In this document: in pieces, positions 1 to 64,000 of the stretch
How positions within the stretch are numbered: position 1 is the stretch's first letter
Layout: every line of letters starts with the position of its first letter
From: an uncultured Clostridia bacterium
GTDB taxonomy: Bacteria > Bacillota > Clostridia > TANB77 > CAG-465
NCBI GenBank assembly: GCA_934130325.1
Contig: CAKOYA010000001.1
Span: forward strand, 33,725 to 97,724
DNA length: 64,000 nucleotides
Direction: 5' to 3'
Position numbers and translations under genes: made by a program
The notes under the pieces: generated by a model
What the model was told of the DNA's origin: nothing
What the model saw: the letters and a program-made list of their open reading frames with translations, nothing else
The model's database searches: none

Positions 1-57
1 AGTTTCTTCTACCTCCAAAGACTTTAAAATCACTCTATCTCCTAATGGTTTTAACAT
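1..57 (-). CDS. groES: co-chaperonin GroES, 5' part (3' end beyond window start)
   Basis: rc of 1-57 translates MLKPLGDRVILKSLEVEET, the typical GroES N-terminus; GGAGGTG RBS lies upstream (top 64-70). Confidence 0.75.
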   Translation of the reverse strand, partial: MLKPLGDRVILKSLEVEET

Positions 58-72
58 AATTTACACCTCCAT

Positions 73-99
73 TTAGCACTCTTCTTTCTTAAGTGCTAA
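73..99. promoter_or_regulatory. CIRCE inverted repeat (HrcA operator) TTAGCACTC-N9-AAGTGCTAA
   Basis: Read directly: ttagcactc ttctttctt aagtgctaa; one mismatch to consensus TTAGCACTC-N9-GAGTGCTAA; immediately upstream of groES. Confidence 0.85.
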
Positions 100-102
100 T
101 TA

Positions 103-131
103 ATTATATCACAATAAATATATATATTCAA
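103..131 (-). promoter_or_regulatory. sigma-A type promoter for groES (TTGAAT-17-TATAAT on minus strand)
   Basis: rc gives TTGAAT atatatatttattgtga TATAAT just upstream of CIRCE. Confidence 0.55.
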
Positions 132-297
132 GAATTAATTAAAAAATGATTATTTTTTTATAGGATTTAAAAATAATACATATAAAATATATATTTATAT
201 ACATATTTTATATGATAAAATTCATATTTTTAGACAAATTAATTCCATACTAGACAAAAAAATAGTTACTAAAAAATAATAGTAACCATTAAACAGA

Positions 298-1095
298 TTA
301 TTCCTTAAAAATTGATAAATCTAATTCTATATTATCGTGTGTTTTAGTTATATTAATATCGGAAAACAAGTAATTTTGCTCTAATTCAACTTGCTTTAAC
401 TTACTAAGTTCCAATGCACCTAAAAATGCTGTAACTACTTCTACGTTATTACAAGTATCTAAACTAAAAACCTCATTAAAAACCATTTGAGTATTTGAAT
501 TTAAATAGTTGACAATTTGAGTAACTTTATCCTTTACAGTAACTTTTTCATAAATAGCAATCTTTTTTATCTCATCAGATTTGTTATTTATTTTTCTAGT
601 ATTTCTATTTATAACATCCATATATATATCATGAATTTGAGATTTATTAAATTTTTCACCTGTATATTCTACTCTTTTATTAAATTTTATCTTTTCCATA
701 GATTTAGAGAAACTTCCAAAATTCTTAGAATACATGTTTAAAATTTCATTTGAAACTTCCTTATACTTTTTATATTCAATTATTCTATTTATTATATCTT
801 CTTCAGTTACTTCTTCTTCCTCCTCATTTTTCTCTTCTAATTTAGGTAATAATTTTCTTGCCTTGATATCTAAAAGAGTAGAAGCCATAACTATAAATTC
901 ACTTGCTATTTCTATATTTTTTTCACTTAATTCATTTATATACTCTATATATTCATCTGTGAGTTTGCTAAGAGAGATATCAAATATATTCATTTTATTT
1001 TTTGCTATAAGATGCAACAAAAGATCAAGTGGGCCTTCAAAGTTTTCTAAAGTAAACTTGTACTTAGGCATATTTTTTAATATTATTTGCGACAT
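298..1095 (-). CDS. scpA: segregation and condensation protein A
   Basis: N-terminal FEGPLDLLLHLIAKNKMNIFDISLSKLTDEYIEYI matches the ScpA signature; 265 aa. Confidence 0.75.
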   Translation of the reverse strand: MSQIILKNMPKYKFTLENFEGPLDLLLHLIAKNKMNIFDISLSKLTDEYIEYINELSEKNIEIASEFIVMASTLLDIKARKLLPKLEEKNEEEEEVTEEDIINRIIEYKKYKEVSNEILNMYSKNFGSFSKSMEKIKFNKRVEYTGEKFNKSQIHDIYMDVINRNTRKINNKSDEIKKIAIYEKVTVKDKVTQIVNYLNSNTQMVFNEVFSLDTCNNVEVVTAFLGALELSKLKQVELEQNYLFSDINITKTHDNIELDLSIFKE

Positions 1096-1112
1096 AATCT
1101 TTCCCTTCTATA

Positions 1113-1832
1113 TTATATATTTTTTGCTAAATCCAAAGCTACCTTTATCATTTTATCGAAAGATACTTCTCTTTGTTTAGAAGACAACCTTTCACCTGTT
1201 ATTATATTATCTGATATTGTAAATAAACTTAATGCCCTCTTTTGAGCCAATTTAGCATTTGCATATAAAGCTAAAGTTTCCATTTCAACAGCAAGATACC
1301 CTTGCTCTTTAAGTTTATTTATATGATCTTTAGTATCATAAAAAACTATTGATGAGAAAGTTTTTCCAAATACCACATTCGATATATCATTTTCGCACAA
1401 GTAGTTTTTCAAATTTTCTACTAATTTATTATCTGCAGTTATCAAAGAGTCCTCTTTAATCCCAACAGCGTTCAAATAATTTGAATCTGACCCTACAAAC
1501 TCAGATACAACTATGTCATTTATATTTATTTTACTACTTACAGTTCCAGCACTACCAATACGTATAATCGTATCAACTCCATAGCCTTCAAATAATTCCT
1601 TTGAATATATCCCCATAGATGGAATTCCCATTCCACTTGCTTGAATAGATACTTTTACACCATTATAATATCCTGTAAATCCAAACATATTTCTTATTTT
1701 GTTGTAACAAACAACATCAGTTAAATATTTTTCTGCTATATATTTTGCTCTTAATGGATCTCCAGGCATTATTACAACTTTTGCTATTTGACCACTTTCT
1801 GCTTCATTATGTGGTGTTGGTATTTTAATCAC
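1113..1832 (-). CDS. deoD: purine nucleoside phosphorylase DeoD-type
   Basis: MPGDPLRAKYIAE..., GMGIPS, SAGT motifs; 239 aa. Confidence 0.85.
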   Translation of the reverse strand: MIKIPTPHNEAESGQIAKVVIMPGDPLRAKYIAEKYLTDVVCYNKIRNMFGFTGYYNGVKVSIQASGMGIPSMGIYSKELFEGYGVDTIIRIGSAGTVSSKININDIVVSEFVGSDSNYLNAVGIKEDSLITADNKLVENLKNYLCENDISNVVFGKTFSSIVFYDTKDHINKLKEQGYLAVEMETLALYANAKLAQKRALSLFTISDNIITGERLSSKQREVSFDKMIKVALDLAKNI

Positions 1833-2241
1833 AGTAATTCCCCCTTAAAAAGCCTCTTCTAAATAAATATTGCTTTTTTTTAATATCTTCCATATTTTTT
1901 AACTTTCCTGCCAAAAGTTTATTTACTATTTCTTTTTCATAATCTGATTCAGCTAAAATTTGAATCTTTTCTTCAATTATATATTTTTTTATTCCTTTTT
2001 GCAATAATTTATTTTTTATTTCATATATTGAGTAATTTTGTAGACGCATACATTGTCTAATATATGCGTCTACGTATTCATAATCATTTATATAATTTAA
2101 ATCTTTTAGATAGCAAATAACGTCATCTATTACGTCATCTTCTACTTTACTTTTTTTTAGTTTCTGCTTTACTTCAAATTCTGTTTTTTTAGCTGTTAAT
2201 AAAAACCTTACAGCTTTCTCTTTAGCAAATTCAAAGTTCAT
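1825..2241 (-). CDS. recX: recombination regulator RecX (likely start MNFEF at 2241 with AGAGGAG RBS, 4 nt after recA stop)
   Basis: position immediately downstream of recA; helical-repeat protein of RecX size. Confidence 0.7.
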   Translation of the reverse strand: MNFEFAKEKAVRFLLTAKKTEFEVKQKLKKSKVEDDVIDDVICYLKDLNYINDYEYVDAYIRQCMRLQNYSIYEIKNKLLQKGIKKYIIEEKIQILAESDYEKEIVNKLLAGKLKNMEDIKKKQYLFRRGFLRGNYCD

Positions 2242-2245
2242 TATA

Positions 2246-3298
2246 TTACTCCTCTTCTTCAGTATTATTTGAATCAGCTTCTGGAATCTCTCCCATACTT
2301 TTTTCAAAAGCTTGATTAAATTTTTCTCTTACCTTAGATTCAATTTCAGCCATAATATCAGTATTTTCTTTTAAGAATGTCTTTGCATTTTCCCTTCCTT
2401 GACCAATTTTTTGACCATTATAAGCAAACCAAGCACCACTTTTATCAACAATATCTAAATCTACTGCTAAATCAAGTATACATCCTTCATTTGATATTCC
2501 TTCACCATAAACAATATCAAATACAGCTTCCCTAAAAGGTGGAGCAACTTTATTTTTTACAACCTTAACCTTTGTTCTAGATCCTACTACTTCACCGTTA
2601 ATCTTTATTGCCTCTTGCTTTCTAACATCAAGCCTTACTGATGAATAAAATTTTAATGCTCTTCCACCAGGTGTGGTTTCTGGATTTCCAAACATAACCC
2701 CAACTTTTTCTCTTAATTGATTTATAAATATTGCTACTGTCTTAGATTTATTTAATACGCCAGTCAATTTTCTTAATGCTTGAGACATAAGTCTTGCTTG
2801 CAATCCTATATGTGAATCTCCCATTTCTCCATCTATTTCAGCTTTTGGCACAAGAGCTGCTACTGAGTCTACGGTTATAATGTCAACCGCACCACTTCTA
2901 ACAAGTTGCTCAGCAATTTCAAGTGCTTGTTCACCAGTATCAGGCTGAGCAACTATTAAGTTATCTATATCAACGCCAAGTTTTTTAGCATATACAGGAT
3001 CAAGTGCATGTTCTGCATCAATAAATGCAGCTATACCACCTTGTTTTTGTGCCTCAGCAATTGCATGTAATGCAACAGTAGTTTTACCAGATGATTCTGG
3101 CCCAAAAATTTCAATTATTCTTCCTCTTGGAAATCCTCCAATTCCCAATGCTATATCTAAACTTAGTGCACCACTTGGTATTGAATCAACACTTACATTT
3201 CCAACTTCTCCTAATTTCATTACAGAACCTTTACCAAAATTCTTCTCTATTTGAGCCATAGCTATATCTAAGGCTTTTTTTCTTTCTTCAGATATCAT
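2246..3298 (-). CDS. recA: recombinase RecA
   Basis: GPESSGKTT Walker [18 protein letters not shown], full-length 350 aa. Confidence 0.97.
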
Positions 3299-3381
3299 AA
3301 ATCTTTCCTCCTATTATAGAACATTTGTTTATACGAATTATACTACTAAAATTTTTGTTTGTCAACAGCTTTTATAAAATT

Positions 3382-5007
3382 TTATGAAATTGACTCATTA
3401 GAATTATTAACAAGAATTTCTCTTAGTTTTTTATTTATATCTTTTATTAATTCAATGGGTTTTGAAAAATAATATCCTTGTACGTATTTAACACCAAGTC
3501 TAGCAACTAGCTCCAATGTATCATTATCTTCAATTCCAAGTGCAATTATTTCACATCCCTTTGATATAGAATATGTAACTAAATTAGATAAGAATCTTTG
3601 CTTTTCAACGTCATCTCCAATATCCTTTATTAATGAAATATCTGGAACTATATAATCAATATCGAGTAAATTTAATTCATCTATTGTGAATGTTCCTATA
3701 CCAAAATTATCAAAAGCTACCAAGCCATTTTTTTGATGTATTGAAGAAATTATTTTTTGTAATTCTGTTAAGTCCTTTTTCTCATAGTTTTGAAATTCCA
3801 TAACTATTTTATTCCTTCCCATCATATCATATAATCTTGGTTTATTAATATATTTGGAGTAACTATTTAAATCACAATTTACAAATAATAAGTTAGAATC
3901 CTTCTCGTGTAGATTCTCAAAAGACTCTATTGAATTAATCATCATTACCTGTTGTATTTTTTCATACTTTCCTATTTGGTTTGTATAATTAATAAAATCT
4001 AATATTCTTATTGATTTAGTATTTTCTATTCTAGTAAATACTTCATATCCCAATACCTTTTTTTCATCTATATTTATAATTGGTTGATATACAGGTTTTA
4101 TTCTCCTTCTATTTAATACATCCTCTATTAACATATCTAATTCAGGTTTAGAAATTGTACTAATTGTATCAACATTACCGTTAGGACCTATAGGTGTATC
4201 CTCATTTTCATCAACTGCATCATTTTCGTAATTCATGTATTTGTTTATAAACTCAATATATTTTGTCTTAACTAATTTGAATTTATTATACACGTCAACA
4301 TTTTTAGCCCTAGCATCTGAATCTTTCACGTCTAACAATAAGTAGAATAATTCTTTACTATTATCTAATTCACTTGCTAAAAACTTCATATTATCATACG
4401 TTATCTCACCTTCATTTAAGTATTTATCATGATACTTAATTAAAGTTAAAATAATCTTTTTCTCTTCTTCACTGAAATAAAATCTATCTAAAATTCCCTT
4501 AGCAAGTTCTACTGATTTATCATCGTGAGTTGCAAAACTATCTGTACCATCATCTAAAATCACCTTTACATAAGGCTTACCTATATCATGTAACAACATA
4601 GTCCATTTTAATAATTTTTTTTGCCATTTTCCTATAGGAATTTGTGGATTTCCAACACACTCAATTGTTGTAAGAATATGCTTAAATACCCCATACTTAT
4701 GATAAGAAGAATTTTGTTGACAATTGATAACGTCTTCACCATATTGATTTTTTACATAAAATTCAGGAAAATCTCTTACAAAAATTCTTGTTTGACTTAA
4801 TTTAAGTAATAAATATGCCACATTATCATCTTCTAAGACAGAAGTATATATATTAGTCTTTTCCTGTGGATTAGAATCATACATTTTTAGCCTATTAATC
4901 AAAGATTCTACTCTTGCTTTTTCTTTAATATCCATTAAATCTGCAGCAATATTTTGTGTATCCATCTCATCCATAAAATCTTCAAACTCTTCCATAATAA
5001 ACCTCAC
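3382..5007 (-). CDS. HD-domain + EAL-domain protein (putative c-di-GMP phosphodiesterase, EVF variant of EAL motif)
   Basis: N-terminal H...HD...H..D (HKYGVFKH / LLHDIGKP / ATHDDKS / KYHDKYL); C-terminal YQPIINIDEKKVLGYEVFTRIE...DNFGIGTFTIDELNLLDIDYIVPD...IALGIED...QGYYFSKP typical of EAL. Confidence 0.7.
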   Translation of the reverse strand: MRFIMEEFEDFMDEMDTQNIAADLMDIKEKARVESLINRLKMYDSNPQEKTNIYTSVLEDDNVAYLLLKLSQTRIFVRDFPEFYVKNQYGEDVINCQQNSSYHKYGVFKHILTTIECVGNPQIPIGKWQKKLLKWTMLLHDIGKPYVKVILDDGTDSFATHDDKSVELAKGILDRFYFSEEEKKIILTLIKYHDKYLNEGEITYDNMKFLASELDNSKELFYLLLDVKDSDARAKNVDVYNKFKLVKTKYIEFINKYMNYENDAVDENEDTPIGPNGNVDTISTISKPELDMLIEDVLNRRRIKPVYQPIINIDEKKVLGYEVFTRIENTKSIRILDFINYTNQIGKYEKIQQVMMINSIESFENLHEKDSNLLFVNCDLNSYSKYINKPRLYDMMGRNKIVMEFQNYEKKDLTELQKIISSIHQKNGLVAFDNFGIGTFTIDELNLLDIDYIVPDISLIKDIGDDVEKQRFLSNLVTYSISKGCEIIALGIEDNDTLELVARLGVKYVQGYYFSKPIELIKDINKKLREILVNNSNESIS

Positions 5008-5121
5008 TTTTAACTAAGTATAATATTACTATAAAATATATAAAATTGCAATATTTTAAATTTAATTATAACTTTATTTTTCCAAGTACTACATTATTTT
5101 ATTAAATTTCTACCATATTAT

Positions 5122-5156
5122 TGACTTTTTTTGTTTTTTTATGTATAATGTACTAG
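5122..5156 (+). promoter_or_regulatory. sigma-A promoter TTGACT-17-TATAAT for rplM-rpsI; ~70-nt leader follows
   Basis: ttgact ttttttgtttttttatg tataat read directly. Confidence 0.65.
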
Positions 5157-5231
5157 TATTAATAGTTACTTAAACTAAACCCCGGAAAGTTTTACGTAGC
5201 TAAATTTTATATTTAGGAGGAAATTTTAGTT

Positions 5232-5666
5232 ATGAATAATACTACACATAGTGTAAAAGCTAAAGAAATTGTAAAAAAATGGTACATAATAGATGCAGCA
5301 AACAAACCTCTAGGAAGAGTTGCAAGTGAAGTTGCTAAATTACTAAAAGGTAAACATAAACCTACTTACACTACAAATTTAGATTGTGGTGACAATGTTA
5401 TAGTAATAAATTCTGATAAGATAGTTTTAACTGGTAACAAATTAAATCAAAAAGTTTACAGACACCACTCTGGTTATGTTGGTGGAATGAAAGAAATTAA
5501 ATATAGTGACCTTATGGCAAATAAATCAGATAAAGCTTTAATGGTTGCAATAAAAGGAATGCTACCAAAAAATTCTTTAGGTAGAAAAATGCTTACAAAT
5601 GTAAGAATATATAAAGGTAGTGAGCATAAAAATGAAGCTCAAAAACCAGAAGTATGGGAATTTTAG
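5232..5666 (+). CDS. rplM: 50S ribosomal protein L13
   Basis: WYIIDAANKPLGRVAS...; AGGAGG RBS. Confidence 0.95.
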   Translation: MNNTTHSVKAKEIVKKWYIIDAANKPLGRVASEVAKLLKGKHKPTYTTNLDCGDNVIVINSDKIVLTGNKLNQKVYRHHSGYVGGMKEIKYSDLMANKSDKALMVAIKGMLPKNSLGRKMLTNVRIYKGSEHKNEAQKPEVWEF

Positions 5667-5678
5667 GAGGATGTAAAA

Positions 5679-6074
5679 ATGGCAAAGAAAGAATATATAT
5701 ATGCAACAGGTAAAAGAAAATCATCTATAGCTAGAGTTAATATAATACCTGGTACAGGTAAAATAACTATAAACAAAAAAGATATGGATGAAGTTTACAC
5801 TTTAGATACATTAAAGGCAATTGTTTTAAAACCTTTTAAAGTAGCTAATATGATGGAAAAATATGATGTTATTGCTACAGTAAATGGTGGTGGATTCTCT
5901 GGTCAAGCTGGTGCTATTGCACATGGTATTGCTAAAGCTCTTGCAACAACTGATCCAGAAGTTCGTACAATATTAAAGAGAAATGGTCTTCTTACTAGAG
6001 ATTCTAGAGTAAAAGAAAGAAGAAAATATGGTCTTAAAAAGGCAAGAAAAGCACCACAATTCTCAAAGAGATAA
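5679..6074 (+). CDS. rpsI: 30S ribosomal protein S9
   Basis: [19 protein letters not shown]...[17 protein letters not shown]. Confidence 0.95.
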
Positions 6075-6146
6075 AAAAAGCTTTTATCAAAAGCAATTTA
6101 ACCTCAGAAGTTTCAAGGCTTCCGAGGTTTTTTGTTGCTGCTTGGT
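6075..6146. repeat. direct repeat copy A (attL-like): rpsI 3' end and terminator
   Basis: aagagataaaaaaagcttttatcaaaagcaatttaacctcagaagtttcaaggcttccgaggtttttt is ~88% identical to 16318-16390. Confidence 0.8.
6101..6135 (+). terminator. rho-independent terminator of rplM-rpsI (cctcagaag...cttccgagg + T-run)
   Basis: stem-loop followed by ttttttg. Confidence 0.7.
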
Positions 6147-6537
6147 AATTTTTACTATACAATGTCTGCAAATATTGATATTTCAACACTTCTATTTTTT
6201 ATTTGTTTGCCATTTAAATTTGTAATATACAAGTAATATGCTAGTAATATACAAATTTATATTTCAACTTTCTATAATTGTTAATATATCTATATCACAA
6301 AAAAGCTAACTATGCTCCACTATTATTTTTCGCATAATTAGCTTTGTATTTTATTAATACAACGAATCGTTATTTAAATAAATTGTAATTTGTCGAGATG
6401 ATTATAATATAAAAAATTATAAGTTTTTTGAAATTATTTATATTCTTATATAATGGTCCTCAACGTATATTTAATCATTTGATTTAATAGCCTCCATTTT
6501 TCACTATTAAAAAACACTATTATTATAGCAATATTTT

Positions 6538-7149
6538 TTAAATTTCTAAATTTATTAATTCACAAATATCCTTAATTTTTTTATAAAATTTATCGCATTT
6601 TCCAAATCCATATCCTGCCCAAATAAAAGGTAATCCATTTATTTTTGCTGATTCATAATCTTTTATAGTATCTCCAACATACACAGATTTCAAAATATTA
6701 TTTCTTTCTAATACTATCTTAATATTTTTTTCTTTACTAAAACCTGTATTTCCAGAACATTCATAATCTTTAAAATATTTTTCAATATCATAATATTTCA
6801 AAAATGCTTCTATATATCCTGACTGACAATTACTTACAATATACAAATCATAACTTAATGATAATTTTTTTATAGTTTCTAATGTATTTTTATAGATATG
6901 ACCGCCATTCTTTATTAAATATTCGTTTTCTTTTTCTTGACATTCTGTAATAAATTCATTTCCTAGACTATTATTTCCTTTAAATAAATATTTAATTATT
7001 TCAATTTTAGTATATCCCATTATTTTCTTAATTGTATCTTCATCAATCTGAATTTTATAATTTTGAGCAATATCTTTCCAAACTTGTTCAATCTCTTTTG
7101 ATGTATCCAATAGTGTACCATCCAAATCAAATATTATAGCTTTTTTCAA
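6538..7149 (-). CDS. HAD-superfamily hydrolase (beta-phosphoglucomutase/phosphatase-like)
   Basis: MKKAIIFDLDGTLLDT motif I; 203 aa. Confidence 0.75.
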   Translation of the reverse strand: MKKAIIFDLDGTLLDTSKEIEQVWKDIAQNYKIQIDEDTIKKIMGYTKIEIIKYLFKGNNSLGNEFITECQEKENEYLIKNGGHIYKNTLETIKKLSLSYDLYIVSNCQSGYIEAFLKYYDIEKYFKDYECSGNTGFSKEKNIKIVLERNNILKSVYVGDTIKDYESAKINGLPFIWAGYGFGKCDKFYKKIKDICELINLEI

Positions 7150-7153
7150 CTTT

Positions 7154-8093
7154 TTATTTCTCCTTTACTAAACATGTGCTTATTATTTCCAAATCGCCTA
7201 TAATCTTATATTTTCCCAATGTTGCAGGAATTATAAATGTATCTCCCTTACTTAATATATATTCATTATTTGAATCATATATTTTCCCAGATCCTTTTAT
7301 AACATTCATTATTAACAATGTATTTATATTACTACTAGACGAAAATTTATATTCTATAACAATTTTTTTTACATCCAAAAATTTATTTTTTATTACTCGA
7401 TTAGTTCCTTTAAAATTATTTGTTTGATATTTTTTTGCTTTCCTAAAAAACTTTATATTTTCAATAGCCTTTTCAATGTGTAATTCTCTACTTTTACCAC
7501 ATTTATCAACTCTATTCCAATCAAATATTCTATATGTAATATTACTATTTTGTTGAATTTCTAGTATTAGTATATTTTTTAATATTGAGTGTATTGTGCC
7601 AGAAGGAATATATAGCTTCTCCTTCATTAATATCTATGTAATTCAATTGTTCTGCTATTTGAGTATCTTTTAATAATTCAACAAATTCTCCTTTTGTTAG
7701 ATTATTTTTAAATCCTGCTATGACTTGTGATTCATTTGAGCTTTCAACTATATACCATAATTCATTTTTTTCATTAATAATATCACTTGGGTGTACTTGA
7801 ATTGATAAATTTTCTTCAGCGTCTATAAATTTTATTATAATTGGAAAATCTTTTCTATTAATAGCATACCTTCCAAATATTTTTTCTTTTAAATAAATAT
7901 TTGGAAAAAGTTCAAATAAAGTTTTTCCTTTAAATTCTCCATTTTTTACTTTAACAGATTCATCTTTATTAATTGCAATCTCAATACTTTCAGCAATATT
8001 TCTATTTTCATTTTCCTTATTATATTCTTTTTCTAATCTAGTTCCACCCCATATGTATTCTTTATATATAGAATCAACAAACATCACTTCCAT
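7154..8093 (-). pseudogene. manA: mannose-6-phosphate isomerase class I, frameshifted in a (TA)n tract near 7598-7605
   Basis: ORF 7545-8093 carries IWGGTRL...QVHP...INEGEAIY, and ORF 7154-7627 continues YIPSGTIHSI...ITYRIFDWNRVD in another frame; the junction gctatatattcc is one TA unit short of the expected gctatatatattcc. Confidence 0.7.
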
Positions 8094-8108
8094 TTTTTTG
8101 CCTTTCTA

Positions 8109-8603
8109 TTATTTATTAGCATTCAAATATTTTAAGCAATATTCAAAAAATTCTTTATGGCTATTTGAAAATTTTTCTTCTTGTATCATTTTTTGTATTT
8201 CCTCAATTGTCGCCCATTTCACATCTTCTACTTCTTCTTTTTGAATTTTTATTCTATTTATATCTACATCTTCTTTCAAATAATAAATATCAACAAAATC
8301 ATCTTCTGTTTTTATTGTTTTAAATAATATTACATTTTCTTCTACTACATTAATGCCTAGTTCTTCTTTAATTTCCGTTATAATCCCTTGCTTACTTGTT
8401 TCTCCTGATACAGGATGTCCTCCTGTTGTTGCCCACTTTCCATCTTTCTTTTTTACTCTTTTTTGAAGTAAAAATTCTTTTTTACCATTTTGTATAAAAA
8501 CAACTACTGTTATATAATAACGTCCTTTTGGTACATCCTGTCCTTTATAAATTGTTTCTCCTGTTAATTTTTTATTTTCATCATACAAATCTCTTAATTC
8601 CAT
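8109..8603 (-). CDS. NUDIX hydrolase
   Basis: Nudix box GGHPVSGETSKQGIITEIKEELGI. Confidence 0.8.
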   Translation of the reverse strand: MELRDLYDENKKLTGETIYKGQDVPKGRYYITVVVFIQNGKKEFLLQKRVKKKDGKWATTGGHPVSGETSKQGIITEIKEELGINVVEENVILFKTIKTEDDFVDIYYLKEDVDINRIKIQKEEVEDVKWATIEEIQKMIQEEKFSNSHKEFFEYCLKYLNANK

Positions 8604-8627
8604 GTTTTTATCTCCTTATAAAATTTA

Positions 8628-9770
8628 TTATTTTATCATATCAATATACGAATTTTTAAATGTATTTATATCATATTGTATTTGCCATTCTTTAAGAGGC
8701 TCTTTTCTTTCAATATATTCTTTATTTTTTATAGTTTCCAATATTTTATTTTTTAATTCTTCACTATTATTTTTAAATATATAATTATAATCATTTCCAT
8801 TTACTAATTCATTAAATGTTGGTATATCATTTAATATTGTATATATTCCCAATGATAATGATTCTAACGCAGAATATCCAAAACTCTCTGATCTACTTGG
8901 TAATACGCATATGTCTGCGATCTTATACACTTCTGACATATAATCAAATCTTATTATTTTTATAGTTATATTATTTATACTTGCTTGTCTTTTTAATGAA
9001 TCTAAAAATTTTTCATACTGTTTATCTAATCCAGTATAAATAATCTCAATTTTTGCTTTTTCAGCATTTTCCATTAAACAACAAGCATCCAGTAATAATT
9101 GAGGCTGTTTTTGATTTGGCTCTAACCTTTGAGGAACAATTATCTTAATTTTTTTCTTATCTATATTATATTTCTCACAAATTTCATCCTTATTCTTTTC
9201 TGTTTTTAACCTTTCTTTATCTATTGCGTGAGGAATAAAATTTATTTTACATTCAGTTAATTTGCTATATTCATTAGCATAGAACTTTGATGGAGCTACA
9301 AATATTGTTTTATCATCGTCATTGTATCTTTTCATTATATCAATTACTCTTTCAAAAGATTTCTCGCCCCAAGCAAGAATATATTCAAATGGATTAGTAT
9401 GTATTGTGAATATTCTTTTTTTATCCTTCCAAGCTTCTAAAACCAATAAAGAATTTAATTGTATAAAATCATATTTTTCCATATTAATTTTATTTTCAAG
9501 TTTTCTTGCCAAGTTTGAATATGATGTATCTGTTTCAAAATTTCCAAAAGCTTCTTGAACTATATATTCATCTGCTTCTCCCTTTATATTAAACAGGTCT
9601 ATATTTATATAATTTACACCATCTTCTCTATGTGTATTTCCTGAAAACATATATACGTCTACTTCATTTCCGTTGTCTGCAAAAGCTTTCGCAATATCCA
9701 TTACAAATCTTTCTGTTCCTCCAACTGCTTTTTTAGATATCGCCCAAGTATTTACTATCGCTATTTTCAT
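8628..9770 (-). CDS. glycosyltransferase family 1/4 (GT-B)
   Basis: MKIAIVNTWAISKKAVGGTERFV... N-domain; C-domain ...VLPSRSESFGYSALESLSLG; ~380 aa. Confidence 0.75.
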   Translation of the reverse strand: MKIAIVNTWAISKKAVGGTERFVMDIAKAFADNGNEVDVYMFSGNTHREDGVNYINIDLFNIKGEADEYIVQEAFGNFETDTSYSNLARKLENKINMEKYDFIQLNSLLVLEAWKDKKRIFTIHTNPFEYILAWGEKSFERVIDIMKRYNDDDKTIFVAPSKFYANEYSKLTECKINFIPHAIDKERLKTEKNKDEICEKYNIDKKKIKIIVPQRLEPNQKQPQLLLDACCLMENAEKAKIEIIYTGLDKQYEKFLDSLKRQASINNITIKIIRFDYMSEVYKIADICVLPSRSESFGYSALESLSLGIYTILNDIPTFNELVNGNDYNYIFKNNSEELKNKILETIKNKEYIERKEPLKEWQIQYDINTFKNSYIDMIK

Positions 9771-9801
9771 TTTTTTCACCCTCATCTCTTTTTACTTCAT
9801 T

Positions 9802-10899
9802 TTATTTTTTAGGTAATTGCCTATTGCCTTTTTTCGGATCAATTTTTATTCTATCTTTTAAATTCTTTTCTTTTTTCTTCAAATCGTATGAATTTTGAAT
9901 TATACTTAAGTAATTCTCATTAGAGTTTCTTTCAGAATATTCATAAGCTCTCTTGCTTAACTCTCTATATGTTTCTTTATCTATATTAATTCTTTTTGCT
10001 TTTTCTCCTCCTGGTATAACTATTCCCATTCCATATTGTTTTACCTCTTGTGAAAAATCTATAACATCTGATATTATTACAGGTTTTCCACGAACTAATC
10101 CGTCTATTAATGAATTTGGCACATCTTTTACTACCCTTTTCTGTGGCACAAATGCAACAAAATCAGAATCATCAAATAATTGTGTTAAAATTTGAGTATT
10201 ATTATGTATTTCTAATAGTTTAACTCTATCATATACTCCCTTCTCTTTCGCGATTGCATTAAAATTTTTTGTATCATTATCTCTTAATGGAATAGTTAAT
10301 GTGTAATTAGGATTTTCTTTTAATAATTCTAGTAAATATTCTAATCCTCTTTCTTTTATTGCATCTCCCTCTTTATTATTCCAACTTGCAAATAATATAT
10401 TTACATTATCGCTACTATATTCTTTATTGCTTTTTTTTCTTTCTATTTTAGATGGTGTTGGAGTAACTTCAATCTTTTCTTCATCAATTCCACATTCAAT
10501 TAATAACTGTTTATGCTGTGGTAATTCAACAAAAACTTTTTTTAAATTTTTATATTTTTTTAAATGTTTCGCATACTGTTCAGTAGGTCTTCTATACATT
10601 GATACATATAACTGATTTCCTGCTTTATTAAATAAAACTCTTTTCCATAAACATGGTTCTTCTTCAAAAACATGAACTTTTTCTTTTTTTGCATTATATG
10701 TTTCTTTTATCGCTTGAAAAACATATTTTATTGGGGAATACACATAAATATTATCTTCTATATCTTATTTTTGCATAGCTTGTTGTCCCATAAATCTTGT
10801 TGCTGAAATAATCTTAGCATTATTAGCTTTTGAAATCAACTCCATTTGATTTGACACAGCCTCTTTATATCTTACAAAAAAATCATTAATTACTAACAT
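9802..10899 (-). pseudogene. glycosyltransferase-like (GT-B C-terminal domain) interrupted by an in-frame TAA at 10765-10767
   Basis: 44 codons from ATG 10899 (MLVINDFF...GQQAMQK) then TAA, then the same frame continues DIEDNIYV-YSPIKY... to 9802; C-terminal region FVPQKRVVKDVPNSLIDGLVRGKPVIISDV resembles the GT1 family. Confidence 0.5.
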
Positions 10900-11888
10900 A
10901 ATTCTATTTCTCCATCTATTATACTATATAATTTTTTTAAAATCATTTGTTTTTCTTCAAATTTATTTTCATATCTATTTACTATACTATAGCGATCTTC
11001 TCTCGGTTTTAAATCTATAAAACTTTTTTCAATTATGTTTTTATTCAATCCATATTTATCAGCTTTTTCAAAAATATTTAATTTTTTTATAGCTTTTACT
11101 ATTTCTGAAACATCTCTATTCTGCATTAATCCCATTGCTAATATTCCAATTGAAACAGACATTCCGTGTGGTACATTTATTATTCTTTCTATTTCCTTTG
11201 CCATTATATGTTCAGAGCCACTTTCTGGTCTTCCTGTTCCATACAAATTAGTTATATATCCTGCTATACCAATAAATTCAAATAATTTAATATTATTTTT
11301 TACTATATCCTCAAATTCATTATTGTTTACAAACTTAATAACATCTTGCAATAATTTTTCTGCCATATTATATATATTGTAATCAATTTTTTCATCTATA
11401 TCTTTTTGAGCAATTTTCCAATCATAAAGAGCTGTATATATTGAGAAAACATCAGCTAGTCCATATATATTTTCTTCTTTTGACAAATTTAACAATTCAT
11501 CATCAATTATTATTGTTTCAGGAATTTTTGCCTCCAAAGTTACTTTTTTGTTTTCTTTTATTAATGCAACTTTATTTGTTGCATATGAATTTGTTGATAA
11601 CATTGTTAGAATACAAGTAAATTTAACATTTAATTTATATGCTATATATTTTCCAATATCAATTGTACTTCCTCCACCATAACTAGTTACTGTTGTTATG
11701 TTTTTATTTTCTTTAATAAACTTTTCTATCTTATCAATGTTTTTGGTAAGATTATGCCAATTAACCATTAAACATTTATTATTATCTATATTATTTTTTT
11801 CAATAGATGTTGGCGAATATATGACTAACTCATTTGGTTTCAAATTTTCAATATATTTTTTACTATTATATTTTTGAATAACCTCCAT
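10893..11888 (-). CDS. iron-containing alcohol dehydrogenase family (glycerol / sn-glycerol-1-phosphate dehydrogenase-like)
   Basis: GGGSTIDIGKYIA nucleotide-binding motif, His-rich metal site HIMAKEIERIINVPHG; 331 aa. Confidence 0.6.
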   Translation of the reverse strand: MEVIQKYNSKKYIENLKPNELVIYSPTSIEKNNIDNNKCLMVNWHNLTKNIDKIEKFIKENKNITTVTSYGGGSTIDIGKYIAYKLNVKFTCILTMLSTNSYATNKVALIKENKKVTLEAKIPETIIIDDELLNLSKEENIYGLADVFSIYTALYDWKIAQKDIDEKIDYNIYNMAEKLLQDVIKFVNNNEFEDIVKNNIKLFEFIGIAGYITNLYGTGRPESGSEHIMAKEIERIINVPHGMSVSIGILAMGLMQNRDVSEIVKAIKKLNIFEKADKYGLNKNIIEKSFIDLKPREDRYSIVNRYENKFEEKQMILKKLYSIIDGEIELC

Positions 11889-11917
11889 AAAATTATTGTT
11901 TTTGATTATATTTCTCC

Positions 11918-13003
11918 TTATAAATATTTTTCTAACTCCTTATTTTCTTGTACCTTTTTTATTAAACTTGGTAATTCTATCATCTTTTCTTGTTCTACTA
12001 TAAGCAAAACATTATTACTTTTTACTATATTTAATCCTCGTGTTCCCGCAATTGCAAAAATCGTATTGTCATCATCATTATATATATTACAAGATTCTAC
12101 ATCTTCTATTACAGAATTACCTTTTATAGTATTATTGTTCTGATCTTTTTCTTGAATTTTAAAAAAATCATTAATACTACCTATATCAAGCCATTCAAAT
12201 TCTCCTTTTATCATTTTTATATTACTTGCTTTTTCAAGTATCCCTTTATCAATAGAAATAGCATCTACTTTTTGATATACTTCTTTCAAGGTATTAATAT
12301 TATTTTTTAAACCATTTATTATTACATCTTTATATTTATATATTTGTGGCAAAAATTTTTGAAAATTATTTAATATTGTAGAAATTTCCCATATAAACAT
12401 TCCACTATTCCAATAGTATTTTCCACTTTCTAAATATTCTTGTGCTTTTATATATATTGGTTTTTCTTTAAATTCTTCTACAATATTGCATTTTAGATTA
12501 TCATCATAATGATATTTTATATATCCAAATCCAGTTGCAGGATATGTAGGCTTTATTCCTATTGTAACCAAATTTTCGTGGCTATTTGCTAAACTAATTC
12601 CTTCTTCGATATTTTTTATTAGTTTTTCTGATTGTTTTATATAATGATCCGAAGCTAAAATGGTCATTGTTCCATTTCCTTTTTGGTTTAATATTTTTAT
12701 AGAAGTATAAAAAATACACATTGCCGTGCTTTTTGACATAGGCTCATAAATAATATTTTCTCTTGGTATTCTATAGTCAATATATCTTTCAGCAAGTTCC
12801 TTTTGTTCTATACTTGTTATTACAAAAATATCATCATATTCAAATAAATTTTCTATTCTTTTTATTGTTTCATTTATCATTATATTATCAGAATATAAAT
12901 TCAAATATTGTTTAGGCTTATTAGTGGTACTAATAGGCCACAAACGACTTCCTTTTCCTCCTGCTAATATTAAAGCGTATCTTTTTTCATTATTATCTTT
13001 CAT
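11918..13003 (-). CDS. manC: mannose-1-phosphate guanylyltransferase (nucleotidyltransferase, no PMI domain)
   Basis: LAGGKGSRLWPISTTNKPKQYL N-terminal signature; 361 aa. Confidence 0.7.
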   Translation of the reverse strand: MKDNNEKRYALILAGGKGSRLWPISTTNKPKQYLNLYSDNIMINETIKRIENLFEYDDIFVITSIEQKELAERYIDYRIPRENIIYEPMSKSTAMCIFYTSIKILNQKGNGTMTILASDHYIKQSEKLIKNIEEGISLANSHENLVTIGIKPTYPATGFGYIKYHYDDNLKCNIVEEFKEKPIYIKAQEYLESGKYYWNSGMFIWEISTILNNFQKFLPQIYKYKDVIINGLKNNINTLKEVYQKVDAISIDKGILEKASNIKMIKGEFEWLDIGSINDFFKIQEKDQNNNTIKGNSVIEDVESCNIYNDDDNTIFAIAGTRGLNIVKSNNVLLIVEQEKMIELPSLIKKVQENKELEKYL

Positions 13004-13574
13004 TATTATCCTCTTTCAACTCTTTTAAGAAATTAACATAAGATTTACTTTGTTTCTTATTTTCCTCTTTTATTATAGCATTATAACCTTTTCTAACATA
13101 ATCATTTATTGTATATTTTTCATAGTTATTTATTGTTTCTAATGTTCTTTTTGATTCCTCAATATTATCAGAAATATGTATTAAATTATCAAAAAAATAG
13201 CCTTCTATTTTAGGTGCATATTCAGTTCTAATTCTTTGTTTTACTTTTCTTGCTTCGATACATTGAATTTTCCCATCAGCACTCTTTTGATACGTTGGAT
13301 TATCTATCTTAAAAACAAATACCACAATTTTTTTATTATCGGTATTCATATTTTTAATTTTGTCATATATATATCCACCCTCGTAAGCCTCTTCATCTCC
13401 TTTATAACAATCTAATACAAATTGTTCATATTTTTCTCCTAGATCCAATACTTTTACTTGTATAACATCTTCCATAATAGCTATTTTTAACATCATTTCT
13501 CTAGCATATTTATTTCCCATATTCCACAATATTCCAATAGGATATTCACTATCATAATTTTTTATTATTTGCAT
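12993..13574 (-). CDS. hypothetical protein (193 aa), translationally coupled upstream of manC
   Basis: ORF only; overlaps manC start by 11 nt; no recognisable motif. Confidence 0.4.
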   Translation of the reverse strand: MQIIKNYDSEYPIGILWNMGNKYAREMMLKIAIMEDVIQVKVLDLGEKYEQFVLDCYKGDEEAYEGGYIYDKIKNMNTDNKKIVVFVFKIDNPTYQKSADGKIQCIEARKVKQRIRTEYAPKIEGYFFDNLIHISDNIEESKRTLETINNYEKYTINDYVRKGYNAIIKEENKKQSKSYVNFLKELKEDNNER

Positions 13575-13741
13575 AGTTTCGCTCCTTTTCTCATTTCACA
13601 TAATATTGTATCATTTTGTTATTGCTTTGTCAATTTTTTCCTGTCCAACTTTATACTGTCGTATAAAAAATTTGTAGACATTCTTTCTATTTTATATTAT
13701 AGTTATTTTTTGTTATCATAACTTTATATTTAAAAATAACA

Positions 13742-14737
13742 TCATGTTATATACTTTCTATGTGAATTTTTCACATTATTCTGATTTACCATTGCATATT
13801 CCATTGTCGTATCTATTTTTATGTGCCCTAATAATTTTTGAACTTGTTCTATTGGCATACCTTTATCAATAGCCATCGTTGCCATTGTTCTTCTAAATTT
13901 ATGTGGATGCACCTTGTTTATGTTTACTTGTTTTCCTAAATTTCTAATAGCAATTTCAATCCTTGATATTCCTAATCTATTATAAGGTTTTATTAATGAC
14001 ACAAATAATGCTTCATTGTTATCCATCCTTGTTTCTAAATATTTCTTTATATACATTTTACTCTTTGCACTAAAATAAACTTCTCTTTCACTATTACCTT
14101 TACCTAAAACAATACAGCTTCTTTATTGAAAATTTATATCAGCTATATTTAATCTAGTAAGTTCTCCAACTCTCATACCAGTTGAAATTAATAGTTCTAA
14201 TATTGCTAAATCTCTTACATTTGAGCAAGTATCTCTTAACCTTTCTAAATTCTCATCTGTTAATGTTTCTTTAACTCTTCTAGTCGTTTTTACTTTGTGA
14301 ATCCTTCTAACTGGACTTTTTACAATATAATCTTCGTTTTCTAACCAGCCAAAGAAACTTGATAATGTTCTTCTTATATTATCTGTTGTTACCATACCTG
14401 CATTTGAATTACTTTTATACTCGGATAAATAGTTTCTTAACGTTTCGGTAGTAATCTCATCTATTGGAAGATTTACAGTATCAAGCATTTTATTTATATT
14501 ATCTCTGTAATAATTTAAAGTTCTTATCGAACAACCTTCAATGTCTTTAGATGATATAAATCTATTCAAAAGTTCTTTATTATTCTTTTGTATTTCTTCC
14601 TTTTGACTTTGTTCTAGTACTTCAATTCTATAATATATGCATATTTCTGTAAGTTTTTCTTTTAGTTTTATTCTTTGGTTGTTGTCTAAAAAATCTGTAG
14701 TTTCATCAACTACTTTTTCAACAAATAACTCTTTCAA
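13742..14737 (-). pseudogene. tyrosine site-specific integrase (XerC/D-like) with an in-frame TAA at 14123-14125
   Basis: N-part ...ISTGMRVGELTRLNIADINFQ then TAA, then the same frame continues RSCIVLGKGNSEREV...HPHKFRRTMAT...LLGHIKIDTTMEYAMVN (R..HxxR..Y catalytic set). Confidence 0.8.
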
Positions 14738-15134
14738 AAAACTCCCCTCCTTCTAAATTTAAATTACTTCTAATTTTGCAATATACAGAACTATACTTAT
14801 ATTATACTATGTTTTTATCGTTTTACATAACTTCTTAAAATGAACAACAAAAATGAGTATATTTAAAGTATATATACCCATTTTTTCATCTATTCCATTC
14901 TATATTTCATTTAAATCCAGAAACACAACCTCAGCGACAACTTACTATTTATTTATTATAATTTTATCTTTTTTCTTGACTTTTTATCTTTAAATAGCTT
15001 ATAATAAATATAGGAAATGACAAATCCACAAACGTGGTTTTGCCGAATTAAGTTTGAAAAAACTCACACCTAACTCGCCAAAGTTACAGATGTGAGCTTT
15101 TTTATTTTTACAGTATATTTTTATCAAATATTTT

Positions 15135-15536
15135 TTAATGCTTATATGCACTATAATTCCAATCATCCCCAATCACATATAAAAGTGATGGACATTTCTT
15201 GGACGGTACTAAAAGCATTCTACATTTTTGTTTATTAAATCTAAATACTATAATTTTACTATCATTTGTTAACCCTAATTCTTTTCTTATTCTTTCATCT
15301 ATTACTACATTTAATTCATATAATGGTAACATCTCATATCCTACTGATTTAGGCTTATTTTGAAAGTCTACCAATCTTACATTTGAAAGTTCCTTAAAGT
15401 TTTCGTATAATTCATATATTATTTCGTTACATTTTTCTTTTGTCTTTTTTATTATTTTTTCTATTGTATATTCTTTTGAATTAACAGAATACTTAAATGA
15501 AAGAATTATATTTTCATCATGTCTACATTCTAGCAT
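15135..15536 (-). CDS. uncharacterised 133-aa protein, candidate PanT-type toxin paired with Panacea antitoxin
   Basis: start overlaps the stop of the DUF4065 gene (15536); no known domain recognised. Confidence 0.45.
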   Translation of the reverse strand: MLECRHDENIILSFKYSVNSKEYTIEKIIKKTKEKCNEIIYELYENFKELSNVRLVDFQNKPKSVGYEMLPLYELNVVIDERIRKELGLTNDSKIIVFRFNKQKCRMLLVPSKKCPSLLYVIGDDWNYSAYKH

Positions 15537-15997
15537 TATATATTGCTATAGTTCTCCTTGAAATAATTTTGTATTGCTCTTTTGTCTATAACATGGTTTC
15601 TGTCTGTTTCTCTCCATGGTGTTTCTTGGTGTGTCATATCTCTTAGTTTCCATGCTGTATATTGTCCAAACCTATCATAAACTTTTTTTAATAATACTTT
15701 AGTATCTTCATCTAATTTATCATCATAATCTTCTTCATATTGTATTCCATTTGATCCAAATATTCTAAATTTATCATATATTTTTCTGATTACTGGTCCA
15801 TGTTCCCATGCTAAAAAATTTTCTTTTATTAAGCTCTCATCATTTTGGGCTAAATAACATCCTTGTGCATAATATAATAACTTTTGCAATTTTAAGTTTG
15901 TTATAAATTCAGAATCTCCAAAATTCATTTGTTTTCTATTTTCATTTAAAAACCAATTTGCAATGTCTATTGCACTATATTTTCCTTTATTGAACAT
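15536..15997 (-). CDS. Panacea-domain (DUF4065, SocA/GepA-like) antitoxin
   Basis: AIDIANWFLNE...ITNLKLQKLLYYAQGCYLA...FLAWEHGPVIRKIYDKF matches the DUF4065 pattern. Confidence 0.8.
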   Translation of the reverse strand: MFNKGKYSAIDIANWFLNENRKQMNFGDSEFITNLKLQKLLYYAQGCYLAQNDESLIKENFLAWEHGPVIRKIYDKFRIFGSNGIQYEEDYDDKLDEDTKVLLKKVYDRFGQYTAWKLRDMTHQETPWRETDRNHVIDKRAIQNYFKENYSNI

Positions 15998-16317
15998 AGA
16001 ATTCCCTACTTCTTTTAGATTTATAATATATTTTTTAACAATAATATATTATATAATAAATTTAGCATTTATTTTCATACATTATAAAACTTTTGTTTGC
16101 TTTTGTCAATAATTTCTATCTTTTTCTTATATATTCTTTATAATATGGTCTGTTTCCTATTACATTATAACATAATGCTTCATAAAATCAATAATTCTTA
16201 ACTAAATTTTTATATAATTTATATTCTTTTAACCATTACTTACATCTAAAATATAATAATCTTATAATATACAAAAATGTCATTTTTTATTGATAAATCA
16301 ACCTTTGTAATTTAGTA

Positions 16318-16390
16318 AGAGATAAGAAGAGCTTTTATCAAAATCAATTCAACCTCAGAAGTTTCAATACTTCCGAGGTTTTTATTTTTG
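16318..16390. repeat. direct repeat copy B (attR-like) of the rpsI 3' end/terminator
   Basis: aagagataagaagagcttttatcaaaatcaattcaacctcagaagtttcaatacttccgaggttttta; even keeps the K-R-stop codons of rpsI. Confidence 0.8.
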
Positions 16391-16493
16391 CTTGCCCTTT
16401 AAATTTAGTAAAAGGTACTATTTTATTATTGTATTATTCAAAACCTCGAAAATTTTAATATTTTACTTAAAATATTAGATTTATATACAAAAT

Positions 16494-16517
16494 ATCCAGT
16501 TCAACTATGAACTGGAT
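16494..16517 (-). terminator. perfect 10-bp inverted repeat atccagttca-acta-tgaactggat with T-run on minus strand (terminator of the 170-aa gene); second copy at 18355-18378
   Basis: palindrome read directly; lies at the duplication boundaries. Confidence 0.6.
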
Positions 16518-16529
16518 ATTTTCCGTTAC

Positions 16530-17042
16530 TTAATTAAGTAAATATTTTTTTACTAGCGCCTTAGAAAGCGCCATTTGAGATTTTTTTGTAAACACAAATT
16601 TGTTTTTTATATCTCCTCCGGTTTCAAATTCCATACCAATCAAAATTTCAACGATTTTAGCATTTATCATTTTCATACCCATTGGATCTTCTGGGTACTG
16701 ATTTATGACCATGTACGGAGTTATATTAAAATCGTCATATATATGATGGTTGTCAATTTTACAAAACGCAAATCCTGCCATCACAATGTCCTCAAGAGTA
16801 TTGTTATAAGTAGGATCAATATCCTTTATGTCAAGCACATCAAATGCTATTCGTACCTGACACCTATTAAGTGAATAATGCGGATCATAGCATACCCTCA
16901 TTGTTCCTATTAATTCCCTTGATTCTTTGCTAAATATCTCCAAATAAACTACAGGTGGAACGTCCTTTGGACGATCGATACACTCTACTGATAAGTAGAT
17001 TTTTCCGAAGTGGTTTAACATTGCAATCCACTCTCCTTTCAA
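16530..17042 (-). CDS. hypothetical protein (170 aa), copy 1
   Basis: ORF; identical copy at 18391-18903. Confidence 0.5.
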   Translation of the reverse strand: MKGEWIAMLNHFGKIYLSVECIDRPKDVPPVVYLEIFSKESRELIGTMRVCYDPHYSLNRCQVRIAFDVLDIKDIDPTYNNTLEDIVMAGFAFCKIDNHHIYDDFNITPYMVINQYPEDPMGMKMINAKIVEILIGMEFETGGDIKNKFVFTKKSQMALSKALVKKYLLN

Positions 17043-17173
17043 AAATAATAATTATATTATATTACGGTAAACTATTTTTGTCAAGTATTTTTAAAAAGAT
17101 CACTAATATTACTGAATTTTTTATAAATAATAAATAGACACTAATTATATAATATAATTAATGTCTACTAATA

Positions 17174-18334
17174 TTATTGTTTATTTTGGGTAGTTGTATT
17201 AGTAATTGTAGAATCATTTCCAAGTGTAACTTCAATTTCTTGTTCCTTAGACGCTCTAACTATCTTTAATTTTATCTTATCACCGATTTTTTTAGTATTT
17301 TTATACTCATTTAATTTTTCCATAGTTTTTGATTCTTGACCATCAATGGCTATGATAATATCACCCTTTTGAATTCCTGCTACTGCTGCAGGTGAATTAG
17401 CATATATCTGTGCCACATAAACACCTTCTGTTAAATTATTTCTCTTAGCAGTAGTTTCATCAATATCAATTCCACCTATACCAATATATGGTCTTTCTAT
17501 CTTTCCTTTTGATATTAATTCGTCAATTACAGTCAGTGCATCATCTGTAGGAATCGCAAATCCTAAGCCTTCAACTTCTGTAGCTCCAATTTTTACTGTA
17601 TTTATTCCAATTACCTCACCTGAAGAATTAACTAATGCACCACCACTGTTTCCTGGATTTATAGCGGCATCTGTTTGTATTAACTTATATGTTCTTCCAT
17701 CAGTTGTAATCTTCCTATTTAAAGCTGATATATATCCAACTGTTACACTACCAGCAAACTCTTGACCTAATGGATTACCTATTGCTACAGCTAATTCTCC
17801 AACTTTTAAATCTGAGGATTTACCAATTTTTGCTGCCTTTAATCCTGTTTTATCTATCTTTATAACTGCTAGATCTGTAGTTTGATCCCCACCAACTATT
17901 GTTGCCTCTACTTCCTCATCCGAATTTGGGAAAGTAACAATAACTTTAGCAGTTGAATTGTTAATAGCAGACTCTATAACATGATAGTTTGTTATTATAT
18001 ACCCATCTTCCTTATATATTATGCCAGATCCTTCTTCATCAGATTCTGAAAGTGAGCCTAAGATATTTTGTGAAATATAATTTACTTTTACACCCACGAT
18101 TGATGGGCCTACATTTTCTGCTATTGCTACTACTGGATTTTCTACACTAGCAAATTCATATGATTTTGTTACTGACCCATCACTAGTTATCTGATTGGTA
18201 TTATTGGTTATTTTATTATCAATAGCAACATATGTAACTAAACTACCAAATACTCCTCCTATTAAAGCTATAATCAATATGACAACAACACTAGGTCCAG
18301 ATTTCTTTTCTTTAAACATAATTTTTTCATCCAT
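17174..18334 (-). CDS. htrA: HtrA/DegP-family serine protease with N-terminal TM anchor and C-terminal PDZ, copy 1
   Basis: catalytic H (ITNYHVIE), D (TDLAVIKID), S (GNSGGALVN); PDZ region GVYVAQIYANSPAAVAGIQKGDIIIAIDG. Confidence 0.9.
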   Translation of the reverse strand: MDEKIMFKEKKSGPSVVVILIIALIGGVFGSLVTYVAIDNKITNNTNQITSDGSVTKSYEFASVENPVVAIAENVGPSIVGVKVNYISQNILGSLSESDEEGSGIIYKEDGYIITNYHVIESAINNSTAKVIVTFPNSDEEVEATIVGGDQTTDLAVIKIDKTGLKAAKIGKSSDLKVGELAVAIGNPLGQEFAGSVTVGYISALNRKITTDGRTYKLIQTDAAINPGNSGGALVNSSGEVIGINTVKIGATEVEGLGFAIPTDDALTVIDELISKGKIERPYIGIGGIDIDETTAKRNNLTEGVYVAQIYANSPAAVAGIQKGDIIIAIDGQESKTMEKLNEYKNTKKIGDKIKLKIVRASKEQEIEVTLGNDSTITNTTTQNKQ

Positions 18335-18390
18335 AAAATTATCCCCTCCTACATATCCAGTTCAACTATGAACTGGATATGTTCTGTTAC

Positions 18391-18903
18391 TTAATTAAGT
18401 AAATATTTTTTTACTAGCGCCTTAGAAAGCGCCATTTGAGATTTTTTTGTAAACACAAATTTGTTTTTTATATCTCCTCCGGTTTCAAATTCCATACCAA
18501 TCAAAATTTCAACGATTTTAGCATTTATCATTTTCATACCCATTGGATCTTCTGGGTACTGATTTATGACCATGTACGGAGTTATATTAAAATCGTCATA
18601 TATATGATGGTTGTCAATTTTACAAAACGCAAATCCTGCCATCACAATGTCCTCAAGAGTATTGTTATAAGTAGGATCAATATCCTTTATGTCAAGCACA
18701 TCAAATGCTATTCGTACCTGACACCTATTAAGTGAATAATGCGGATCATAGCATACCCTCATTGTTCCTATTAATTCCCTTGATTCTTTGCTAAATATCT
18801 CCAAATAAACTACAGGTGGAACGTCCTTTGGACGATCGATACACTCTACTGATAAGTAGATTTTTCCGAAGTGGTTTAACATTGCAATCCACTCTCCTTT
18901 CAA
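18391..18903 (-). CDS. hypothetical protein (170 aa), copy 2
   Basis: identical to 16530-17042. Confidence 0.5.
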   Translation of the reverse strand: MKGEWIAMLNHFGKIYLSVECIDRPKDVPPVVYLEIFSKESRELIGTMRVCYDPHYSLNRCQVRIAFDVLDIKDIDPTYNNTLEDIVMAGFAFCKIDNHHIYDDFNITPYMVINQYPEDPMGMKMINAKIVEILIGMEFETGGDIKNKFVFTKKSQMALSKALVKKYLLN

Positions 18904-19034
18904 AAATAATAATTATATTATATTACGGTAAACTATTTTTGTCAAGTATTTTTAAAAAGATCACTAATATTACTGAATTTTTTATAAATAATAAATAGAC
19001 ACTAATTATATAATATAATTAATGTCTACTAATA

Positions 19035-20195
19035 TTATTGTTTATTTTGGGTAGTTGTATTAGTAATTGTAGAATCATTTCCAAGTGTAACTTCAATTTC
19101 TTGTTCCTTAGACGCTCTAACTATCTTTAATTTTATCTTATCACCGATTTTTTTAGTATTTTTATACTCATTTAATTTTTCCATAGTTTTTGATTCTTGA
19201 CCATCAATGGCTATGATAATATCACCCTTTTGAATTCCTGCTACTGCTGCAGGTGAATTAGCATATATCTGTGCCACATAAACACCTTCTGTTAAATTAT
19301 TTCTCTTAGCAGTAGTTTCATCAATATCAATTCCACCTATACCAATATATGGTCTTTCTATCTTTCCTTTTGATATTAATTCGTCAATTACAGTCAGTGC
19401 ATCATCTGTAGGAATCGCAAATCCTAAGCCTTCAACTTCTGTAGCTCCAATTTTTACTGTATTTATTCCAATTACCTCACCTGAAGAATTAACTAATGCA
19501 CCACCACTGTTTCCTGGATTTATAGCGGCATCTGTTTGTATTAACTTATATGTTCTTCCATCAGTTGTAATCTTCCTATTTAAAGCTGATATATATCCAA
19601 CTGTTACACTACCAGCAAACTCTTGACCTAATGGATTACCTATTGCTACAGCTAATTCTCCAACTTTTAAATCTGAGGATTTACCAATTTTTGCTGCCTT
19701 TAATCCTGTTTTATCTATCTTTATAACTGCTAGATCTGTAGTTTGATCCCCACCAACTATTGTTGCCTCTACTTCCTCATCCGAATTTGGGAAAGTAACA
19801 ATAACTTTAGCAGTTGAATTGTTAATAGCAGACTCTATAACATGATAGTTTGTTATTATATACCCATCTTCCTTATATATTATGCCAGATCCTTCTTCAT
19901 CAGATTCTGAAAGTGAGCCTAAGATATTTTGTGAAATATAATTTACTTTTACACCCACGATTGATGGGCCTACATTTTCTGCTATTGCTACTACTGGATT
20001 TTCTACACTAGCAAATTCATATGATTTTGTTACTGACCCATCACTAGTTATCTGATTGGTATTATTGGTTATTTTATTATCAATAGCAACATATGTAACT
20101 AAACTACCAAATACTCCTCCTATTAAAGCTATAATTAATATGACAACAACACTAGGTACAGACTTCTTTTCTTTAAACATAATTTTTTCATCCAT
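19035..20195 (-). CDS. htrA: HtrA/DegP-family serine protease, copy 2 (G12V relative to copy 1)
   Basis: identical to copy 1 except KKSVPS vs KKSGPS. Confidence 0.9.
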   Translation of the reverse strand: MDEKIMFKEKKSVPSVVVILIIALIGGVFGSLVTYVAIDNKITNNTNQITSDGSVTKSYEFASVENPVVAIAENVGPSIVGVKVNYISQNILGSLSESDEEGSGIIYKEDGYIITNYHVIESAINNSTAKVIVTFPNSDEEVEATIVGGDQTTDLAVIKIDKTGLKAAKIGKSSDLKVGELAVAIGNPLGQEFAGSVTVGYISALNRKITTDGRTYKLIQTDAAINPGNSGGALVNSSGEVIGINTVKIGATEVEGLGFAIPTDDALTVIDELISKGKIERPYIGIGGIDIDETTAKRNNLTEGVYVAQIYANSPAAVAGIQKGDIIIAIDGQESKTMEKLNEYKNTKKIGDKIKLKIVRASKEQEIEVTLGNDSTITNTTTQNKQ

Positions 20196-20209
20196 AAAAT
20201 TATCCCCTC

Positions 20210-21463
20210 CTACATTTCATTATTACTACCTGCAGCCACAGCTGTAGAGAATGCTATTTGCAGATTATATCCACCTGTATAGGCATCAATGTCTAAAACC
20301 TCTCCTGCAAAATATAAATTTTTTATAATCTTCGATTCCATCGTCTTAGGATTTACTTCCTTAACATTAATACCTCCACATGTTATAATTGCAAATTCTA
20401 GTGGCATTAAGTTATTTATCTTAATTGTTAAACTTTTTATACATTTTACTAACCTTTTTCTTTCTTCTTTAGTTATTTGATGCACTTTCTTATTTTCCTC
20501 AATACCAGACATAATTATAATTTGCGGTATAAGTTTTTGAGGTAGCAAATCATTTAAACTATTTTTAAATTCCTTATTTGAATTCTTATCAAAATCCCTG
20601 CAAATTCTCTTATCTAACGTTTTTTCATCTAAAGCTGGTTTTAAATCTATAATCGCACATATTTTACCCTGCTTTAATTTTTCAGAAACATTATCATACC
20701 TATTTAATATACTACTTGAACTCAAAACAACAGGTCCAGTTATTCCAAAATGTGCAAACATTAATTCACCAAAATCTTCATAAATATTCTTTTTTATATC
20801 CAAATCAAACAAACTGTATCTTATATTTTTAAGAGTCAAGCCTTGTAATTTTTTACATATACTATCACTACTTTTTAAAGGTACTAACCCTGGCAATAAT
20901 TTTTCAATACTATGCCCAACATTCTTAGAAATTGTATATCCATCACCTGTACTACCAGTTGTAGAATAACTCATACCACCAGTCGCTAATATACATTTTT
21001 CACAATATATTTTTTCACCATTATCAAGTTTTACTCCAATCAAAGAATTTTCGTTTAAAATAATGTTAGCAACACTAGAATTAAATAAAATTTTGACTCT
21101 TTGTTGTTTTAATTTTTCTTTTAGAGCGCTTACTACCTCATTTGCATCATCTGATACTGGAAATACCCTATTTCCACGTTCAATTTTAGTTTTTACACCA
21201 AGTTTCTCGAAAAAATCTATAGTATCGTTGTTATCAAAATTATTAAAGCTACTATATAAAAATCTATAGTTCTTAACAACATTATTTTTAAAATCTTCTG
21301 AATCACCAGCAAAAGTTAAATTACAACGACCTTTTCCAGTTATTTTTAACTTATTTCCAAGACTATCTGTTTTTTCTATTAACAATACATCATTTCCTTG
21401 GGTAGAAGCAGTAATAGCTGCCATCATCCCAGCTGCTCCACCCCCTATTACAATAACTTTCAT
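20210..21463 (-). CDS. HI0933/BaiN-family FAD-dependent flavoprotein
   Basis: MKVIVIGGGAAGMMAAITA...GKGRCNLT dinucleotide-binding N-terminus; 417 aa. Confidence 0.7.
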   Translation of the reverse strand: MKVIVIGGGAAGMMAAITASTQGNDVLLIEKTDSLGNKLKITGKGRCNLTFAGDSEDFKNNVVKNYRFLYSSFNNFDNNDTIDFFEKLGVKTKIERGNRVFPVSDDANEVVSALKEKLKQQRVKILFNSSVANIILNENSLIGVKLDNGEKIYCEKCILATGGMSYSTTGSTGDGYTISKNVGHSIEKLLPGLVPLKSSDSICKKLQGLTLKNIRYSLFDLDIKKNIYEDFGELMFAHFGITGPVVLSSSSILNRYDNVSEKLKQGKICAIIDLKPALDEKTLDKRICRDFDKNSNKEFKNSLNDLLPQKLIPQIIIMSGIEENKKVHQITKEERKRLVKCIKSLTIKINNLMPLEFAIITCGGINVKEVNPKTMESKIIKNLYFAGEVLDIDAYTGGYNLQIAFSTAVAAGSNNEM

Positions 21464-22729
21464 TTACATATCACCTAGTATTTTATTAGCTGCAACACAA
21501 ATAGCAATTTTTGCTGATTCATAAGTAAGACCTCCCTGCATATATGCTACATAGGGCTCTCTTATAGGGCTATCAGCAGAAAGTTCAATTGATGCACCAT
21601 CAATAAATGTACCTGCAGCCATTATTATTTGATCAGAATAACCTGGCATATCCCATGGATACGGCGTTACATGACTATCTACTGGGCTAGCAGCTTGTAT
21701 TCCCTGTATAAATTTAATGAGTAATTCTTTATTATTTAATTTCACAGCTTGAATTATATCACCACGTTTTTCACTAAATTTTGGATATACTTCAAAACCA
21801 AGTTTAGACAATAAACTTGAAGCAAATATTGCAGACTTTAAAGCATTTTTTACAATACTTGGAGCCATAAACAAACCTTGTAAAATATTCCTGTTTTGTC
21901 CCAAAGTAGCTCCACATTCTTTTCCAATTCCTGGACAAGTTAAAGTCTCAGCACACAATTTTATTAGTTCCTTTTTTCCGCAAATATATGCTCCTGTTTC
22001 ACAAAGTCCTCCACCTATATTTTTTATCAAACTTCCACATACAATATCTGCACCCACTTCAGTTGGTTCTTTTTTTTCTACAAACTCCCCATAACAATTA
22101 TCTACCATAATTATTACAGATTTATCCACTTTTCTAATTTCATTTATTATATCTTCTATATCTTCTATATATAGTGACTTTCTTAATGCATATCCCTTAG
22201 AACGCTGAATGTGAATTAATTTTACATTGTTATTTTTTAAATATTTAATTATATTTTCGGTATCAAAGTTTCCATCTTGATTTAAATCTATTTGACTATA
22301 TTTAACACCAAAATTTTTTAAAGATAAACTACTTTCATTTATCCCGATAACTTCACATAAAGTGTCATACGGTTTACCAGATATTGCCAATAACTCGTCT
22401 CCAGGCATAAGTAATGCTTTAAGAACTGTTGCTATTGCATGGGTACCATTTACAAATTGTACTCTTACTAAGCTATCCTCAGTATCAAAAATTCTTGAAT
22501 ATATTTTTTCAATAACTTCTCTCCCTGGATCATCATATCCATATCCAGTTGTTTTACCAAAATGCATTCCTGACACCTGGAATTCATTAAAAGCCTTCAT
22601 AACTTTAGCCTGATTATATAATGATATGTTATCAATATTATAGAAAGTATCTTTTATTTCAACCTCAGCATACTTAGCATTTAAAACAATGTTATCTGAT
22701 AAATTATATAATTTAGAAACTTCATCCAT
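21464..22729 (-). CDS. PLP-dependent methionine gamma-lyase family / aluminium-resistance (YnbB-like) protein
   Basis: ~420 aa; ...GKTTGYGYDDPGREVIEKIY...SLIKNIGGG pattern typical of the YnbB family. Confidence 0.6.
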   Translation of the reverse strand: MDEVSKLYNLSDNIVLNAKYAEVEIKDTFYNIDNISLYNQAKVMKAFNEFQVSGMHFGKTTGYGYDDPGREVIEKIYSRIFDTEDSLVRVQFVNGTHAIATVLKALLMPGDELLAISGKPYDTLCEVIGINESSLSLKNFGVKYSQIDLNQDGNFDTENIIKYLKNNNVKLIHIQRSKGYALRKSLYIEDIEDIINEIRKVDKSVIIMVDNCYGEFVEKKEPTEVGADIVCGSLIKNIGGGLCETGAYICGKKELIKLCAETLTCPGIGKECGATLGQNRNILQGLFMAPSIVKNALKSAIFASSLLSKLGFEVYPKFSEKRGDIIQAVKLNNKELLIKFIQGIQAASPVDSHVTPYPWDMPGYSDQIIMAAGTFIDGASIELSADSPIREPYVAYMQGGLTYESAKIAICVAANKILGDM

Positions 22730-22914
22730 ACCAAATCACCAGTTATATTATAGCACAATATTTACACTTTTTGAATAAAATGTATTTAATTTCACTAAAT
22801 TTTCACTCCTATCTTATTTTTAACATAATTATATATACATTACAAATTATACTAGAAAAATTTAATATATTATTTTTTTATACCATATTGTAAAATTATA
22901 TTGGGGGTATTTTT

Positions 22915-23100
22915 ATGGCAATAAGTCTTAATTACAAAAAGCAAAAAGTTAAAGCTAGTTATAAATCACTATACTTAAAAGATGAATTAATTGAAAAAGT
23001 AGACAAAATTGCTAAAATAAATGATTCAACTTTTAATGGAGTAGTAACAAATATGATAGAGTATTGTGTTGAAAATGAAACTAAGCTTAAAGAGAAATAA
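22915..23100 (+). CDS. small ribbon-helix-helix-like protein (61 aa), paralogue of 61779-61949
   Basis: GGGGGT RBS; beta-strand/helix pattern KASYKSLYLKDELIEKVDKIAK; aligns with the 56-aa ORF at 61779. Confidence 0.5.
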   Translation: MAISLNYKKQKVKASYKSLYLKDELIEKVDKIAKINDSTFNGVVTNMIEYCVENETKLKEK

Positions 23101-23144
23101 GAAAAAGATGCCTAGTAAACTAATCTAGACATCTTTCTTATTTT

Positions 23145-23513
23145 TTACTCTTCATCTAAAGAATCTAATTCTTGTTGTTGTTTTACAAATCTATCAAATA
23201 CAGCTTTACCAACTTCATCATCAGTTACTGTATCGTAAACTTCTTCGCCATTTTCTTGTTTTATTTCAAGAATAACAACTTCAACGTCCTCTTTTTCCTC
23301 TTCAGAAGCCTCACTTACGATTAAATACTCTTTTTCGTCATCCATAACAACAATATCAACTATCTCAAATTGAACATCGTTGCCATCTTCATCAGTAAGA
23401 GTAATTACTGGACTAAAGTCATCAGGTAATTCAAAATCTCCGTGATCATGACCGCATCCTGCACAACTAGCACAATTTGATGCACAATCATTTATTTCAT
23501 GTTTATTATCCAT
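23145..23513 (-). CDS. DUF1292 (YrzB-like) acidic protein with Cys/His-rich N-terminal extension
   Basis: VITLTDEDGNDVQFEIVDIVVMDDEKEYLIV core; N-terminal CASNCASCAGCGHDHGD. Confidence 0.65.
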   Translation of the reverse strand: MDNKHEINDCASNCASCAGCGHDHGDFELPDDFSPVITLTDEDGNDVQFEIVDIVVMDDEKEYLIVSEASEEEKEDVEVVILEIKQENGEEVYDTVTDDEVGKAVFDRFVKQQQELDSLDEE

Positions 23514-23587
23514 TTTTTTCCTCCTAAACTTATTATGCTATATATTATACACTAATAATCAAAATTTGTATATAGCTTTTCTTAAAT

Positions 23588-24022
23588 TCATACATTATTC
23601 CTTTTAATTTTTTCTAAATATCCTTCTAATATATAAACAGCTGCTAATTTATCTGCATAAGTATTTTTTTTCTTCTGAGATATATTTAACTCTCTCATTG
23701 TTCTATAAGCAGACACTGTAGTAAGTCTTTCATCCCACTTTTCCACATTTTCCACAAATTCATTTAATTTTGGTATAAGAGTATCTACAGTTTGTGCTTT
23801 TAAAGATAAACTACCATCCATATTTTTAGGATACCCAATCACTATAGTACCGATATTATACTTTGATACTACATCTTTTATTCCCCTAAAAAAGTTTTTT
23901 ATGCTATTATTTATCACCAATGTATCTAAACCTTGGGCAGTTATTCCTAAAGAATCAGATACAGCCAATCCTACCCTAACTTCCCCATAATCAATCGCCA
24001 ATATTCTTTTCATATTTTCCAC
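23588..24022 (-). CDS. ruvX: Holliday-junction resolvase-like / pre-16S rRNA nuclease RuvX (YqgF)
   Basis: RILAIDYGEVRVGLAVSD N-terminus; 144 aa. Confidence 0.85.
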   Translation of the reverse strand: MENMKRILAIDYGEVRVGLAVSDSLGITAQGLDTLVINNSIKNFFRGIKDVVSKYNIGTIVIGYPKNMDGSLSLKAQTVDTLIPKLNEFVENVEKWDERLTTVSAYRTMRELNISQKKKNTYADKLAAVYILEGYLEKIKRNNV

Positions 24023-24276
24023 TAAATATCCAAATATTTTTTTATCATTTCTTGTAATAAATCATCTCTTTCAATTTTACAAATCATTGCTCTTGCATTT
24101 TGATGAGATGTTATATACGTAGGGTCACCAGATAATATATATCCAATAATTTGGCTTACAGGTTCATATCCTTTATCTTTAAGAGCAGAAACAACCTGTT
24201 CCATTATTTCCTTCACTCTTTTTGATTCATCTTTTTGTGGTGTAAAAACAGTTGTATTTTGATCCATTAAAATCAC
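24022..24276 (-). CDS. ireB: IreB-family regulatory phosphoprotein (UPF0297/YrzL)
   Basis: 84 aa, VVSALKDKGYEPVSQIIGYILSGDPTYITSHQNAR; conserved DUF1292-ruvX-ireB synteny. Confidence 0.7.
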   Translation of the reverse strand: MILMDQNTTVFTPQKDESKRVKEIMEQVVSALKDKGYEPVSQIIGYILSGDPTYITSHQNARAMICKIERDDLLQEMIKKYLDI

Positions 24277-24307
24277 TCCTTTTTTTATAAAATTACTATA
24301 TAATATT

Positions 24308-25378
24308 TTAAACTATTTTTATTGTATTTACATTTTTCATCCAATCCATTTGTGACATAGTTTTTTGAATTTCTTTTTCTAAGTTATTTTGTTTCCTTAA
24401 AGTATGTATTAAAATTTTTGTATCTACCTTAACCTTTTTATCGCTTTCATATTCATATATTTTCTTATATTTTGACAGTAATCTTTCAATATTAGGTTGA
24501 ATAGTTTCTGCAGTTTGATTTTTTACAAATATTATAAAACGTAAACCACTAAATCTAACATAAATATTGTCCTCACCTAATATTTCCTTAGTAGCATTTG
24601 CTAATTTTACTAATAATAAATTTCCAATATTTCTTCCATATTTTTCATTAATTTCTGGTAAATTATCTAGCCTTACAACTATCATAGCTGAATTTTTATA
24701 TGGCATTAATAGTTTTCTAACATTTGCATACAAATATACGTTATTATAGAAATCAGTTTGTGAATCAATTATATTAGCAGTTTCAAATGTATGTTGAAAC
24801 TCAATATTTTCTATAAAATTAGCTATATTACTTTTTAATTCAATTAAATCATCATTTGCGATCTTTTCTAAGTTGTTTTCACTTGTTTCCTCAAAAAGTA
24901 TAAATCCCAAAAAATTACTTTCAAAATATATCGGGATAAATAAAGCAGAAGTAATACCTCTTTCTATCGCGCTTTTATAAAGTAAATTTTTTCCTCTTTC
25001 TGCAACTATATACTTACTATTATCTTTTGATACATTATTTTTAAATACCTTATCATAAGCTACTTCTTTTATAGAATTTACATATTCTTTTTCCACATTA
25101 CTTGCCTTAACTTCAAAATTATATCCATCATATATACATATACTTGAATACTTTATTTTTAATTTCGAAATAAATGTATTGTTAAGAGCAACTATTTTAT
25201 CGCTAGCTTTTACATCTAAACTCATTATATTAATCATATCTTTTAAAATAAAATTATATACTTCATCAAAATGATTTGTACACTTTCCCAATTTTTTCTT
25301 GTAATCAAAATCTACAAGAAGAATTAATATAATAAGAACTAAAATTAGAAGTAATAAAATACATACTAAATAATTCAT
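24308..25378 (-). CDS. membrane-anchored protein with degenerate GGDEF-like domain (SGLRF in place of GGDEF)
   Basis: N-terminal TM; C-terminal DSQTDFYNNVYL...IVVRLDNLPEINEKYGRNIGNLLL...YVRFSGLRFIIFV matches GGDEF topology with an inactive signature. Confidence 0.55.
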   Translation of the reverse strand: MNYLVCILLLLILVLIILILLVDFDYKKKLGKCTNHFDEVYNFILKDMINIMSLDVKASDKIVALNNTFISKLKIKYSSICIYDGYNFEVKASNVEKEYVNSIKEVAYDKVFKNNVSKDNSKYIVAERGKNLLYKSAIERGITSALFIPIYFESNFLGFILFEETSENNLEKIANDDLIELKSNIANFIENIEFQHTFETANIIDSQTDFYNNVYLYANVRKLLMPYKNSAMIVVRLDNLPEINEKYGRNIGNLLLVKLANATKEILGEDNIYVRFSGLRFIIFVKNQTAETIQPNIERLLSKYKKIYEYESDKKVKVDTKILIHTLRKQNNLEKEIQKTMSQMDWMKNVNTIKIV

Positions 25379-25404
25379 TCTTAATTCCTTTCATCATTTG
25401 TTGT

Positions 25405-27093
25405 TTATTTTTTAAAAAATCCTCTTGATCTAGAACTTCCTTGTGACCTTGTGCTACTAGTTCTACTAGAAACAGGATAAATCGAATTAATAATGTTCTC
25501 AAGATTAAATTTAAAATCATCCGTAAATGTTGCAAATTTATTAGAGTACTTATATACCATTTCTACATATTTTCTATAGTTATCTATATCAAAAGGTAAA
25601 ATATAATATGAAATATTTGATGAGTTAAACAATTCATCATACATTTTTAGATCATAACTAGTATATGTAGCAATTCCATCTAATATATCTCTAGCAGTAA
25701 GAACACACTTTACGTGTTTATTAATAATTACCCTAAGCTTATTCATAGGAATTCCTTTAGATTTTAAACTTCTTAAAAACATTGTAAGTTGATTTATATT
25801 TAATATATCCATATCCTGTACAATATATATCTCTTGACACAATCTAAAGTAATCAACTGGCGTCGTAAAATCTGCATCTATTAAAATTACATTATTATTT
25901 TGAGATATAGTCTCTAAGGCTACACTAGCATTATATAATTTTCTATCTTCTCCTGGCATACCAGTATAAATGCTTAATCTGTCATATATTAATGGTTCAT
26001 TTAAACCGTTTGATGCATATTTTAAGCTCTCAGCTGCTATATGCCTTTTTCCTTCATTATCATATGTATAGATTGTATAAGTATCTCTTTTTCTAGTCAT
26101 ATCTACAATAGCTGTTTTAACCTTATTTCTAGCTAAATATGTACCTATAGCATTAATACAAAAAGTAGTTCCTACCTTAGGTGCTCCTACAAAACACACA
26201 GTTTTTTTATAATCTTTAGGAACCTCATAAACATTCCTTACTACCTCTTTTTCAACTACTTGAGTTACAACTTCTTTTTGAGGTACTTTTTGAACAACTA
26301 TTTTTTCAACTATTTCTGGTTCTTTTTTTATTTGAACACTATTAGAATTCTGATTATTATTCAATATCTCTCTAGGTTTATATTCTGCGGCTTGTGGTTC
26401 AATAACCCTAACACTAACATTATCTGGTAATGAATTTATTGCTTTAAATTTTTCACTATTTAAAGCTAAAAATTGTTTTACATCTGCAGGTAAAAAATTA
26501 CATATAACTTTTAATTGTTCATTCGTATATTGAGTAGATATTCTATCAAATATTTCATTATATTTATCAGTATTACCATTCTGATTTTTATAATATGAAA
26601 TTATTCTTTGAATTTCAATTTCTGAAACTTCAGCTGATTTATATACATTCTCTCCTACTACATTTTCATAATACTTTTTTACGTCCTTTTTTAATAATGG
26701 CTTATGTATAGCCTCACAAACTTTTCCTTTCGTTCTATCTTGACCAGTTAAAACTGTATACATTCCCAAATTAAATAGCTTTGATAAAAACTCATCACCA
26801 TGTTTTCTTCTATCAGATGCAATGTATACTATACTTTTTGAATCAAACACATCCGTCATATTATCAATATTCTTAAAAAGATAATCATCTATTTGAGCAT
26901 AATTAGTAGTTGGAAATTTTTCTAATTCTTCTAATAAAACTGCTCTATCATATCCACCAATTGCAAGCTCATGTATAAATTGTTTAAAATAATAAACATT
27001 TTTATATTCAATTTTCTCATTATATTTTTCATTATAAAATTTAACAATACCTTTTACAGTATCATCATTATTTATACCAAAAAGTACCTTCAT
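25405..27093 (-). CDS. hypothetical 562-aa protein: receiver-like N-terminal region + degenerate MinD/ParA-like P-loop
   Basis: KKTVCFVGAPKVGTTFCINAIGTYLARNKVKTAIVDMT deviant Walker-A-like segment; function unknown. Confidence 0.35.
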   Translation of the reverse strand: MKVLFGINNDDTVKGIVKFYNEKYNEKIEYKNVYYFKQFIHELAIGGYDRAVLLEELEKFPTTNYAQIDDYLFKNIDNMTDVFDSKSIVYIASDRRKHGDEFLSKLFNLGMYTVLTGQDRTKGKVCEAIHKPLLKKDVKKYYENVVGENVYKSAEVSEIEIQRIISYYKNQNGNTDKYNEIFDRISTQYTNEQLKVICNFLPADVKQFLALNSEKFKAINSLPDNVSVRVIEPQAAEYKPREILNNNQNSNSVQIKKEPEIVEKIVVQKVPQKEVVTQVVEKEVVRNVYEVPKDYKKTVCFVGAPKVGTTFCINAIGTYLARNKVKTAIVDMTRKRDTYTIYTYDNEGKRHIAAESLKYASNGLNEPLIYDRLSIYTGMPGEDRKLYNASVALETISQNNNVILIDADFTTPVDYFRLCQEIYIVQDMDILNINQLTMFLRSLKSKGIPMNKLRVIINKHVKCVLTARDILDGIATYTSYDLKMYDELFNSSNISYYILPFDIDNYRKYVEMVYKYSNKFATFTDDFKFNLENIINSIYPVSSRTSSTRSQGSSRSRGFFKK

Positions 27094-27117
27094 ATATTTA
27101 TCCTCTCCATTTGTTTT

Positions 27118-27441
27118 CTACTTAACGGTTAAAAAGGCATATATTAATGGTAAACACTGAATTATAACCATAAACAATGCTATGCCAACTATTAATCTTT
27201 GTCCTAATATTTTACTTTCTAAAATTTCAGCTCCAGCAACATAAAATTGATATAATGCATATACAAAAATAAGTGTAACCACTGGCCAAGAATATTTTTG
27301 TAAAAATACTAAAACATTAAGTGTTGTATCCATTATCTTATCATTAGTTGTTATATTAGTTGCAGCAAATGTAAAATTACTTACTATTGCAGCTATTATT
27401 GCTATCACTATTGCAGTTATTGTTAATTTTTTATAAACCAT
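27118..27441 (-). CDS. small integral membrane protein (107 aa)
   Basis: three hydrophobic helices; ORF only. Confidence 0.4.
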   Translation of the reverse strand: MVYKKLTITAIVIAIIAAIVSNFTFAATNITTNDKIMDTTLNVLVFLQKYSWPVVTLIFVYALYQFYVAGAEILESKILGQRLIVGIALFMVIIQCLPLIYAFLTVK

Positions 27442-27980
27442 ATTAATCCCTCGCTAAATTCCATATCATTTATCATATTTTACTATAAAGATAAAAAAAT
27501 ATCAAGTAATCTTACATAAAAAAAGTAAAAATCATACTATTATATCCAATTTTAAAAAAACTAACTGATTTAAATAATATTTTCGACTACTTTTTACATA
27601 ATTCAAACTTAATTTTTTTGAATATTTTGAATATTTAATCCCATTTTACACAATATATTTTTAGGTGATTATTTTGAATATATATCATAAAATTACAGAA
27701 AATAATCGGGATAAAACAAATTGCTATATATGTTGATTATCCAGATGAATATGAATTTTCTTTAGATTTCAATTCGTTTAAAAAAAATGTAATAAAAGTA
27801 AGTGATAAAATAAGAGAATATATATTAAAAAACTTAGGAGGAATATCAGATAATACTGCATTAATAATTCTTAATGGTGTAGTTGTTGGTACCTTAGTTT
27901 TAACAAATATATATTCAAAAAATAATTCAACAAATTTAGATACTAATATACCTACAATTATTTCTGAAGACAGTTCAGAT

Positions 27981-29054
27981 ATGATTAATACTAATACCAC
28001 TAATGACGCCTCCATTTCTGAGACTATTGAAACAAATGAATTAGAAAAAGAAGAAAAAACAGAACAGGAAAATTCAATTTCAGAAGAAACACAAAATGTA
28101 AAAAATGATAGTTCTACTCAGGTTCAAACCTCTAATACCAAAACAAATAATAATAATAATAACACTAAAACTAATACTAACGTTAACAACAACAATAATA
28201 ATAACAGCAATAATAGTAACAATAATAACAATAGTACTAGCAATAATACTACTGTAGAATCCAATGAAAAGAAAATAAATGTTAAGTTATCCTCGGGAAA
28301 AACTATAACTATACCTTTAGAAGAATATGTTATTGGAGTAGTGGGTGCAGAAATGCCTGCTGAATTTCATATAGAAGCTCTCAAAGCGCAGGCAGTGGCT
28401 TCAAGAACATATGCATTAAAGAAGACCTTATCAGGTGGTGCAATATCTGCTTCTACATCTGATCAAACATTTTATACTACTGATCAATTAAAATCACAAT
28501 GGGGAAGTTCTTTTAACAAATATTATGAAAAAGTTAAAAACGCTGTTAATGCTACTAAAGGTCAAACCATAAAATACAATGGTTCCTATATAGAAGCTTT
28601 ATTTTTTTCAACAAGTAATGGTAAAACAGAAGCATCTGAAAATGTATGGGGAAATTCTTATCCATATCTGAAAAGTGTAGACAGCCAATGGGATACTTCT
28701 GTTAGAAGTTTTTCGAGTACTAAAACCATATCTATAGATGAAGTTTCTAAAAAACTCGGAGTAAATTTAACATCTCTTTCTCAAATAAAGGTTATAAATA
28801 AAACTATAGGAGATAGAGTTGGAAATATCAGCATATGTGATAAAGTTTTTACTGGGGTTAAAATAAGACAGCTATTAGGACTACGTTCCGCTGATTTTGA
28901 AATATCACAAGATGGAAATAATTTAATATTTACAACCAAAGGTTATGGTCACGGCGTAGGAATGAGCCAATATGGCTCGAATGGTATGGCAAAATCTGGT
29001 TATTCCTATCAACAAATATTAAAACATTATTATACAAACGTTACAATATCATAA
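27981..29054 (+). CDS. spoIID: stage II sporulation protein D (SpoIID/LytB domain) with N/T-rich low-complexity linker; reading frame is open upstream to 27678 and encodes a TM helix without canonical start
   Basis: IPLEEYVIGVVGAEMPAEFHIEALKAQAVASRTYAL signature; AGGAGG at 27836-27841 precedes in-frame TALIILNGVVVGTLVL. Confidence 0.8.
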   Translation: MINTNTTNDASISETIETNELEKEEKTEQENSISEETQNVKNDSSTQVQTSNTKTNNNNNNTKTNTNVNNNNNNNSNNSNNNNNSTSNNTTVESNEKKINVKLSSGKTITIPLEEYVIGVVGAEMPAEFHIEALKAQAVASRTYALKKTLSGGAISASTSDQTFYTTDQLKSQWGSSFNKYYEKVKNAVNATKGQTIKYNGSYIEALFFSTSNGKTEASENVWGNSYPYLKSVDSQWDTSVRSFSSTKTISIDEVSKKLGVNLTSLSQIKVINKTIGDRVGNISICDKVFTGVKIRQLLGLRSADFEISQDGNNLIFTTKGYGHGVGMSQYGSNGMAKSGYSYQQILKHYYTNVTIS

Positions 29055-29103
29055 ATAAAACGTGCTATATGAATATTTAATTAATATCCATATAGCATAT
29101 TTT

Positions 29104-30096
29104 TTATTTTACTTCATTTTCACATGAGCCATTTTCAAATATTTGTTTGATATTGGAAAATGTATCACTGGCTATTTTGTTTAGAGCTTCTTTTGTGAAA
29201 AAAGCTTGATGAGATGTAATAAGAACATTCGGCATAGACAATAATGTAGACAGGTCTTTATCTCTAATATATGAATTAGACATATCATTAAGGAAAAATT
29301 CAGCCTCCTCTTCATAAACATCTAAACATAGTCCACCTATTTTTCCCTCTTCCAATTTTTCAATTAAACTATTTGTATCTATTAATTTACCTCTACTTGT
29401 ATTAATAATATACACTCCATTTTTCATTTTTGAAATACTTTCTGCATTAATCATTTTATTATTATCATCTGTTAATGGACAATGTAATGATATTATATCA
29501 GATTTGCTATACAATTCATCTAATGGTACATATTCAAAATCTAATTCATTACTAGCTTTTTCATCTTTATATATATCATATGCAATAACGTTTGCTCCAA
29601 ATCCTTTCATTATTTTTATGAAACATTTTCCTATTTTACCTGTACCGATTACTCCAACTGTTTTGCCATGTATATCAAACCCTAATAGTCCATTTAATGT
29701 AAAATTATACTTTTTTGTTCTTTGATATGCCTTATATATTTTTCTATCTACGGCCAAAAGTAACGCTACTGCATGTTCTGCTACAGCATACGGTGAATAC
29801 GCTGGTACTCTAACAACTTTAAGACTTTTATTCATATTTTTTATATCTACATTATTATATCCTGCACATCTTAGTGCGATTAATTTAACTCCACATTCTG
29901 TTAGAATATCTATAGTTTTTTTATCTACGATATCATTAACAAAAATGCATACTACATCGTATCCCTTAGCTAGAGGTGCAGTTTCACCATTTAATTTTGA
30001 TTCAAAATATGTTATGTCATATCCATAATTTTCATTGTACCTCTCAAATAATTTTTTATCATATTCCTTTGTATCAAAAAATGCTATTTTTATCAT
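29104..30096 (-). CDS. ldhA: D-isomer-specific 2-hydroxyacid (D-lactate) dehydrogenase
   Basis: MIKIAFFDTKEYDK..., GVIGTGKIGKCF NAD-binding motif, catalytic R/E/H region. Confidence 0.75.
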   Translation of the reverse strand: MIKIAFFDTKEYDKKLFERYNENYGYDITYFESKLNGETAPLAKGYDVVCIFVNDIVDKKTIDILTECGVKLIALRCAGYNNVDIKNMNKSLKVVRVPAYSPYAVAEHAVALLLAVDRKIYKAYQRTKKYNFTLNGLLGFDIHGKTVGVIGTGKIGKCFIKIMKGFGANVIAYDIYKDEKASNELDFEYVPLDELYSKSDIISLHCPLTDDNNKMINAESISKMKNGVYIINTSRGKLIDTNSLIEKLEEGKIGGLCLDVYEEEAEFFLNDMSNSYIRDKDLSTLLSMPNVLITSHQAFFTKEALNKIASDTFSNIKQIFENGSCENEVK

Positions 30097-30266
30097 ATAT
30101 ACCTCCATTACTTAACTATCTAAACATTATATCATATATAATTTAGATAACAATATTTTTTAATAGATTTTACAATATTTTTCCATATTATTATTATCAT
30201 AATGTCTAATTATTATGATAATTTTTGTTCAAAAATCTAAGAAAGATTCTACAATAGTATTTCATA

Positions 30267-31523
30267 CTACTTTAACTTTTTTCTCCTTATAATAGTATTT
30301 TTAGAAATATCATCATAAGGAATGTATAATTTTACCATCTGTCCTTTAATTCCAGGATTAATCGTATCTATTTTCTTACCAGTTTTTACATCAAACAATT
30401 TTTCGATTTTAAAACTCAAATTTTCAATACTCTTTGGTTTTAAAACTTCCATATTATCATTTATACTTAATTTATTTTTTATTTCAACTGTATATATATT
30501 ATTTTCATTTTTATCAATAACTTTAGCTCCGTATTCATAATCTAGATTGTCACTCTTACCATCAAAATCATGTATATCTTGATTTTTTTCATCAGAGAAA
30601 TAAAATTCAGATAACCCTCTAGTCTTAACTTTCAATAATTCGGGTAAATATTTGTTATAATCAAATTCATTAACCCTACTATTCTCCTTTAAAGCTATAT
30701 AATCATCAATTGCTTGTCTATAAGTTCTTACAACAGTAGCTAAATAGTAATCAGTTTTTAGTCTTCCTTCTATTTTTAGGCTATCTACCCCCATATCTAT
30801 AATGGCTGGAATTTGTTTAATCAAACACATATCCTTGGACGAAAAAATGTAAGTTCCCTTTTCATCGTAATCTAAATTAATAACACTATTTGGATTATTT
30901 ACTTCACTTGCTGTCAAATTGTACTGCCATCTACAACTTTGAGCACAATCTCCCAAATTTGCACATCTACCATTTAAATATTTACTTAAATAACAACGTC
31001 CAGAATATGCAAAACATATTGCACCGTGTATAAACATTTCTACCTGTAACTCCTTAGGTTTATTATCCATTATGTACTTAATTTTTTCTTTACTAAGTTC
31101 CCTTGCTAATATAACTCTTCTAGCTCCATATTTATACCAGAAATTAGCTGAATGTAAACTTACGGTATTTGCTTGAGTACTAATATGTATTTCCATACCT
31201 TGTGCGATTTCTTTTATTTTTTCAATTACTCCTACATCACTTGCTATTATAGCATCTGCATTTAATTCTTGTAATCTTTTAATTTCTCTTTCTATTTCAT
31301 CATAATGTTCATCATGAGCATAGATATTTAATGCTACATACACTTTTTTACCAATACTATGTGCGTATTTTATAGTATCACCTAATGTATCAGAATTCAT
31401 TTCGGCTCTTGTTCTAAGTGAAAGCTTAGATGTACCAGCATAAACAGCGTCAGCTCCATACTTAAATGCTATTTTGGCTTTTTCTAAACTTCCAGCAGGC
31501 GCTAATAATTCAGGCTTATTCAT
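30267..31523 (-). CDS. peptidase U32 family protein
   Basis: MNKPELLAPAGSLEKAKIAFKYGADAVYAG... typical U32 N-terminus; 418 aa. Confidence 0.8.
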   Translation of the reverse strand: MNKPELLAPAGSLEKAKIAFKYGADAVYAGTSKLSLRTRAEMNSDTLGDTIKYAHSIGKKVYVALNIYAHDEHYDEIEREIKRLQELNADAIIASDVGVIEKIKEIAQGMEIHISTQANTVSLHSANFWYKYGARRVILARELSKEKIKYIMDNKPKELQVEMFIHGAICFAYSGRCYLSKYLNGRCANLGDCAQSCRWQYNLTASEVNNPNSVINLDYDEKGTYIFSSKDMCLIKQIPAIIDMGVDSLKIEGRLKTDYYLATVVRTYRQAIDDYIALKENSRVNEFDYNKYLPELLKVKTRGLSEFYFSDEKNQDIHDFDGKSDNLDYEYGAKVIDKNENNIYTVEIKNKLSINDNMEVLKPKSIENLSFKIEKLFDVKTGKKIDTINPGIKGQMVKLYIPYDDISKNTIIRRKKLK

Positions 31524-31695
31524 ATTAATCTCTCCTATCTACTATAAACTATATTATACCATAATAGTTTACATATGTAAATTATTCTACAATATTTTGA
31601 ATTAAATTTTAAATTTGCTTTACAGTATATAAAATAATTGATATAATTACTTTATGTAAAATTTAACCAAATTAATATTTTAAGGAGGGATTAAT

Positions 31696-31938
31696 ATGTC
31701 TATACAACATTTCAAAAAGAACTCAGAAGTCTGTATTGGTAGTATAAAAGTAATAACTATATCAAAAATTGGTTATTACAGTAGTGTGGAAAAAGCCTTA
31801 TTAGATAAGGTCTTAAAGATTATATCAAGCGAAAAGAAAAAATCGTATAAACTAATAAACTATAATATCTTTAAAATACGTGATTTTCCTAATACACAAA
31901 CACAAGAGTATATTGCTCAAATACTACTCACTTTATAA
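31696..31938 (+). CDS. hypothetical small protein (80 aa)
   Basis: AAGGAGGG RBS 7 nt upstream of ATG. Confidence 0.4.
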   Translation: MSIQHFKKNSEVCIGSIKVITISKIGYYSSVEKALLDKVLKIISSEKKKSYKLINYNIFKIRDFPNTQTQEYIAQILLTL

Positions 31939-32000
31939 CTATAAGCTAAAAAAGGAATAGTTAAGAATATTAACTGTTCCTTTTTCATATTAATATAAAA

Positions 32001-33770
32001 TTAATTGTCTATATATACTTCCTGTTTGTTATAACTAGTATGTAAATATTTATGTGCCTTTTTTGAATTTGGAGTTTTAAAAACTTTATCATATATTTCA
32101 ATAACAGCGGGATTTTGGTATGATTTTCTATATTTACTATTTTTATCCGCTTTATATAACGCACTTGATCTTAGCTTTATGACATCTTCAGTCGAAAATT
32201 TACTTTCATCAACTATTGGTTGACCACCCCCATTTACACATCCCCCTGGGCACGTCATAATCTCTATAAAACTGTATTTTGATTTTCCATCTTTTATTTC
32301 GTCCAATACCATAGAAACATTTTTAAGACCTTGAACAATTGCAACAATATGTTTCCTATTACCAATTTGAATCTCAGCCTCTTTTATCCCATTATTTTTC
32401 CTTAAATTCTTAAAATCTATTCTTTCAATTTCTGTACCATCTATTATATAAGACATGCTCCTTAAAGCAGATTCCATAACCCCTCCAGTATTTCCAAATA
32501 TATGTCCAGCACCACTTGCAATTCCAAATGGATTATCATATTTTTCTGGAGCTAGCAAAGCTAAATTAATATTAGAAATCTTAAGTAATTTTGCTAATTC
32601 CCTTGTAGTAATAACATTATCTACAGCCTGTAACCCATTTTCTAATTTTAAATTTTCTCTTTTTATTTCAGCTTTCTTAGCAGAGCATGGCATAAGCGCA
32701 ACAGAGTATATATCTTTAGGATCAATATTGTATTCCTTAGCATAATATGTTTTTATCAGTGTTCCCATAATTTCCATTGGAGACTTTGTAGTCGACAGAT
32801 GATTTAAACACTCTGGATAGAATTTTTCAGCAAATGTTATCCATCCACTACTACATGAAGTAATCATTGGTAAATTCTTATTTTCTTTTACTCTAGAGAT
32901 AAATTCAGTCGCTTCCTCCATTATAGTTATATCTGCTGCAAGATCTGTGTCAAATACTTTATCAAATCCTAAGCTTCTCAACGCAGCTACCATTTCTCCT
33001 TGAACTAGCGTACCAATAGGAAGACCAAATTCTTCCCCAATTGCTACTCTTACAGCTGGCGCCGTTTGTATAACAACGTGTTTTTGTGGGTCAAGAAGTG
33101 CTTCTCTTAATTCAGTGATATTACTTTTTTCAGTAAGGGCCCCCACTGGACAATGTATAACGCACTGACCACATCCTACACAAGTTGAATGTTTTATTTT
33201 CATATCTAATGCTACTCCAATTTTAGAGTTAAATCCTCTATTTAAATTAGTAATAGCACACACATTTTGTACATTTTTACATATGTTTACACATCTTCTA
33301 CATAAAACACACTTTGCCATGTTTCTTACAATACATTCAGATGAACTATCCATTTCAAACTCTGGCATTTCACCCTCATACTCTAAGTCGTCTATGTTAA
33401 ATTTTTTACATAATTCTTGTAATCTGCAATTTGTATTCCTTTCACATGTAAGACATTTTTTTTCATGGCTTGAAAGTATTAACTGAAGGATAGTCTTCTT
33501 TATTTCTATTAATTCTTTAGTATTTGTTCTTACAACCATGTTATTTTCAACTGGATACACACACGCTGCTTTAAACCCTTTTATGCCATCTATTTCAACT
33601 AAGCACATTCTACAATTTCCAACTTCATTTATCCCTTTTAAATAACAAAGTGTTGGTATATCTACATTTATCTTTTTTGCAGCTTCTAAAATTGTTGTTC
33701 CTTTTTCAACAACAACATCTTTTCCATCAATAGTAAGTTTTACTTCTTCTAATTTCATAGTCTCCTCCAT
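32001..33770 (-). CDS. hydA: [FeFe]-hydrogenase catalytic subunit HydA (2Fe-2S + 4Fe-4S + H-cluster)
   Basis: N-terminal 2Fe-2S CYLKGINEVGNCRMC, ferredoxin-like CxxCxxCxxxCP motifs, H-cluster motifs TSCSSGW / MPCSAKK / CPGGC. Confidence 0.9.
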   Translation of the reverse strand: MEETMKLEEVKLTIDGKDVVVEKGTTILEAAKKINVDIPTLCYLKGINEVGNCRMCLVEIDGIKGFKAACVYPVENNMVVRTNTKELIEIKKTILQLILSSHEKKCLTCERNTNCRLQELCKKFNIDDLEYEGEMPEFEMDSSSECIVRNMAKCVLCRRCVNICKNVQNVCAITNLNRGFNSKIGVALDMKIKHSTCVGCGQCVIHCPVGALTEKSNITELREALLDPQKHVVIQTAPAVRVAIGEEFGLPIGTLVQGEMVAALRSLGFDKVFDTDLAADITIMEEATEFISRVKENKNLPMITSCSSGWITFAEKFYPECLNHLSTTKSPMEIMGTLIKTYYAKEYNIDPKDIYSVALMPCSAKKAEIKRENLKLENGLQAVDNVITTRELAKLLKISNINLALLAPEKYDNPFGIASGAGHIFGNTGGVMESALRSMSYIIDGTEIERIDFKNLRKNNGIKEAEIQIGNRKHIVAIVQGLKNVSMVLDEIKDGKSKYSFIEIMTCPGGCVNGGGQPIVDESKFSTEDVIKLRSSALYKADKNSKYRKSYQNPAVIEIYDKVFKTPNSKKAHKYLHTSYNKQEVYIDN

Positions 33771-33787
33771 AATTACAAGAGTTAAAT

Positions 33788-35614
33788 TTAATTACTAATT
33801 GCTTTAAATGGGCATTTTGTAATACATACCCCACATTTTATACATTTTTCTTGGTTTATAACAAAAGGGGTTATTCTTAATTCACCATCTATTGCACCTA
33901 CCGGGCAATTTTTTGCACATATTCCACATTTTTTACACTTTTGTGCTTCTATGTGCATATGCGTCAATGACTTGCACTCTCCTGCAGGACATTTCTTATC
34001 TTTTATATGTGCCTCATATTCTTCTCTAAAATATTTTAACGTACTAAGTACTGGATTAGGTGCTGTTTGACCAAGACCACAAAGAGATGACTTTTTTATA
34101 TTTTCAGCTAAATGCTCAAGTTTTTCAATATCCTCAATTTTTCCCCTTCCCTCCGTAATCCTAGTAAGTATTTCTAACATCCTTTTAGTACCAATTCTAC
34201 ATGGAGGACATTTTCCACACGATTCGTCTACTGTAAATTCTAAGAAAAATTTTGCTAAATTCACCATACACTTGCTTTCATCCATTATAATGAGTCCACC
34301 AGATCCCATCATAGAACCAATATTATTTAAAGTTTCATAGTCAATTTTAATATCCAAATATTTTTCTGGAATACATCCTCCACTGGGACCACCAGTTTGA
34401 GCAGCTTTAAATCTTTTTCCACCTGGTATACCACCGCCTATATCATACACAATTTCTCTTAGAGTTGTACCCATTGGAACTTCTACTAGCCCAACATTAT
34501 TAATACTTCCACCTAAAGCAAATACTTTTGTTCCCTTAGAGTTATCTGTACCTATATCATTATACCATTTTGAACCATTTAATATTATTCTTGGGATATT
34601 AGCATATGTTTATACATTATTTAAAAGTGTAGGTCTACCAAACAATCCTTTCACTGCAGGGAAAGGTGGTCTTGGCCTAGGTTCACCTCTTTTACCTTCT
34701 ATAGAATTCATTAATGCTGTTTCTTCACCACAAACAAAAGCTCCTGCCCCTAATCTTAGTTCTAAATCAAAATCTAAGCCTTTATCCAATATATTTTTTC
34801 CAAGTAGTCCTAATTTTTTAGCTTGAAGTATTGCTATTTTTAATCTTTTTACTGCTATTGGATATTCTGCACGTACATAAATATATCCTTGGTTTGCCCC
34901 AACTGCATATCCTGCAATTATCATAGCTTCAATTACAGAATGCGGATCACCTTCTAAAATACTTCTATCCATAAACGCACCTGGATCACCTTCATCTGCA
35001 TTACAACATACATATTTTATGTCTGAAACAGCATTCTTAGTAAATTCCCACTTGCGTCCAGTTGGGAATCCTGCTCCGCCTCTTCCTCTTAATCCAGATT
35101 GCCTAATTTGTTCTATTACATCATCTCTTGACATATTAAGCGCTTTATATAACGCTTGATAACCATCAACAGCTATATATTCTTGAATTTTTTCCGGGTT
35201 AATTTTCCCACAATTTCTTAAAGCAATACGTTTTTGTTTCTTATAAAAATTTAATTCTTTCCACTTTTTTATTAATTTTTCATTTTCATTTGCAAGTAAT
35301 CTTTCAATAATTTTATTTTCTAAAACTGAATTAATAATTTCTTCTGCATCTGTAGGTTTTACCATTTCATAAAATATTTCATCTGGATCTATTACTACAA
35401 TAGGTCCTTTTGCACAAAAGCCAAAGCACCCTGATTTTTCAACATAAATGTTTTTTATATTTTTAGAATAAATTATATCTTTTAAAACTTCAAACAATTC
35501 ATTACTCTTGGAAGAAGTACATCCTGTTCCACAGCAAACTAAAATCCTTTTTTGTTTTAATACATTGATATACCTTTTCTTAATATTTTCTAACTTTAAT
35601 ATATCCATACACAC
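33788..35614 (-). pseudogene. hydB: NuoF-like flavoprotein subunit HydB of bifurcating hydrogenase, interrupted by an in-frame TAA (34610-34612) at the conserved NNVET glutamate
   Basis: ORF1 ends ...GLFGRPTLLNNV, then TAA, then the same frame reads [54 protein letters not shown]...; expected GAA became TAA. Confidence 0.8.
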
Positions 35615-35620
35615 CTCTTA

Positions 35621-36109
35621 TCACTTACTATTATACTTTTCTATTAGTTCATCTACCTTTTTTACATCCATTTTTCCGTATACTTCTTTATTTATTACAA
35701 TAGCAGGTGCTAATCCACATGCGCCTATACATCTTACCGATTCCAAAGAAAATAATCCATCTTTAGTTGTCTCTCCCTCATTGATTCCAAGTCTTTCTCT
35801 AAATCTGTTTAATACCTTTTCTGCTCCCTTTACGTAACATGCTGTTCCCATGCATACTTGGATATTATATTTTCCTTTAGGTTTAAGTGAGAACCTAGAA
35901 TAAAAGGTAATTATTCCATATATTTCAGAAAGCGGTATATTTAACTCTTTTGATAAGTATTTTTGGGCATTTTCAGAAATATATCCATAATTTTCCTGAA
36001 CTTCATGTAATGCTTCAATTATACCTCCATCCATGTTTTTATACTTAATGGCAATATTTTTTAATTTATCATCTACATTACAACAAGTACACTTCTTACA
36101 TTGTTTCAT
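35621..36109 (-). CDS. hydC: NuoE-like 2Fe-2S thioredoxin-fold subunit HydC
   Basis: 162 aa; CxxxxC...CxxxC pattern CMGTACYVKGA...CIGACGLAP. Confidence 0.8.
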   Translation of the reverse strand: MKQCKKCTCCNVDDKLKNIAIKYKNMDGGIIEALHEVQENYGYISENAQKYLSKELNIPLSEIYGIITFYSRFSLKPKGKYNIQVCMGTACYVKGAEKVLNRFRERLGINEGETTKDGLFSLESVRCIGACGLAPAIVINKEVYGKMDVKKVDELIEKYNSK

Positions 36110-36119
36110 AAGCCCTCCC

Positions 36120-37133
36120 TTAATTAATCTTTTTCTTTTTTAACCTTATATCTTCACCTATAAATTTGCAAATTGTAAAATTTCCTATTAGTCTAGATAT
36201 CACCCTTTCATCATATTGTTTATATAGCTCATTAAGAGTTAGATTAGTAGATATAAGTATTTTTTTATTTTTCAAAAGTCTAGTATTAATTATATTAAAC
36301 AGCTCTGTAAATTTATTATTACTCATTGTTTCAGTTCCAAGATCATCTATAATAAGTAAATCTACATCAAATATTCTATTGTACTGTTCTTTTTGTTCAC
36401 CAGTTTTATCATATGAAAACTTATACTCAATTACCTTATCCATTAATACAGGAGCTGTTTGATATACCACAGTTTTACCACTTTCAATAACATCTTTAGC
36501 AATGCAATTTGCTAAGAACGTTTTTCCAAGACCAGTATTACCAGTAAATAACAGATTTTTTTGTTCTATATCATCTATATTTTTAACAAATTCAATTGAA
36601 ATATCTTTAATACATTTTATATTTTCTAGTGGAGATTTGTCAATTCCATATTTCTCCTTATTACTTTTATTAGAATAAAAGCCTATATCAAAAGTTTCAA
36701 AGTTTTCCTCATCTAATTTATTAATATTTGCTTGTTTATATGTTTCATTTATCAATTTCTGTTTAAAACATTTACATACCTTTAAGATATCTCCATCTTT
36801 TTCCATACCAGTATCATTACATATTTGACAATCAAACTTAGGTTCTAAATCAGATTTATTTAATCCCATTTTTCCTAATTCATTTTCATATTTTTTTTCC
36901 AGTTTTTCAATATTTAATTTCATATTCTCTTCTTCAATATCACGAGATACAGAGTCAGAATTTAAAATTTTCCTTGTTATCTTCAAAGCTTGAATGTTTA
37001 TATTTTGTTCCAATTCTGATAATTTAGGATTTTTAGAATATATTTCTTCTTTCCTTCTTTTTGCTTCATCAATCTTTATATTCCTCTTTATATCATACTC
37101 CCTCTTTATCTTTCTAAATACTTCATTATTCAA
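36120..37133 (-). CDS. dnaI: primosomal helicase-loader DnaI/DnaC-like ATPase
   Basis: LLFTGNTGLGKTFLANCIAKDV Walker A, DDLGTE Walker B, N-terminal Zn-ribbon CQICNDTG. Confidence 0.75.
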   Translation of the reverse strand: MNNEVFRKIKREYDIKRNIKIDEAKRRKEEIYSKNPKLSELEQNINIQALKITRKILNSDSVSRDIEEENMKLNIEKLEKKYENELGKMGLNKSDLEPKFDCQICNDTGMEKDGDILKVCKCFKQKLINETYKQANINKLDEENFETFDIGFYSNKSNKEKYGIDKSPLENIKCIKDISIEFVKNIDDIEQKNLLFTGNTGLGKTFLANCIAKDVIESGKTVVYQTAPVLMDKVIEYKFSYDKTGEQKEQYNRIFDVDLLIIDDLGTETMSNNKFTELFNIINTRLLKNKKILISTNLTLNELYKQYDERVISRLIGNFTICKFIGEDIRLKKKKIN

Positions 37134-37157
37134 GTATATTCACCCACTTTATAATTT

Positions 37158-38180
37158 TTACATATTATCATAAAAAGATTCTAAATCTAGGTAATCTCTT
37201 TGTTCATAATTTTGATATTTATTTTTATTATCAACGCTACGTTTAGTATAGTTCCTGGTCTTTACTGACTGCATCTCATTTTCAGATTCTTCAACATCTT
37301 TTACATCTTTAAATCCTTTTTTATGCCAATTACTCAATATTCCATTCACATAATTTAATGTAGGATTAGGTTTATTTACTGTCCTTTTTAATGCTTCTTC
37401 TATCATTGGAAAATCATAATTAAAATCTTTTATCCAAATATCAATATACTGCTCTTCATACTTTGTAAAATTACGATTAATCCTTAAACTCTTTGCAATT
37501 TTTTGCTTTATTTTTTGTACATTATCATAATTTTCTAAAAAGTCCTCTAGTTCTTCAAAAGTTTTTACGCCACCTTTATACCATGTTTCAGCTACTGCAT
37601 GAACATATTTTTTATTCAAAGCTTTCCTTTCTTGACAATAATGAAAAAGTGCTATCATTACTTCTTCCGAAAAAGAATAATTTTCAAACATTGAACCAAT
37701 ATCTGTATACCAACTAAGCGACATTACCCCTTGGAAAAAACTTTCATTTATAGCGGATGCTGCTGCTATTCTTTTACGTTCCTTTTCTGTTTGAGCCTTA
37801 TTTCTTCTTGGTTCAACCTTTGGAATATATGATTTATTTATTTCCATGTCTTTTAAATCAACTATATTATATCCAGCAGTAGTTCTTGTTATTAAATCTT
37901 CTCCTTGCAATCTTTCTATAGCAAATCCAATTTCCTGTTCAGTAACATTTAATTTTTTTGCAATATCTGCTTTATCTGCTTCTTTACCAATCTTTGATAA
38001 GAAAATCATATATATATATAATTTTAAATCAATCCCCTCAAGTGATGACATATTATTTAGTATAAACAAATCTGGTATCAAAGTATCGCCCAATTCCATC
38101 TTATTTTTCTGCACAAATTTCATATTTTTTTCTCCTAATAAATATATACGTATTATATCATTAGTTTCTTTTTTTGACAA
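37158..38180 (-). CDS. DnaD-domain replication initiation/membrane attachment protein (DnaB_2/DnaD)
   Basis: two DnaD-like repeats (...ETWYKGGVKTFEE..., ...ILSNWHKKGFKDV). Confidence 0.65.
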   Translation of the reverse strand: MSKKETNDIIRIYLLGEKNMKFVQKNKMELGDTLIPDLFILNNMSSLEGIDLKLYIYMIFLSKIGKEADKADIAKKLNVTEQEIGFAIERLQGEDLITRTTAGYNIVDLKDMEINKSYIPKVEPRRNKAQTEKERKRIAAASAINESFFQGVMSLSWYTDIGSMFENYSFSEEVMIALFHYCQERKALNKKYVHAVAETWYKGGVKTFEELEDFLENYDNVQKIKQKIAKSLRINRNFTKYEEQYIDIWIKDFNYDFPMIEEALKRTVNKPNPTLNYVNGILSNWHKKGFKDVKDVEESENEMQSVKTRNYTKRSVDNKNKYQNYEQRDYLDLESFYDNM

Positions 38181-38357
38181 TAAAATACTTTTAAAATTAC
38201 TAACAAAATCCGAGTATATATTAATTAGTTAGTTTTACAAAAATTATAACAAACTTATTTATAAATTAATACTGTTTTTTATTTTCATTTTAACAAAAAT
38301 ATTTTTCCATACAATAAATATAACAACTAGCATTATTTGTATAATGCTAGTTGTATA

Positions 38358-38702
38358 CTAACTATAAAATTTAATTTTTTTATTGAATCTTACATTCTCT
38401 AAGTTTACAAAACATTTTTTGTTTAGCATAAATTTAATAACGTTTAATAACATTTCTACCGTGCTATCATTGTTAATATTTATAGTAAATACTGCCAAAA
38501 TAGGGATAACAAAGAATAAAAATGTGCACAATTTTATATACATATTAAAGGGAGTTATTTTTACAAAGTTTAAAATAATCATTGCATATACAACTATTAC
38601 TATTAATGATTTATAGTCTATAATTCCTAAGAATTTAGCATTTCTTTTATAGTTTGAATATATTGGCTGTTCATTTACATTTTTAATATCTATTCTTTTC
38701 AC
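38358..38702 (-). CDS. small membrane protein (114 aa), last gene of VirD4-like operon
   Basis: start overlaps upstream stop; two TM helices. Confidence 0.45.
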   Translation of the reverse strand: MKRIDIKNVNEQPIYSNYKRNAKFLGIIDYKSLIVIVVYAMIILNFVKITPFNMYIKLCTFLFFVIPILAVFTININNDSTVEMLLNVIKFMLNKKCFVNLENVRFNKKIKFYS

Positions 38703-39517
38703 GCCTTTCTTTGAAGTACAACCTGAGAAATAATCTCTTTTACAAAATTATTTATTCTTAATAGTAAATATATACTTCCTAACAAAATAATTCTATAAAT
38801 AGTATCATTGCTTTTATATGCCAAAGGAATCATTATTATTAATCTTACAAAAATTTCAATAATTAAGTTAATAAATAACATCTTTCCCCACGTTTTTGAA
38901 ATCCCTCTTGTTATATTACTAAATAAACACATTACTGTAAGTGGGGAAATTATAATTAAAAAAATTATTGTAACATACCTTATAGAAAATACTATCATTA
39001 ATGAAATTGATGAAAAATTAGTTACACTTTTAATGATGCTTTCTATAGTAAATCCATCAGTTTTTACAATTTCTTCTAAATTTGTAACCTCTTTTTGTAA
39101 ATTTTCAAAGCTTGCATCATTACTAATTATATCTTTTGAAAATTCTGAAATAGTTTTATTAAAAAGCTCACTCATATTTAAAATTTCTTCACAAAGATAA
39201 TAACTATTATTTACAAGCAAAATTATAACAATAAGTTTTAATATGAAATGGCCAATATTTTCTTTCGTGCCGCCATTATACATACTAACAATTCTTAAAA
39301 ATATGTAATGGCATGCATAAAATAATATTAACGAGTTAGCTATTATAATTATTCCACTTTTACTTACATCAAGCATATCTTTTAGAGGTTGCTCTTTAAT
39401 AATATTTGAACTAATAACTAATATTTTGTCCAGTAATTTAAAAAAATCTTGTCCAAAATTTAAATTTAACTTTTCTATAGCTCCATTTAATGTATTTAAC
39501 ACATTTGTTGTTTCCAT
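38699..39517 (-). CDS. polytopic membrane protein (272 aa, VirB6/TrbL-like topology?)
   Basis: 5-6 hydrophobic helices; overlaps neighbours; no motif recognised. Confidence 0.4.
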   Translation of the reverse strand: METTNVLNTLNGAIEKLNLNFGQDFFKLLDKILVISSNIIKEQPLKDMLDVSKSGIIIIANSLILFYACHYIFLRIVSMYNGGTKENIGHFILKLIVIILLVNNSYYLCEEILNMSELFNKTISEFSKDIISNDASFENLQKEVTNLEEIVKTDGFTIESIIKSVTNFSSISLMIVFSIRYVTIIFLIIISPLTVMCLFSNITRGISKTWGKMLFINLIIEIFVRLIIMIPLAYKSNDTIYRIILLGSIYLLLRINNFVKEIISQVVLQRKA

Positions 39518-39870
39518 ATTATATAATTGAATCTACAAATTTTAAAATCATATCTATTGAAATAATTATCGCATATCCGTAGAATTGCATTTATAATTAT
39601 CTTTTTTCCTATAACCATTTTTTCTTCATTTCCCATACTAAATTTTCTTATAAGGACTCCACTTGCAATAGCAACACCAGCTGCTGGCAATGAAATTTTT
39701 ACAAGGTACCCCTGTATCTTTTTTAATGCCGAATTTACTTTAGTTACTAATGTAGGATCTGTTGCACCAAAACAACATGATAAACTAATCATAAATATTG
39801 CAACTGCAATAAGTATTATATTAAACTTTTTTAATTTTATATTTTTAACTATTTTCTCTATAATTTTCAT
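39496..39870 (-). CDS. small secreted/membrane protein (124 aa, signal peptide + C-proximal TM; pilin/VirB2-like topology?)
   Basis: IILIAVAIFMISLSCCFGA signal-like N-terminus, second hydrophobic helix AAGVAIASGVLI. Confidence 0.4.
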   Translation of the reverse strand: MKIIEKIVKNIKLKKFNIILIAVAIFMISLSCCFGATDPTLVTKVNSALKKIQGYLVKISLPAAGVAIASGVLIRKFSMGNEEKMVIGKKIIINAILRICDNYFNRYDFKICRFNYIIWKQQMC

Positions 39871-41701
39871 CCCACCTTTTTAATTTTACTTTTTCTATAA
39901 ACTTCATTTTATTTCCATCTGAAATAATCATAGCACTCTCAAAAGTGTCAAGATTCTGAGTAAAATATTTTTCATTTAGTATATACTCTTGCCTTTGTGA
40001 AAATGATATGCTTTTTGAAAGTCCAGATTTATAATTTTTAAAATTATTTATAAGAAAATTATATTTACTATTTTGAGAACTTTCAGAGTAATTAACAGTT
40101 TCATATTTTTTAATTTCTTTTCCTATTTGTTTAATAATTTCACCTACTGTATATGTATCATCATTTCTAAACCATATTTTATTTACCAAATTTTGTATTA
40201 TTACCCTTGATGTGCTATCATTCTTTAGTGTATTATTCAGTGAACTATAACTTTGCATACTAATAACATTTATACATTGATATTCTCTAGATAGTGAAAA
40301 AAATCTAGCGTCCTTTTCATTAGCAATTTCTTGATACTCATCACATATGAAAAATGTAGGGGAAATTTTTGATGAATATGATAAAATCTGGGATTCAAAT
40401 TCGAGTTTCATATAAGTAGAAATTATTTTTGCAAGTTCCATATTTTGACCTATATCCATTGATAGAACATAAACATTATTACTTTTGAAATCTATTGTTT
40501 GACTAGATGTACAAAATTTTTGATATATTTTCATATCACTTACAAATACTCCAGTTATTCTAGTAATTTCAGATCTTATTATTCCCCTTGTACGTTCGTC
40601 AAGTTTCAAGAATTCATTTTTTATATTTGATATGGCAGAATTAACATTAAATAACTTTTCGTCTGAATATTCGTATGATAAAATTTTTTGTTTAACCAAA
40701 TTTAATTTTTCACACAAATATTCTTTACTTATAACTAACATATGTAACTCATAAAAATTAGGATTAGTTGTATATATATTCATCAATGTTAAAAAATCTC
40801 TTATATAACTTTCTGCCTTATCCAACCAATATGAATCAGTATTATTATTATTACCAGATATAACAAGTAATATGTTTTTTAGTCTGCTTGCCATCTCAAA
40901 ATTTGAAACATTCGATTTTAAAGGGTTATAACTATACTTGCTGTCTAACGAAATTTCTATAATTCTTTCTTTTTGTTTTTTATTATTTAACATCTTATAT
41001 ATAGTGTTTATATAATTGCCTTTTACATCAATTAATAATCCTCCAATATTCATATTAAATAATTGTAAAAATATATTAGAAATAGCGCTACTTGTTTTAC
41101 CGCTTCCTATACTTCCAGTTATAAGAATATTTTGAAAAAGTCCATATTTATTTATCACTATATTTTTATTACAATCATTATAAAAAGTTATATATGGAAT
41201 TTCTTTTATTTTTTCTTTTGTATTTAATTTGTTAAAAGTGATTTTTTTATAAATATTATAATAAAAATTATATACCAAATCATATATAGCAATTGAATAA
41301 AGAAATATATATATTAATTTTATTTTTGAAATATTCTCTCCAAATAAAGAAACTATATCAATATTTTTATTTAAAATATTGATATATAAAAAATTAGAAG
41401 CAAAAAAGCTATAATGAATACAAGTTTTTAATAATATAAACGTAAAAGAAATTAAATTTATAATAAAAAATCTTTTAATAATTTCAACATCAGGTGGTTT
41501 TATATATTGAAAAAAATTTTTTATAGAATTTTTTTTAATTGCATTAACAAAGCTGCAGACTATATTTTGCTGATTTTCACTTATCATATATTTTTTCAAT
41601 TTACCTCCATTTATAGAAAAAATATATTTTTTATCAACTAGATAATATAGCCTAAAGATAAAATAAATTAATAAGATAAAAAATTCAATAATATGAAACA
41701 A
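39845..41701 (-). CDS. membrane-anchored P-loop ATPase, VirD4/TraG (type IV coupling protein)-like
   Basis: three N-terminal TM helices, Walker A ILITGSIGSGKTSS at ~aa 195, Walker-B-like FFICDEYQE, arginine-finger-like INVISMQSYSSL; 618 aa. Confidence 0.5.
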   Translation of the reverse strand: MFHIIEFFILLIYFIFRLYYLVDKKYIFSINGGKLKKYMISENQQNIVCSFVNAIKKNSIKNFFQYIKPPDVEIIKRFFIINLISFTFILLKTCIHYSFFASNFLYINILNKNIDIVSLFGENISKIKLIYIFLYSIAIYDLVYNFYYNIYKKITFNKLNTKEKIKEIPYITFYNDCNKNIVINKYGLFQNILITGSIGSGKTSSAISNIFLQLFNMNIGGLLIDVKGNYINTIYKMLNNKKQKERIIEISLDSKYSYNPLKSNVSNFEMASRLKNILLVISGNNNNTDSYWLDKAESYIRDFLTLMNIYTTNPNFYELHMLVISKEYLCEKLNLVKQKILSYEYSDEKLFNVNSAISNIKNEFLKLDERTRGIIRSEITRITGVFVSDMKIYQKFCTSSQTIDFKSNNVYVLSMDIGQNMELAKIISTYMKLEFESQILSYSSKISPTFFICDEYQEIANEKDARFFSLSREYQCINVISMQSYSSLNNTLKNDSTSRVIIQNLVNKIWFRNDDTYTVGEIIKQIGKEIKKYETVNYSESSQNSKYNFLINNFKNYKSGLSKSISFSQRQEYILNEKYFTQNLDTFESAMIISDGNKMKFIEKVKLKRWDENYRENS

Positions 41702-42455
41702 AATTTACCACCTAAAACAATTTTATCAGTTTTTCTATTTATAATCAAATTTTTTTACAAGTTTATACATTATTTGATAAAACTAGTTAAAATTTGACAT
41801 AAAATATACTATTTTTATATAGTATATAAATAAAACTTTAATAAAAAAATTGAATTTGTTAAATTAACCTCTACTTTCAAGTAATAAAGAAAATACTTAA
41901 ACAGCATACCTATTTTTATTCTTGCAATTAAATTTCTATCAGATAAATTTGTAGTAATTTTTATTTCTACTATGAAAAAATAAATAAATTATATAATTTT
42001 TTGAAAAAAATAGTATAGATGGTAACGAGCAAGTTAAATAAGTTAATTTATCAAGTAAATTGACACCATTTGTAAATCAATATATTAATAAAAATAAAGG
42101 TTCAAATAATGGTACTTGTAGTGTAGTTGAAAATTATTCATATAATTGATGTGAATAATTAAGTTGCTTTTAAAGTTTATTATAGACGTGTTGATGGGAA
42201 TATAGAGACAAGTATGGGTTCTGAAATATATACTTATAATATAAAAACGGATACAATACGTAATTAGGTAGTATAAATTAAAAACTAAAATAAAATAATT
42301 TGTATTATAAAAAAGTCTACCGAAAAATGAGTGAATTTTTTCATGAGTATGTAGAAAAATTTGTGTAAACTAAGAATAGTAAAAATTACCTTTCCATGAT
42401 AACCATAGGGAGGATTTTTTATAAAAATAAATCATAGTTAGCAACAGAATATAAA

Positions 42456-42500
42456 ATAAAATCCTTGAAACTGCTATTTTTAAGCACTTTTCAAGGATTC
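42456..42500 (-). terminator. terminator hairpin (atccttgaaa ... tttcaaggat) downstream of tRNA cluster
   Basis: 10-bp stem, T-run on minus strand. Confidence 0.55.
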
Positions 42501-42505
42501 TTAAT

Positions 42506-42581
42506 TGGAGCTGGAAGTCAGATTTGAACTGACGACCTGCGGTTTACAAGACCGCTGCTCTACCAACTGAGCTATTCCAGC
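42506..42581 (-). tRNA. tRNA-Thr (anticodon UGU)
   Basis: rc gives GCTGGAATAGCTCAGTTGGTAGAGC...ggtCTTGTAAaccg...GGTTCAAATCT...CCA; cloverleaf motifs present. Confidence 0.85.
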
Positions 42582-42590
42582 AGAACATCA

Positions 42591-42667
42591 TGGTGACCCG
42601 TAGGAGAGTCGAACTCCTCACTCCGCCGTGAAAGGGCGATGTCTTAACCGATTGACCAACGGGCCGC
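42591..42667 (-). tRNA. tRNA-Glu (anticodon UUC)
   Basis: rc GCGGCCCGTTGGTCAATCGGTTAAGAC...ccCTTTCACgg...GGTTCGACTCTCCTACGGGTCACCA. Confidence 0.8.
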
Positions 42668-42670
42668 TTG

Positions 42671-42746
42671 TGGTGAGCCATCGCAGATTCGAACTGCGGA
42701 CAACTTGATTAAAAGTCAAGTGCTCTGCCAACTGAGCTAATGGCCC
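42671..42746 (-). tRNA. tRNA-Lys (anticodon UUU)
   Basis: rc GGGCCATTAGCTCAGTTGGCAGAGC...gaCTTTTAAtc...GGTTCGAATCTGCGATGGCTCACCA. Confidence 0.85.
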
Positions 42747-42842
42747 ACGTACATGATGCTCTTATATAATACACTAATTTTTATAAAATGTCAATACATT
42801 TTGTAAAAAAATATATTTTTTTGTAAAAATTATTATTATTTC

Positions 42843-43535
42843 TTAATATATAGTTATTATTCCATCATCTGATGTAGTATTACTGTTATTCTTTTTTGTA
42901 TCATTATTAGTATTTTTATTTTGTTCAACGTTTTTAATATCATCTTCTAATTCTTCATTCTTTATTACTTGATCTGTATAACTACTACTGTTATTATCAT
43001 TTACTTCATCTTTATCATAACTTTCAATAACCTTTTCAGTAAACTTGCTATCATTATCGTCCTTTTTTGAATCTTTGTTGACTCTCTCAACATTTTCTTC
43101 TTGTTTTTGTATGCTAGATTCTTTATTTAAATCAACTGGATTATTTAAAATTGATACTACCAAGAATGTAGATAAACTAATAAATACGAAAACTATTACT
43201 ATTACAAATATTATTACCATTTTCTTTTTCTTAGGACTCAATGTTTCATCTATATCCTCTTCCTCAAGCTGTTCTTCTACTTTTTCTACATATTCATTTT
43301 CTGTTTCTTGTAGTTGCTCATCATACTGTTTTCTTTTTTCAGGATTACTTAAAACCTCATATGCTATATTAATTTGTCTTATCTTTTCCTGAACTACTTC
43401 ATCATCTACATTATTTATATCTGGATGATATTTCTTAGCAAGAGCACGATAAGCATTTTTTACCACCTCATCAGATGCTTCTCTACTAATTTCTAAAAGT
43501 TCATAATAATCTTTATCGTTACCATTTTTTTCCAT
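42843..43535 (-). CDS. J-domain (DnaJ-like) membrane protein with acidic/low-complexity tail
   Basis: [33 protein letters not shown]-domain with HPD; central TM helix. Confidence 0.75.
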
Positions 43536-43648
43536 ACACTTCTCTCCTCATGCATGAACATTTTATCATAAACTTAGAATTAGTTCAATAGCTAATAATA
43601 CGAAAAAATACTTAGACACCATTTTATGCCTAAGTATTATAATATTAA

Positions 43649-43786
43649 TTAGATGGCATATTTTTTTGCCATTTTTTTTACTTCTTTTGAGCTTTTATTA
43701 AACATTTTCATAATACTATCACTATTCATTACTCCAACTATAGTTCCTGCAACCACACCAAACATTGCACCTTTTACAAAATTCAT
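43649..43786 (-). CDS. small protein (45 aa) MNFVKGAMFGVVAGTIVGVMNSDSIMKMFNKSSKEVKKMAKKYAI
   Basis: AAAGGAGTG RBS 5 nt upstream; not in >=60-aa track. Confidence 0.45.
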   Translation of the reverse strand: MNFVKGAMFGVVAGTIVGVMNSDSIMKMFNKSSKEVKKMAKKYAI

Positions 43787-43800
43787 ATAAATCACTCCTT

Positions 43801-44181
43801 TCATTTATTATTTTTTGTTTTAATTATATTCCTTAAACTTGTAATTATTTCATAAATTCCAATGATTACCATAAAACTATAAAATATATATCTTAAGATA
43901 TTTTCATTTATTATTTTAACAAGTAATATCCCACAAATACTACCAATGCAAATAGGAATTATCAATTTTTTAAACATATTTTTATCAATATTATTATTTT
44001 TGAAGTTAAAAATAGTTGATGATATTCCAACTAAAATAAACATTATCAAATTATAACCTTGTGCCTCTTTATGTTTAAAAATATTAAATATTGTTGTAAG
44101 TAATATAAAAATACTTCCTCCACCAATTCCCATACTAGATATTATTCCACTTATAAATGAGATAATTAAAAATTTTATCAT
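43801..44181 (-). CDS. TauE/SafE (DUF81) half-transporter, C-terminal half
   Basis: 4 TM, GIGGGSIFILLTTIF motif; overlaps upstream half by ATGA. Confidence 0.6.
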   Translation of the reverse strand: MIKFLIISFISGIISSMGIGGGSIFILLTTIFNIFKHKEAQGYNLIMFILVGISSTIFNFKNNNIDKNMFKKLIIPICIGSICGILLVKIINENILRYIFYSFMVIIGIYEIITSLRNIIKTKNNK

Positions 44182-44531
44182 TTCAAACCTCCTGATAAAA
44201 TCTTATATAACGTAAGACTGACAATTAAAATTCCAGAAATTAAATTTAAAAAATCTGCTGGAATTTTTTTCATAACTTTTGAGCCTATAATACCAGAAAT
44301 TATGGCAATAATAACTAATAATATTACTTTTGATAATTCAAATTTAATAATTCCACCATACCCAAATACGGCAAATATACTAGAAATTGAAAGAAGTGAA
44401 ACGCTTAACGCTCTGGATATATACGTATCTTTTTTTAAAATAAAAATTAAATAAAAAACTAATATTTGTCCTGCTCCTGAAGCAAACAAACCATTTAATA
44501 AACCAACTAATACCCCTATAATGTATATCAT
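44178..44531 (-). CDS. TauE/SafE (DUF81) half-transporter, N-terminal half
   Basis: 4 TM, LLNGLFASGAGQILVFYLIFIL. Confidence 0.6.
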   Translation of the reverse strand: MIYIIGVLVGLLNGLFASGAGQILVFYLIFILKKDTYISRALSVSLLSISSIFAVFGYGGIIKFELSKVILLVIIAIISGIIGSKVMKKIPADFLNLISGILIVSLTLYKILSGGLK

Positions 44532-44549
44532 ACTAATATTATTAGCATT

Positions 44550-45371
44550 TTATATTATTTTATGTGTTCTAAATCTTTCCTTATAGCATATATAATATCT
44601 TTTCTTTTTACCATACGAGCTAGAATATACTATTTTACACAATATTTCATCTTTTTTATTGTAAAAAAAGTCATTTACCATATAGAAAATATTATCTACA
44701 TATTTTGAATATCCAAACTCAAATGGAATATTTTCTCCAAAATTGAAACTATTTATTCTCATCCTTAAATCAAAATAATTAATATTAAATTCAAAAACCT
44801 CGTTGCTACATATCACGTCTTTTTTTAATATAACTGGCTTATCGATTGAATCTTCTACGATTACGTTTAAATTATAAAGTTGATTACTTCCAGAGTTAAC
44901 TAACTTAAAAGTCCAATTAGAATTAGTAATATAAGTGTCATAGATTTTAATAAAGTACATAAAATTATAATCGTCTTTAAAGTAATTTATCATATCTGAA
45001 ATTTCTTTTTCCTCGTTTGATTGATTTATACATTTACTTAAATATGTTTTTTTACTATAGTTAATATACGTCTTATGTAATAAAGATTTTATATAGTATG
45101 AAATATTATACGACTGTAATTGTAAATATTTTTTAAATTCCTTTTCTAATTCAATATTCTTTTTATATTTTCCAAAAATAACGCTATTACCTATATTTTT
45201 ATTTAATTTATTATACATAAATAAAATTTTTCCTCTTTTTGCTTTCTCACTAAGATATACTGTAATAACTGCTGTAATTAATGTTGTAATTAGTGGCAAT
45301 ATAATACTTGAAATAATATATTGAAAATCCATTTTTCCCCCAATCATAAAAATAAATTGTCGATATAACAC
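44550..45371 (-). CDS. hypothetical membrane-anchored protein (273 aa)
   Basis: ORF only; N-terminal TM helix IISSIILPLITTLITAVITVYL. Confidence 0.4.
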   Translation of the reverse strand: MLYRQFIFMIGGKMDFQYIISSIILPLITTLITAVITVYLSEKAKRGKILFMYNKLNKNIGNSVIFGKYKKNIELEKEFKKYLQLQSYNISYYIKSLLHKTYINYSKKTYLSKCINQSNEEKEISDMINYFKDDYNFMYFIKIYDTYITNSNWTFKLVNSGSNQLYNLNVIVEDSIDKPVILKKDVICSNEVFEFNINYFDLRMRINSFNFGENIPFEFGYSKYVDNIFYMVNDFFYNKKDEILCKIVYSSSYGKKKRYYICYKERFRTHKII

Positions 45372-45562
45372 GACAATTTAAAATTTTATTTAAATTAAAA
45401 GTTTACTTTTCTCATTTTTATTTTATCATAAACAAATTTTAAAATATACTATCGGTCAACTTATTTTTACAAACATTTAATACAGTATAACATAACATAT
45501 ATTTTTTAACAATACAATTTAAATATCAAAAAGGATTACCAAAATAGGTAATCCTTTTAGTT

Positions 45563-45826
45563 TCACGCGTTTACAGCGACCTCGTACGTCACTTGCTCTG
45601 TAAGCATCTTCACATTCGTTTTAAATAGCTGAATCTCCTTAAGAGGCGCTGTTATGACTTTTCTTGGCAAACCATAATAGTCAATCCAGCAAACAGCCTT
45701 AACTTCATGACCATCCTCCAACAAATTCAATGCTTCCGAAATATTAATTTCACTCTCTTCACCATCAATTCTAAAATTGACTAGGCTGCTTTTCTTAGTT
45801 TTTTTGTTCATATATTTACCCTCCAA
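45563..45826 (-). CDS. hypothetical 87-aa protein in a compositionally distinct (GC-richer) ~270-bp patch
   Basis: ORF; local GC visibly higher than surroundings (gcgtttacagcgacctcgtacgtcacttgctctg...). Confidence 0.35.
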   Translation of the reverse strand: MEGKYMNKKTKKSSLVNFRIDGEESEINISEALNLLEDGHEVKAVCWIDYYGLPRKVITAPLKEIQLFKTNVKMLTEQVTYEVAVNA

Positions 45827-45908
45827 AAAAATTTTTTTAGATATTTAATAATCCATATTTATATTATAACATAGATTACATAATTTGTAAATAGTTTTAT
45901 TGATATTT

Positions 45909-48038
45909 TTAAATACCAGTATTTGGTAATTTTTTAATGTATTTTATACAATTATTACTTATATTTGCACTTATTTGCTTTTCATTCTCACTAATTGTTA
46001 CTTCGTATAAATCTGAACTCAAAATATATTTATTATTCGATTTTGTCTCTTTTATGTAATAGATGCCTTTTGGCAATTCTTTTGTTATCGCTACCCCCTC
46101 TTTATTTGTCACTATTCTTTCAATAATATTTTTATCTTTATCCAAAATTTCAAATTCAGTATCAGGTATTACATCACCTTTTTTTATTCCTAATTCTTCA
46201 TTATTTTCATTACTTGTTTTTATAATCTTTATTTTTCCCTTTATTAATTTATTCTGTACATTAAGCTCAACTACTTCTTTATGATTAACTATATTTACTA
46301 TATTTATCGTCTCATCTAATACATATAGTTCATTTGATTTTACCTCCTTAACAAAATATTGTCCCTTTGGTAAATCTCTTGTTATTGCTACTCCATCCTT
46401 ATCTGTCGTAACTTCATCAACTATTTGATTTTTATTATTTAATATTTCAAATTTAGTATTAGGTATTGCATCACCTCTTTTCATTCCTAAAATTTGATTT
46501 TCTTCACTACTTGTCTTTATAATTTTTATTTTTCCTTTTATTAAAGTATTTTCAACATTTAACGTTATTTGTTGATTATGATCCTTTATTTCTATAACAT
46601 ATATATTTTCACTTAAAACATATTTATCATTTGCCTTTACCTCTTTTATATAATAAATCCCTTTAGGTAAATCCTTTGTTATTGCCACTCCTTCTTCATT
46701 TGTTACTATTTTATCAACAACTTTTCCATTTGAATCTAAAATTTCAAACTCTGTATTTGGAATAAATACACTATTATTAAAGTTAAAATTTTCATCATCT
46801 TGACTACTCTTTTTTATTAGTTTTATATTCCCTTTTATCTTCTCATTTTCTATAACTATGGAATTTTCTTGTCCGGACTTCAATTTTAAATTATAACTAT
46901 TATTTGTAGTATCTAAAAAATACTCGTCATTTGTTTCTACCTCTTGAATAATAACATTCTTATCGATAAAATAGTTAAATTCTTTTTGCGTATCTATAGT
47001 TATTTTTCCATCTTTATCTGTAGTATACTCTCCTAATTTTTTCCCAGTATTTTTATCCAATATTCTAAACTTTACTCCTGGTATCTTTAGTTCCTTATTT
47101 TCCATATCTACCTTTGTTATTTTTAAAGTGGTTGGAATATATTTAATATTTAAATTTAAATTAACTATGTCATTTCTTATTGGCTTCAAAGCCAATGCTG
47201 TATTTTGTTTGTTTGAATCTGTGGATAATCCAAACATAACTAAATTTTCTTTTACATCACATGAAAATTTAATATTTATATTTCTATCTTCTAATATTTT
47301 TTCTCTTAATATTAATACTTTTACTTCTTTTTGATTAGTAATATTTTCAATTACATTATTATTTAGATCGGATATTTTTACTAAATTATCCGTACTTGTA
47401 TAATTAATATTTTTAACATTATTGTTATAATCAAGCTTTATTTTTTTACTATAATATTCTGGATTTTTATCATCAATTTTAAATTCATTATCAATACTTA
47501 CTATATTTACCTTATTACTTAAAATACTGCTATTCATTCCATTATAATATATATTTTTTATTGCTTCAACCACCCTTATACAATCATTATTTAACGGTTC
47601 AATTAAAGAAAAATCTAAGTTACTTATATATGTCCAAACTGCAAATTGTGTTGAAAATCTTGCCTCTTCCTTAGTGTTTAATCCTAACTCTTCAACAGAT
47701 CTATACGGATAACCGTTCAAAATAATATTTGAAAGTTTCTCGTCATCAATTTTTTTTAGTACATCAACATCATACTCTCCCTTTTCAGCTCCATCCATTC
47801 CTAAATTTATACAATAAGCTGGATAACTATTTCCATTATTATCCAAATAATAATAATCAAAAAATTTTTGAGATACAGAATTATACTTTATGTACCTATT
47901 TTCATTTTTGTTGTAATAAATCCTATACTTTTTTAAATCAATATTTGTATTTTCATATGATGCAAATATATTACTAATATTTACAAATAGCATCATAAAT
48001 ACAATCACTATACTATACAATTTTAAAATTTTTCTCAT
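45909..48038 (-). CDS. Cna-B/SpaA-type repeat surface protein with signal peptide and C-terminal LPNTG, but no hydrophobic anchor or charged tail
   Basis: MRKILKLYSIVIVFMMLFV signal; three ~95-aa repeats IKGKIKIIKTS...ELPKGIYYIKE; ends ...KKLPNTGI-stop. Confidence 0.75.
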   Translation of the reverse strand: MRKILKLYSIVIVFMMLFVNISNIFASYENTNIDLKKYRIYYNKNENRYIKYNSVSQKFFDYYYLDNNGNSYPAYCINLGMDGAEKGEYDVDVLKKIDDEKLSNIILNGYPYRSVEELGLNTKEEARFSTQFAVWTYISNLDFSLIEPLNNDCIRVVEAIKNIYYNGMNSSILSNKVNIVSIDNEFKIDDKNPEYYSKKIKLDYNNNVKNINYTSTDNLVKISDLNNNVIENITNQKEVKVLILREKILEDRNINIKFSCDVKENLVMFGLSTDSNKQNTALALKPIRNDIVNLNLNIKYIPTTLKITKVDMENKELKIPGVKFRILDKNTGKKLGEYTTDKDGKITIDTQKEFNYFIDKNVIIQEVETNDEYFLDTTNNSYNLKLKSGQENSIVIENEKIKGNIKLIKKSSQDDENFNFNNSVFIPNTEFEILDSNGKVVDKIVTNEEGVAITKDLPKGIYYIKEVKANDKYVLSENIYVIEIKDHNQQITLNVENTLIKGKIKIIKTSSEENQILGMKRGDAIPNTKFEILNNKNQIVDEVTTDKDGVAITRDLPKGQYFVKEVKSNELYVLDETINIVNIVNHKEVVELNVQNKLIKGKIKIIKTSNENNEELGIKKGDVIPDTEFEILDKDKNIIERIVTNKEGVAITKELPKGIYYIKETKSNNKYILSSDLYEVTISENEKQISANISNNCIKYIKKLPNTGI
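46000..47100. repeat. ~290-bp coding tandem repeats (Cna-B domain repeats) inside the surface-protein gene
   Basis: recurring cctttggtaaatctcttgttattgctactcc-type segments at ~46060, 46360, 46660. Confidence 0.7.
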
Positions 48039-48610
48039 TATTCCTCCTTTATTTCTATGGCCTTCACACATAATCTTATGTCTTTTCTATCATTTACACA
48101 TGTAATCATAGTAATAATATTTTCACTTGTATTCTCTAAAACTGAAAGATCAGTTTCACTTATTTTATCAATATATGAAACTTTATATTTTCTACTTGCA
48201 TATTCATTTTTATATTCAATAATAGAACCTATATGAATATTTTGTAAATTTTTAAATAAATCAGAACTTGGTATTGAATAATTATGCGCTGCAATGCATA
48301 TATTACCATTAAAAGTTGCTGTATTAGGGAAGTGACAAATATTTGATTTTAAATCATTGTCACTTATTCCTTCAATTATATCATTATCAAAAATCCCTAT
48401 ATCCTCTATTGTCAATTTTCCAATAGATTTTTTTATACTTTTTGTTTTCTTGAAATTTTGTGAGTTAATTACATTATCATCTTGAATTTTATTAGAATTT
48501 AAAACCTTAATTTCTTTATTTACTGATACTTTTAAAAAAATACGATAAAAAATAATTAGAATTAAAAAAAACATAACAACAAATGCTAATAAGATATATT
48601 TTTTCTTCAT
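48038..48610 (-). CDS. sortase family transpeptidase
   Basis: N-terminal TM, ICIAAHNY region and ITMITCV (TLxTC) catalytic Cys motif; stop overlaps pilin ATG (TAATG). Confidence 0.7.
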   Translation of the reverse strand: MKKKYILLAFVVMFFLILIIFYRIFLKVSVNKEIKVLNSNKIQDDNVINSQNFKKTKSIKKSIGKLTIEDIGIFDNDIIEGISDNDLKSNICHFPNTATFNGNICIAAHNYSIPSSDLFKNLQNIHIGSIIEYKNEYASRKYKVSYIDKISETDLSVLENTSENIITMITCVNDRKDIRLCVKAIEIKEE

Positions 48611-48842
48611 AGACCTCCTTAAATTAGAATTAGAATTAAAATATAATAGAATTAAAATATTAAATACATAAAAATTATATTCTGGAATTTCTATTATGTC
48701 AAGTTTTTTTCATCGCAATATTCGACAATAATTAAAAAATAATATAATTTTTAATTAAGCTATCATCTCTATTTCAGCCTTAAAAAACAGATTTTATATA
48801 CTAAAAAACAGGTAAATAAATATATTTACCTGCAAAATTAAA

Positions 48843-49109
48843 TTATATCCAAATATCTTTTATAAGATCATCAATTTCTTTTTTTCTTTCTCTTGTTTTC
48901 TCTATATCTAAAACATATTTTTGACCATCAAAAATAATTATATCTCCCTCTTTTATATTTTTTGGTAACATTTTTAATTCAATATTAACAAAATTCAAAT
49001 CATCAGTTTCACACACAGCAAATTTTTCTTCAATTCTATCCACAATGTAAACTCTATTTTCCATAATTATATGTTCCCTCCTTAACATTTGATGATATAT
49101 TTTCTCCAT
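48843..49109 (-). CDS. DUF3006-like small protein
   Basis: 88 aa; coupled downstream of the MBL hydrolase gene. Confidence 0.4.
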   Translation of the reverse strand: MEKIYHQMLRREHIIMENRVYIVDRIEEKFAVCETDDLNFVNIELKMLPKNIKEGDIIIFDGQKYVLDIEKTRERKKEIDDLIKDIWI

Positions 49110-50007
49110 CGGTACTTAAAACTATTGTACCACTTTCATCTGTTCTAAAAACTTTTATATCATTTGCTTTTAATTTTAGCATGGTTGTCTTAGCTGGATG
49201 AGAATAATCATTATTTTTACCGCATGATAAAACAGCATATTGTGGTGATACTTTCTCCAAAAATTGACTTGATGTTGAAGTTTTAGAACCATGATGTCCT
49301 AATTTTAACACATTACAATCTATATCAAGATTATTATCTAAAATTTCCCTTTCAGACAATTCCTCTGCATCTCCCATAAATAAAAATTTAATTTTTTTAT
49401 ATGTTAACTTTATACAGATAGAATAATTATTCAAATCATCATATTTCGAAGAATTTGGTGCAATTATTTCAAGTTCAGCATCACCAAATTTAAATTTTTC
49501 ACCAGATTTTGGTGAATATATTTTTTTGTTTTTTAATTTCACTGCACTAATAAAATTCTCGAATGTTTTTGTATTGGAAGTAGATTTTGGAAAAAAAATA
49601 TTATCTATATCAAAATTTTTTACTATCATATCCATACCACCAATATGGTCTTCATGTACATGAGTTCCTACCACATATTCAAATTTTGTTATATTTTTAT
49701 CTATAATATAATTATTTAAATAGTCCTTAGTAGTATTTTTCCCAGCATCTATTAACATTGAATGTTCACCCTGTTTTATTAAAATAGCATCTGCCTGACC
49801 AACATCTATGTAATGGACTTCTAGTAATGGTTCAACAGTTTCGGCTAAGTAATCATTACTATTGTCATTAATTAAACTATCAGTTGATACTAATTTCATA
49901 TCTTTAAAATCTAGAAAATAACTAACAGTAGCAGCTAAAATTAATATAATTAAAAAAAATGTTAATTTACCTATTTTATTTTTATATTTTTTCTTCATAT
50001 GTATCAC
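49054..50007 (-). CDS. MBL-fold metallo-hydrolase (ComEC/Rec2-related beta-lactamase-like), secreted/anchored
   Basis: HxHxDH motif VGTHVHEDHIGG; N-terminal TM/signal. Confidence 0.75.
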   Translation of the reverse strand: MIHMKKKYKNKIGKLTFFLIILILAATVSYFLDFKDMKLVSTDSLINDNSNDYLAETVEPLLEVHYIDVGQADAILIKQGEHSMLIDAGKNTTKDYLNNYIIDKNITKFEYVVGTHVHEDHIGGMDMIVKNFDIDNIFFPKSTSNTKTFENFISAVKLKNKKIYSPKSGEKFKFGDAELEIIAPNSSKYDDLNNYSICIKLTYKKIKFLFMGDAEELSEREILDNNLDIDCNVLKLGHHGSKTSTSSQFLEKVSPQYAVLSCGKNNDYSHPAKTTMLKLKANDIKVFRTDESGTIVLSTDGENISSNVKEGTYNYGK

Positions 50008-50080
50008 CTTTTTTACTTTAGTATACTTTGGAAAATTAACTTTGTCAATATATTTTCATCGCACATTTTTACAAAAAAAA

Positions 50081-50246
50081 GTAGATAGAGATGATTATAT
50101 AATGATAAAACCCTTTTGTTAAAGGTGGGCATCCCGTTATATTTATTAGGATTCTCTAAAATTAAAGAGCATTCAACACAAAATATAATTCCCGATTCCC
50201 TATCATATGCTTGTAGATTTTCATATAATTAATCTTCTCTATCTAC
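50081..50246. repeat. ~25-bp imperfect inverted repeats (gtagatagagatgatta... / ...taatcttctctatctac) flanking ~115 bp between sigK 3' end and the MBL gene
   Basis: read directly. Confidence 0.5.
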
Positions 50247-50320
50247 ATACATTTTATCATTAATAATACAATATGTAAATATTTTATTTAGATTTTATTT
50301 ATTTTTTGTTATTTTAGTTT

Positions 50321-51013
50321 TTAATCATCCCATCGTATGTATTTTCTTAATTTGTTTTGTACTTTTGTTTCTATACGTGATACATATGAACGTGAAATAC
50401 CTAATTCATCAGCTATCTCCTGCTGAGTTTTAACCTTATTTCCATCAATTCCATATCTTAATTTCATTATATAACTTTCTCTTTGAGGTAATTTGTATTT
50501 TATATATTTTATAACTTCCTCAGAAATCACTTTATCATATATAGTATCTATAGTATCTTTTTCATTAGAATCCAATGTTTCTAATAATTCCATATCATTT
50601 CCATCTTTATCAGTACCTATTATAGTATTAAATGAAACTTCCGCTTTTTGCTTTTTTGTAGCTCTAATATTCATTAATATTTCATTTTCTACACATTTAC
50701 TTGCATATGTACTTATTTTATACCCCTTATCCACACTAAAGCTATTTATAGCTTTTATAAGTCCTATTGTTCCAATAGATATCATTTCTTCAAGTTCTTG
50801 TTCATTAGAAGCATATCTTTTTGCAATATGTGCAACTAACCTTAAATTATGCTCAATTAATTTGTTTTTTGCTTCCTTATCTCCATCAAAATATTTTTTC
50901 AAATAATACTCTTCCTCACTTTTACTAAGAGGTTCTGGAAATAAATTATTATTTGAAATATATCCAAAAAGGAAAAAAATATATGATAGAATATTAGTAA
51001 TAAATGAAATCAT
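50321..51013 (-). CDS. sigK: sporulation sigma factor pro-sigma-K
   Basis: hydrophobic pro-sequence then FPEPLSKSEEEYYL...LIEHNLRLVAHIAKRY; region 4.2 QQEIADELGISRSYVSRIE. Confidence 0.75.
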   Translation of the reverse strand: MISFITNILSYIFFLFGYISNNNLFPEPLSKSEEEYYLKKYFDGDKEAKNKLIEHNLRLVAHIAKRYASNEQELEEMISIGTIGLIKAINSFSVDKGYKISTYASKCVENEILMNIRATKKQKAEVSFNTIIGTDKDGNDMELLETLDSNEKDTIDTIYDKVISEEVIKYIKYKLPQRESYIMKLRYGIDGNKVKTQQEIADELGISRSYVSRIETKVQNKLRKYIRWDD

Positions 51014-51148
51014 ATTAATACCTCCACACTATAATTTATATAATATCTATGCTAATATGAAATAATATTGCATGTCATTCTTGTACTTATCATTTATAGG
51101 CAAAAAAAAGATGCTCTGAATAATACAAAGCATCTTTTTTATTATATC

Positions 51149-51796
51149 TTATCCTTTAACTTGTTTCATTACTTCTTCAGCGAAATTAACTTCTTCCTTT
51201 TCTATTCCTTCGCCTCTTTCAAATCTTGCAAATCTCCTTATTACTATGTTTTCTCCAATTTTAGCAATTAAATTAGTAAGTAATTCCCCAACAGTAATAT
51301 CTGGATCTTTAACGAATTTTTGGTCAAGTAAACAAATTTCTTCAAAGAATTTATTTAATCTTCCTTCAACCATTTTTTCTACCACTGCTTCTGGTTTACC
51401 TTCATTTAATGCTTGAGCTTTTAAAGTTTCTCTTTCTGCTTCTACAACAGATGCAGGTACTTCTTCACGTCTTACATACTTTGGACCTACAGCTGCAATA
51501 TGCATAGCAACATCTTTAACAAAATTTTTGAAATCTTCATTATTTGCAACAAAATCAGTTTCTGAATTTACCTCTACTAATGCGCCATATTTTCCATTAT
51601 GGATATATGCCTCTACTAATCCTTCAGCTGCAATTCTTCCAGCTTTTTTAGCTGCTTTTGCAATTCCTCTTTCTCTCAAAAGTTCAATTGCTTTTTCTAT
51701 ATTTCCATCAGTTTCTACTAAAACTTTTTTACAATCCATTATTCCAGCATTAGTTCTATCTCTTAATTCTTTAACTTGTTCAGCAGTTATTGCCAT
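51149..51796 (-). CDS. tsf: elongation factor Ts (short form)
   Basis: [26 protein letters not shown]...; GGAGGTG RBS. Confidence 0.9.
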
Positions 51797-51812
51797 AAGG
51801 CCACCTCCAAAA

Positions 51813-52673
51813 TTATTCTTCACTATTTACATTTTCTTCAACTTTTTCAGTTTTCTTTACTCTATCCTTCTTTTGATAGTTTCTATTTCTATTATTTTGT
51901 CTTGGTTTTCTTTCTATTTTGTCTACTCCCTCTTTACGCACTAATTCTTCCATTGTCTCTTCAACATCATCAGTATCAACTTCTGTTAAATTTCCTTCTT
52001 TTGCCTCAATGATAGCATCAGCTATTTTTCCAGCTATAAGACCAACTGATCTAACAGCATCATCATTTCCAGGAATTACATAATCAACATCTTCTGGATT
52101 ACAATTAGAATCAATAAGACCAATTGTTGGTATATTTAATCTTCTAGCTTCCTTTGTACAAATGTATTCTTTTTTAGAGTCTGCTAAGAAAATTAATGAT
52201 GGAATTTTTTCCATAGTTTTGATACCACCAAGATTAGTATTTAATATTTCCATTTCTTTCTTTAACTTAATAACTTCTTTTTTTGGTAAAACATCAAAAG
52301 TTCCATCTTGTTCCATTTTTTCCAAATCTAAAAGTCTAGCAATTCTTTTTTTAATAGTTTCAAAATTTGTAAGAGTTCCTCCAAGCCATCTACTATTAAT
52401 ATAATACATACCACATCTTTCTGCTTCTGATTTTATTGTTTCTTGGATTTGTTTTTTAGTTCCAACAAATAATACAGTTCCACCGTCTGCTACAACTCTT
52501 TTTGTTAAGTTATACGCTTCTTGTACTTTCTTTAAAGTTTTTTGTAAGTCTAATATATATATACCATTTCTTGCAGTAAATATATATGGAGCCATTCTAG
52601 GATCCCATCTTTTTGTTTGGTGTCCAAAGTGTACACCTGCTTCTAGTAATGATTTCATAGGTATAATTGCCAT
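51813..52673 (-). CDS. rpsB: 30S ribosomal protein S2 with basic C-terminal extension
   Basis: [32 protein letters not shown]. Confidence 0.95.
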
Positions 52674-52867
52674 TTAAAATTCCTCCTTCTTTTATACCTC
52701 CATAAACATCCACGCTATGCTTAGTCCTTAAAAGGAAGAAGTGCAAAGCTACGTTTATGTGTGTGATTATATCATACGATATATAAGCTAAAAAATATTA
52801 GCATATACATTATAACATAAAAACGTCAAAAGTACAATACTTTTGACGTTTTTTATATTTATTTGAT

Positions 52868-53176
52868 TTAAGCTGGAAGCTGCAAACCATTCTCAACTGC
52901 ATATTTTACCAGCGCCGATTTTATTATGTTCACCTTATTATCAATTGTTAGACTTTTATTATCCAACACAGGAGAGCATATATTATATTTTATAAGATCA
53001 TATATTAATTCGGACTTCACCCATTCAGGGCAAACAGCCTCAAGATGAGATCTTGAAATAAATTCAATATTATCATCCGGATCACCGATTTTGACTTCAT
53101 CCTCCCTGTACCGTTGGCTACACTTCAATAATGCAGCCATAAATATCTCCTTATTATTACCGTTTCGCAAAAACAT
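52868..53176 (-). CDS. hypothetical protein (~90 aa) in GC-richer patch
   Basis: ORF only; composition differs from flanks. Confidence 0.3.
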   Translation of the reverse strand: MFLRNGNNKEIFMAALLKCSQRYREDEVKIGDPDDNIEFISRSHLEAVCPEWVKSELIYDLIKYNICSPVLDNKSLTIDNKVNIIKSALVKYAVENGLQLPA

Positions 53177-53292
53177 ACCAAAAACCTCCTTAAAAATTTT
53201 TAAGTTTTTATTATTTTTATAAAGTGTACATATTATATCATCATTTATTTTTTATGTCAATACATTTTATAATTTTTTGTATTATTTTGTCG

Positions 53293-53491
53293 AATTAATC
53301 GTTACTATTCAGACTATAGTCAATTGAAAGCGCAAAATTAATATCTATTAGCACTATAATATACATAATAAATTCAATTTTGTGGTTTTTATAAATTAGC
53401 AATATTTGCTTTAAAGTGACTTATACCAATATTTTAACACGATTATTTTAATCTTTGACTTTTACCTAGTCTGAATAGTAACAATTAATCT
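53293..53491. repeat. ~23-bp terminal inverted repeats (aattaatcgttactattcagacta / tagtctgaatagtaacaattaat) flanking ~150 bp; MITE-like
   Basis: read directly; one mismatch. Confidence 0.55.
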
Positions 53492-53530
53492 GATTCTTTT
53501 TTTATTTTTTAAAAAAAAGAGTAGATTTGA

Positions 53531-55360
53531 CTACTCTTTTTCAAAATTATTTCCTTCCATAACCGCTTCAAATTCTTCTGCTGTAACTTTCTCTTTTTCT
53601 AGTAATATTTCAGCTATTTTATGTAATTTATCAATATTTTCTTTTAAAATTCTTTCAGCAAAACTATATGCTCTTGAAATTATATCTTTTACTTCATCAT
53701 CTATTTGAGAAGCTATTTTTTCACTATAATTTCTTTGAGTATTCATTTCTTTACCCAAAAACACTTCTTCTTGAGTAGAACCAAAAGTTATAGGGCCAAG
53801 TTTCTCAGACATACCATACTTAGTTACCATATCTCTTGCAATCTTACTAGCTCTTTCTATATCATTTGAAGCTCCCGTACTTATATCATCTAGTACTAAT
53901 TGCTCTGCTACTCTTCCTCCAAGAAGTGATACTATATGCTCTTTCATCTCTGATTTAGAATGATAACTCTTGTCTTCATTTGGTTTGTACATAGTGTATC
54001 CACCAGCCATTCCTCTAGGTATAATTGAGATTTGGTGAACTGTATCATGTGTAGGCAAGAATTTAGAGACAACTGCATGACCAGCTTCATGATATGCTGT
54101 AAGTTTTCTTTCCTTATCTGATATTACTTTGCTCTTCTTTTCTGGTCCCATCATAACTTTTACCATAGCTTCTTCTACATCTGCAATATCTACATTTTTC
54201 TTATTTTTCCTTGTAGCAAGTAAAGTTGCTTCATTTATCATATTTTCTAAGTCTGCTCCAGTAAAACCTGCTGTGTTTTTAGCTATAACTTTAAAATCAA
54301 TCCCTTTTACAAATGGTTTGTTTTTGGCATGTAATTTTAATATCTCTTCTCTTGCGCCAACATCAGGTACACCAACCACAATTTGTCTATCAAATCTACC
54401 AGGTCTTAACAAAGCTGGATCTAATATATCAGGTCTATTTGTTGCAGCCATTACAATTATACTTTCATGTGTAGCAAAACCATCCATTTCAACTAAGAGT
54501 TGGTTTAACGTTTGTTCTCTTTCATCATGTCCACCGCCAACGCCAGCGCCTCTATGTCTTCCTACAGCATCAATTTCATCAATAAATACTATACAAGGTG
54601 AATTTGCCTTTGCCTCAGCAAATAGATCCCTTACACGTGATGCACCTACACCAACAAACATTTCAACAAAATCGGATCCACTTATGGAGAAAAATGGTAC
54701 ATTCGCTTCACCAGCAACAGCCTTTGCAAGTAATGTTTTACCTGTACCAGGTCTTCCTACAAGTAATATACCTTTTGGAATTCTTGCTCCCATTTCTTGA
54801 TATTTTTTAGGATTTTTTAAAAATTCTACTTCTTCCTCTAATTCTTCTTTTTCCTCTTTTAGCCCCGCAACCTGTTCAAATGTTACTTTTTTCTTATCAT
54901 CTTTTCCAATCATTTTGGCTCTATTTTTACCAAAACTCATAGCCTTAGTATTTCCATCAGTGGTTTTCCTTATCATATATATAAATATGAAAAGTGTACC
55001 TAAAAGAAGTAATAAATTTGGCAATAGCGGTGCTAGAGTTTCAAGTGCTGACTCATCTGCTACAGTCATTTCAAAATCACCCGCTGCAACTTTAGGCTGT
55101 ACTGTATCCATAAATGAATTAGTAGACGGTATCTTTACAATCCTTGTTATATCTGTTTCATCTTTTAATACAACTTCTGCTTTTTGCCTATCATTACTAA
55201 GTTTTACACTAGCAACACTAGAATCTTCAATTTTTTGCATCAATTCAGTATAAGACATTTCCTTTGTTTTTGTAGAACTAAGCAATGAAATCATATACAT
55301 TGCTAATACTATAATTACCAAATATGTAAGTAATGTACCTATAATTCCTTTTTTCTTCAT
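53531..55360 (-). CDS. ftsH: ATP-dependent zinc metalloprotease FtsH
   Basis: [23 protein letters not shown] zinc site, two N-terminal TM. Confidence 0.95.
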
Positions 55361-55372
55361 AAATCCTCCCTA

Positions 55373-56380
55373 TCAATAAATCATAGCAATATGTTTTTTT
55401 AATATTTTTATTCTAAATTTTTTTCCAAATATATACATTTTACCGGTAATTCCACTATCTAATAGTTTTAATATATCTTTGATATGTATATTTCCAATAC
55501 CATCAATACTACCAATTTTTAGCCCTATTATTTTTATTATAAATCTTCTTTTTATACTTTCATGTTCACATACCAAAGTAGAAAAATCAAATATTATTTT
55601 ATCGTCAGTTATTTCAATTATGCTATCATTTGCAACTTTTTGCACATATTCTTCTAAAAATTCATTATCCAATTCTAATATATGTTTCATTCTTATTATA
55701 CTTTCCATTATATTAGGATTATATTCATTTTTTAACACAGGTAATAAATTTAATCTTACTTTATTCCTTGTATATATATCCATTGTATTAGTTACGTCAA
55801 AGCAAGAATAAATATTCCTTTTAGTATTATACTCTAAAATATCTTTTTTTTCAATATCAAGTAGCGGTCTTATAATATTATTATTAGTATATTTTATACC
55901 TGTAAGTCCATTTAAACCACACCCTCTAATTAAATTTAAAATAATAGTTTCAACATCATCATTTAAATTATGTGCTACTGCTATTTTAGAATTTTTACTT
56001 TTTTTTGAAATTTCATTAAAAAACTCATATCTAATATTTCTTCCACAAGTCTCTTCAGAAATATGCTCGTGCATAGCAATGCTTTTTACATCTACCTCTT
56101 TATAATAAAAAGGAATATCTAGGCTTTTACAAACCCTTTCTACATATTCTTTTTCGTCATAAGATTCAGGTCTAATCATATGATTAACATGTGCTACCAC
56201 AATGTGAAAATTCATATTTTCATTTTTTTGTAAATAATATAATATATCTAACAAACACATCGAATCAGGGCCACCGGATACTCCAACAACTACTGTTTCA
56301 TCATCATTTATAAGTTTATTTTCTAATACAACTTCTCTTACTTTTTCCCTTATTTTTAAAACTACATCATAATTTTTCAT
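55373..56380 (-). CDS. tilS: tRNA(Ile)-lysidine synthetase
   Basis: VVVGVSGGPDSMCLLDIL PP-loop. Confidence 0.85.
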   Translation of the reverse strand: MKNYDVVLKIREKVREVVLENKLINDDETVVVGVSGGPDSMCLLDILYYLQKNENMNFHIVVAHVNHMIRPESYDEKEYVERVCKSLDIPFYYKEVDVKSIAMHEHISEETCGRNIRYEFFNEISKKSKNSKIAVAHNLNDDVETIILNLIRGCGLNGLTGIKYTNNNIIRPLLDIEKKDILEYNTKRNIYSCFDVTNTMDIYTRNKVRLNLLPVLKNEYNPNIMESIIRMKHILELDNEFLEEYVQKVANDSIIEITDDKIIFDFSTLVCEHESIKRRFIIKIIGLKIGSIDGIGNIHIKDILKLLDSGITGKMYIFGKKFRIKILKKHIAMIY

Positions 56381-57729
56381 TCAGCATCAGGTCCCCTATA
56401 TAAATTTGCAAATTTTGTATACTGTCCAAGCCAAGCAAGTTCCACAGTTCCAGTAGAACCACTTCTATTTTTTGCAAGTATAATTTCTGCTACATTCTTC
56501 TTTTCAGTTTCTGGATCATAATAATCTTCTCTATGAATAAACATAACAATATCTGCATCTTGTTCTATAGCTCCAGATTCCCTTAAATCACTAAGCATTG
56601 GTCTATGATCAGTACGAGATTCTGTAGCACGACTAAGCTGTGAAAGTGCGATTACTGGAACTTTTAACTCTTTTGCAAGAATCTTTAGAGATCTACTAAT
56701 TTCTGATATTTCTTGCTGTCTTGAAGGACTCTTAGATTTAGACTCCATAAGCTGTAAATAATCAATTATTACCAAACCTATTCCCTTTTCAAGCTTCGCC
56801 TTTCTACATTTAGCTCTTAATTCACTCGAAGAAAGTCCAGGCGTATCATCAATATATAGTGGTATCTCAGAAAGTTTGCCACTAGCAGTTCCAAGTTTTA
56901 ACCAATCCTCACTAGTTAAATCGGCATTTCTTAATTTCATACTGTCAACTTCACTTTCACTTGCTAAAATTCTATTTACCATCTGTTCTTTAGACATTTC
57001 CAAACTAAATATCATTACCGGGATATTATCATGCATAGCAACATAATTTGCAATATTTAAGACAAATGCAGATTTTCCCATAGCAGGACGTGCAGCTATA
57101 ATTATTAAATCAGAAGGATTTAGTCCGGAAGTTTTATTATCTAAATCTATAAATCCACTAGAAATTCCAGAAATTTTATTTTTATTTTGATACATATTTT
57201 CAATATTATCAAAAGCTGTTATTAATATTTCTTTTATACTTGCATAATTCTTAGAATTCCTATTCTGTAAAACATCGAAAACTTTTTTCTCAGTCTGCTC
57301 TATTATAGTATCTACTTCCTCAGTTTGAGCATATCCCATTCGCAATATATCTTGTGCTGTTTTTATAAGTTGCCTTATAACAGATTTTTCTTCCACTATT
57401 TTTACGTAATTTTCAACATTAGAAGTAGTTGGGACTTGATCTATTAGAGTAGCTATGTATTGGGTTCCGCCAACCTTTTCAAAAGTTCCTCTTAGTTTTA
57501 ACTGGTCACTTAATGTTATAACATCTATATGGTTACCTAATCCATAAATTTCAATCATAGCAGCATATATTTCCTTATGATCTTCCCTATAAAAATCTTC
57601 AGGTTTTAATAATTCTGCTGCTGCGATTACAGCATCTGTATCTGTAAGCATTGACCCTAATACAGCTTGCTCTGCTAATGTATCGTTTGGTTGTACTTTA
57701 TTTAAAATTTCATTTTCCATGAAAAACAC
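56377..57729 (-). CDS. dnaB: replicative DNA helicase
   Basis: 450 aa; DnaB N-domain, Walker A ARPAMGKSAFVLN, RecA-like C-domain. Confidence 0.95.
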   Translation of the reverse strand: MFFMENEILNKVQPNDTLAEQAVLGSMLTDTDAVIAAAELLKPEDFYREDHKEIYAAMIEIYGLGNHIDVITLSDQLKLRGTFEKVGGTQYIATLIDQVPTTSNVENYVKIVEEKSVIRQLIKTAQDILRMGYAQTEEVDTIIEQTEKKVFDVLQNRNSKNYASIKEILITAFDNIENMYQNKNKISGISSGFIDLDNKTSGLNPSDLIIIAARPAMGKSAFVLNIANYVAMHDNIPVMIFSLEMSKEQMVNRILASESEVDSMKLRNADLTSEDWLKLGTASGKLSEIPLYIDDTPGLSSSELRAKCRKAKLEKGIGLVIIDYLQLMESKSKSPSRQQEISEISRSLKILAKELKVPVIALSQLSRATESRTDHRPMLSDLRESGAIEQDADIVMFIHREDYYDPETEKKNVAEIILAKNRSGSTGTVELAWLGQYTKFANLYRGPDAE

Positions 57730-58176
57730 CTATACTCCAATTACAACTATTTTTAGTTTTGCTATAATTCCCTCATATAACTTAATTTCTGCATTATAAT
57801 TTCCTAGCTGCTTTATTGGGCAGTCTATCACAATTTTCTTTTTGTTTACTTTTATGCCCAATTTTTCAAATAATTTATCAGCTATTTCTTTTTCTGTTAC
57901 GCTGCCAAATATTTTGCCAGCTTTACCAGTTTTTTCTTTAAACTCTATGTATATTTTTTCTATCTCTTCCTTTTGTCTTTTGGCAAATTCAATTTCTTCG
58001 CCTTTTTTAAAGTTGATAGCAGCCTGTTTTGTCTTAGCCTCATTTACATTCTTACCATCGGCAATTTTTGCTATATTCTTTGGAAATAAAAAATTTCTTG
58101 CATATCCTTCGCTTACTTCAACAATTTGAAGTTTTTTACCAAGCCCCTTTATATCTTGATTTAATACAACTTTCAA
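57730..58176 (-). CDS. rplI: 50S ribosomal protein L9
   Basis: MKVVLNQDIKGLGKKLQIVEVSEGYARNFL. Confidence 0.95.
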   Translation of the reverse strand: MKVVLNQDIKGLGKKLQIVEVSEGYARNFLFPKNIAKIADGKNVNEAKTKQAAINFKKGEEIEFAKRQKEEIEKIYIEFKEKTGKAGKIFGSVTEKEIADKLFEKLGIKVNKKKIVIDCPIKQLGNYNAEIKLYEGIIAKLKIVVIGV

Positions 58177-58190
58177 ACTTATTCCCCCTA

Positions 58191-60164
58191 TTATTCCTTA
58201 CCATAATATTCATCTATACTTTCAATTAATCTTTTTTTTGCCTCTTCAACTGTAACACCAGCAATTTGAGCTCCAGCAAATGTAAGATGGCCACCGCCTC
58301 CCATTGTTTCAAGAATTGATTGGACATTAATGTCGCCCATTGATCTTCCAGATATCATAACAACATCTTCTACTTTACATAGAACAAATGAAGCAAGCAC
58401 ACCAGATATAGAAAGTAGTTCATCCGCAGCCTGTGCTGCTATAATTGGCATGTCATTATACTCTTCTTGTGATGTAGAAATTGCAATTTGACCTTTTATT
58501 ATTTCTGCATCCTTAACAATATTTACTCTAGCTATATAAGTTTCAAAATCACTTTGAAATAATTGCTTTACCTCTGTTAAATCAATACTATAACGTTTTA
58601 AATATGCAGCAACTTCAAAAGTTCTTACGCCAGTTTTAAACATAAAATTCTTAGTATCTACCACAATTCCAGCATATAAACATTCAGCCTCAACTGCTGT
58701 TAATTTTATTTCATCTAAATACATTAGTAATTCTGTAACTAATTCACAAGTAGAAGAAGCATATATCTCATGATAAGTTAATAATGTATTTTCAATAAAT
58801 TCTGGACCTCTTCTATGATGATCTATTATAACAACTTTTTCAAATTCATCTACAAAATCCGGTGAAACAACATAAGATTTTTTATGCGTATCAACAACTA
58901 TTAAAATTGCGTTATTTACATCTTGTTTTTTTAAATCAGCTTGTGAAATAAATATATCTTTATATTCTTCCTGAGTTTTTAACTTATCCATAACAAGTTT
59001 AGTACTACTATTACATTTATTATCAACGACGATATTAACGTCTTTTGACAAAGACTTTGCTATTTTATATACACCAATTGCAGCACCGATACAATCAATA
59101 TCTGTGTTCTTATGTCCTATTATATATACTTTATCAGATTTTTGAATAACTTCACGCAATGCTTGTGCAATAGTTCTTGCACGTACTCTACTAGTTTTTT
59201 CAAGCCCTATATTTGATCCTCCGTAAAAGTCAAATTTTTTATCTTTTTTTACTACTACTTGATCTCCACCTCTACCAAGTGCAATATCTAATGCAGAGGA
59301 ACTAGCATTATATCTTTCATCTAAAGTATTTTCAGAATATGACAATCCTATTGAAATAGTAATTGGAAGTTTAGTTTTATCAGATATACTTTTAACCCTT
59401 TCCAAAATACCAAATGAATTTTTCTCCATTTCTTCAACATATTGTTTCTCTATAAAAATCACGAATCTATCTTTATCCATTTTTGTCATAACACCATGGT
59501 TATCTACTACCCAAGTATTTAATTCTTTTGCTATCTTAGAAGAGATTTCCGCTTTTTGTATTTCATCCAATCCCTGCATTGTTTCTTCATAATTATCTAC
59601 AAATATCACACCTACTGATAGCCTAGTATTATCAAGAGACTTTTTTAATAAATTTTCTTCAGTTTTATTCAAAAAGGATATTAATAGGCATTCTGAATTA
59701 GAAAAATGTATATAATTTCCTATCGCACTATATAGTTCTCCATTTCCAATATCTGTAGCTGATACCATAATTTCATTTTTTAATTTTTGTTTTTCAAGCC
59801 TTATTGCAACATCATGTATAAATTCCTTTGGAATAATATGTTGAGCCTTATTATTTTGCCAAATAATTTGTGTAGGTGAACTCAACATAACCATGGGGAT
59901 ATCTATAACATTAAGGCTATCTTTTAATACAACATCTACACTTTTTGAAAGTTCTTCTATTCTATGTTTCCTATTTTTTATTTCTCTAATACAAGTATAA
60001 ATACAGAATATAGTAGTAATTGCAATTATTATTAAATCTATATATAAAGTAATTGGTTTTATTATACATACTAAAACAGAAATTAATACTATTATAGCTA
60101 AATATGCAATTTGAACAGAAAACACGTTTAAATCTAACCACTTGCTCTTTTTAATTTTTTTCAT
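58191..60164 (-). CDS. gdpP: c-di-AMP phosphodiesterase GdpP (TM-PAS-degenerate GGDEF-DHH-DHHA1)
   Basis: two N-terminal TM helices, DHH motif IIGHKNTDIDCIGAAIG, C-terminal GGGH; conserved position next to rplI/dnaB. Confidence 0.85.
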   Translation of the reverse strand: MKKIKKSKWLDLNVFSVQIAYLAIIVLISVLVCIIKPITLYIDLIIIAITTIFCIYTCIREIKNRKHRIEELSKSVDVVLKDSLNVIDIPMVMLSSPTQIIWQNNKAQHIIPKEFIHDVAIRLEKQKLKNEIMVSATDIGNGELYSAIGNYIHFSNSECLLISFLNKTEENLLKKSLDNTRLSVGVIFVDNYEETMQGLDEIQKAEISSKIAKELNTWVVDNHGVMTKMDKDRFVIFIEKQYVEEMEKNSFGILERVKSISDKTKLPITISIGLSYSENTLDERYNASSSALDIALGRGGDQVVVKKDKKFDFYGGSNIGLEKTSRVRARTIAQALREVIQKSDKVYIIGHKNTDIDCIGAAIGVYKIAKSLSKDVNIVVDNKCNSSTKLVMDKLKTQEEYKDIFISQADLKKQDVNNAILIVVDTHKKSYVVSPDFVDEFEKVVIIDHHRRGPEFIENTLLTYHEIYASSTCELVTELLMYLDEIKLTAVEAECLYAGIVVDTKNFMFKTGVRTFEVAAYLKRYSIDLTEVKQLFQSDFETYIARVNIVKDAEIIKGQIAISTSQEEYNDMPIIAAQAADELLSISGVLASFVLCKVEDVVMISGRSMGDINVQSILETMGGGGHLTFAGAQIAGVTVEEAKKRLIESIDEYYGKE

Positions 60165-60322
60165 TTTAGTTCCTTCTTAAATTATAATTATACTAGTATA
60201 TTTTACTATTTTTCTTTACATTTGTCAAGGAAGATTACTGTACATAAAAATGACCCAAAATTATTAAACTTTTTATTAATAATTTGGATCCATTTTATAA
60301 ACATAAGTTAAATTACTCTAAC

Positions 60323-61390
60323 TTAATTATATTTTTCAAAATCATCTTCAATATTTCCAACCATAACTTCAAATATGTCCTCCATTGTTATAATTCCAAT
60401 TGCAATATTTTTCTCTTTTGTGACAATTACAATATGTTCCTTATTATTCTTCATTTCATTAAATAATAAATCTATTCTTTTACCAGCTGAAATTTTCATG
60501 CATGGTTTAACATATTTTGTAACATCTAATTTGCTACCACTTCTTTCTTGTAACATATTCTTTAAAACATTTTTTACATTAACAATTCCAACAATATTTC
60601 TCTTATCTTTATCACAAATTGGTATTCTTGTATATCCATAATTTAATATAACATTTTTTATCTGCTCTTTATTGCTATTTAAATCAAGCACTGTTACTTC
60701 TTCTATATTTCTCATAACATCTTTTGCTACCATTTTATCAAGTTTTAAAAATTTAACTAATACTTCACTCTCATATTTACTCAAATTTCCTTGTTCTTTT
60801 GCAATTTCAACTGACTCTCTTACTTCAGAATCATTATATTCTATTTTAGCTTTTCTGTCTATTTTAAATAATCTCATGATTAATTCTTCTGTTTTACTAG
60901 TAATTTTAGTAATCGGAGAAAAAAATTTTGAAACATAATATAGAAAATTAATATTAGATAAAACTATATTTTTTCTGTTCTTTATAGCGTATGCTTTCGG
61001 CATAACATCTGCAAATATATATAATACATAAGTAAACATTATAACCGTAACTAGAATAACTACATATTTTAAAAAATAGTTTGTTCCCAAAAAATTAAAT
61101 CTAAAATCTCTATATATTGGCACAGCAACTATTTCTACTATTAAAGCTCCAATCCATAAATTCAAAAAAGACACTCCTGAAGTCACTGAAGATACCAAAA
61201 CACTAGAATTTTTTAAGATGTATCTTAATTTTTTTATTTTTTCTTTATCTTTTACTTCATTAAATGATAACTCATCTTTTGAAGTTGCAAGATATGCGGT
61301 AGATATGGCACTCATATATATCATTACTAAAAAAAGTATGATTAGTGTAGTTATTTCTAAATATATCATATAATACCTCTTTAAAATCAT
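60323..61390 (-). CDS. DUF21-CBS (CNNM/TlyC/CorC-family) membrane protein
   Basis: N-terminal 4 TM, CBS pair (VLDLNSNKEQIKNVILNYGYTRIPI). Confidence 0.65.
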   Translation of the reverse strand: MILKRYYMIYLEITTLIILFLVMIYMSAISTAYLATSKDELSFNEVKDKEKIKKLRYILKNSSVLVSSVTSGVSFLNLWIGALIVEIVAVPIYRDFRFNFLGTNYFLKYVVILVTVIMFTYVLYIFADVMPKAYAIKNRKNIVLSNINFLYYVSKFFSPITKITSKTEELIMRLFKIDRKAKIEYNDSEVRESVEIAKEQGNLSKYESEVLVKFLKLDKMVAKDVMRNIEEVTVLDLNSNKEQIKNVILNYGYTRIPICDKDKRNIVGIVNVKNVLKNMLQERSGSKLDVTKYVKPCMKISAGKRIDLLFNEMKNNKEHIVIVTKEKNIAIGIITMEDIFEVMVGNIEDDFEKYN

Positions 61391-61472
61391 TAAAAAATTT
61401 ATACTATATATTATACAATATGCTTACAACTTTTTTCAATAAATATAATTTAATACTTACATAAATAAAATA

Positions 61473-61664
61473 TTAAGAATTTAAAATTTGATAAAACGTT
61501 TTCTCTAAATTTTCGCTAATTTGTTTTTGAAGTTCCAATTCATATTCTATTTCTTTCAATTCTTTTAAGCTATTTAAATATAAAGAATAAAATATAATAA
61601 TTGGAACCACTACCACAAGAATTGACAACACTAAATACAACATAACAGCCTCCCAACAATACAT
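61473..61664 (-). CDS. small membrane protein (63 aa)
   Basis: ORF; one TM. Confidence 0.3.
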   Translation of the reverse strand: MYCWEAVMLYLVLSILVVVVPIIIFYSLYLNSLKELKEIEYELELQKQISENLEKTFYQILNS

Positions 61665-61778
61665 TAAATATTGTTTGAATTATATCATAACACGGTATGT
61701 ATTGCAATACATACATTAGAAATTTTTGTTGTATTATTTTAATATATTTTATTATAAAATATTCTAGGGTGACTTAGC

Positions 61779-61949
61779 ATGAAAATAAACATTAATTTTG
61801 AAAAAGAAAAAATTTCTTCTAGCTATAAAACTATATATTTAAAAGATTATATAATTGATGATATAAATAAACTTTCTTGTAAATACAATACATCTTTTAA
61901 TAATATAGTCGTAAAAATGCTTGAATATTGTTTAAAAAATGGATTTTAG
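61779..61949 (+). CDS. small RHH-like protein (56 aa), paralogue of 22915-23100
   Basis: GGGTG RBS; MKININFEKEKISSSYKTIYLKDYIIDDINKLSCKYNTSFNNIVVKMLEYCLKNGF aligns with the 22915 product. Confidence 0.5.
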   Translation: MKININFEKEKISSSYKTIYLKDYIIDDINKLSCKYNTSFNNIVVKMLEYCLKNGF

Positions 61950-62046
61950 AAGTATATATATTATTTTATAGCATATATTATTAATATATATGCTTTTTTT
62001 ACAAAAAAATAGAAGTGATTTTTGTTCACTCCCATCTCTCCAATAT

Positions 62047-62856
62047 TTAATTAATAGTAGCTTTATCCTCCAATCTTAATCTATCTGCTATCATTGCAAT
62101 AAATTCAGAATTAGTAGGTTTGCCTTTATTTGAATTTACAGTATATCCAAATATTTTATCATGTACCTCTATTTGTCCCCTATTCCATGCCACTTCTATC
62201 GCGTGTCTTATTGCTCTTTCAACTCTGGATGGAGTAGTACTAAACATAGATGCAAGCGTAGGATATAACGTTTTTGTTATTGCATTAATAATATCTTCAT
62301 CCTTAACAGCCAAAAGTATAGCTTCCCTTATATACTGATAACCTTTAATATGGGCTGGTACTCCAACATCATGAATTATATTTGTAACTCTAACCTCAAT
62401 AGGTGTACCGTGCTTAGACTTTAAATTTTGTGTAGAATTAGGGTAACACATATTAAATCCTGTGCCTTCATACCCAACAGGATTGTCAAGTAAATCTCTT
62501 AATCTATCTACTAGAATCTCCATATCAAAAGGTTTAACTACATAATAAGTTGCACCTAATGCTATTGCTTTTTGAGTTATCTTCTCCTGACCTATAGCCG
62601 ACATTACAACTGTTGTGGGACGTTTTAAATTTTCCTCATTTGAAATTTCTTCTAAAACAGTTAAACCGTCTTTTTCTGGCATTATTACATCAAGCAACAG
62701 AACATCTGGATTATGTTTCTTTATTAAATTTACTACATTTTTCCCATCATAACTAGAATCTACAACTTCCATGTCATTTTGAGAATTAATATAAACAGTC
62801 AATAATTTCACAAATTCCTTGTTATCATCGACTATTAATATTTTGGTTTTACTCAT
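62047..62856 (-). CDS. spo0A: sporulation master regulator Spo0A (start at MSKTKIL with AAGGAGG RBS)
   Basis: receiver domain ILIVDDN...[10 protein letters not shown]; C-terminal 0A-box HTH ...[14 protein letters not shown]. Confidence 0.95.
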
Positions 62857-63088
62857 ACTATCCTCCTTGTTACCCAACCAACGCAAGACTATTATATATA
62901 AATTTTTTAAAAAAATCAAGCTTATTTGTCACTTTTTTAGGACGAGTTTTGTCGAATAAATCAATAAATCTTATTTTTTTATTATTCCTAATTTTACCAG
63001 TATTTTTTCGACAAATAAACACAAATTAATAGTATAAATGTAATAGTTAAATATTCATTTATAATTCTTATTTTAGGAGGTGAATTAA

Positions 63089-63277
63089 ATGGCAAGAGGA
63101 GCTAAAAGTAATCCACAAGCTAGAGAAAATCTAAACAAATTTAAATATGAAGTTGCAAACCAAATTGGTGTTAATTTAAAAGAAGGTTACAATGGTGATT
63201 TAACTTCTAAACAAGCTGGTTCTATCGGTGGTGAAATGGTTAAAAGAATGATAGAAAAAGCTGCTGGTCAAATGTAA
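63089..63277 (+). CDS. ssp: small acid-soluble spore protein, alpha/beta type
   Basis: ANQIGVNLKEGYNGDLTSKQAGSIGGEMVKRMIE. Confidence 0.95.
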   Translation: MARGAKSNPQARENLNKFKYEVANQIGVNLKEGYNGDLTSKQAGSIGGEMVKRMIEKAAGQM

Positions 63278-63423
63278 TTTTAATGAAAATTTTATAATAA
63301 TTAATTTTTTCATGAATAATTAGACCATAAAAATACTTAAAAAATTAAATTTTTGCATTAAATGTGTATAATTATAAAAATATAGTTAAAACTATTAATG
63401 AAAACGATGGAGGTGAATAAACA

Positions 63424-63606
63424 ATGGCAAGTTCAAAGAACAAACAAGCACAAGAAAACTTAAACAAGTTAAAAATGGAAGTTGCTAGCCAAATAGGTGT
63501 TAACCTAAAAAATGGTTATAATGGTGATTTAACTTCTAAACAAGCTGGTTCTGTTGGTGGTGAAATGGTTAAAAGAATGATAGAAAAAGCTGCTGGTCAA
63601 ATGTAA
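63424..63606 (+). CDS. ssp: small acid-soluble spore protein, alpha/beta type (second copy)
   Basis: ASQIGVNLKNGYNGDLTSKQAGSVGGEMVKRMIE. Confidence 0.95.
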   Translation: MASSKNKQAQENLNKLKMEVASQIGVNLKNGYNGDLTSKQAGSVGGEMVKRMIEKAAGQM

Positions 63607-63633
63607 TTTAACTTATTTTAAACTTTAGAACAT

Positions 63634-63666
63634 ATATTAGGGTATTAAGAATTCTCATCTTAATAC
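63634..63666. terminator. bidirectional terminator hairpin agggtattaag-N9-cttaataccct
   Basis: 11-bp perfect stem between convergent ssp and mtnN. Confidence 0.7.
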
Positions 63667-63673
63667 CCTATTT

Positions 63674-64000
63674 TTAACATATAATTTTAGAAATTATTGA
63701 TACACAATCACTCGACACACCACTACTAAGACTATTATAACTTGATATTGGCTCTTTATCATTTAAGATATTTGATATGCCCCTTATTATAACATAAGGT
63801 ACATTACAAGAATTACATACAATTGCTATTGCCACACTTTCCATATCTGCACACACAACATTAAATTGTTTTACTAAATCATCATTAAATTTTTTATTAA
63901 TAATAAACTGGTCAAATGTAGCTACATTTTCAATATATACTCTATATCCAGATTCACCTAATTTATCTTTAATTTTAAGAAGATAATCTTCATTACATTT
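63674..64000 (-). CDS. mtnN: 5'-methylthioadenosine/S-adenosylhomocysteine nucleosidase, C-terminal part (gene continues beyond window end)
   Basis: ...CADMESVAIAIVCNSCNVPYVIIRGISN matches the Pfs/MtnN C-terminal motif; the frame stays open to position 64000. Confidence 0.75.
   Translation of the reverse strand, partial: KCNEDYLLKIKDKLGESGYRVYIENVATFDQFIINKKFNDDLVKQFNVVCADMESVAIAIVCNSCNVPYVIIRGISNILNDKEPISSYNSLSSGVSSDCVSIISKIIC

What the first reader, a model, noticed from the sequence alone, without database searches (positions are those of the whole stretch)
38358..42480. Overlapping four-gene operon: VirD4/TraG-like membrane ATPase plus three small membrane proteins, beside a tRNA cluster and an ~800-bp gene-free AT-rich tract
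The 618-aa protein has N-terminal TM helices, Walker A GSIGSGKTSS and a Walker-B-like CDEYQE, like type IV coupling proteins. It is followed, with overlapping stops and starts, by a signal-peptide/TM protein (124 aa), a polytopic membrane protein (272 aa) and a 2-TM protein (114 aa). No relaxase, VirB4, VirB8 or hydrolase is present. This is therefore not a complete conjugation system. It could be a remnant, a minimal secretion or DNA-uptake-like device, or an uncharacterised membrane ATPase defence module. The adjacent 41702-42455 tract has no ORF >60 aa.
Basis: partly seen in the sequence, partly recalled or inferred. Interest (0 to 1): 0.7.

Follow-up and report, generated by a model that had tools for sequence, protein, structure and literature searches.

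The report
Chromosomal VirB4-less mini type-IV secretion module
Four genes left over from a bacterial DNA-transfer (conjugation) machine - a motor ATPase, a pilin, a membrane channel and a small anchor protein, but not the VirB4 motor found in every known machine of this kind - have been kept intact next to DNA-replication genes in several lineages of uncultured gut Clostridia, so they were probably repurposed for a membrane-transport job that is still unknown.

Summary
The four minus-strand genes are real. All four are homologous to type IV secretion (T4SS) parts.
- g1 (618 aa) is a VirD4/TrwB-type coupling ATPase.
- g2 is a VirB2/T4SS pilin.
- g3 is a VirB6-fold channel protein.
- g4 is a PrgI/VirB3-type 2-TM protein.

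The nearest complete relatives are conjugative operons ordered T4CP-pilin-VirB6-M23 hydrolase-VirB3-VirB4, with a relaxase. The window's module lacks the hydrolase, VirB4 and relaxase.

It is neither a recent remnant nor an integrated element. The same four genes sit directly upstream of dnaD(DnaB_2)-dnaI in every related locus with enough flank (more than 45 loci, at least four lineages, DnaD down to 38% identity). dN/dS is 0.05-0.5 and the ATPase motifs are invariant. No VirB4 lies within 64 kb of the window or within +/-10 kb of the relatives.

A sigma-A promoter with a Spo0A box (TGTCGAA) about 90 nt upstream is conserved in most loci; the window has TGTCAAA. The promoter-proximal ~130 bp of the "gene-free" tract is this regulatory region. 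The rest is a variable junction.

In this species g2 carries a fixed +1 frameshift at a CGG codon that the window otherwise never uses.

Best reading: a domesticated, VirB4-less membrane translocon, probably for DNA. Main caveat: VirB4 could be encoded elsewhere in the genome.

The parts
39845..41701 (-). g1: VirD4/TrwB-family coupling-type ATPase, 618 aa. It has an N-terminal TM1 helix plus a GxKLxKY motif, more TM helices, an NTPase domain (Walker A TGSIGSGKT, Walker B FFICDEYQE) and an all-alpha insert.
   Evidence: Pfam TrwB_AAD_bind 46.5 bits (cut-off 20.5) and TraG-D_C 32 bits (cut-off 22). Motifs invariant in 21 and 55 sequences. AF2 model pLDDT 82. Foldseek: TrwB E 1.6e-12 with target TM 0.70, Cag-beta 5e-12, versus HerA 8e-9 and VirB4 1.4e-8.
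39496..39870 (-). g2: VirB2/T4SS-pilin homolog with a signal peptide and hydrophobic helices. In this species its C-terminus is frameshifted. The ortholog-like reading skips C39579 and ends at TAA 39521-39519 (116 aa).
   Evidence: Pfam T4SS_pilin in 20/20 orthologs (best E 1e-7) and TrbC/VirB2 in 11/20. hhalign to the pilin of a complete conjugative operon: 96%, E 4e-9. HMM hits to pilins of L130, L131, L132 and L050. Frameshift.
39577..39582 (-). Frameshift site CUA-CGG within g2 (extra C at 39579). CGG occurs nowhere else in 11,691 codons of 28 long ORFs of the window.
   Evidence: The same insertion is in five other contigs of this species, including one with 6 SNPs.
38699..39517 (-). g3: VirB6-fold polytopic membrane protein (about 5 TM), the presumed channel or platform subunit.
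38358..38702 (-). g4: PrgI/VirB3-type protein with a conserved N-terminal motif (NYKRxNKWLGIIDYK) followed by a 2-TM hairpin.
   Evidence: Pfam PrgI in 35/58 family members and VirB3 in 7/58; no other family matches more than 4. The g4 HMM hits the small protein directly upstream of VirB4 in the conjugative clusters L132 (E 6e-15) and L131 (E 8e-14).
38323..38354 (-). Intrinsic terminator (14-bp stem plus T-run) ending the four-gene operon.
41708..41799 (-). Conserved promoter/operator: 0A-like box TGTCAAA (41799-41793), AGTTTTAT block, -35 TTGATT (41748-41743), extended -10 TGATAAAAT (41728-41720), RBS AGGTGG (41713-41708).
   Evidence: Alignment of 16 upstream regions. Perfect TGTCGAA at -87 to -109 in 12/22 loci, against 0.66 expected, and in 3/3 sister-lineage loci.
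41800..42450 (.). AT-rich spacer (about 16-20% GC) with no ORF, no Rfam match and no similarity to related loci. It is a variable junction between the tRNA cluster and the module.
   Evidence: In relatives the tRNA cluster is 330-400 bp away and usually inverted, or separated by other inserts.
42506..42746 (-). tRNA-Lys(UUU), tRNA-Glu(UUC) and tRNA-Thr(UGU) cluster with its own terminator (about 42499-42451). It is a conserved upstream neighbour of the module.
36120..38180 (-). dnaD-like gene (two DnaB_2 domains; 38180 or 38123 to 37158) and dnaI helicase-loader gene (37133-36120). They are the invariant downstream neighbours of the module.
   Evidence: Pfam. Synteny in all related loci.

Best explanation
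The locus is a domesticated, vertically inherited derivative of a Firmicute conjugative T4SS operon (T4CP-pilin-VirB6-M23 hydrolase-VirB3-VirB4...). It kept only the VirD4-type ATPase, the VirB2-like pilin, the VirB6-like channel protein and the PrgI/VirB3-like protein.

Shown:
- homology of all four proteins to T4SS parts;
- loss of the hydrolase, VirB4 and relaxase in cis;
- fixation next to dnaD-dnaI in at least four lineages;
- purifying selection on all four genes;
- an own promoter and terminator.

Inferred:
- The four proteins form a translocon in the cytoplasmic membrane, with g3 as the channel and g2 and g4 as accessory hairpins.
- The hexameric VirD4-type ATPase is the only motor. 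g4, which normally tethers VirB4, docks this ATPase instead.
- Expression is switched by Spo0A~P at entry into stationary phase or sporulation, in the lineages that keep the TGTCGAA box.
- The substrate is most likely DNA, because coupling proteins are DNA translocases and the fixed neighbours are primosome-loading genes. The direction (import as in Ced/ComB, or export) is unknown.
For: T4SS identity.

Ancestral operon type, with homologs of all four genes plus M23 hydrolase, VirB4 and relaxase: L050, L131 and L132.

Vertical inheritance and selection:
- identical gene order followed by dnaD-dnaI in 21 GTDB species, a sister lineage, 22 metagenome loci including a third tier with DnaD at 38% identity, and a fourth lineage;
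- dN/dS 0.05-0.5, with dS equal to that of dnaD and dnaI;
- invariant Walker motifs.

Not mobile:
- no phage or viral relatives;
- plasmid T4CPs are only 22-27% identical;
- no att repeat;
- the window is ordinary chromosome.

No VirB4 or hydrolase in cis.

Regulation:
- conserved TGTCGAA plus a sigma-A promoter;
- the window's four perfect boxes are all intergenic, and two lie upstream of spo0A;
- the 0A-box consensus and its usual position are taken from PMC3485338.

Precedents for exapted T4SS: Ced/Ted (PMC9905601) and Patescibacteria (PMC12102498).
Against: - VirB4 is regarded as the only ubiquitous T4SS protein (PMC4027160 abstract). VirB3 and VirB2 normally depend on it, so a VirB4-free machine has no precedent.
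- I could not scan whole genomes, so a VirB4 encoded in trans is not excluded.
- No VirB8-like or cell-wall-spanning part is present, so passage through the wall is unexplained.
- No substrate, relaxase or DNA-processing gene is in the operon.
- In the window's own species g2 is frameshifted and the 0A box is degenerate (a G5A change, which lowered affinity about 10-fold in PMC3485338). The module may therefore be impaired in this species.
- Sporadic lesions occur elsewhere: an internal stop in the L008 ATPase, a truncated g4 in L010, and decayed or interrupted copies in L108 and L128.
- The third and fourth lineages lack the 0A box.
- Adjacency to dnaD-dnaI could be historical and not functional. 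In the window a terminator separates the two units.
Confidence: 0.55

Rival explanations
1. Split T4SS. The four genes are one half of a complete (probably relaxase-less) T4SS, and VirB4, VirB8-like and hydrolase genes are encoded elsewhere on the chromosome.
For: VirB3 and VirB2 homologs normally need VirB4. In some genomes, such as Rickettsia and many Patescibacteria, T4SS genes or the T4CP gene are dispersed (PMC12102498). Only 64 kb of this genome and +/-10 kb of the relatives could be inspected.
Against: In the nearest complete systems the g4 homolog sits directly upstream of VirB4, and here that junction is occupied by a terminator and dnaD. In at least four lineages the block always has the same four genes. 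No VirB4 was seen in more than 45 flanks.
Confidence: 0.2
2. The translocon exists but moves a protein, peptide or other non-DNA substrate. An example would be a role in sporulation or cell-cell signalling under Spo0A control.
For: T4CPs also recruit protein substrates in effector-translocating T4SS. No relaxase or DNA-processing gene is in the operon. A Spo0A-box promoter is present, and a sortase/SpaA pilin operon in the window also carries a 0A box.
Against: No conserved candidate effector gene is linked. The only invariant neighbours are DNA-replication loader genes.
Confidence: 0.15
3. Non-functional decaying remnant of an old conjugative element.
For: The system is incomplete. The window has a g2 frameshift and a degenerate operator. 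Occasional lesions or decayed copies occur in other genomes.
Against: Intact ORFs of about 600 aa persist in genomes of 23-30% GC across lineages where DnaD is only 38-50% identical. dN/dS is 0.05-0.5, and catalytic motifs and the promoter are conserved.
Confidence: 0.05
4. Part of an integrative or mobile element, or a phage (inovirus Zot-like) module, inserted at the tRNA cluster; or an anti-phage defence system.
For: It lies next to a tRNA-Thr gene beside a variable AT-rich junction. There is a marginal Pfam Zot hit (20.4 bits against a cut-off of 20.3) and a weak PADLOC mads_8 hit (E 2.6e-5).
Against: There is no integrase, relaxase or att repeat. The chromosomal position is the same in all relatives, including the tRNA cluster. 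No relatives occur in IMG/VR or in phage genomes. The Zot and mads_8 hits cover only the P-loop.
Confidence: 0.03

Closest known systems
Firmicute conjugative T4SS operons ordered T4CP - T4SS_pilin - VirB6-like - M23/C39 hydrolase - VirB3-like - VirB4 (examples found here: L131, L132 with relaxase and MobC, and L050 Symbiobacteriaceae)
   Same: All four proteins are homologous, in the same order. HMM E-values run from 1e-8 to 1e-16 for the small proteins, and the ATPase scores 308-397 bits.
   Different: The window's module lacks the cell-wall hydrolase, VirB4, everything downstream of it, and the relaxase. It is chromosomal, fixed at one site and vertically inherited.
Archaeal Ced/Ted DNA-import systems (CedA as VirB6-like, CedA1 as VirB2-like pilin, CedA2 as a 2-TM protein, CedB as the ATPase; PMC9905601)
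   Same: A domesticated T4SS derivative of four chromosomal genes: one ATPase, one polytopic VirB6-like protein and two small 2-TM proteins, one of them a VirB2-like pilin. It has no relaxase.
   Different: The Ced/Ted ATPase is of the VirB4/HerA type, whereas here it is VirD4-type. There is no sequence relationship beyond the T4SS superfamily. Ced is induced by DNA damage, whereas here there is no LexA box and a Spo0A box instead. DNA import is shown for Ced and not tested here.
Chromosomal relaxase-less T4SS of Patescibacteria (PMC12102498)
   Same: A monoderm-type T4SS inherited vertically on the chromosome of small-genome bacteria, without a relaxase, and presumed to be exapted. VirB2, VirB3/PrgI and VirB6 homologs are present.
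   Different: Those systems are defined by, and centred on, VirB4, and their T4CP is usually unlinked and dispensable. Here the T4CP is the only ATPase and VirB4 is absent in cis.
Helicobacter pylori ComB competence T4SS
   Same: A T4SS exapted for DNA transport (uptake) without a relaxase.
   Different: From established knowledge of the system, ComB keeps VirB4 (ComB4) and the periplasmic core and lacks a VirD4. That is the opposite ATPase complement. ComB is also a diderm system.

Membership tests
Type IV coupling protein (VirD4/TraG/TrwB) | Sequence-profile membership (Pfam TrwB_AAD_bind / TraG-D_C above the gathering score) | tested here: met
   46.5 bits against 20.5, and 32 bits against 22. 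The precomputed Pfam domains are the same in more than 100 relatives.
Type IV coupling protein (VirD4/TraG/TrwB) | N-terminal membrane anchor followed by a RecA-like NTPase domain with Walker A/B and an all-alpha insert; TrwB-like fold | tested here: met
   TM helices. Invariant Walker motifs. AF2 helices 267-397. Foldseek ranks TrwB (1.6e-12) and Cag-beta (5e-12) above HerA and VirB4 (about 1e-8).
Type IV coupling protein (VirD4/TraG/TrwB) | Functional coupling to a relaxase/relaxosome or effector substrate and to a VirB4-containing channel | tested here: not met
   No relaxase and no VirB4 in the 64-kb window or in more than 45 related flanks. Whole genomes were not testable.
Type IV secretion system (as operationally defined by VirB4) | Presence of a VirB4-family ATPase clustered with the membrane components | tested here: not met
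   tblastn with two VirB4 homologs found nothing in the window or in 21+37 loci. The sole ATPase resembles VirD4-type proteins more than VirB4. A VirB4 encoded in trans cannot be excluded.
VirB6/TrbL channel protein | Polytopic inner-membrane protein with the VirB6 fold | tested here: met
VirB6/TrbL channel protein | Pfam TrbL gathering score | tested here: not met
   Window protein 14.8 bits against a cut-off of 25.9. 9/22 orthologs match weakly (best E 1e-4), and one matches TrbL_4 at 3e-8. Membership therefore rests on fold and on profile hits to VirB6-position proteins.
VirB2 / T4SS_pilin | Signal peptide followed by two hydrophobic helices around a charged loop; profile match | tested here: inconclusive
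   Orthologs meet it: T4SS_pilin in 20/20 and TrbC in 11/20, and hhalign 96% to a conjugative pilin. The window's own copy loses the last helix through the frameshift unless it is read in the +1 frame.
VirB3 / PrgI | Protein of about 100 aa with a 2-TM hairpin, homologous to the protein encoded directly upstream of VirB4 | tested here: met
   Two TM. PrgI in 35/58 and VirB3 in 7/58 members. HMM E 6e-15 and 8e-14 to the proteins preceding VirB4 in L132 and L131.
VirB3 / PrgI | Partnered with (adjacent to or fused to) VirB4 | tested here: not met
   g4 is followed by a terminator and dnaD.
Integrative conjugative element | Integrase, relaxase, att direct repeats, variable chromosomal location | tested here: not met
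   None present. The location is fixed in all relatives.
Spo0A regulon | Consensus 0A box (TGTCGAA) within about 100 bp upstream of the start codon; Spo0A binding | tested here: inconclusive
   Perfect box in 12/22 main-clade loci and 3/3 sister loci at a conserved position. The window has TGTCAAA. The third and fourth lineages have none. Binding is not testable here.
Archaeal Ced/Ted system | VirB4/HerA-type ATPase CedB with CedA/CedA1; DNA import | tested here: not met
   The ATPase is VirD4-type. It is an analogue in composition, not a member. Import is not testable.

The most novel reading that the evidence does not exclude
A bacterial counterpart of the archaeal Ced system: a VirB4-independent DNA import or exchange machine. 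In it a VirD4-type coupling ATPase alone powers a VirB6/VirB2/VirB3 membrane translocon. It is switched on by Spo0A at the onset of stationary phase or sporulation, and it is functionally coupled to the adjacent DnaD-DnaI helicase-loading genes, which would process the transported single-stranded DNA. This would be a previously unrecognised route of gene transfer in uncultured gut Clostridia, and it would be invisible to VirB4-anchored T4SS detection.
Probability: 0.2. Interest if true: 0.9.

Novelty: new variant of a known kind. Interest (0 to 1): 0.72.

Why it matters
T4SS are detected and classified through VirB4, which is described as their only ubiquitous protein. A conserved, selected four-gene module that keeps VirB2, VirB3 and VirB6 homologs with a VirD4-type ATPase as its only motor would matter in three ways.

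(i) If no VirB4 exists in trans, it would show that a T4SS-derived translocon can work without VirB4.

(ii) It would reveal a class of exapted systems that current VirB4-anchored searches miss.

(iii) It would give a compact four-protein system for asking what VirB3 and VirB2 do when VirB4 is absent.

The tight linkage to dnaD-dnaI and the conserved Spo0A box suggest a link between DNA transport, replication restart and the stationary-phase switch. That link could be tested in abundant but uncultured gut Clostridia.

Tried and rejected
- **PDB sequence searches.** Profiles of all four proteins found nothing relevant.
- **NCBIfam.** It gave only a far-sub-threshold TraD hit.
- **PADLOC.** It gave only a weak P-loop hit to mads_8, so the defence reading was dropped.
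- **Zot/inovirus idea.** The marginal Pfam hit covers only the P-loop, and neither IMG/VR nor phage genomes hold relatives.
- **Plasmids.** Only remote T4CPs at 22-27% identity.
- **AT-rich tract.** Rfam at gathering and relaxed thresholds found only the tRNAs. blastn and tblastx of the tract against related loci and the window gave low-complexity noise only.
- **LexA/Cheo box upstream.** None in any locus.
- **att-like repeats of the tRNA-Thr 3' end or tRNA-Lys 5' end.** None. Other repeats in 36-44 kb are AT-rich chance matches.
- **g4 against the 81-aa protein of L050 by hhalign.** No match. The better comparators were L131 and L132.
- **The 580-aa ATG start (41587) that I first favoured for the ATPase.** Rejected once the N-terminal extension proved conserved at protein level.
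- **The apparent T4CP-g2 fusion in L013.** It was an artefact of my ORF extension.
- **Alternative genetic code for the third-tier lineage.** Considered and rejected: the in-frame stop is TAA and separates a mini-ORF from the main ORF, which has its own RBS.
- **The afdb50 fold library.** Unavailable.

Full report
**1. Observation.** The window is very AT-rich, about 26% GC, and nearly all its genes are on the minus strand. It carries ordinary chromosomal genes: FtsH, the replicative DnaB helicase, GdpP, Spo0A, a sortase with a SpaA/thioester pilin, and NuoE/F-hydrogenase genes. The ATPase most likely starts at TTG 41701 behind an AGGTGG RBS. The N-terminal extension is a TM helix plus a GxKLxKY motif, and it is conserved at protein level in 55 relatives, with G32 and K34 invariant. 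A 14-bp-stem terminator follows g4 at 38354-38323, so the four genes form their own transcription unit.

**2. What the four proteins are.**
- **g1** passes the Pfam cut-offs for TrwB_AAD_bind and TraG-D_C. Its AF2 model (pLDDT 82) matches the coupling proteins TrwB (E 1.6e-12, target TM about 0.70) and Cag-beta best. HerA and VirB4 come about four orders of magnitude behind. Walker A, Walker B and further NTPase motifs are invariant.
- **g2.** Its orthologs match Pfam T4SS_pilin in 20/20 cases and TrbC/VirB2 in 11/20.
- **g4.** The g4 family matches PrgI in 35/58 members and VirB3 in 7/58, and no other family in more than 4.

The operon therefore reads VirD4 - VirB2 - VirB6 - VirB3.

**3. Where it comes from.** An exhaustive HMMER search with the ATPase profile gives a continuum of scores. 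I sampled contexts down that ladder.
- At 397 bits (L131) the ATPase is followed by a pilin, a 341-aa VirB6-like protein, an M23 peptidase, a 104-aa protein and then the N-terminus of a VirB4.
- At 322 bits (L132) it sits in a full conjugative element. That element has a relaxase, MobC, a 106-aa protein directly upstream of an 861-aa VirB4-type ATPase, a pilin, an M23 peptidase and a VirB6-like protein.
- L050 (Symbiobacteriaceae) shows the same order.

Profile HMMs of g2, g3 and g4 hit the corresponding proteins of these clusters at E 1e-8 to 1e-16. In particular, g4 hits the small protein that precedes VirB4 (hhalign). The window's module is that operon without the hydrolase, VirB4, everything downstream and the relaxase.

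**4. It is fixed and selected, not a fresh remnant or an island.**
- In 21 species-level genomes of uncultured gut Clostridia (ATPase 40-58% identical) the four genes occur in the same order, followed by dnaD(DnaB_2)-dnaI wherever the contig reaches that far (20 of the 21).
- A sister lineage (DnaD 50% and ATPase 42-45% identical) has the same six-gene block in an otherwise different neighbourhood.
- A metagenome scan with the g3 profile added 37 loci. All 22 with enough flank have the module followed by dnaD. They include a third tier with DnaD at only 38% identity and 23-26% GC.
- A fourth lineage (L130, 22.7% GC) again has ATPase, pilin, g3 (split in two), g4, DnaB_2 and DnaI.
- No VirB4, hydrolase or relaxase was found in the window or in any of these flanks.
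- For the least-diverged species pairs, dN/dS is 0.05-0.5 for the four genes and 0.02-0.15 for dnaD and dnaI. dS values are similar, as expected for co-inherited genes.
- No relatives occur in IMG/VR or in phage genomes. Plasmid T4CPs are only 22-27% identical. The tRNA 3' end has no repeat in the window.
- Exceptions exist. One copy is interrupted by foreign DNA (L108) and one is a decayed remnant (L128). The L008 ATPase has an internal stop and L010 has a truncated g4.

**5. Regulation and the 'gene-free tract'.** Aligning the upstream regions shows a sigma-A-type promoter, TTGACA-N17-TGnTAAAAT, just ahead of the RBS. About 45-50 nt upstream of the -35 sits the heptamer TGTCGAA, always in the operon's orientation, followed by conserved AGTTTTRT and TTGTWGAA blocks.
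- The perfect heptamer occurs at -87 to -109 in 12 of 22 loci. Shuffling predicts 0.66 loci, with a maximum of 5 in 2000 trials.
- It also occurs in 3/3 sister-lineage loci at the same place.
- TGTCGAA is the core Spo0A box. In C. difficile, consensus boxes lie at -75 (spo0A) and -78 (sigH) (PMC3485338).
- As an internal control, the window has only four perfect boxes, all intergenic. Two lie 31 and 88 nt upstream of spo0A, and one lies 111 nt upstream of the sortase/pilin operon.
- The window's own operon has TGTCAAA at 41799-41793. This is a G5A change, which reduced affinity about 10-fold in that study.
- The third and fourth lineages keep the core promoter but have no box. No LexA box is present anywhere.

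The promoter-proximal ~130 bp of the tract is therefore the conserved control region. The distal ~650 bp has no Rfam match and no similarity to relatives. It lies at a junction that varies between genomes. The tRNA cluster is usually divergent and 330-400 bp away, and in some genomes it is co-oriented with other inserts in between.

**6. The g2 frameshift.** Relative to 19 orthologs, the window has one extra C at 39579. The 0 frame gives an unrelated 27-residue tail. The +1 frame gives GYAIIISIDMILKFVDSII*, which is the conserved last helix, and ends 1 nt before g3's ATG. The insertion is present in five other contigs of this species, one of which has 6 SNPs. The shift site is CUA-CGG-A, and CGG is used 0 times in 11,691 codons of the window's long ORFs. 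There are two possible readings. It may be a fixed inactivating or modifying mutation in the most conserved small protein of the module (66-72% identity even to the sister lineage). Or it may be a +1 recoding site at an unassigned 'hungry' codon. I cannot decide between them.

**7. Mechanism (inferred).** T4CPs are membrane-anchored hexameric translocases. VirB6 forms the inner-membrane platform. VirB3 normally tethers VirB4 (PMC12102498). With VirB4 absent in cis, the simplest model is a cytoplasmic-membrane translocon in which the VirD4-type ATPase is the only motor and g4 docks it to g3 and g2. DNA is the likeliest substrate, both by homology and because of the invariant linkage to primosome-loader genes. 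The direction is unknown. The composition parallels the archaeal Ced system: one ATPase, a VirB6-like CedA, a VirB2-like CedA1 and a 2-TM CedA2 (PMC9905601). However, the Ced ATPase is VirB4/HerA-type. Chromosomal, relaxase-less T4SS are known in Patescibacteria, but they are built around VirB4 (PMC12102498). MOBless exaptations are likewise identified through VirB4 (PMC3548315).

**8. Caveats.**
- Whole genomes could not be scanned, so a VirB4 in trans remains possible. I put that at about 0.2.
- No cell-wall-spanning component is present.
- Function, substrate and Spo0A control are all inferences.
- The organisms are uncultured. Public records name the ATPase only generically and give no Pfam domain or name for the other three proteins.
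- I found no paper describing the module.

**9. Verdict.** The module is a new variant of a known kind (T4SS-derived) with an ATPase complement not seen before. Interest 0.72.

Noticed in passing
window 39577-39582 (-), within g2: A +1 frameshift (extra C at 39579) is fixed in this species at the site CUA-CGG-A. CGG occurs 0 times in 11,691 codons of 28 long ORFs of the window, so the site could be a 'hungry-codon' recoding site and not a simple mutation.
   Followed up: partly
window 62950-62956 (+), 63007-63013 (-), 48721-48727 (-), 53288-53294 (+): The only four perfect Spo0A boxes (TGTCGAA) in the 64-kb window are all intergenic. Two lie 31 and 88 nt upstream of spo0A (62919). One lies 111 nt upstream of the sortase/SpaA-thioester pilin operon (48610-45909). 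One lies upstream of a 102-aa ORF (53176).
   Followed up: partly
window 42506-42746, compared with L004-L023, L086, L088, L090: The tRNA Lys-Glu-Thr cluster is a conserved neighbour of the module, but its orientation flips between genomes. The window, L088 and L090 are co-oriented; most others are divergent. The spacer varies from about 280 bp to 2 kb with unrelated small ORFs, so this is a recurrent rearrangement or insertion point.
   Followed up: partly
L113-L125 and L130 (for example L118 7727-8320; L130 about 1340-1516): In the two most divergent lineages the first TM helix plus the GSKLK motif of the ATPase is a separate mini-ORF of about 50 codons ending in TAA. The main ATPase ORF follows behind its own AAGGAGG RBS. 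In L118 and L125 that ORF has no canonical start codon (possibly ATT or ATA). In L130 g3 is also split into 139-aa and 101-aa ORFs.
   Followed up: partly
window 16530-20195 (-): The ORF list shows what looks like a tandem duplication of about 1.86 kb: a 170-aa ORF plus a 386-aa ORF (16530-17042 and 17174-18334), repeated at 18391-18903 and 19035-20195 with identical lengths.
   Followed up: no
window 33788-35614 (-); L004 17869-19683: A NuoF/HydB-like flavoprotein appears as two ORFs of 334 aa and 228 aa separated by about 135 nt. The closest relative, L004, shows the same two-part pattern with a similar gap, so it may be a conserved split or recoding and not an error.
   Followed up: no
window 25405-27093 (-) and 44550-45371 (-): A 562-aa ORF and a 273-aa ORF have no Pfam family at E <= 0.001 and E <= 0.1 respectively.
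   Followed up: no
L008 (about 10013-11719), L010 (4645-4812), L108, L128: The module shows sporadic lesions in other genomes: an internal stop in the L008 ATPase, a truncated g4 in L010, g3 interrupted by foreign DNA in L108, and a decayed remnant in L128 (a Walker-A fragment plus a truncated g3) next to metabolic genes.
   Followed up: partly
g1 model residues 528-573 (window about 40120-39983): The AF2 model of the ATPase has a long two-stranded beta-ribbon (two strands of about 20 residues, pLDDT 66-78) near the C-terminus. It corresponds to the conserved SE..SKY..KS.LS.S.S region. I did not check whether canonical T4CPs have this feature.
   Followed up: no
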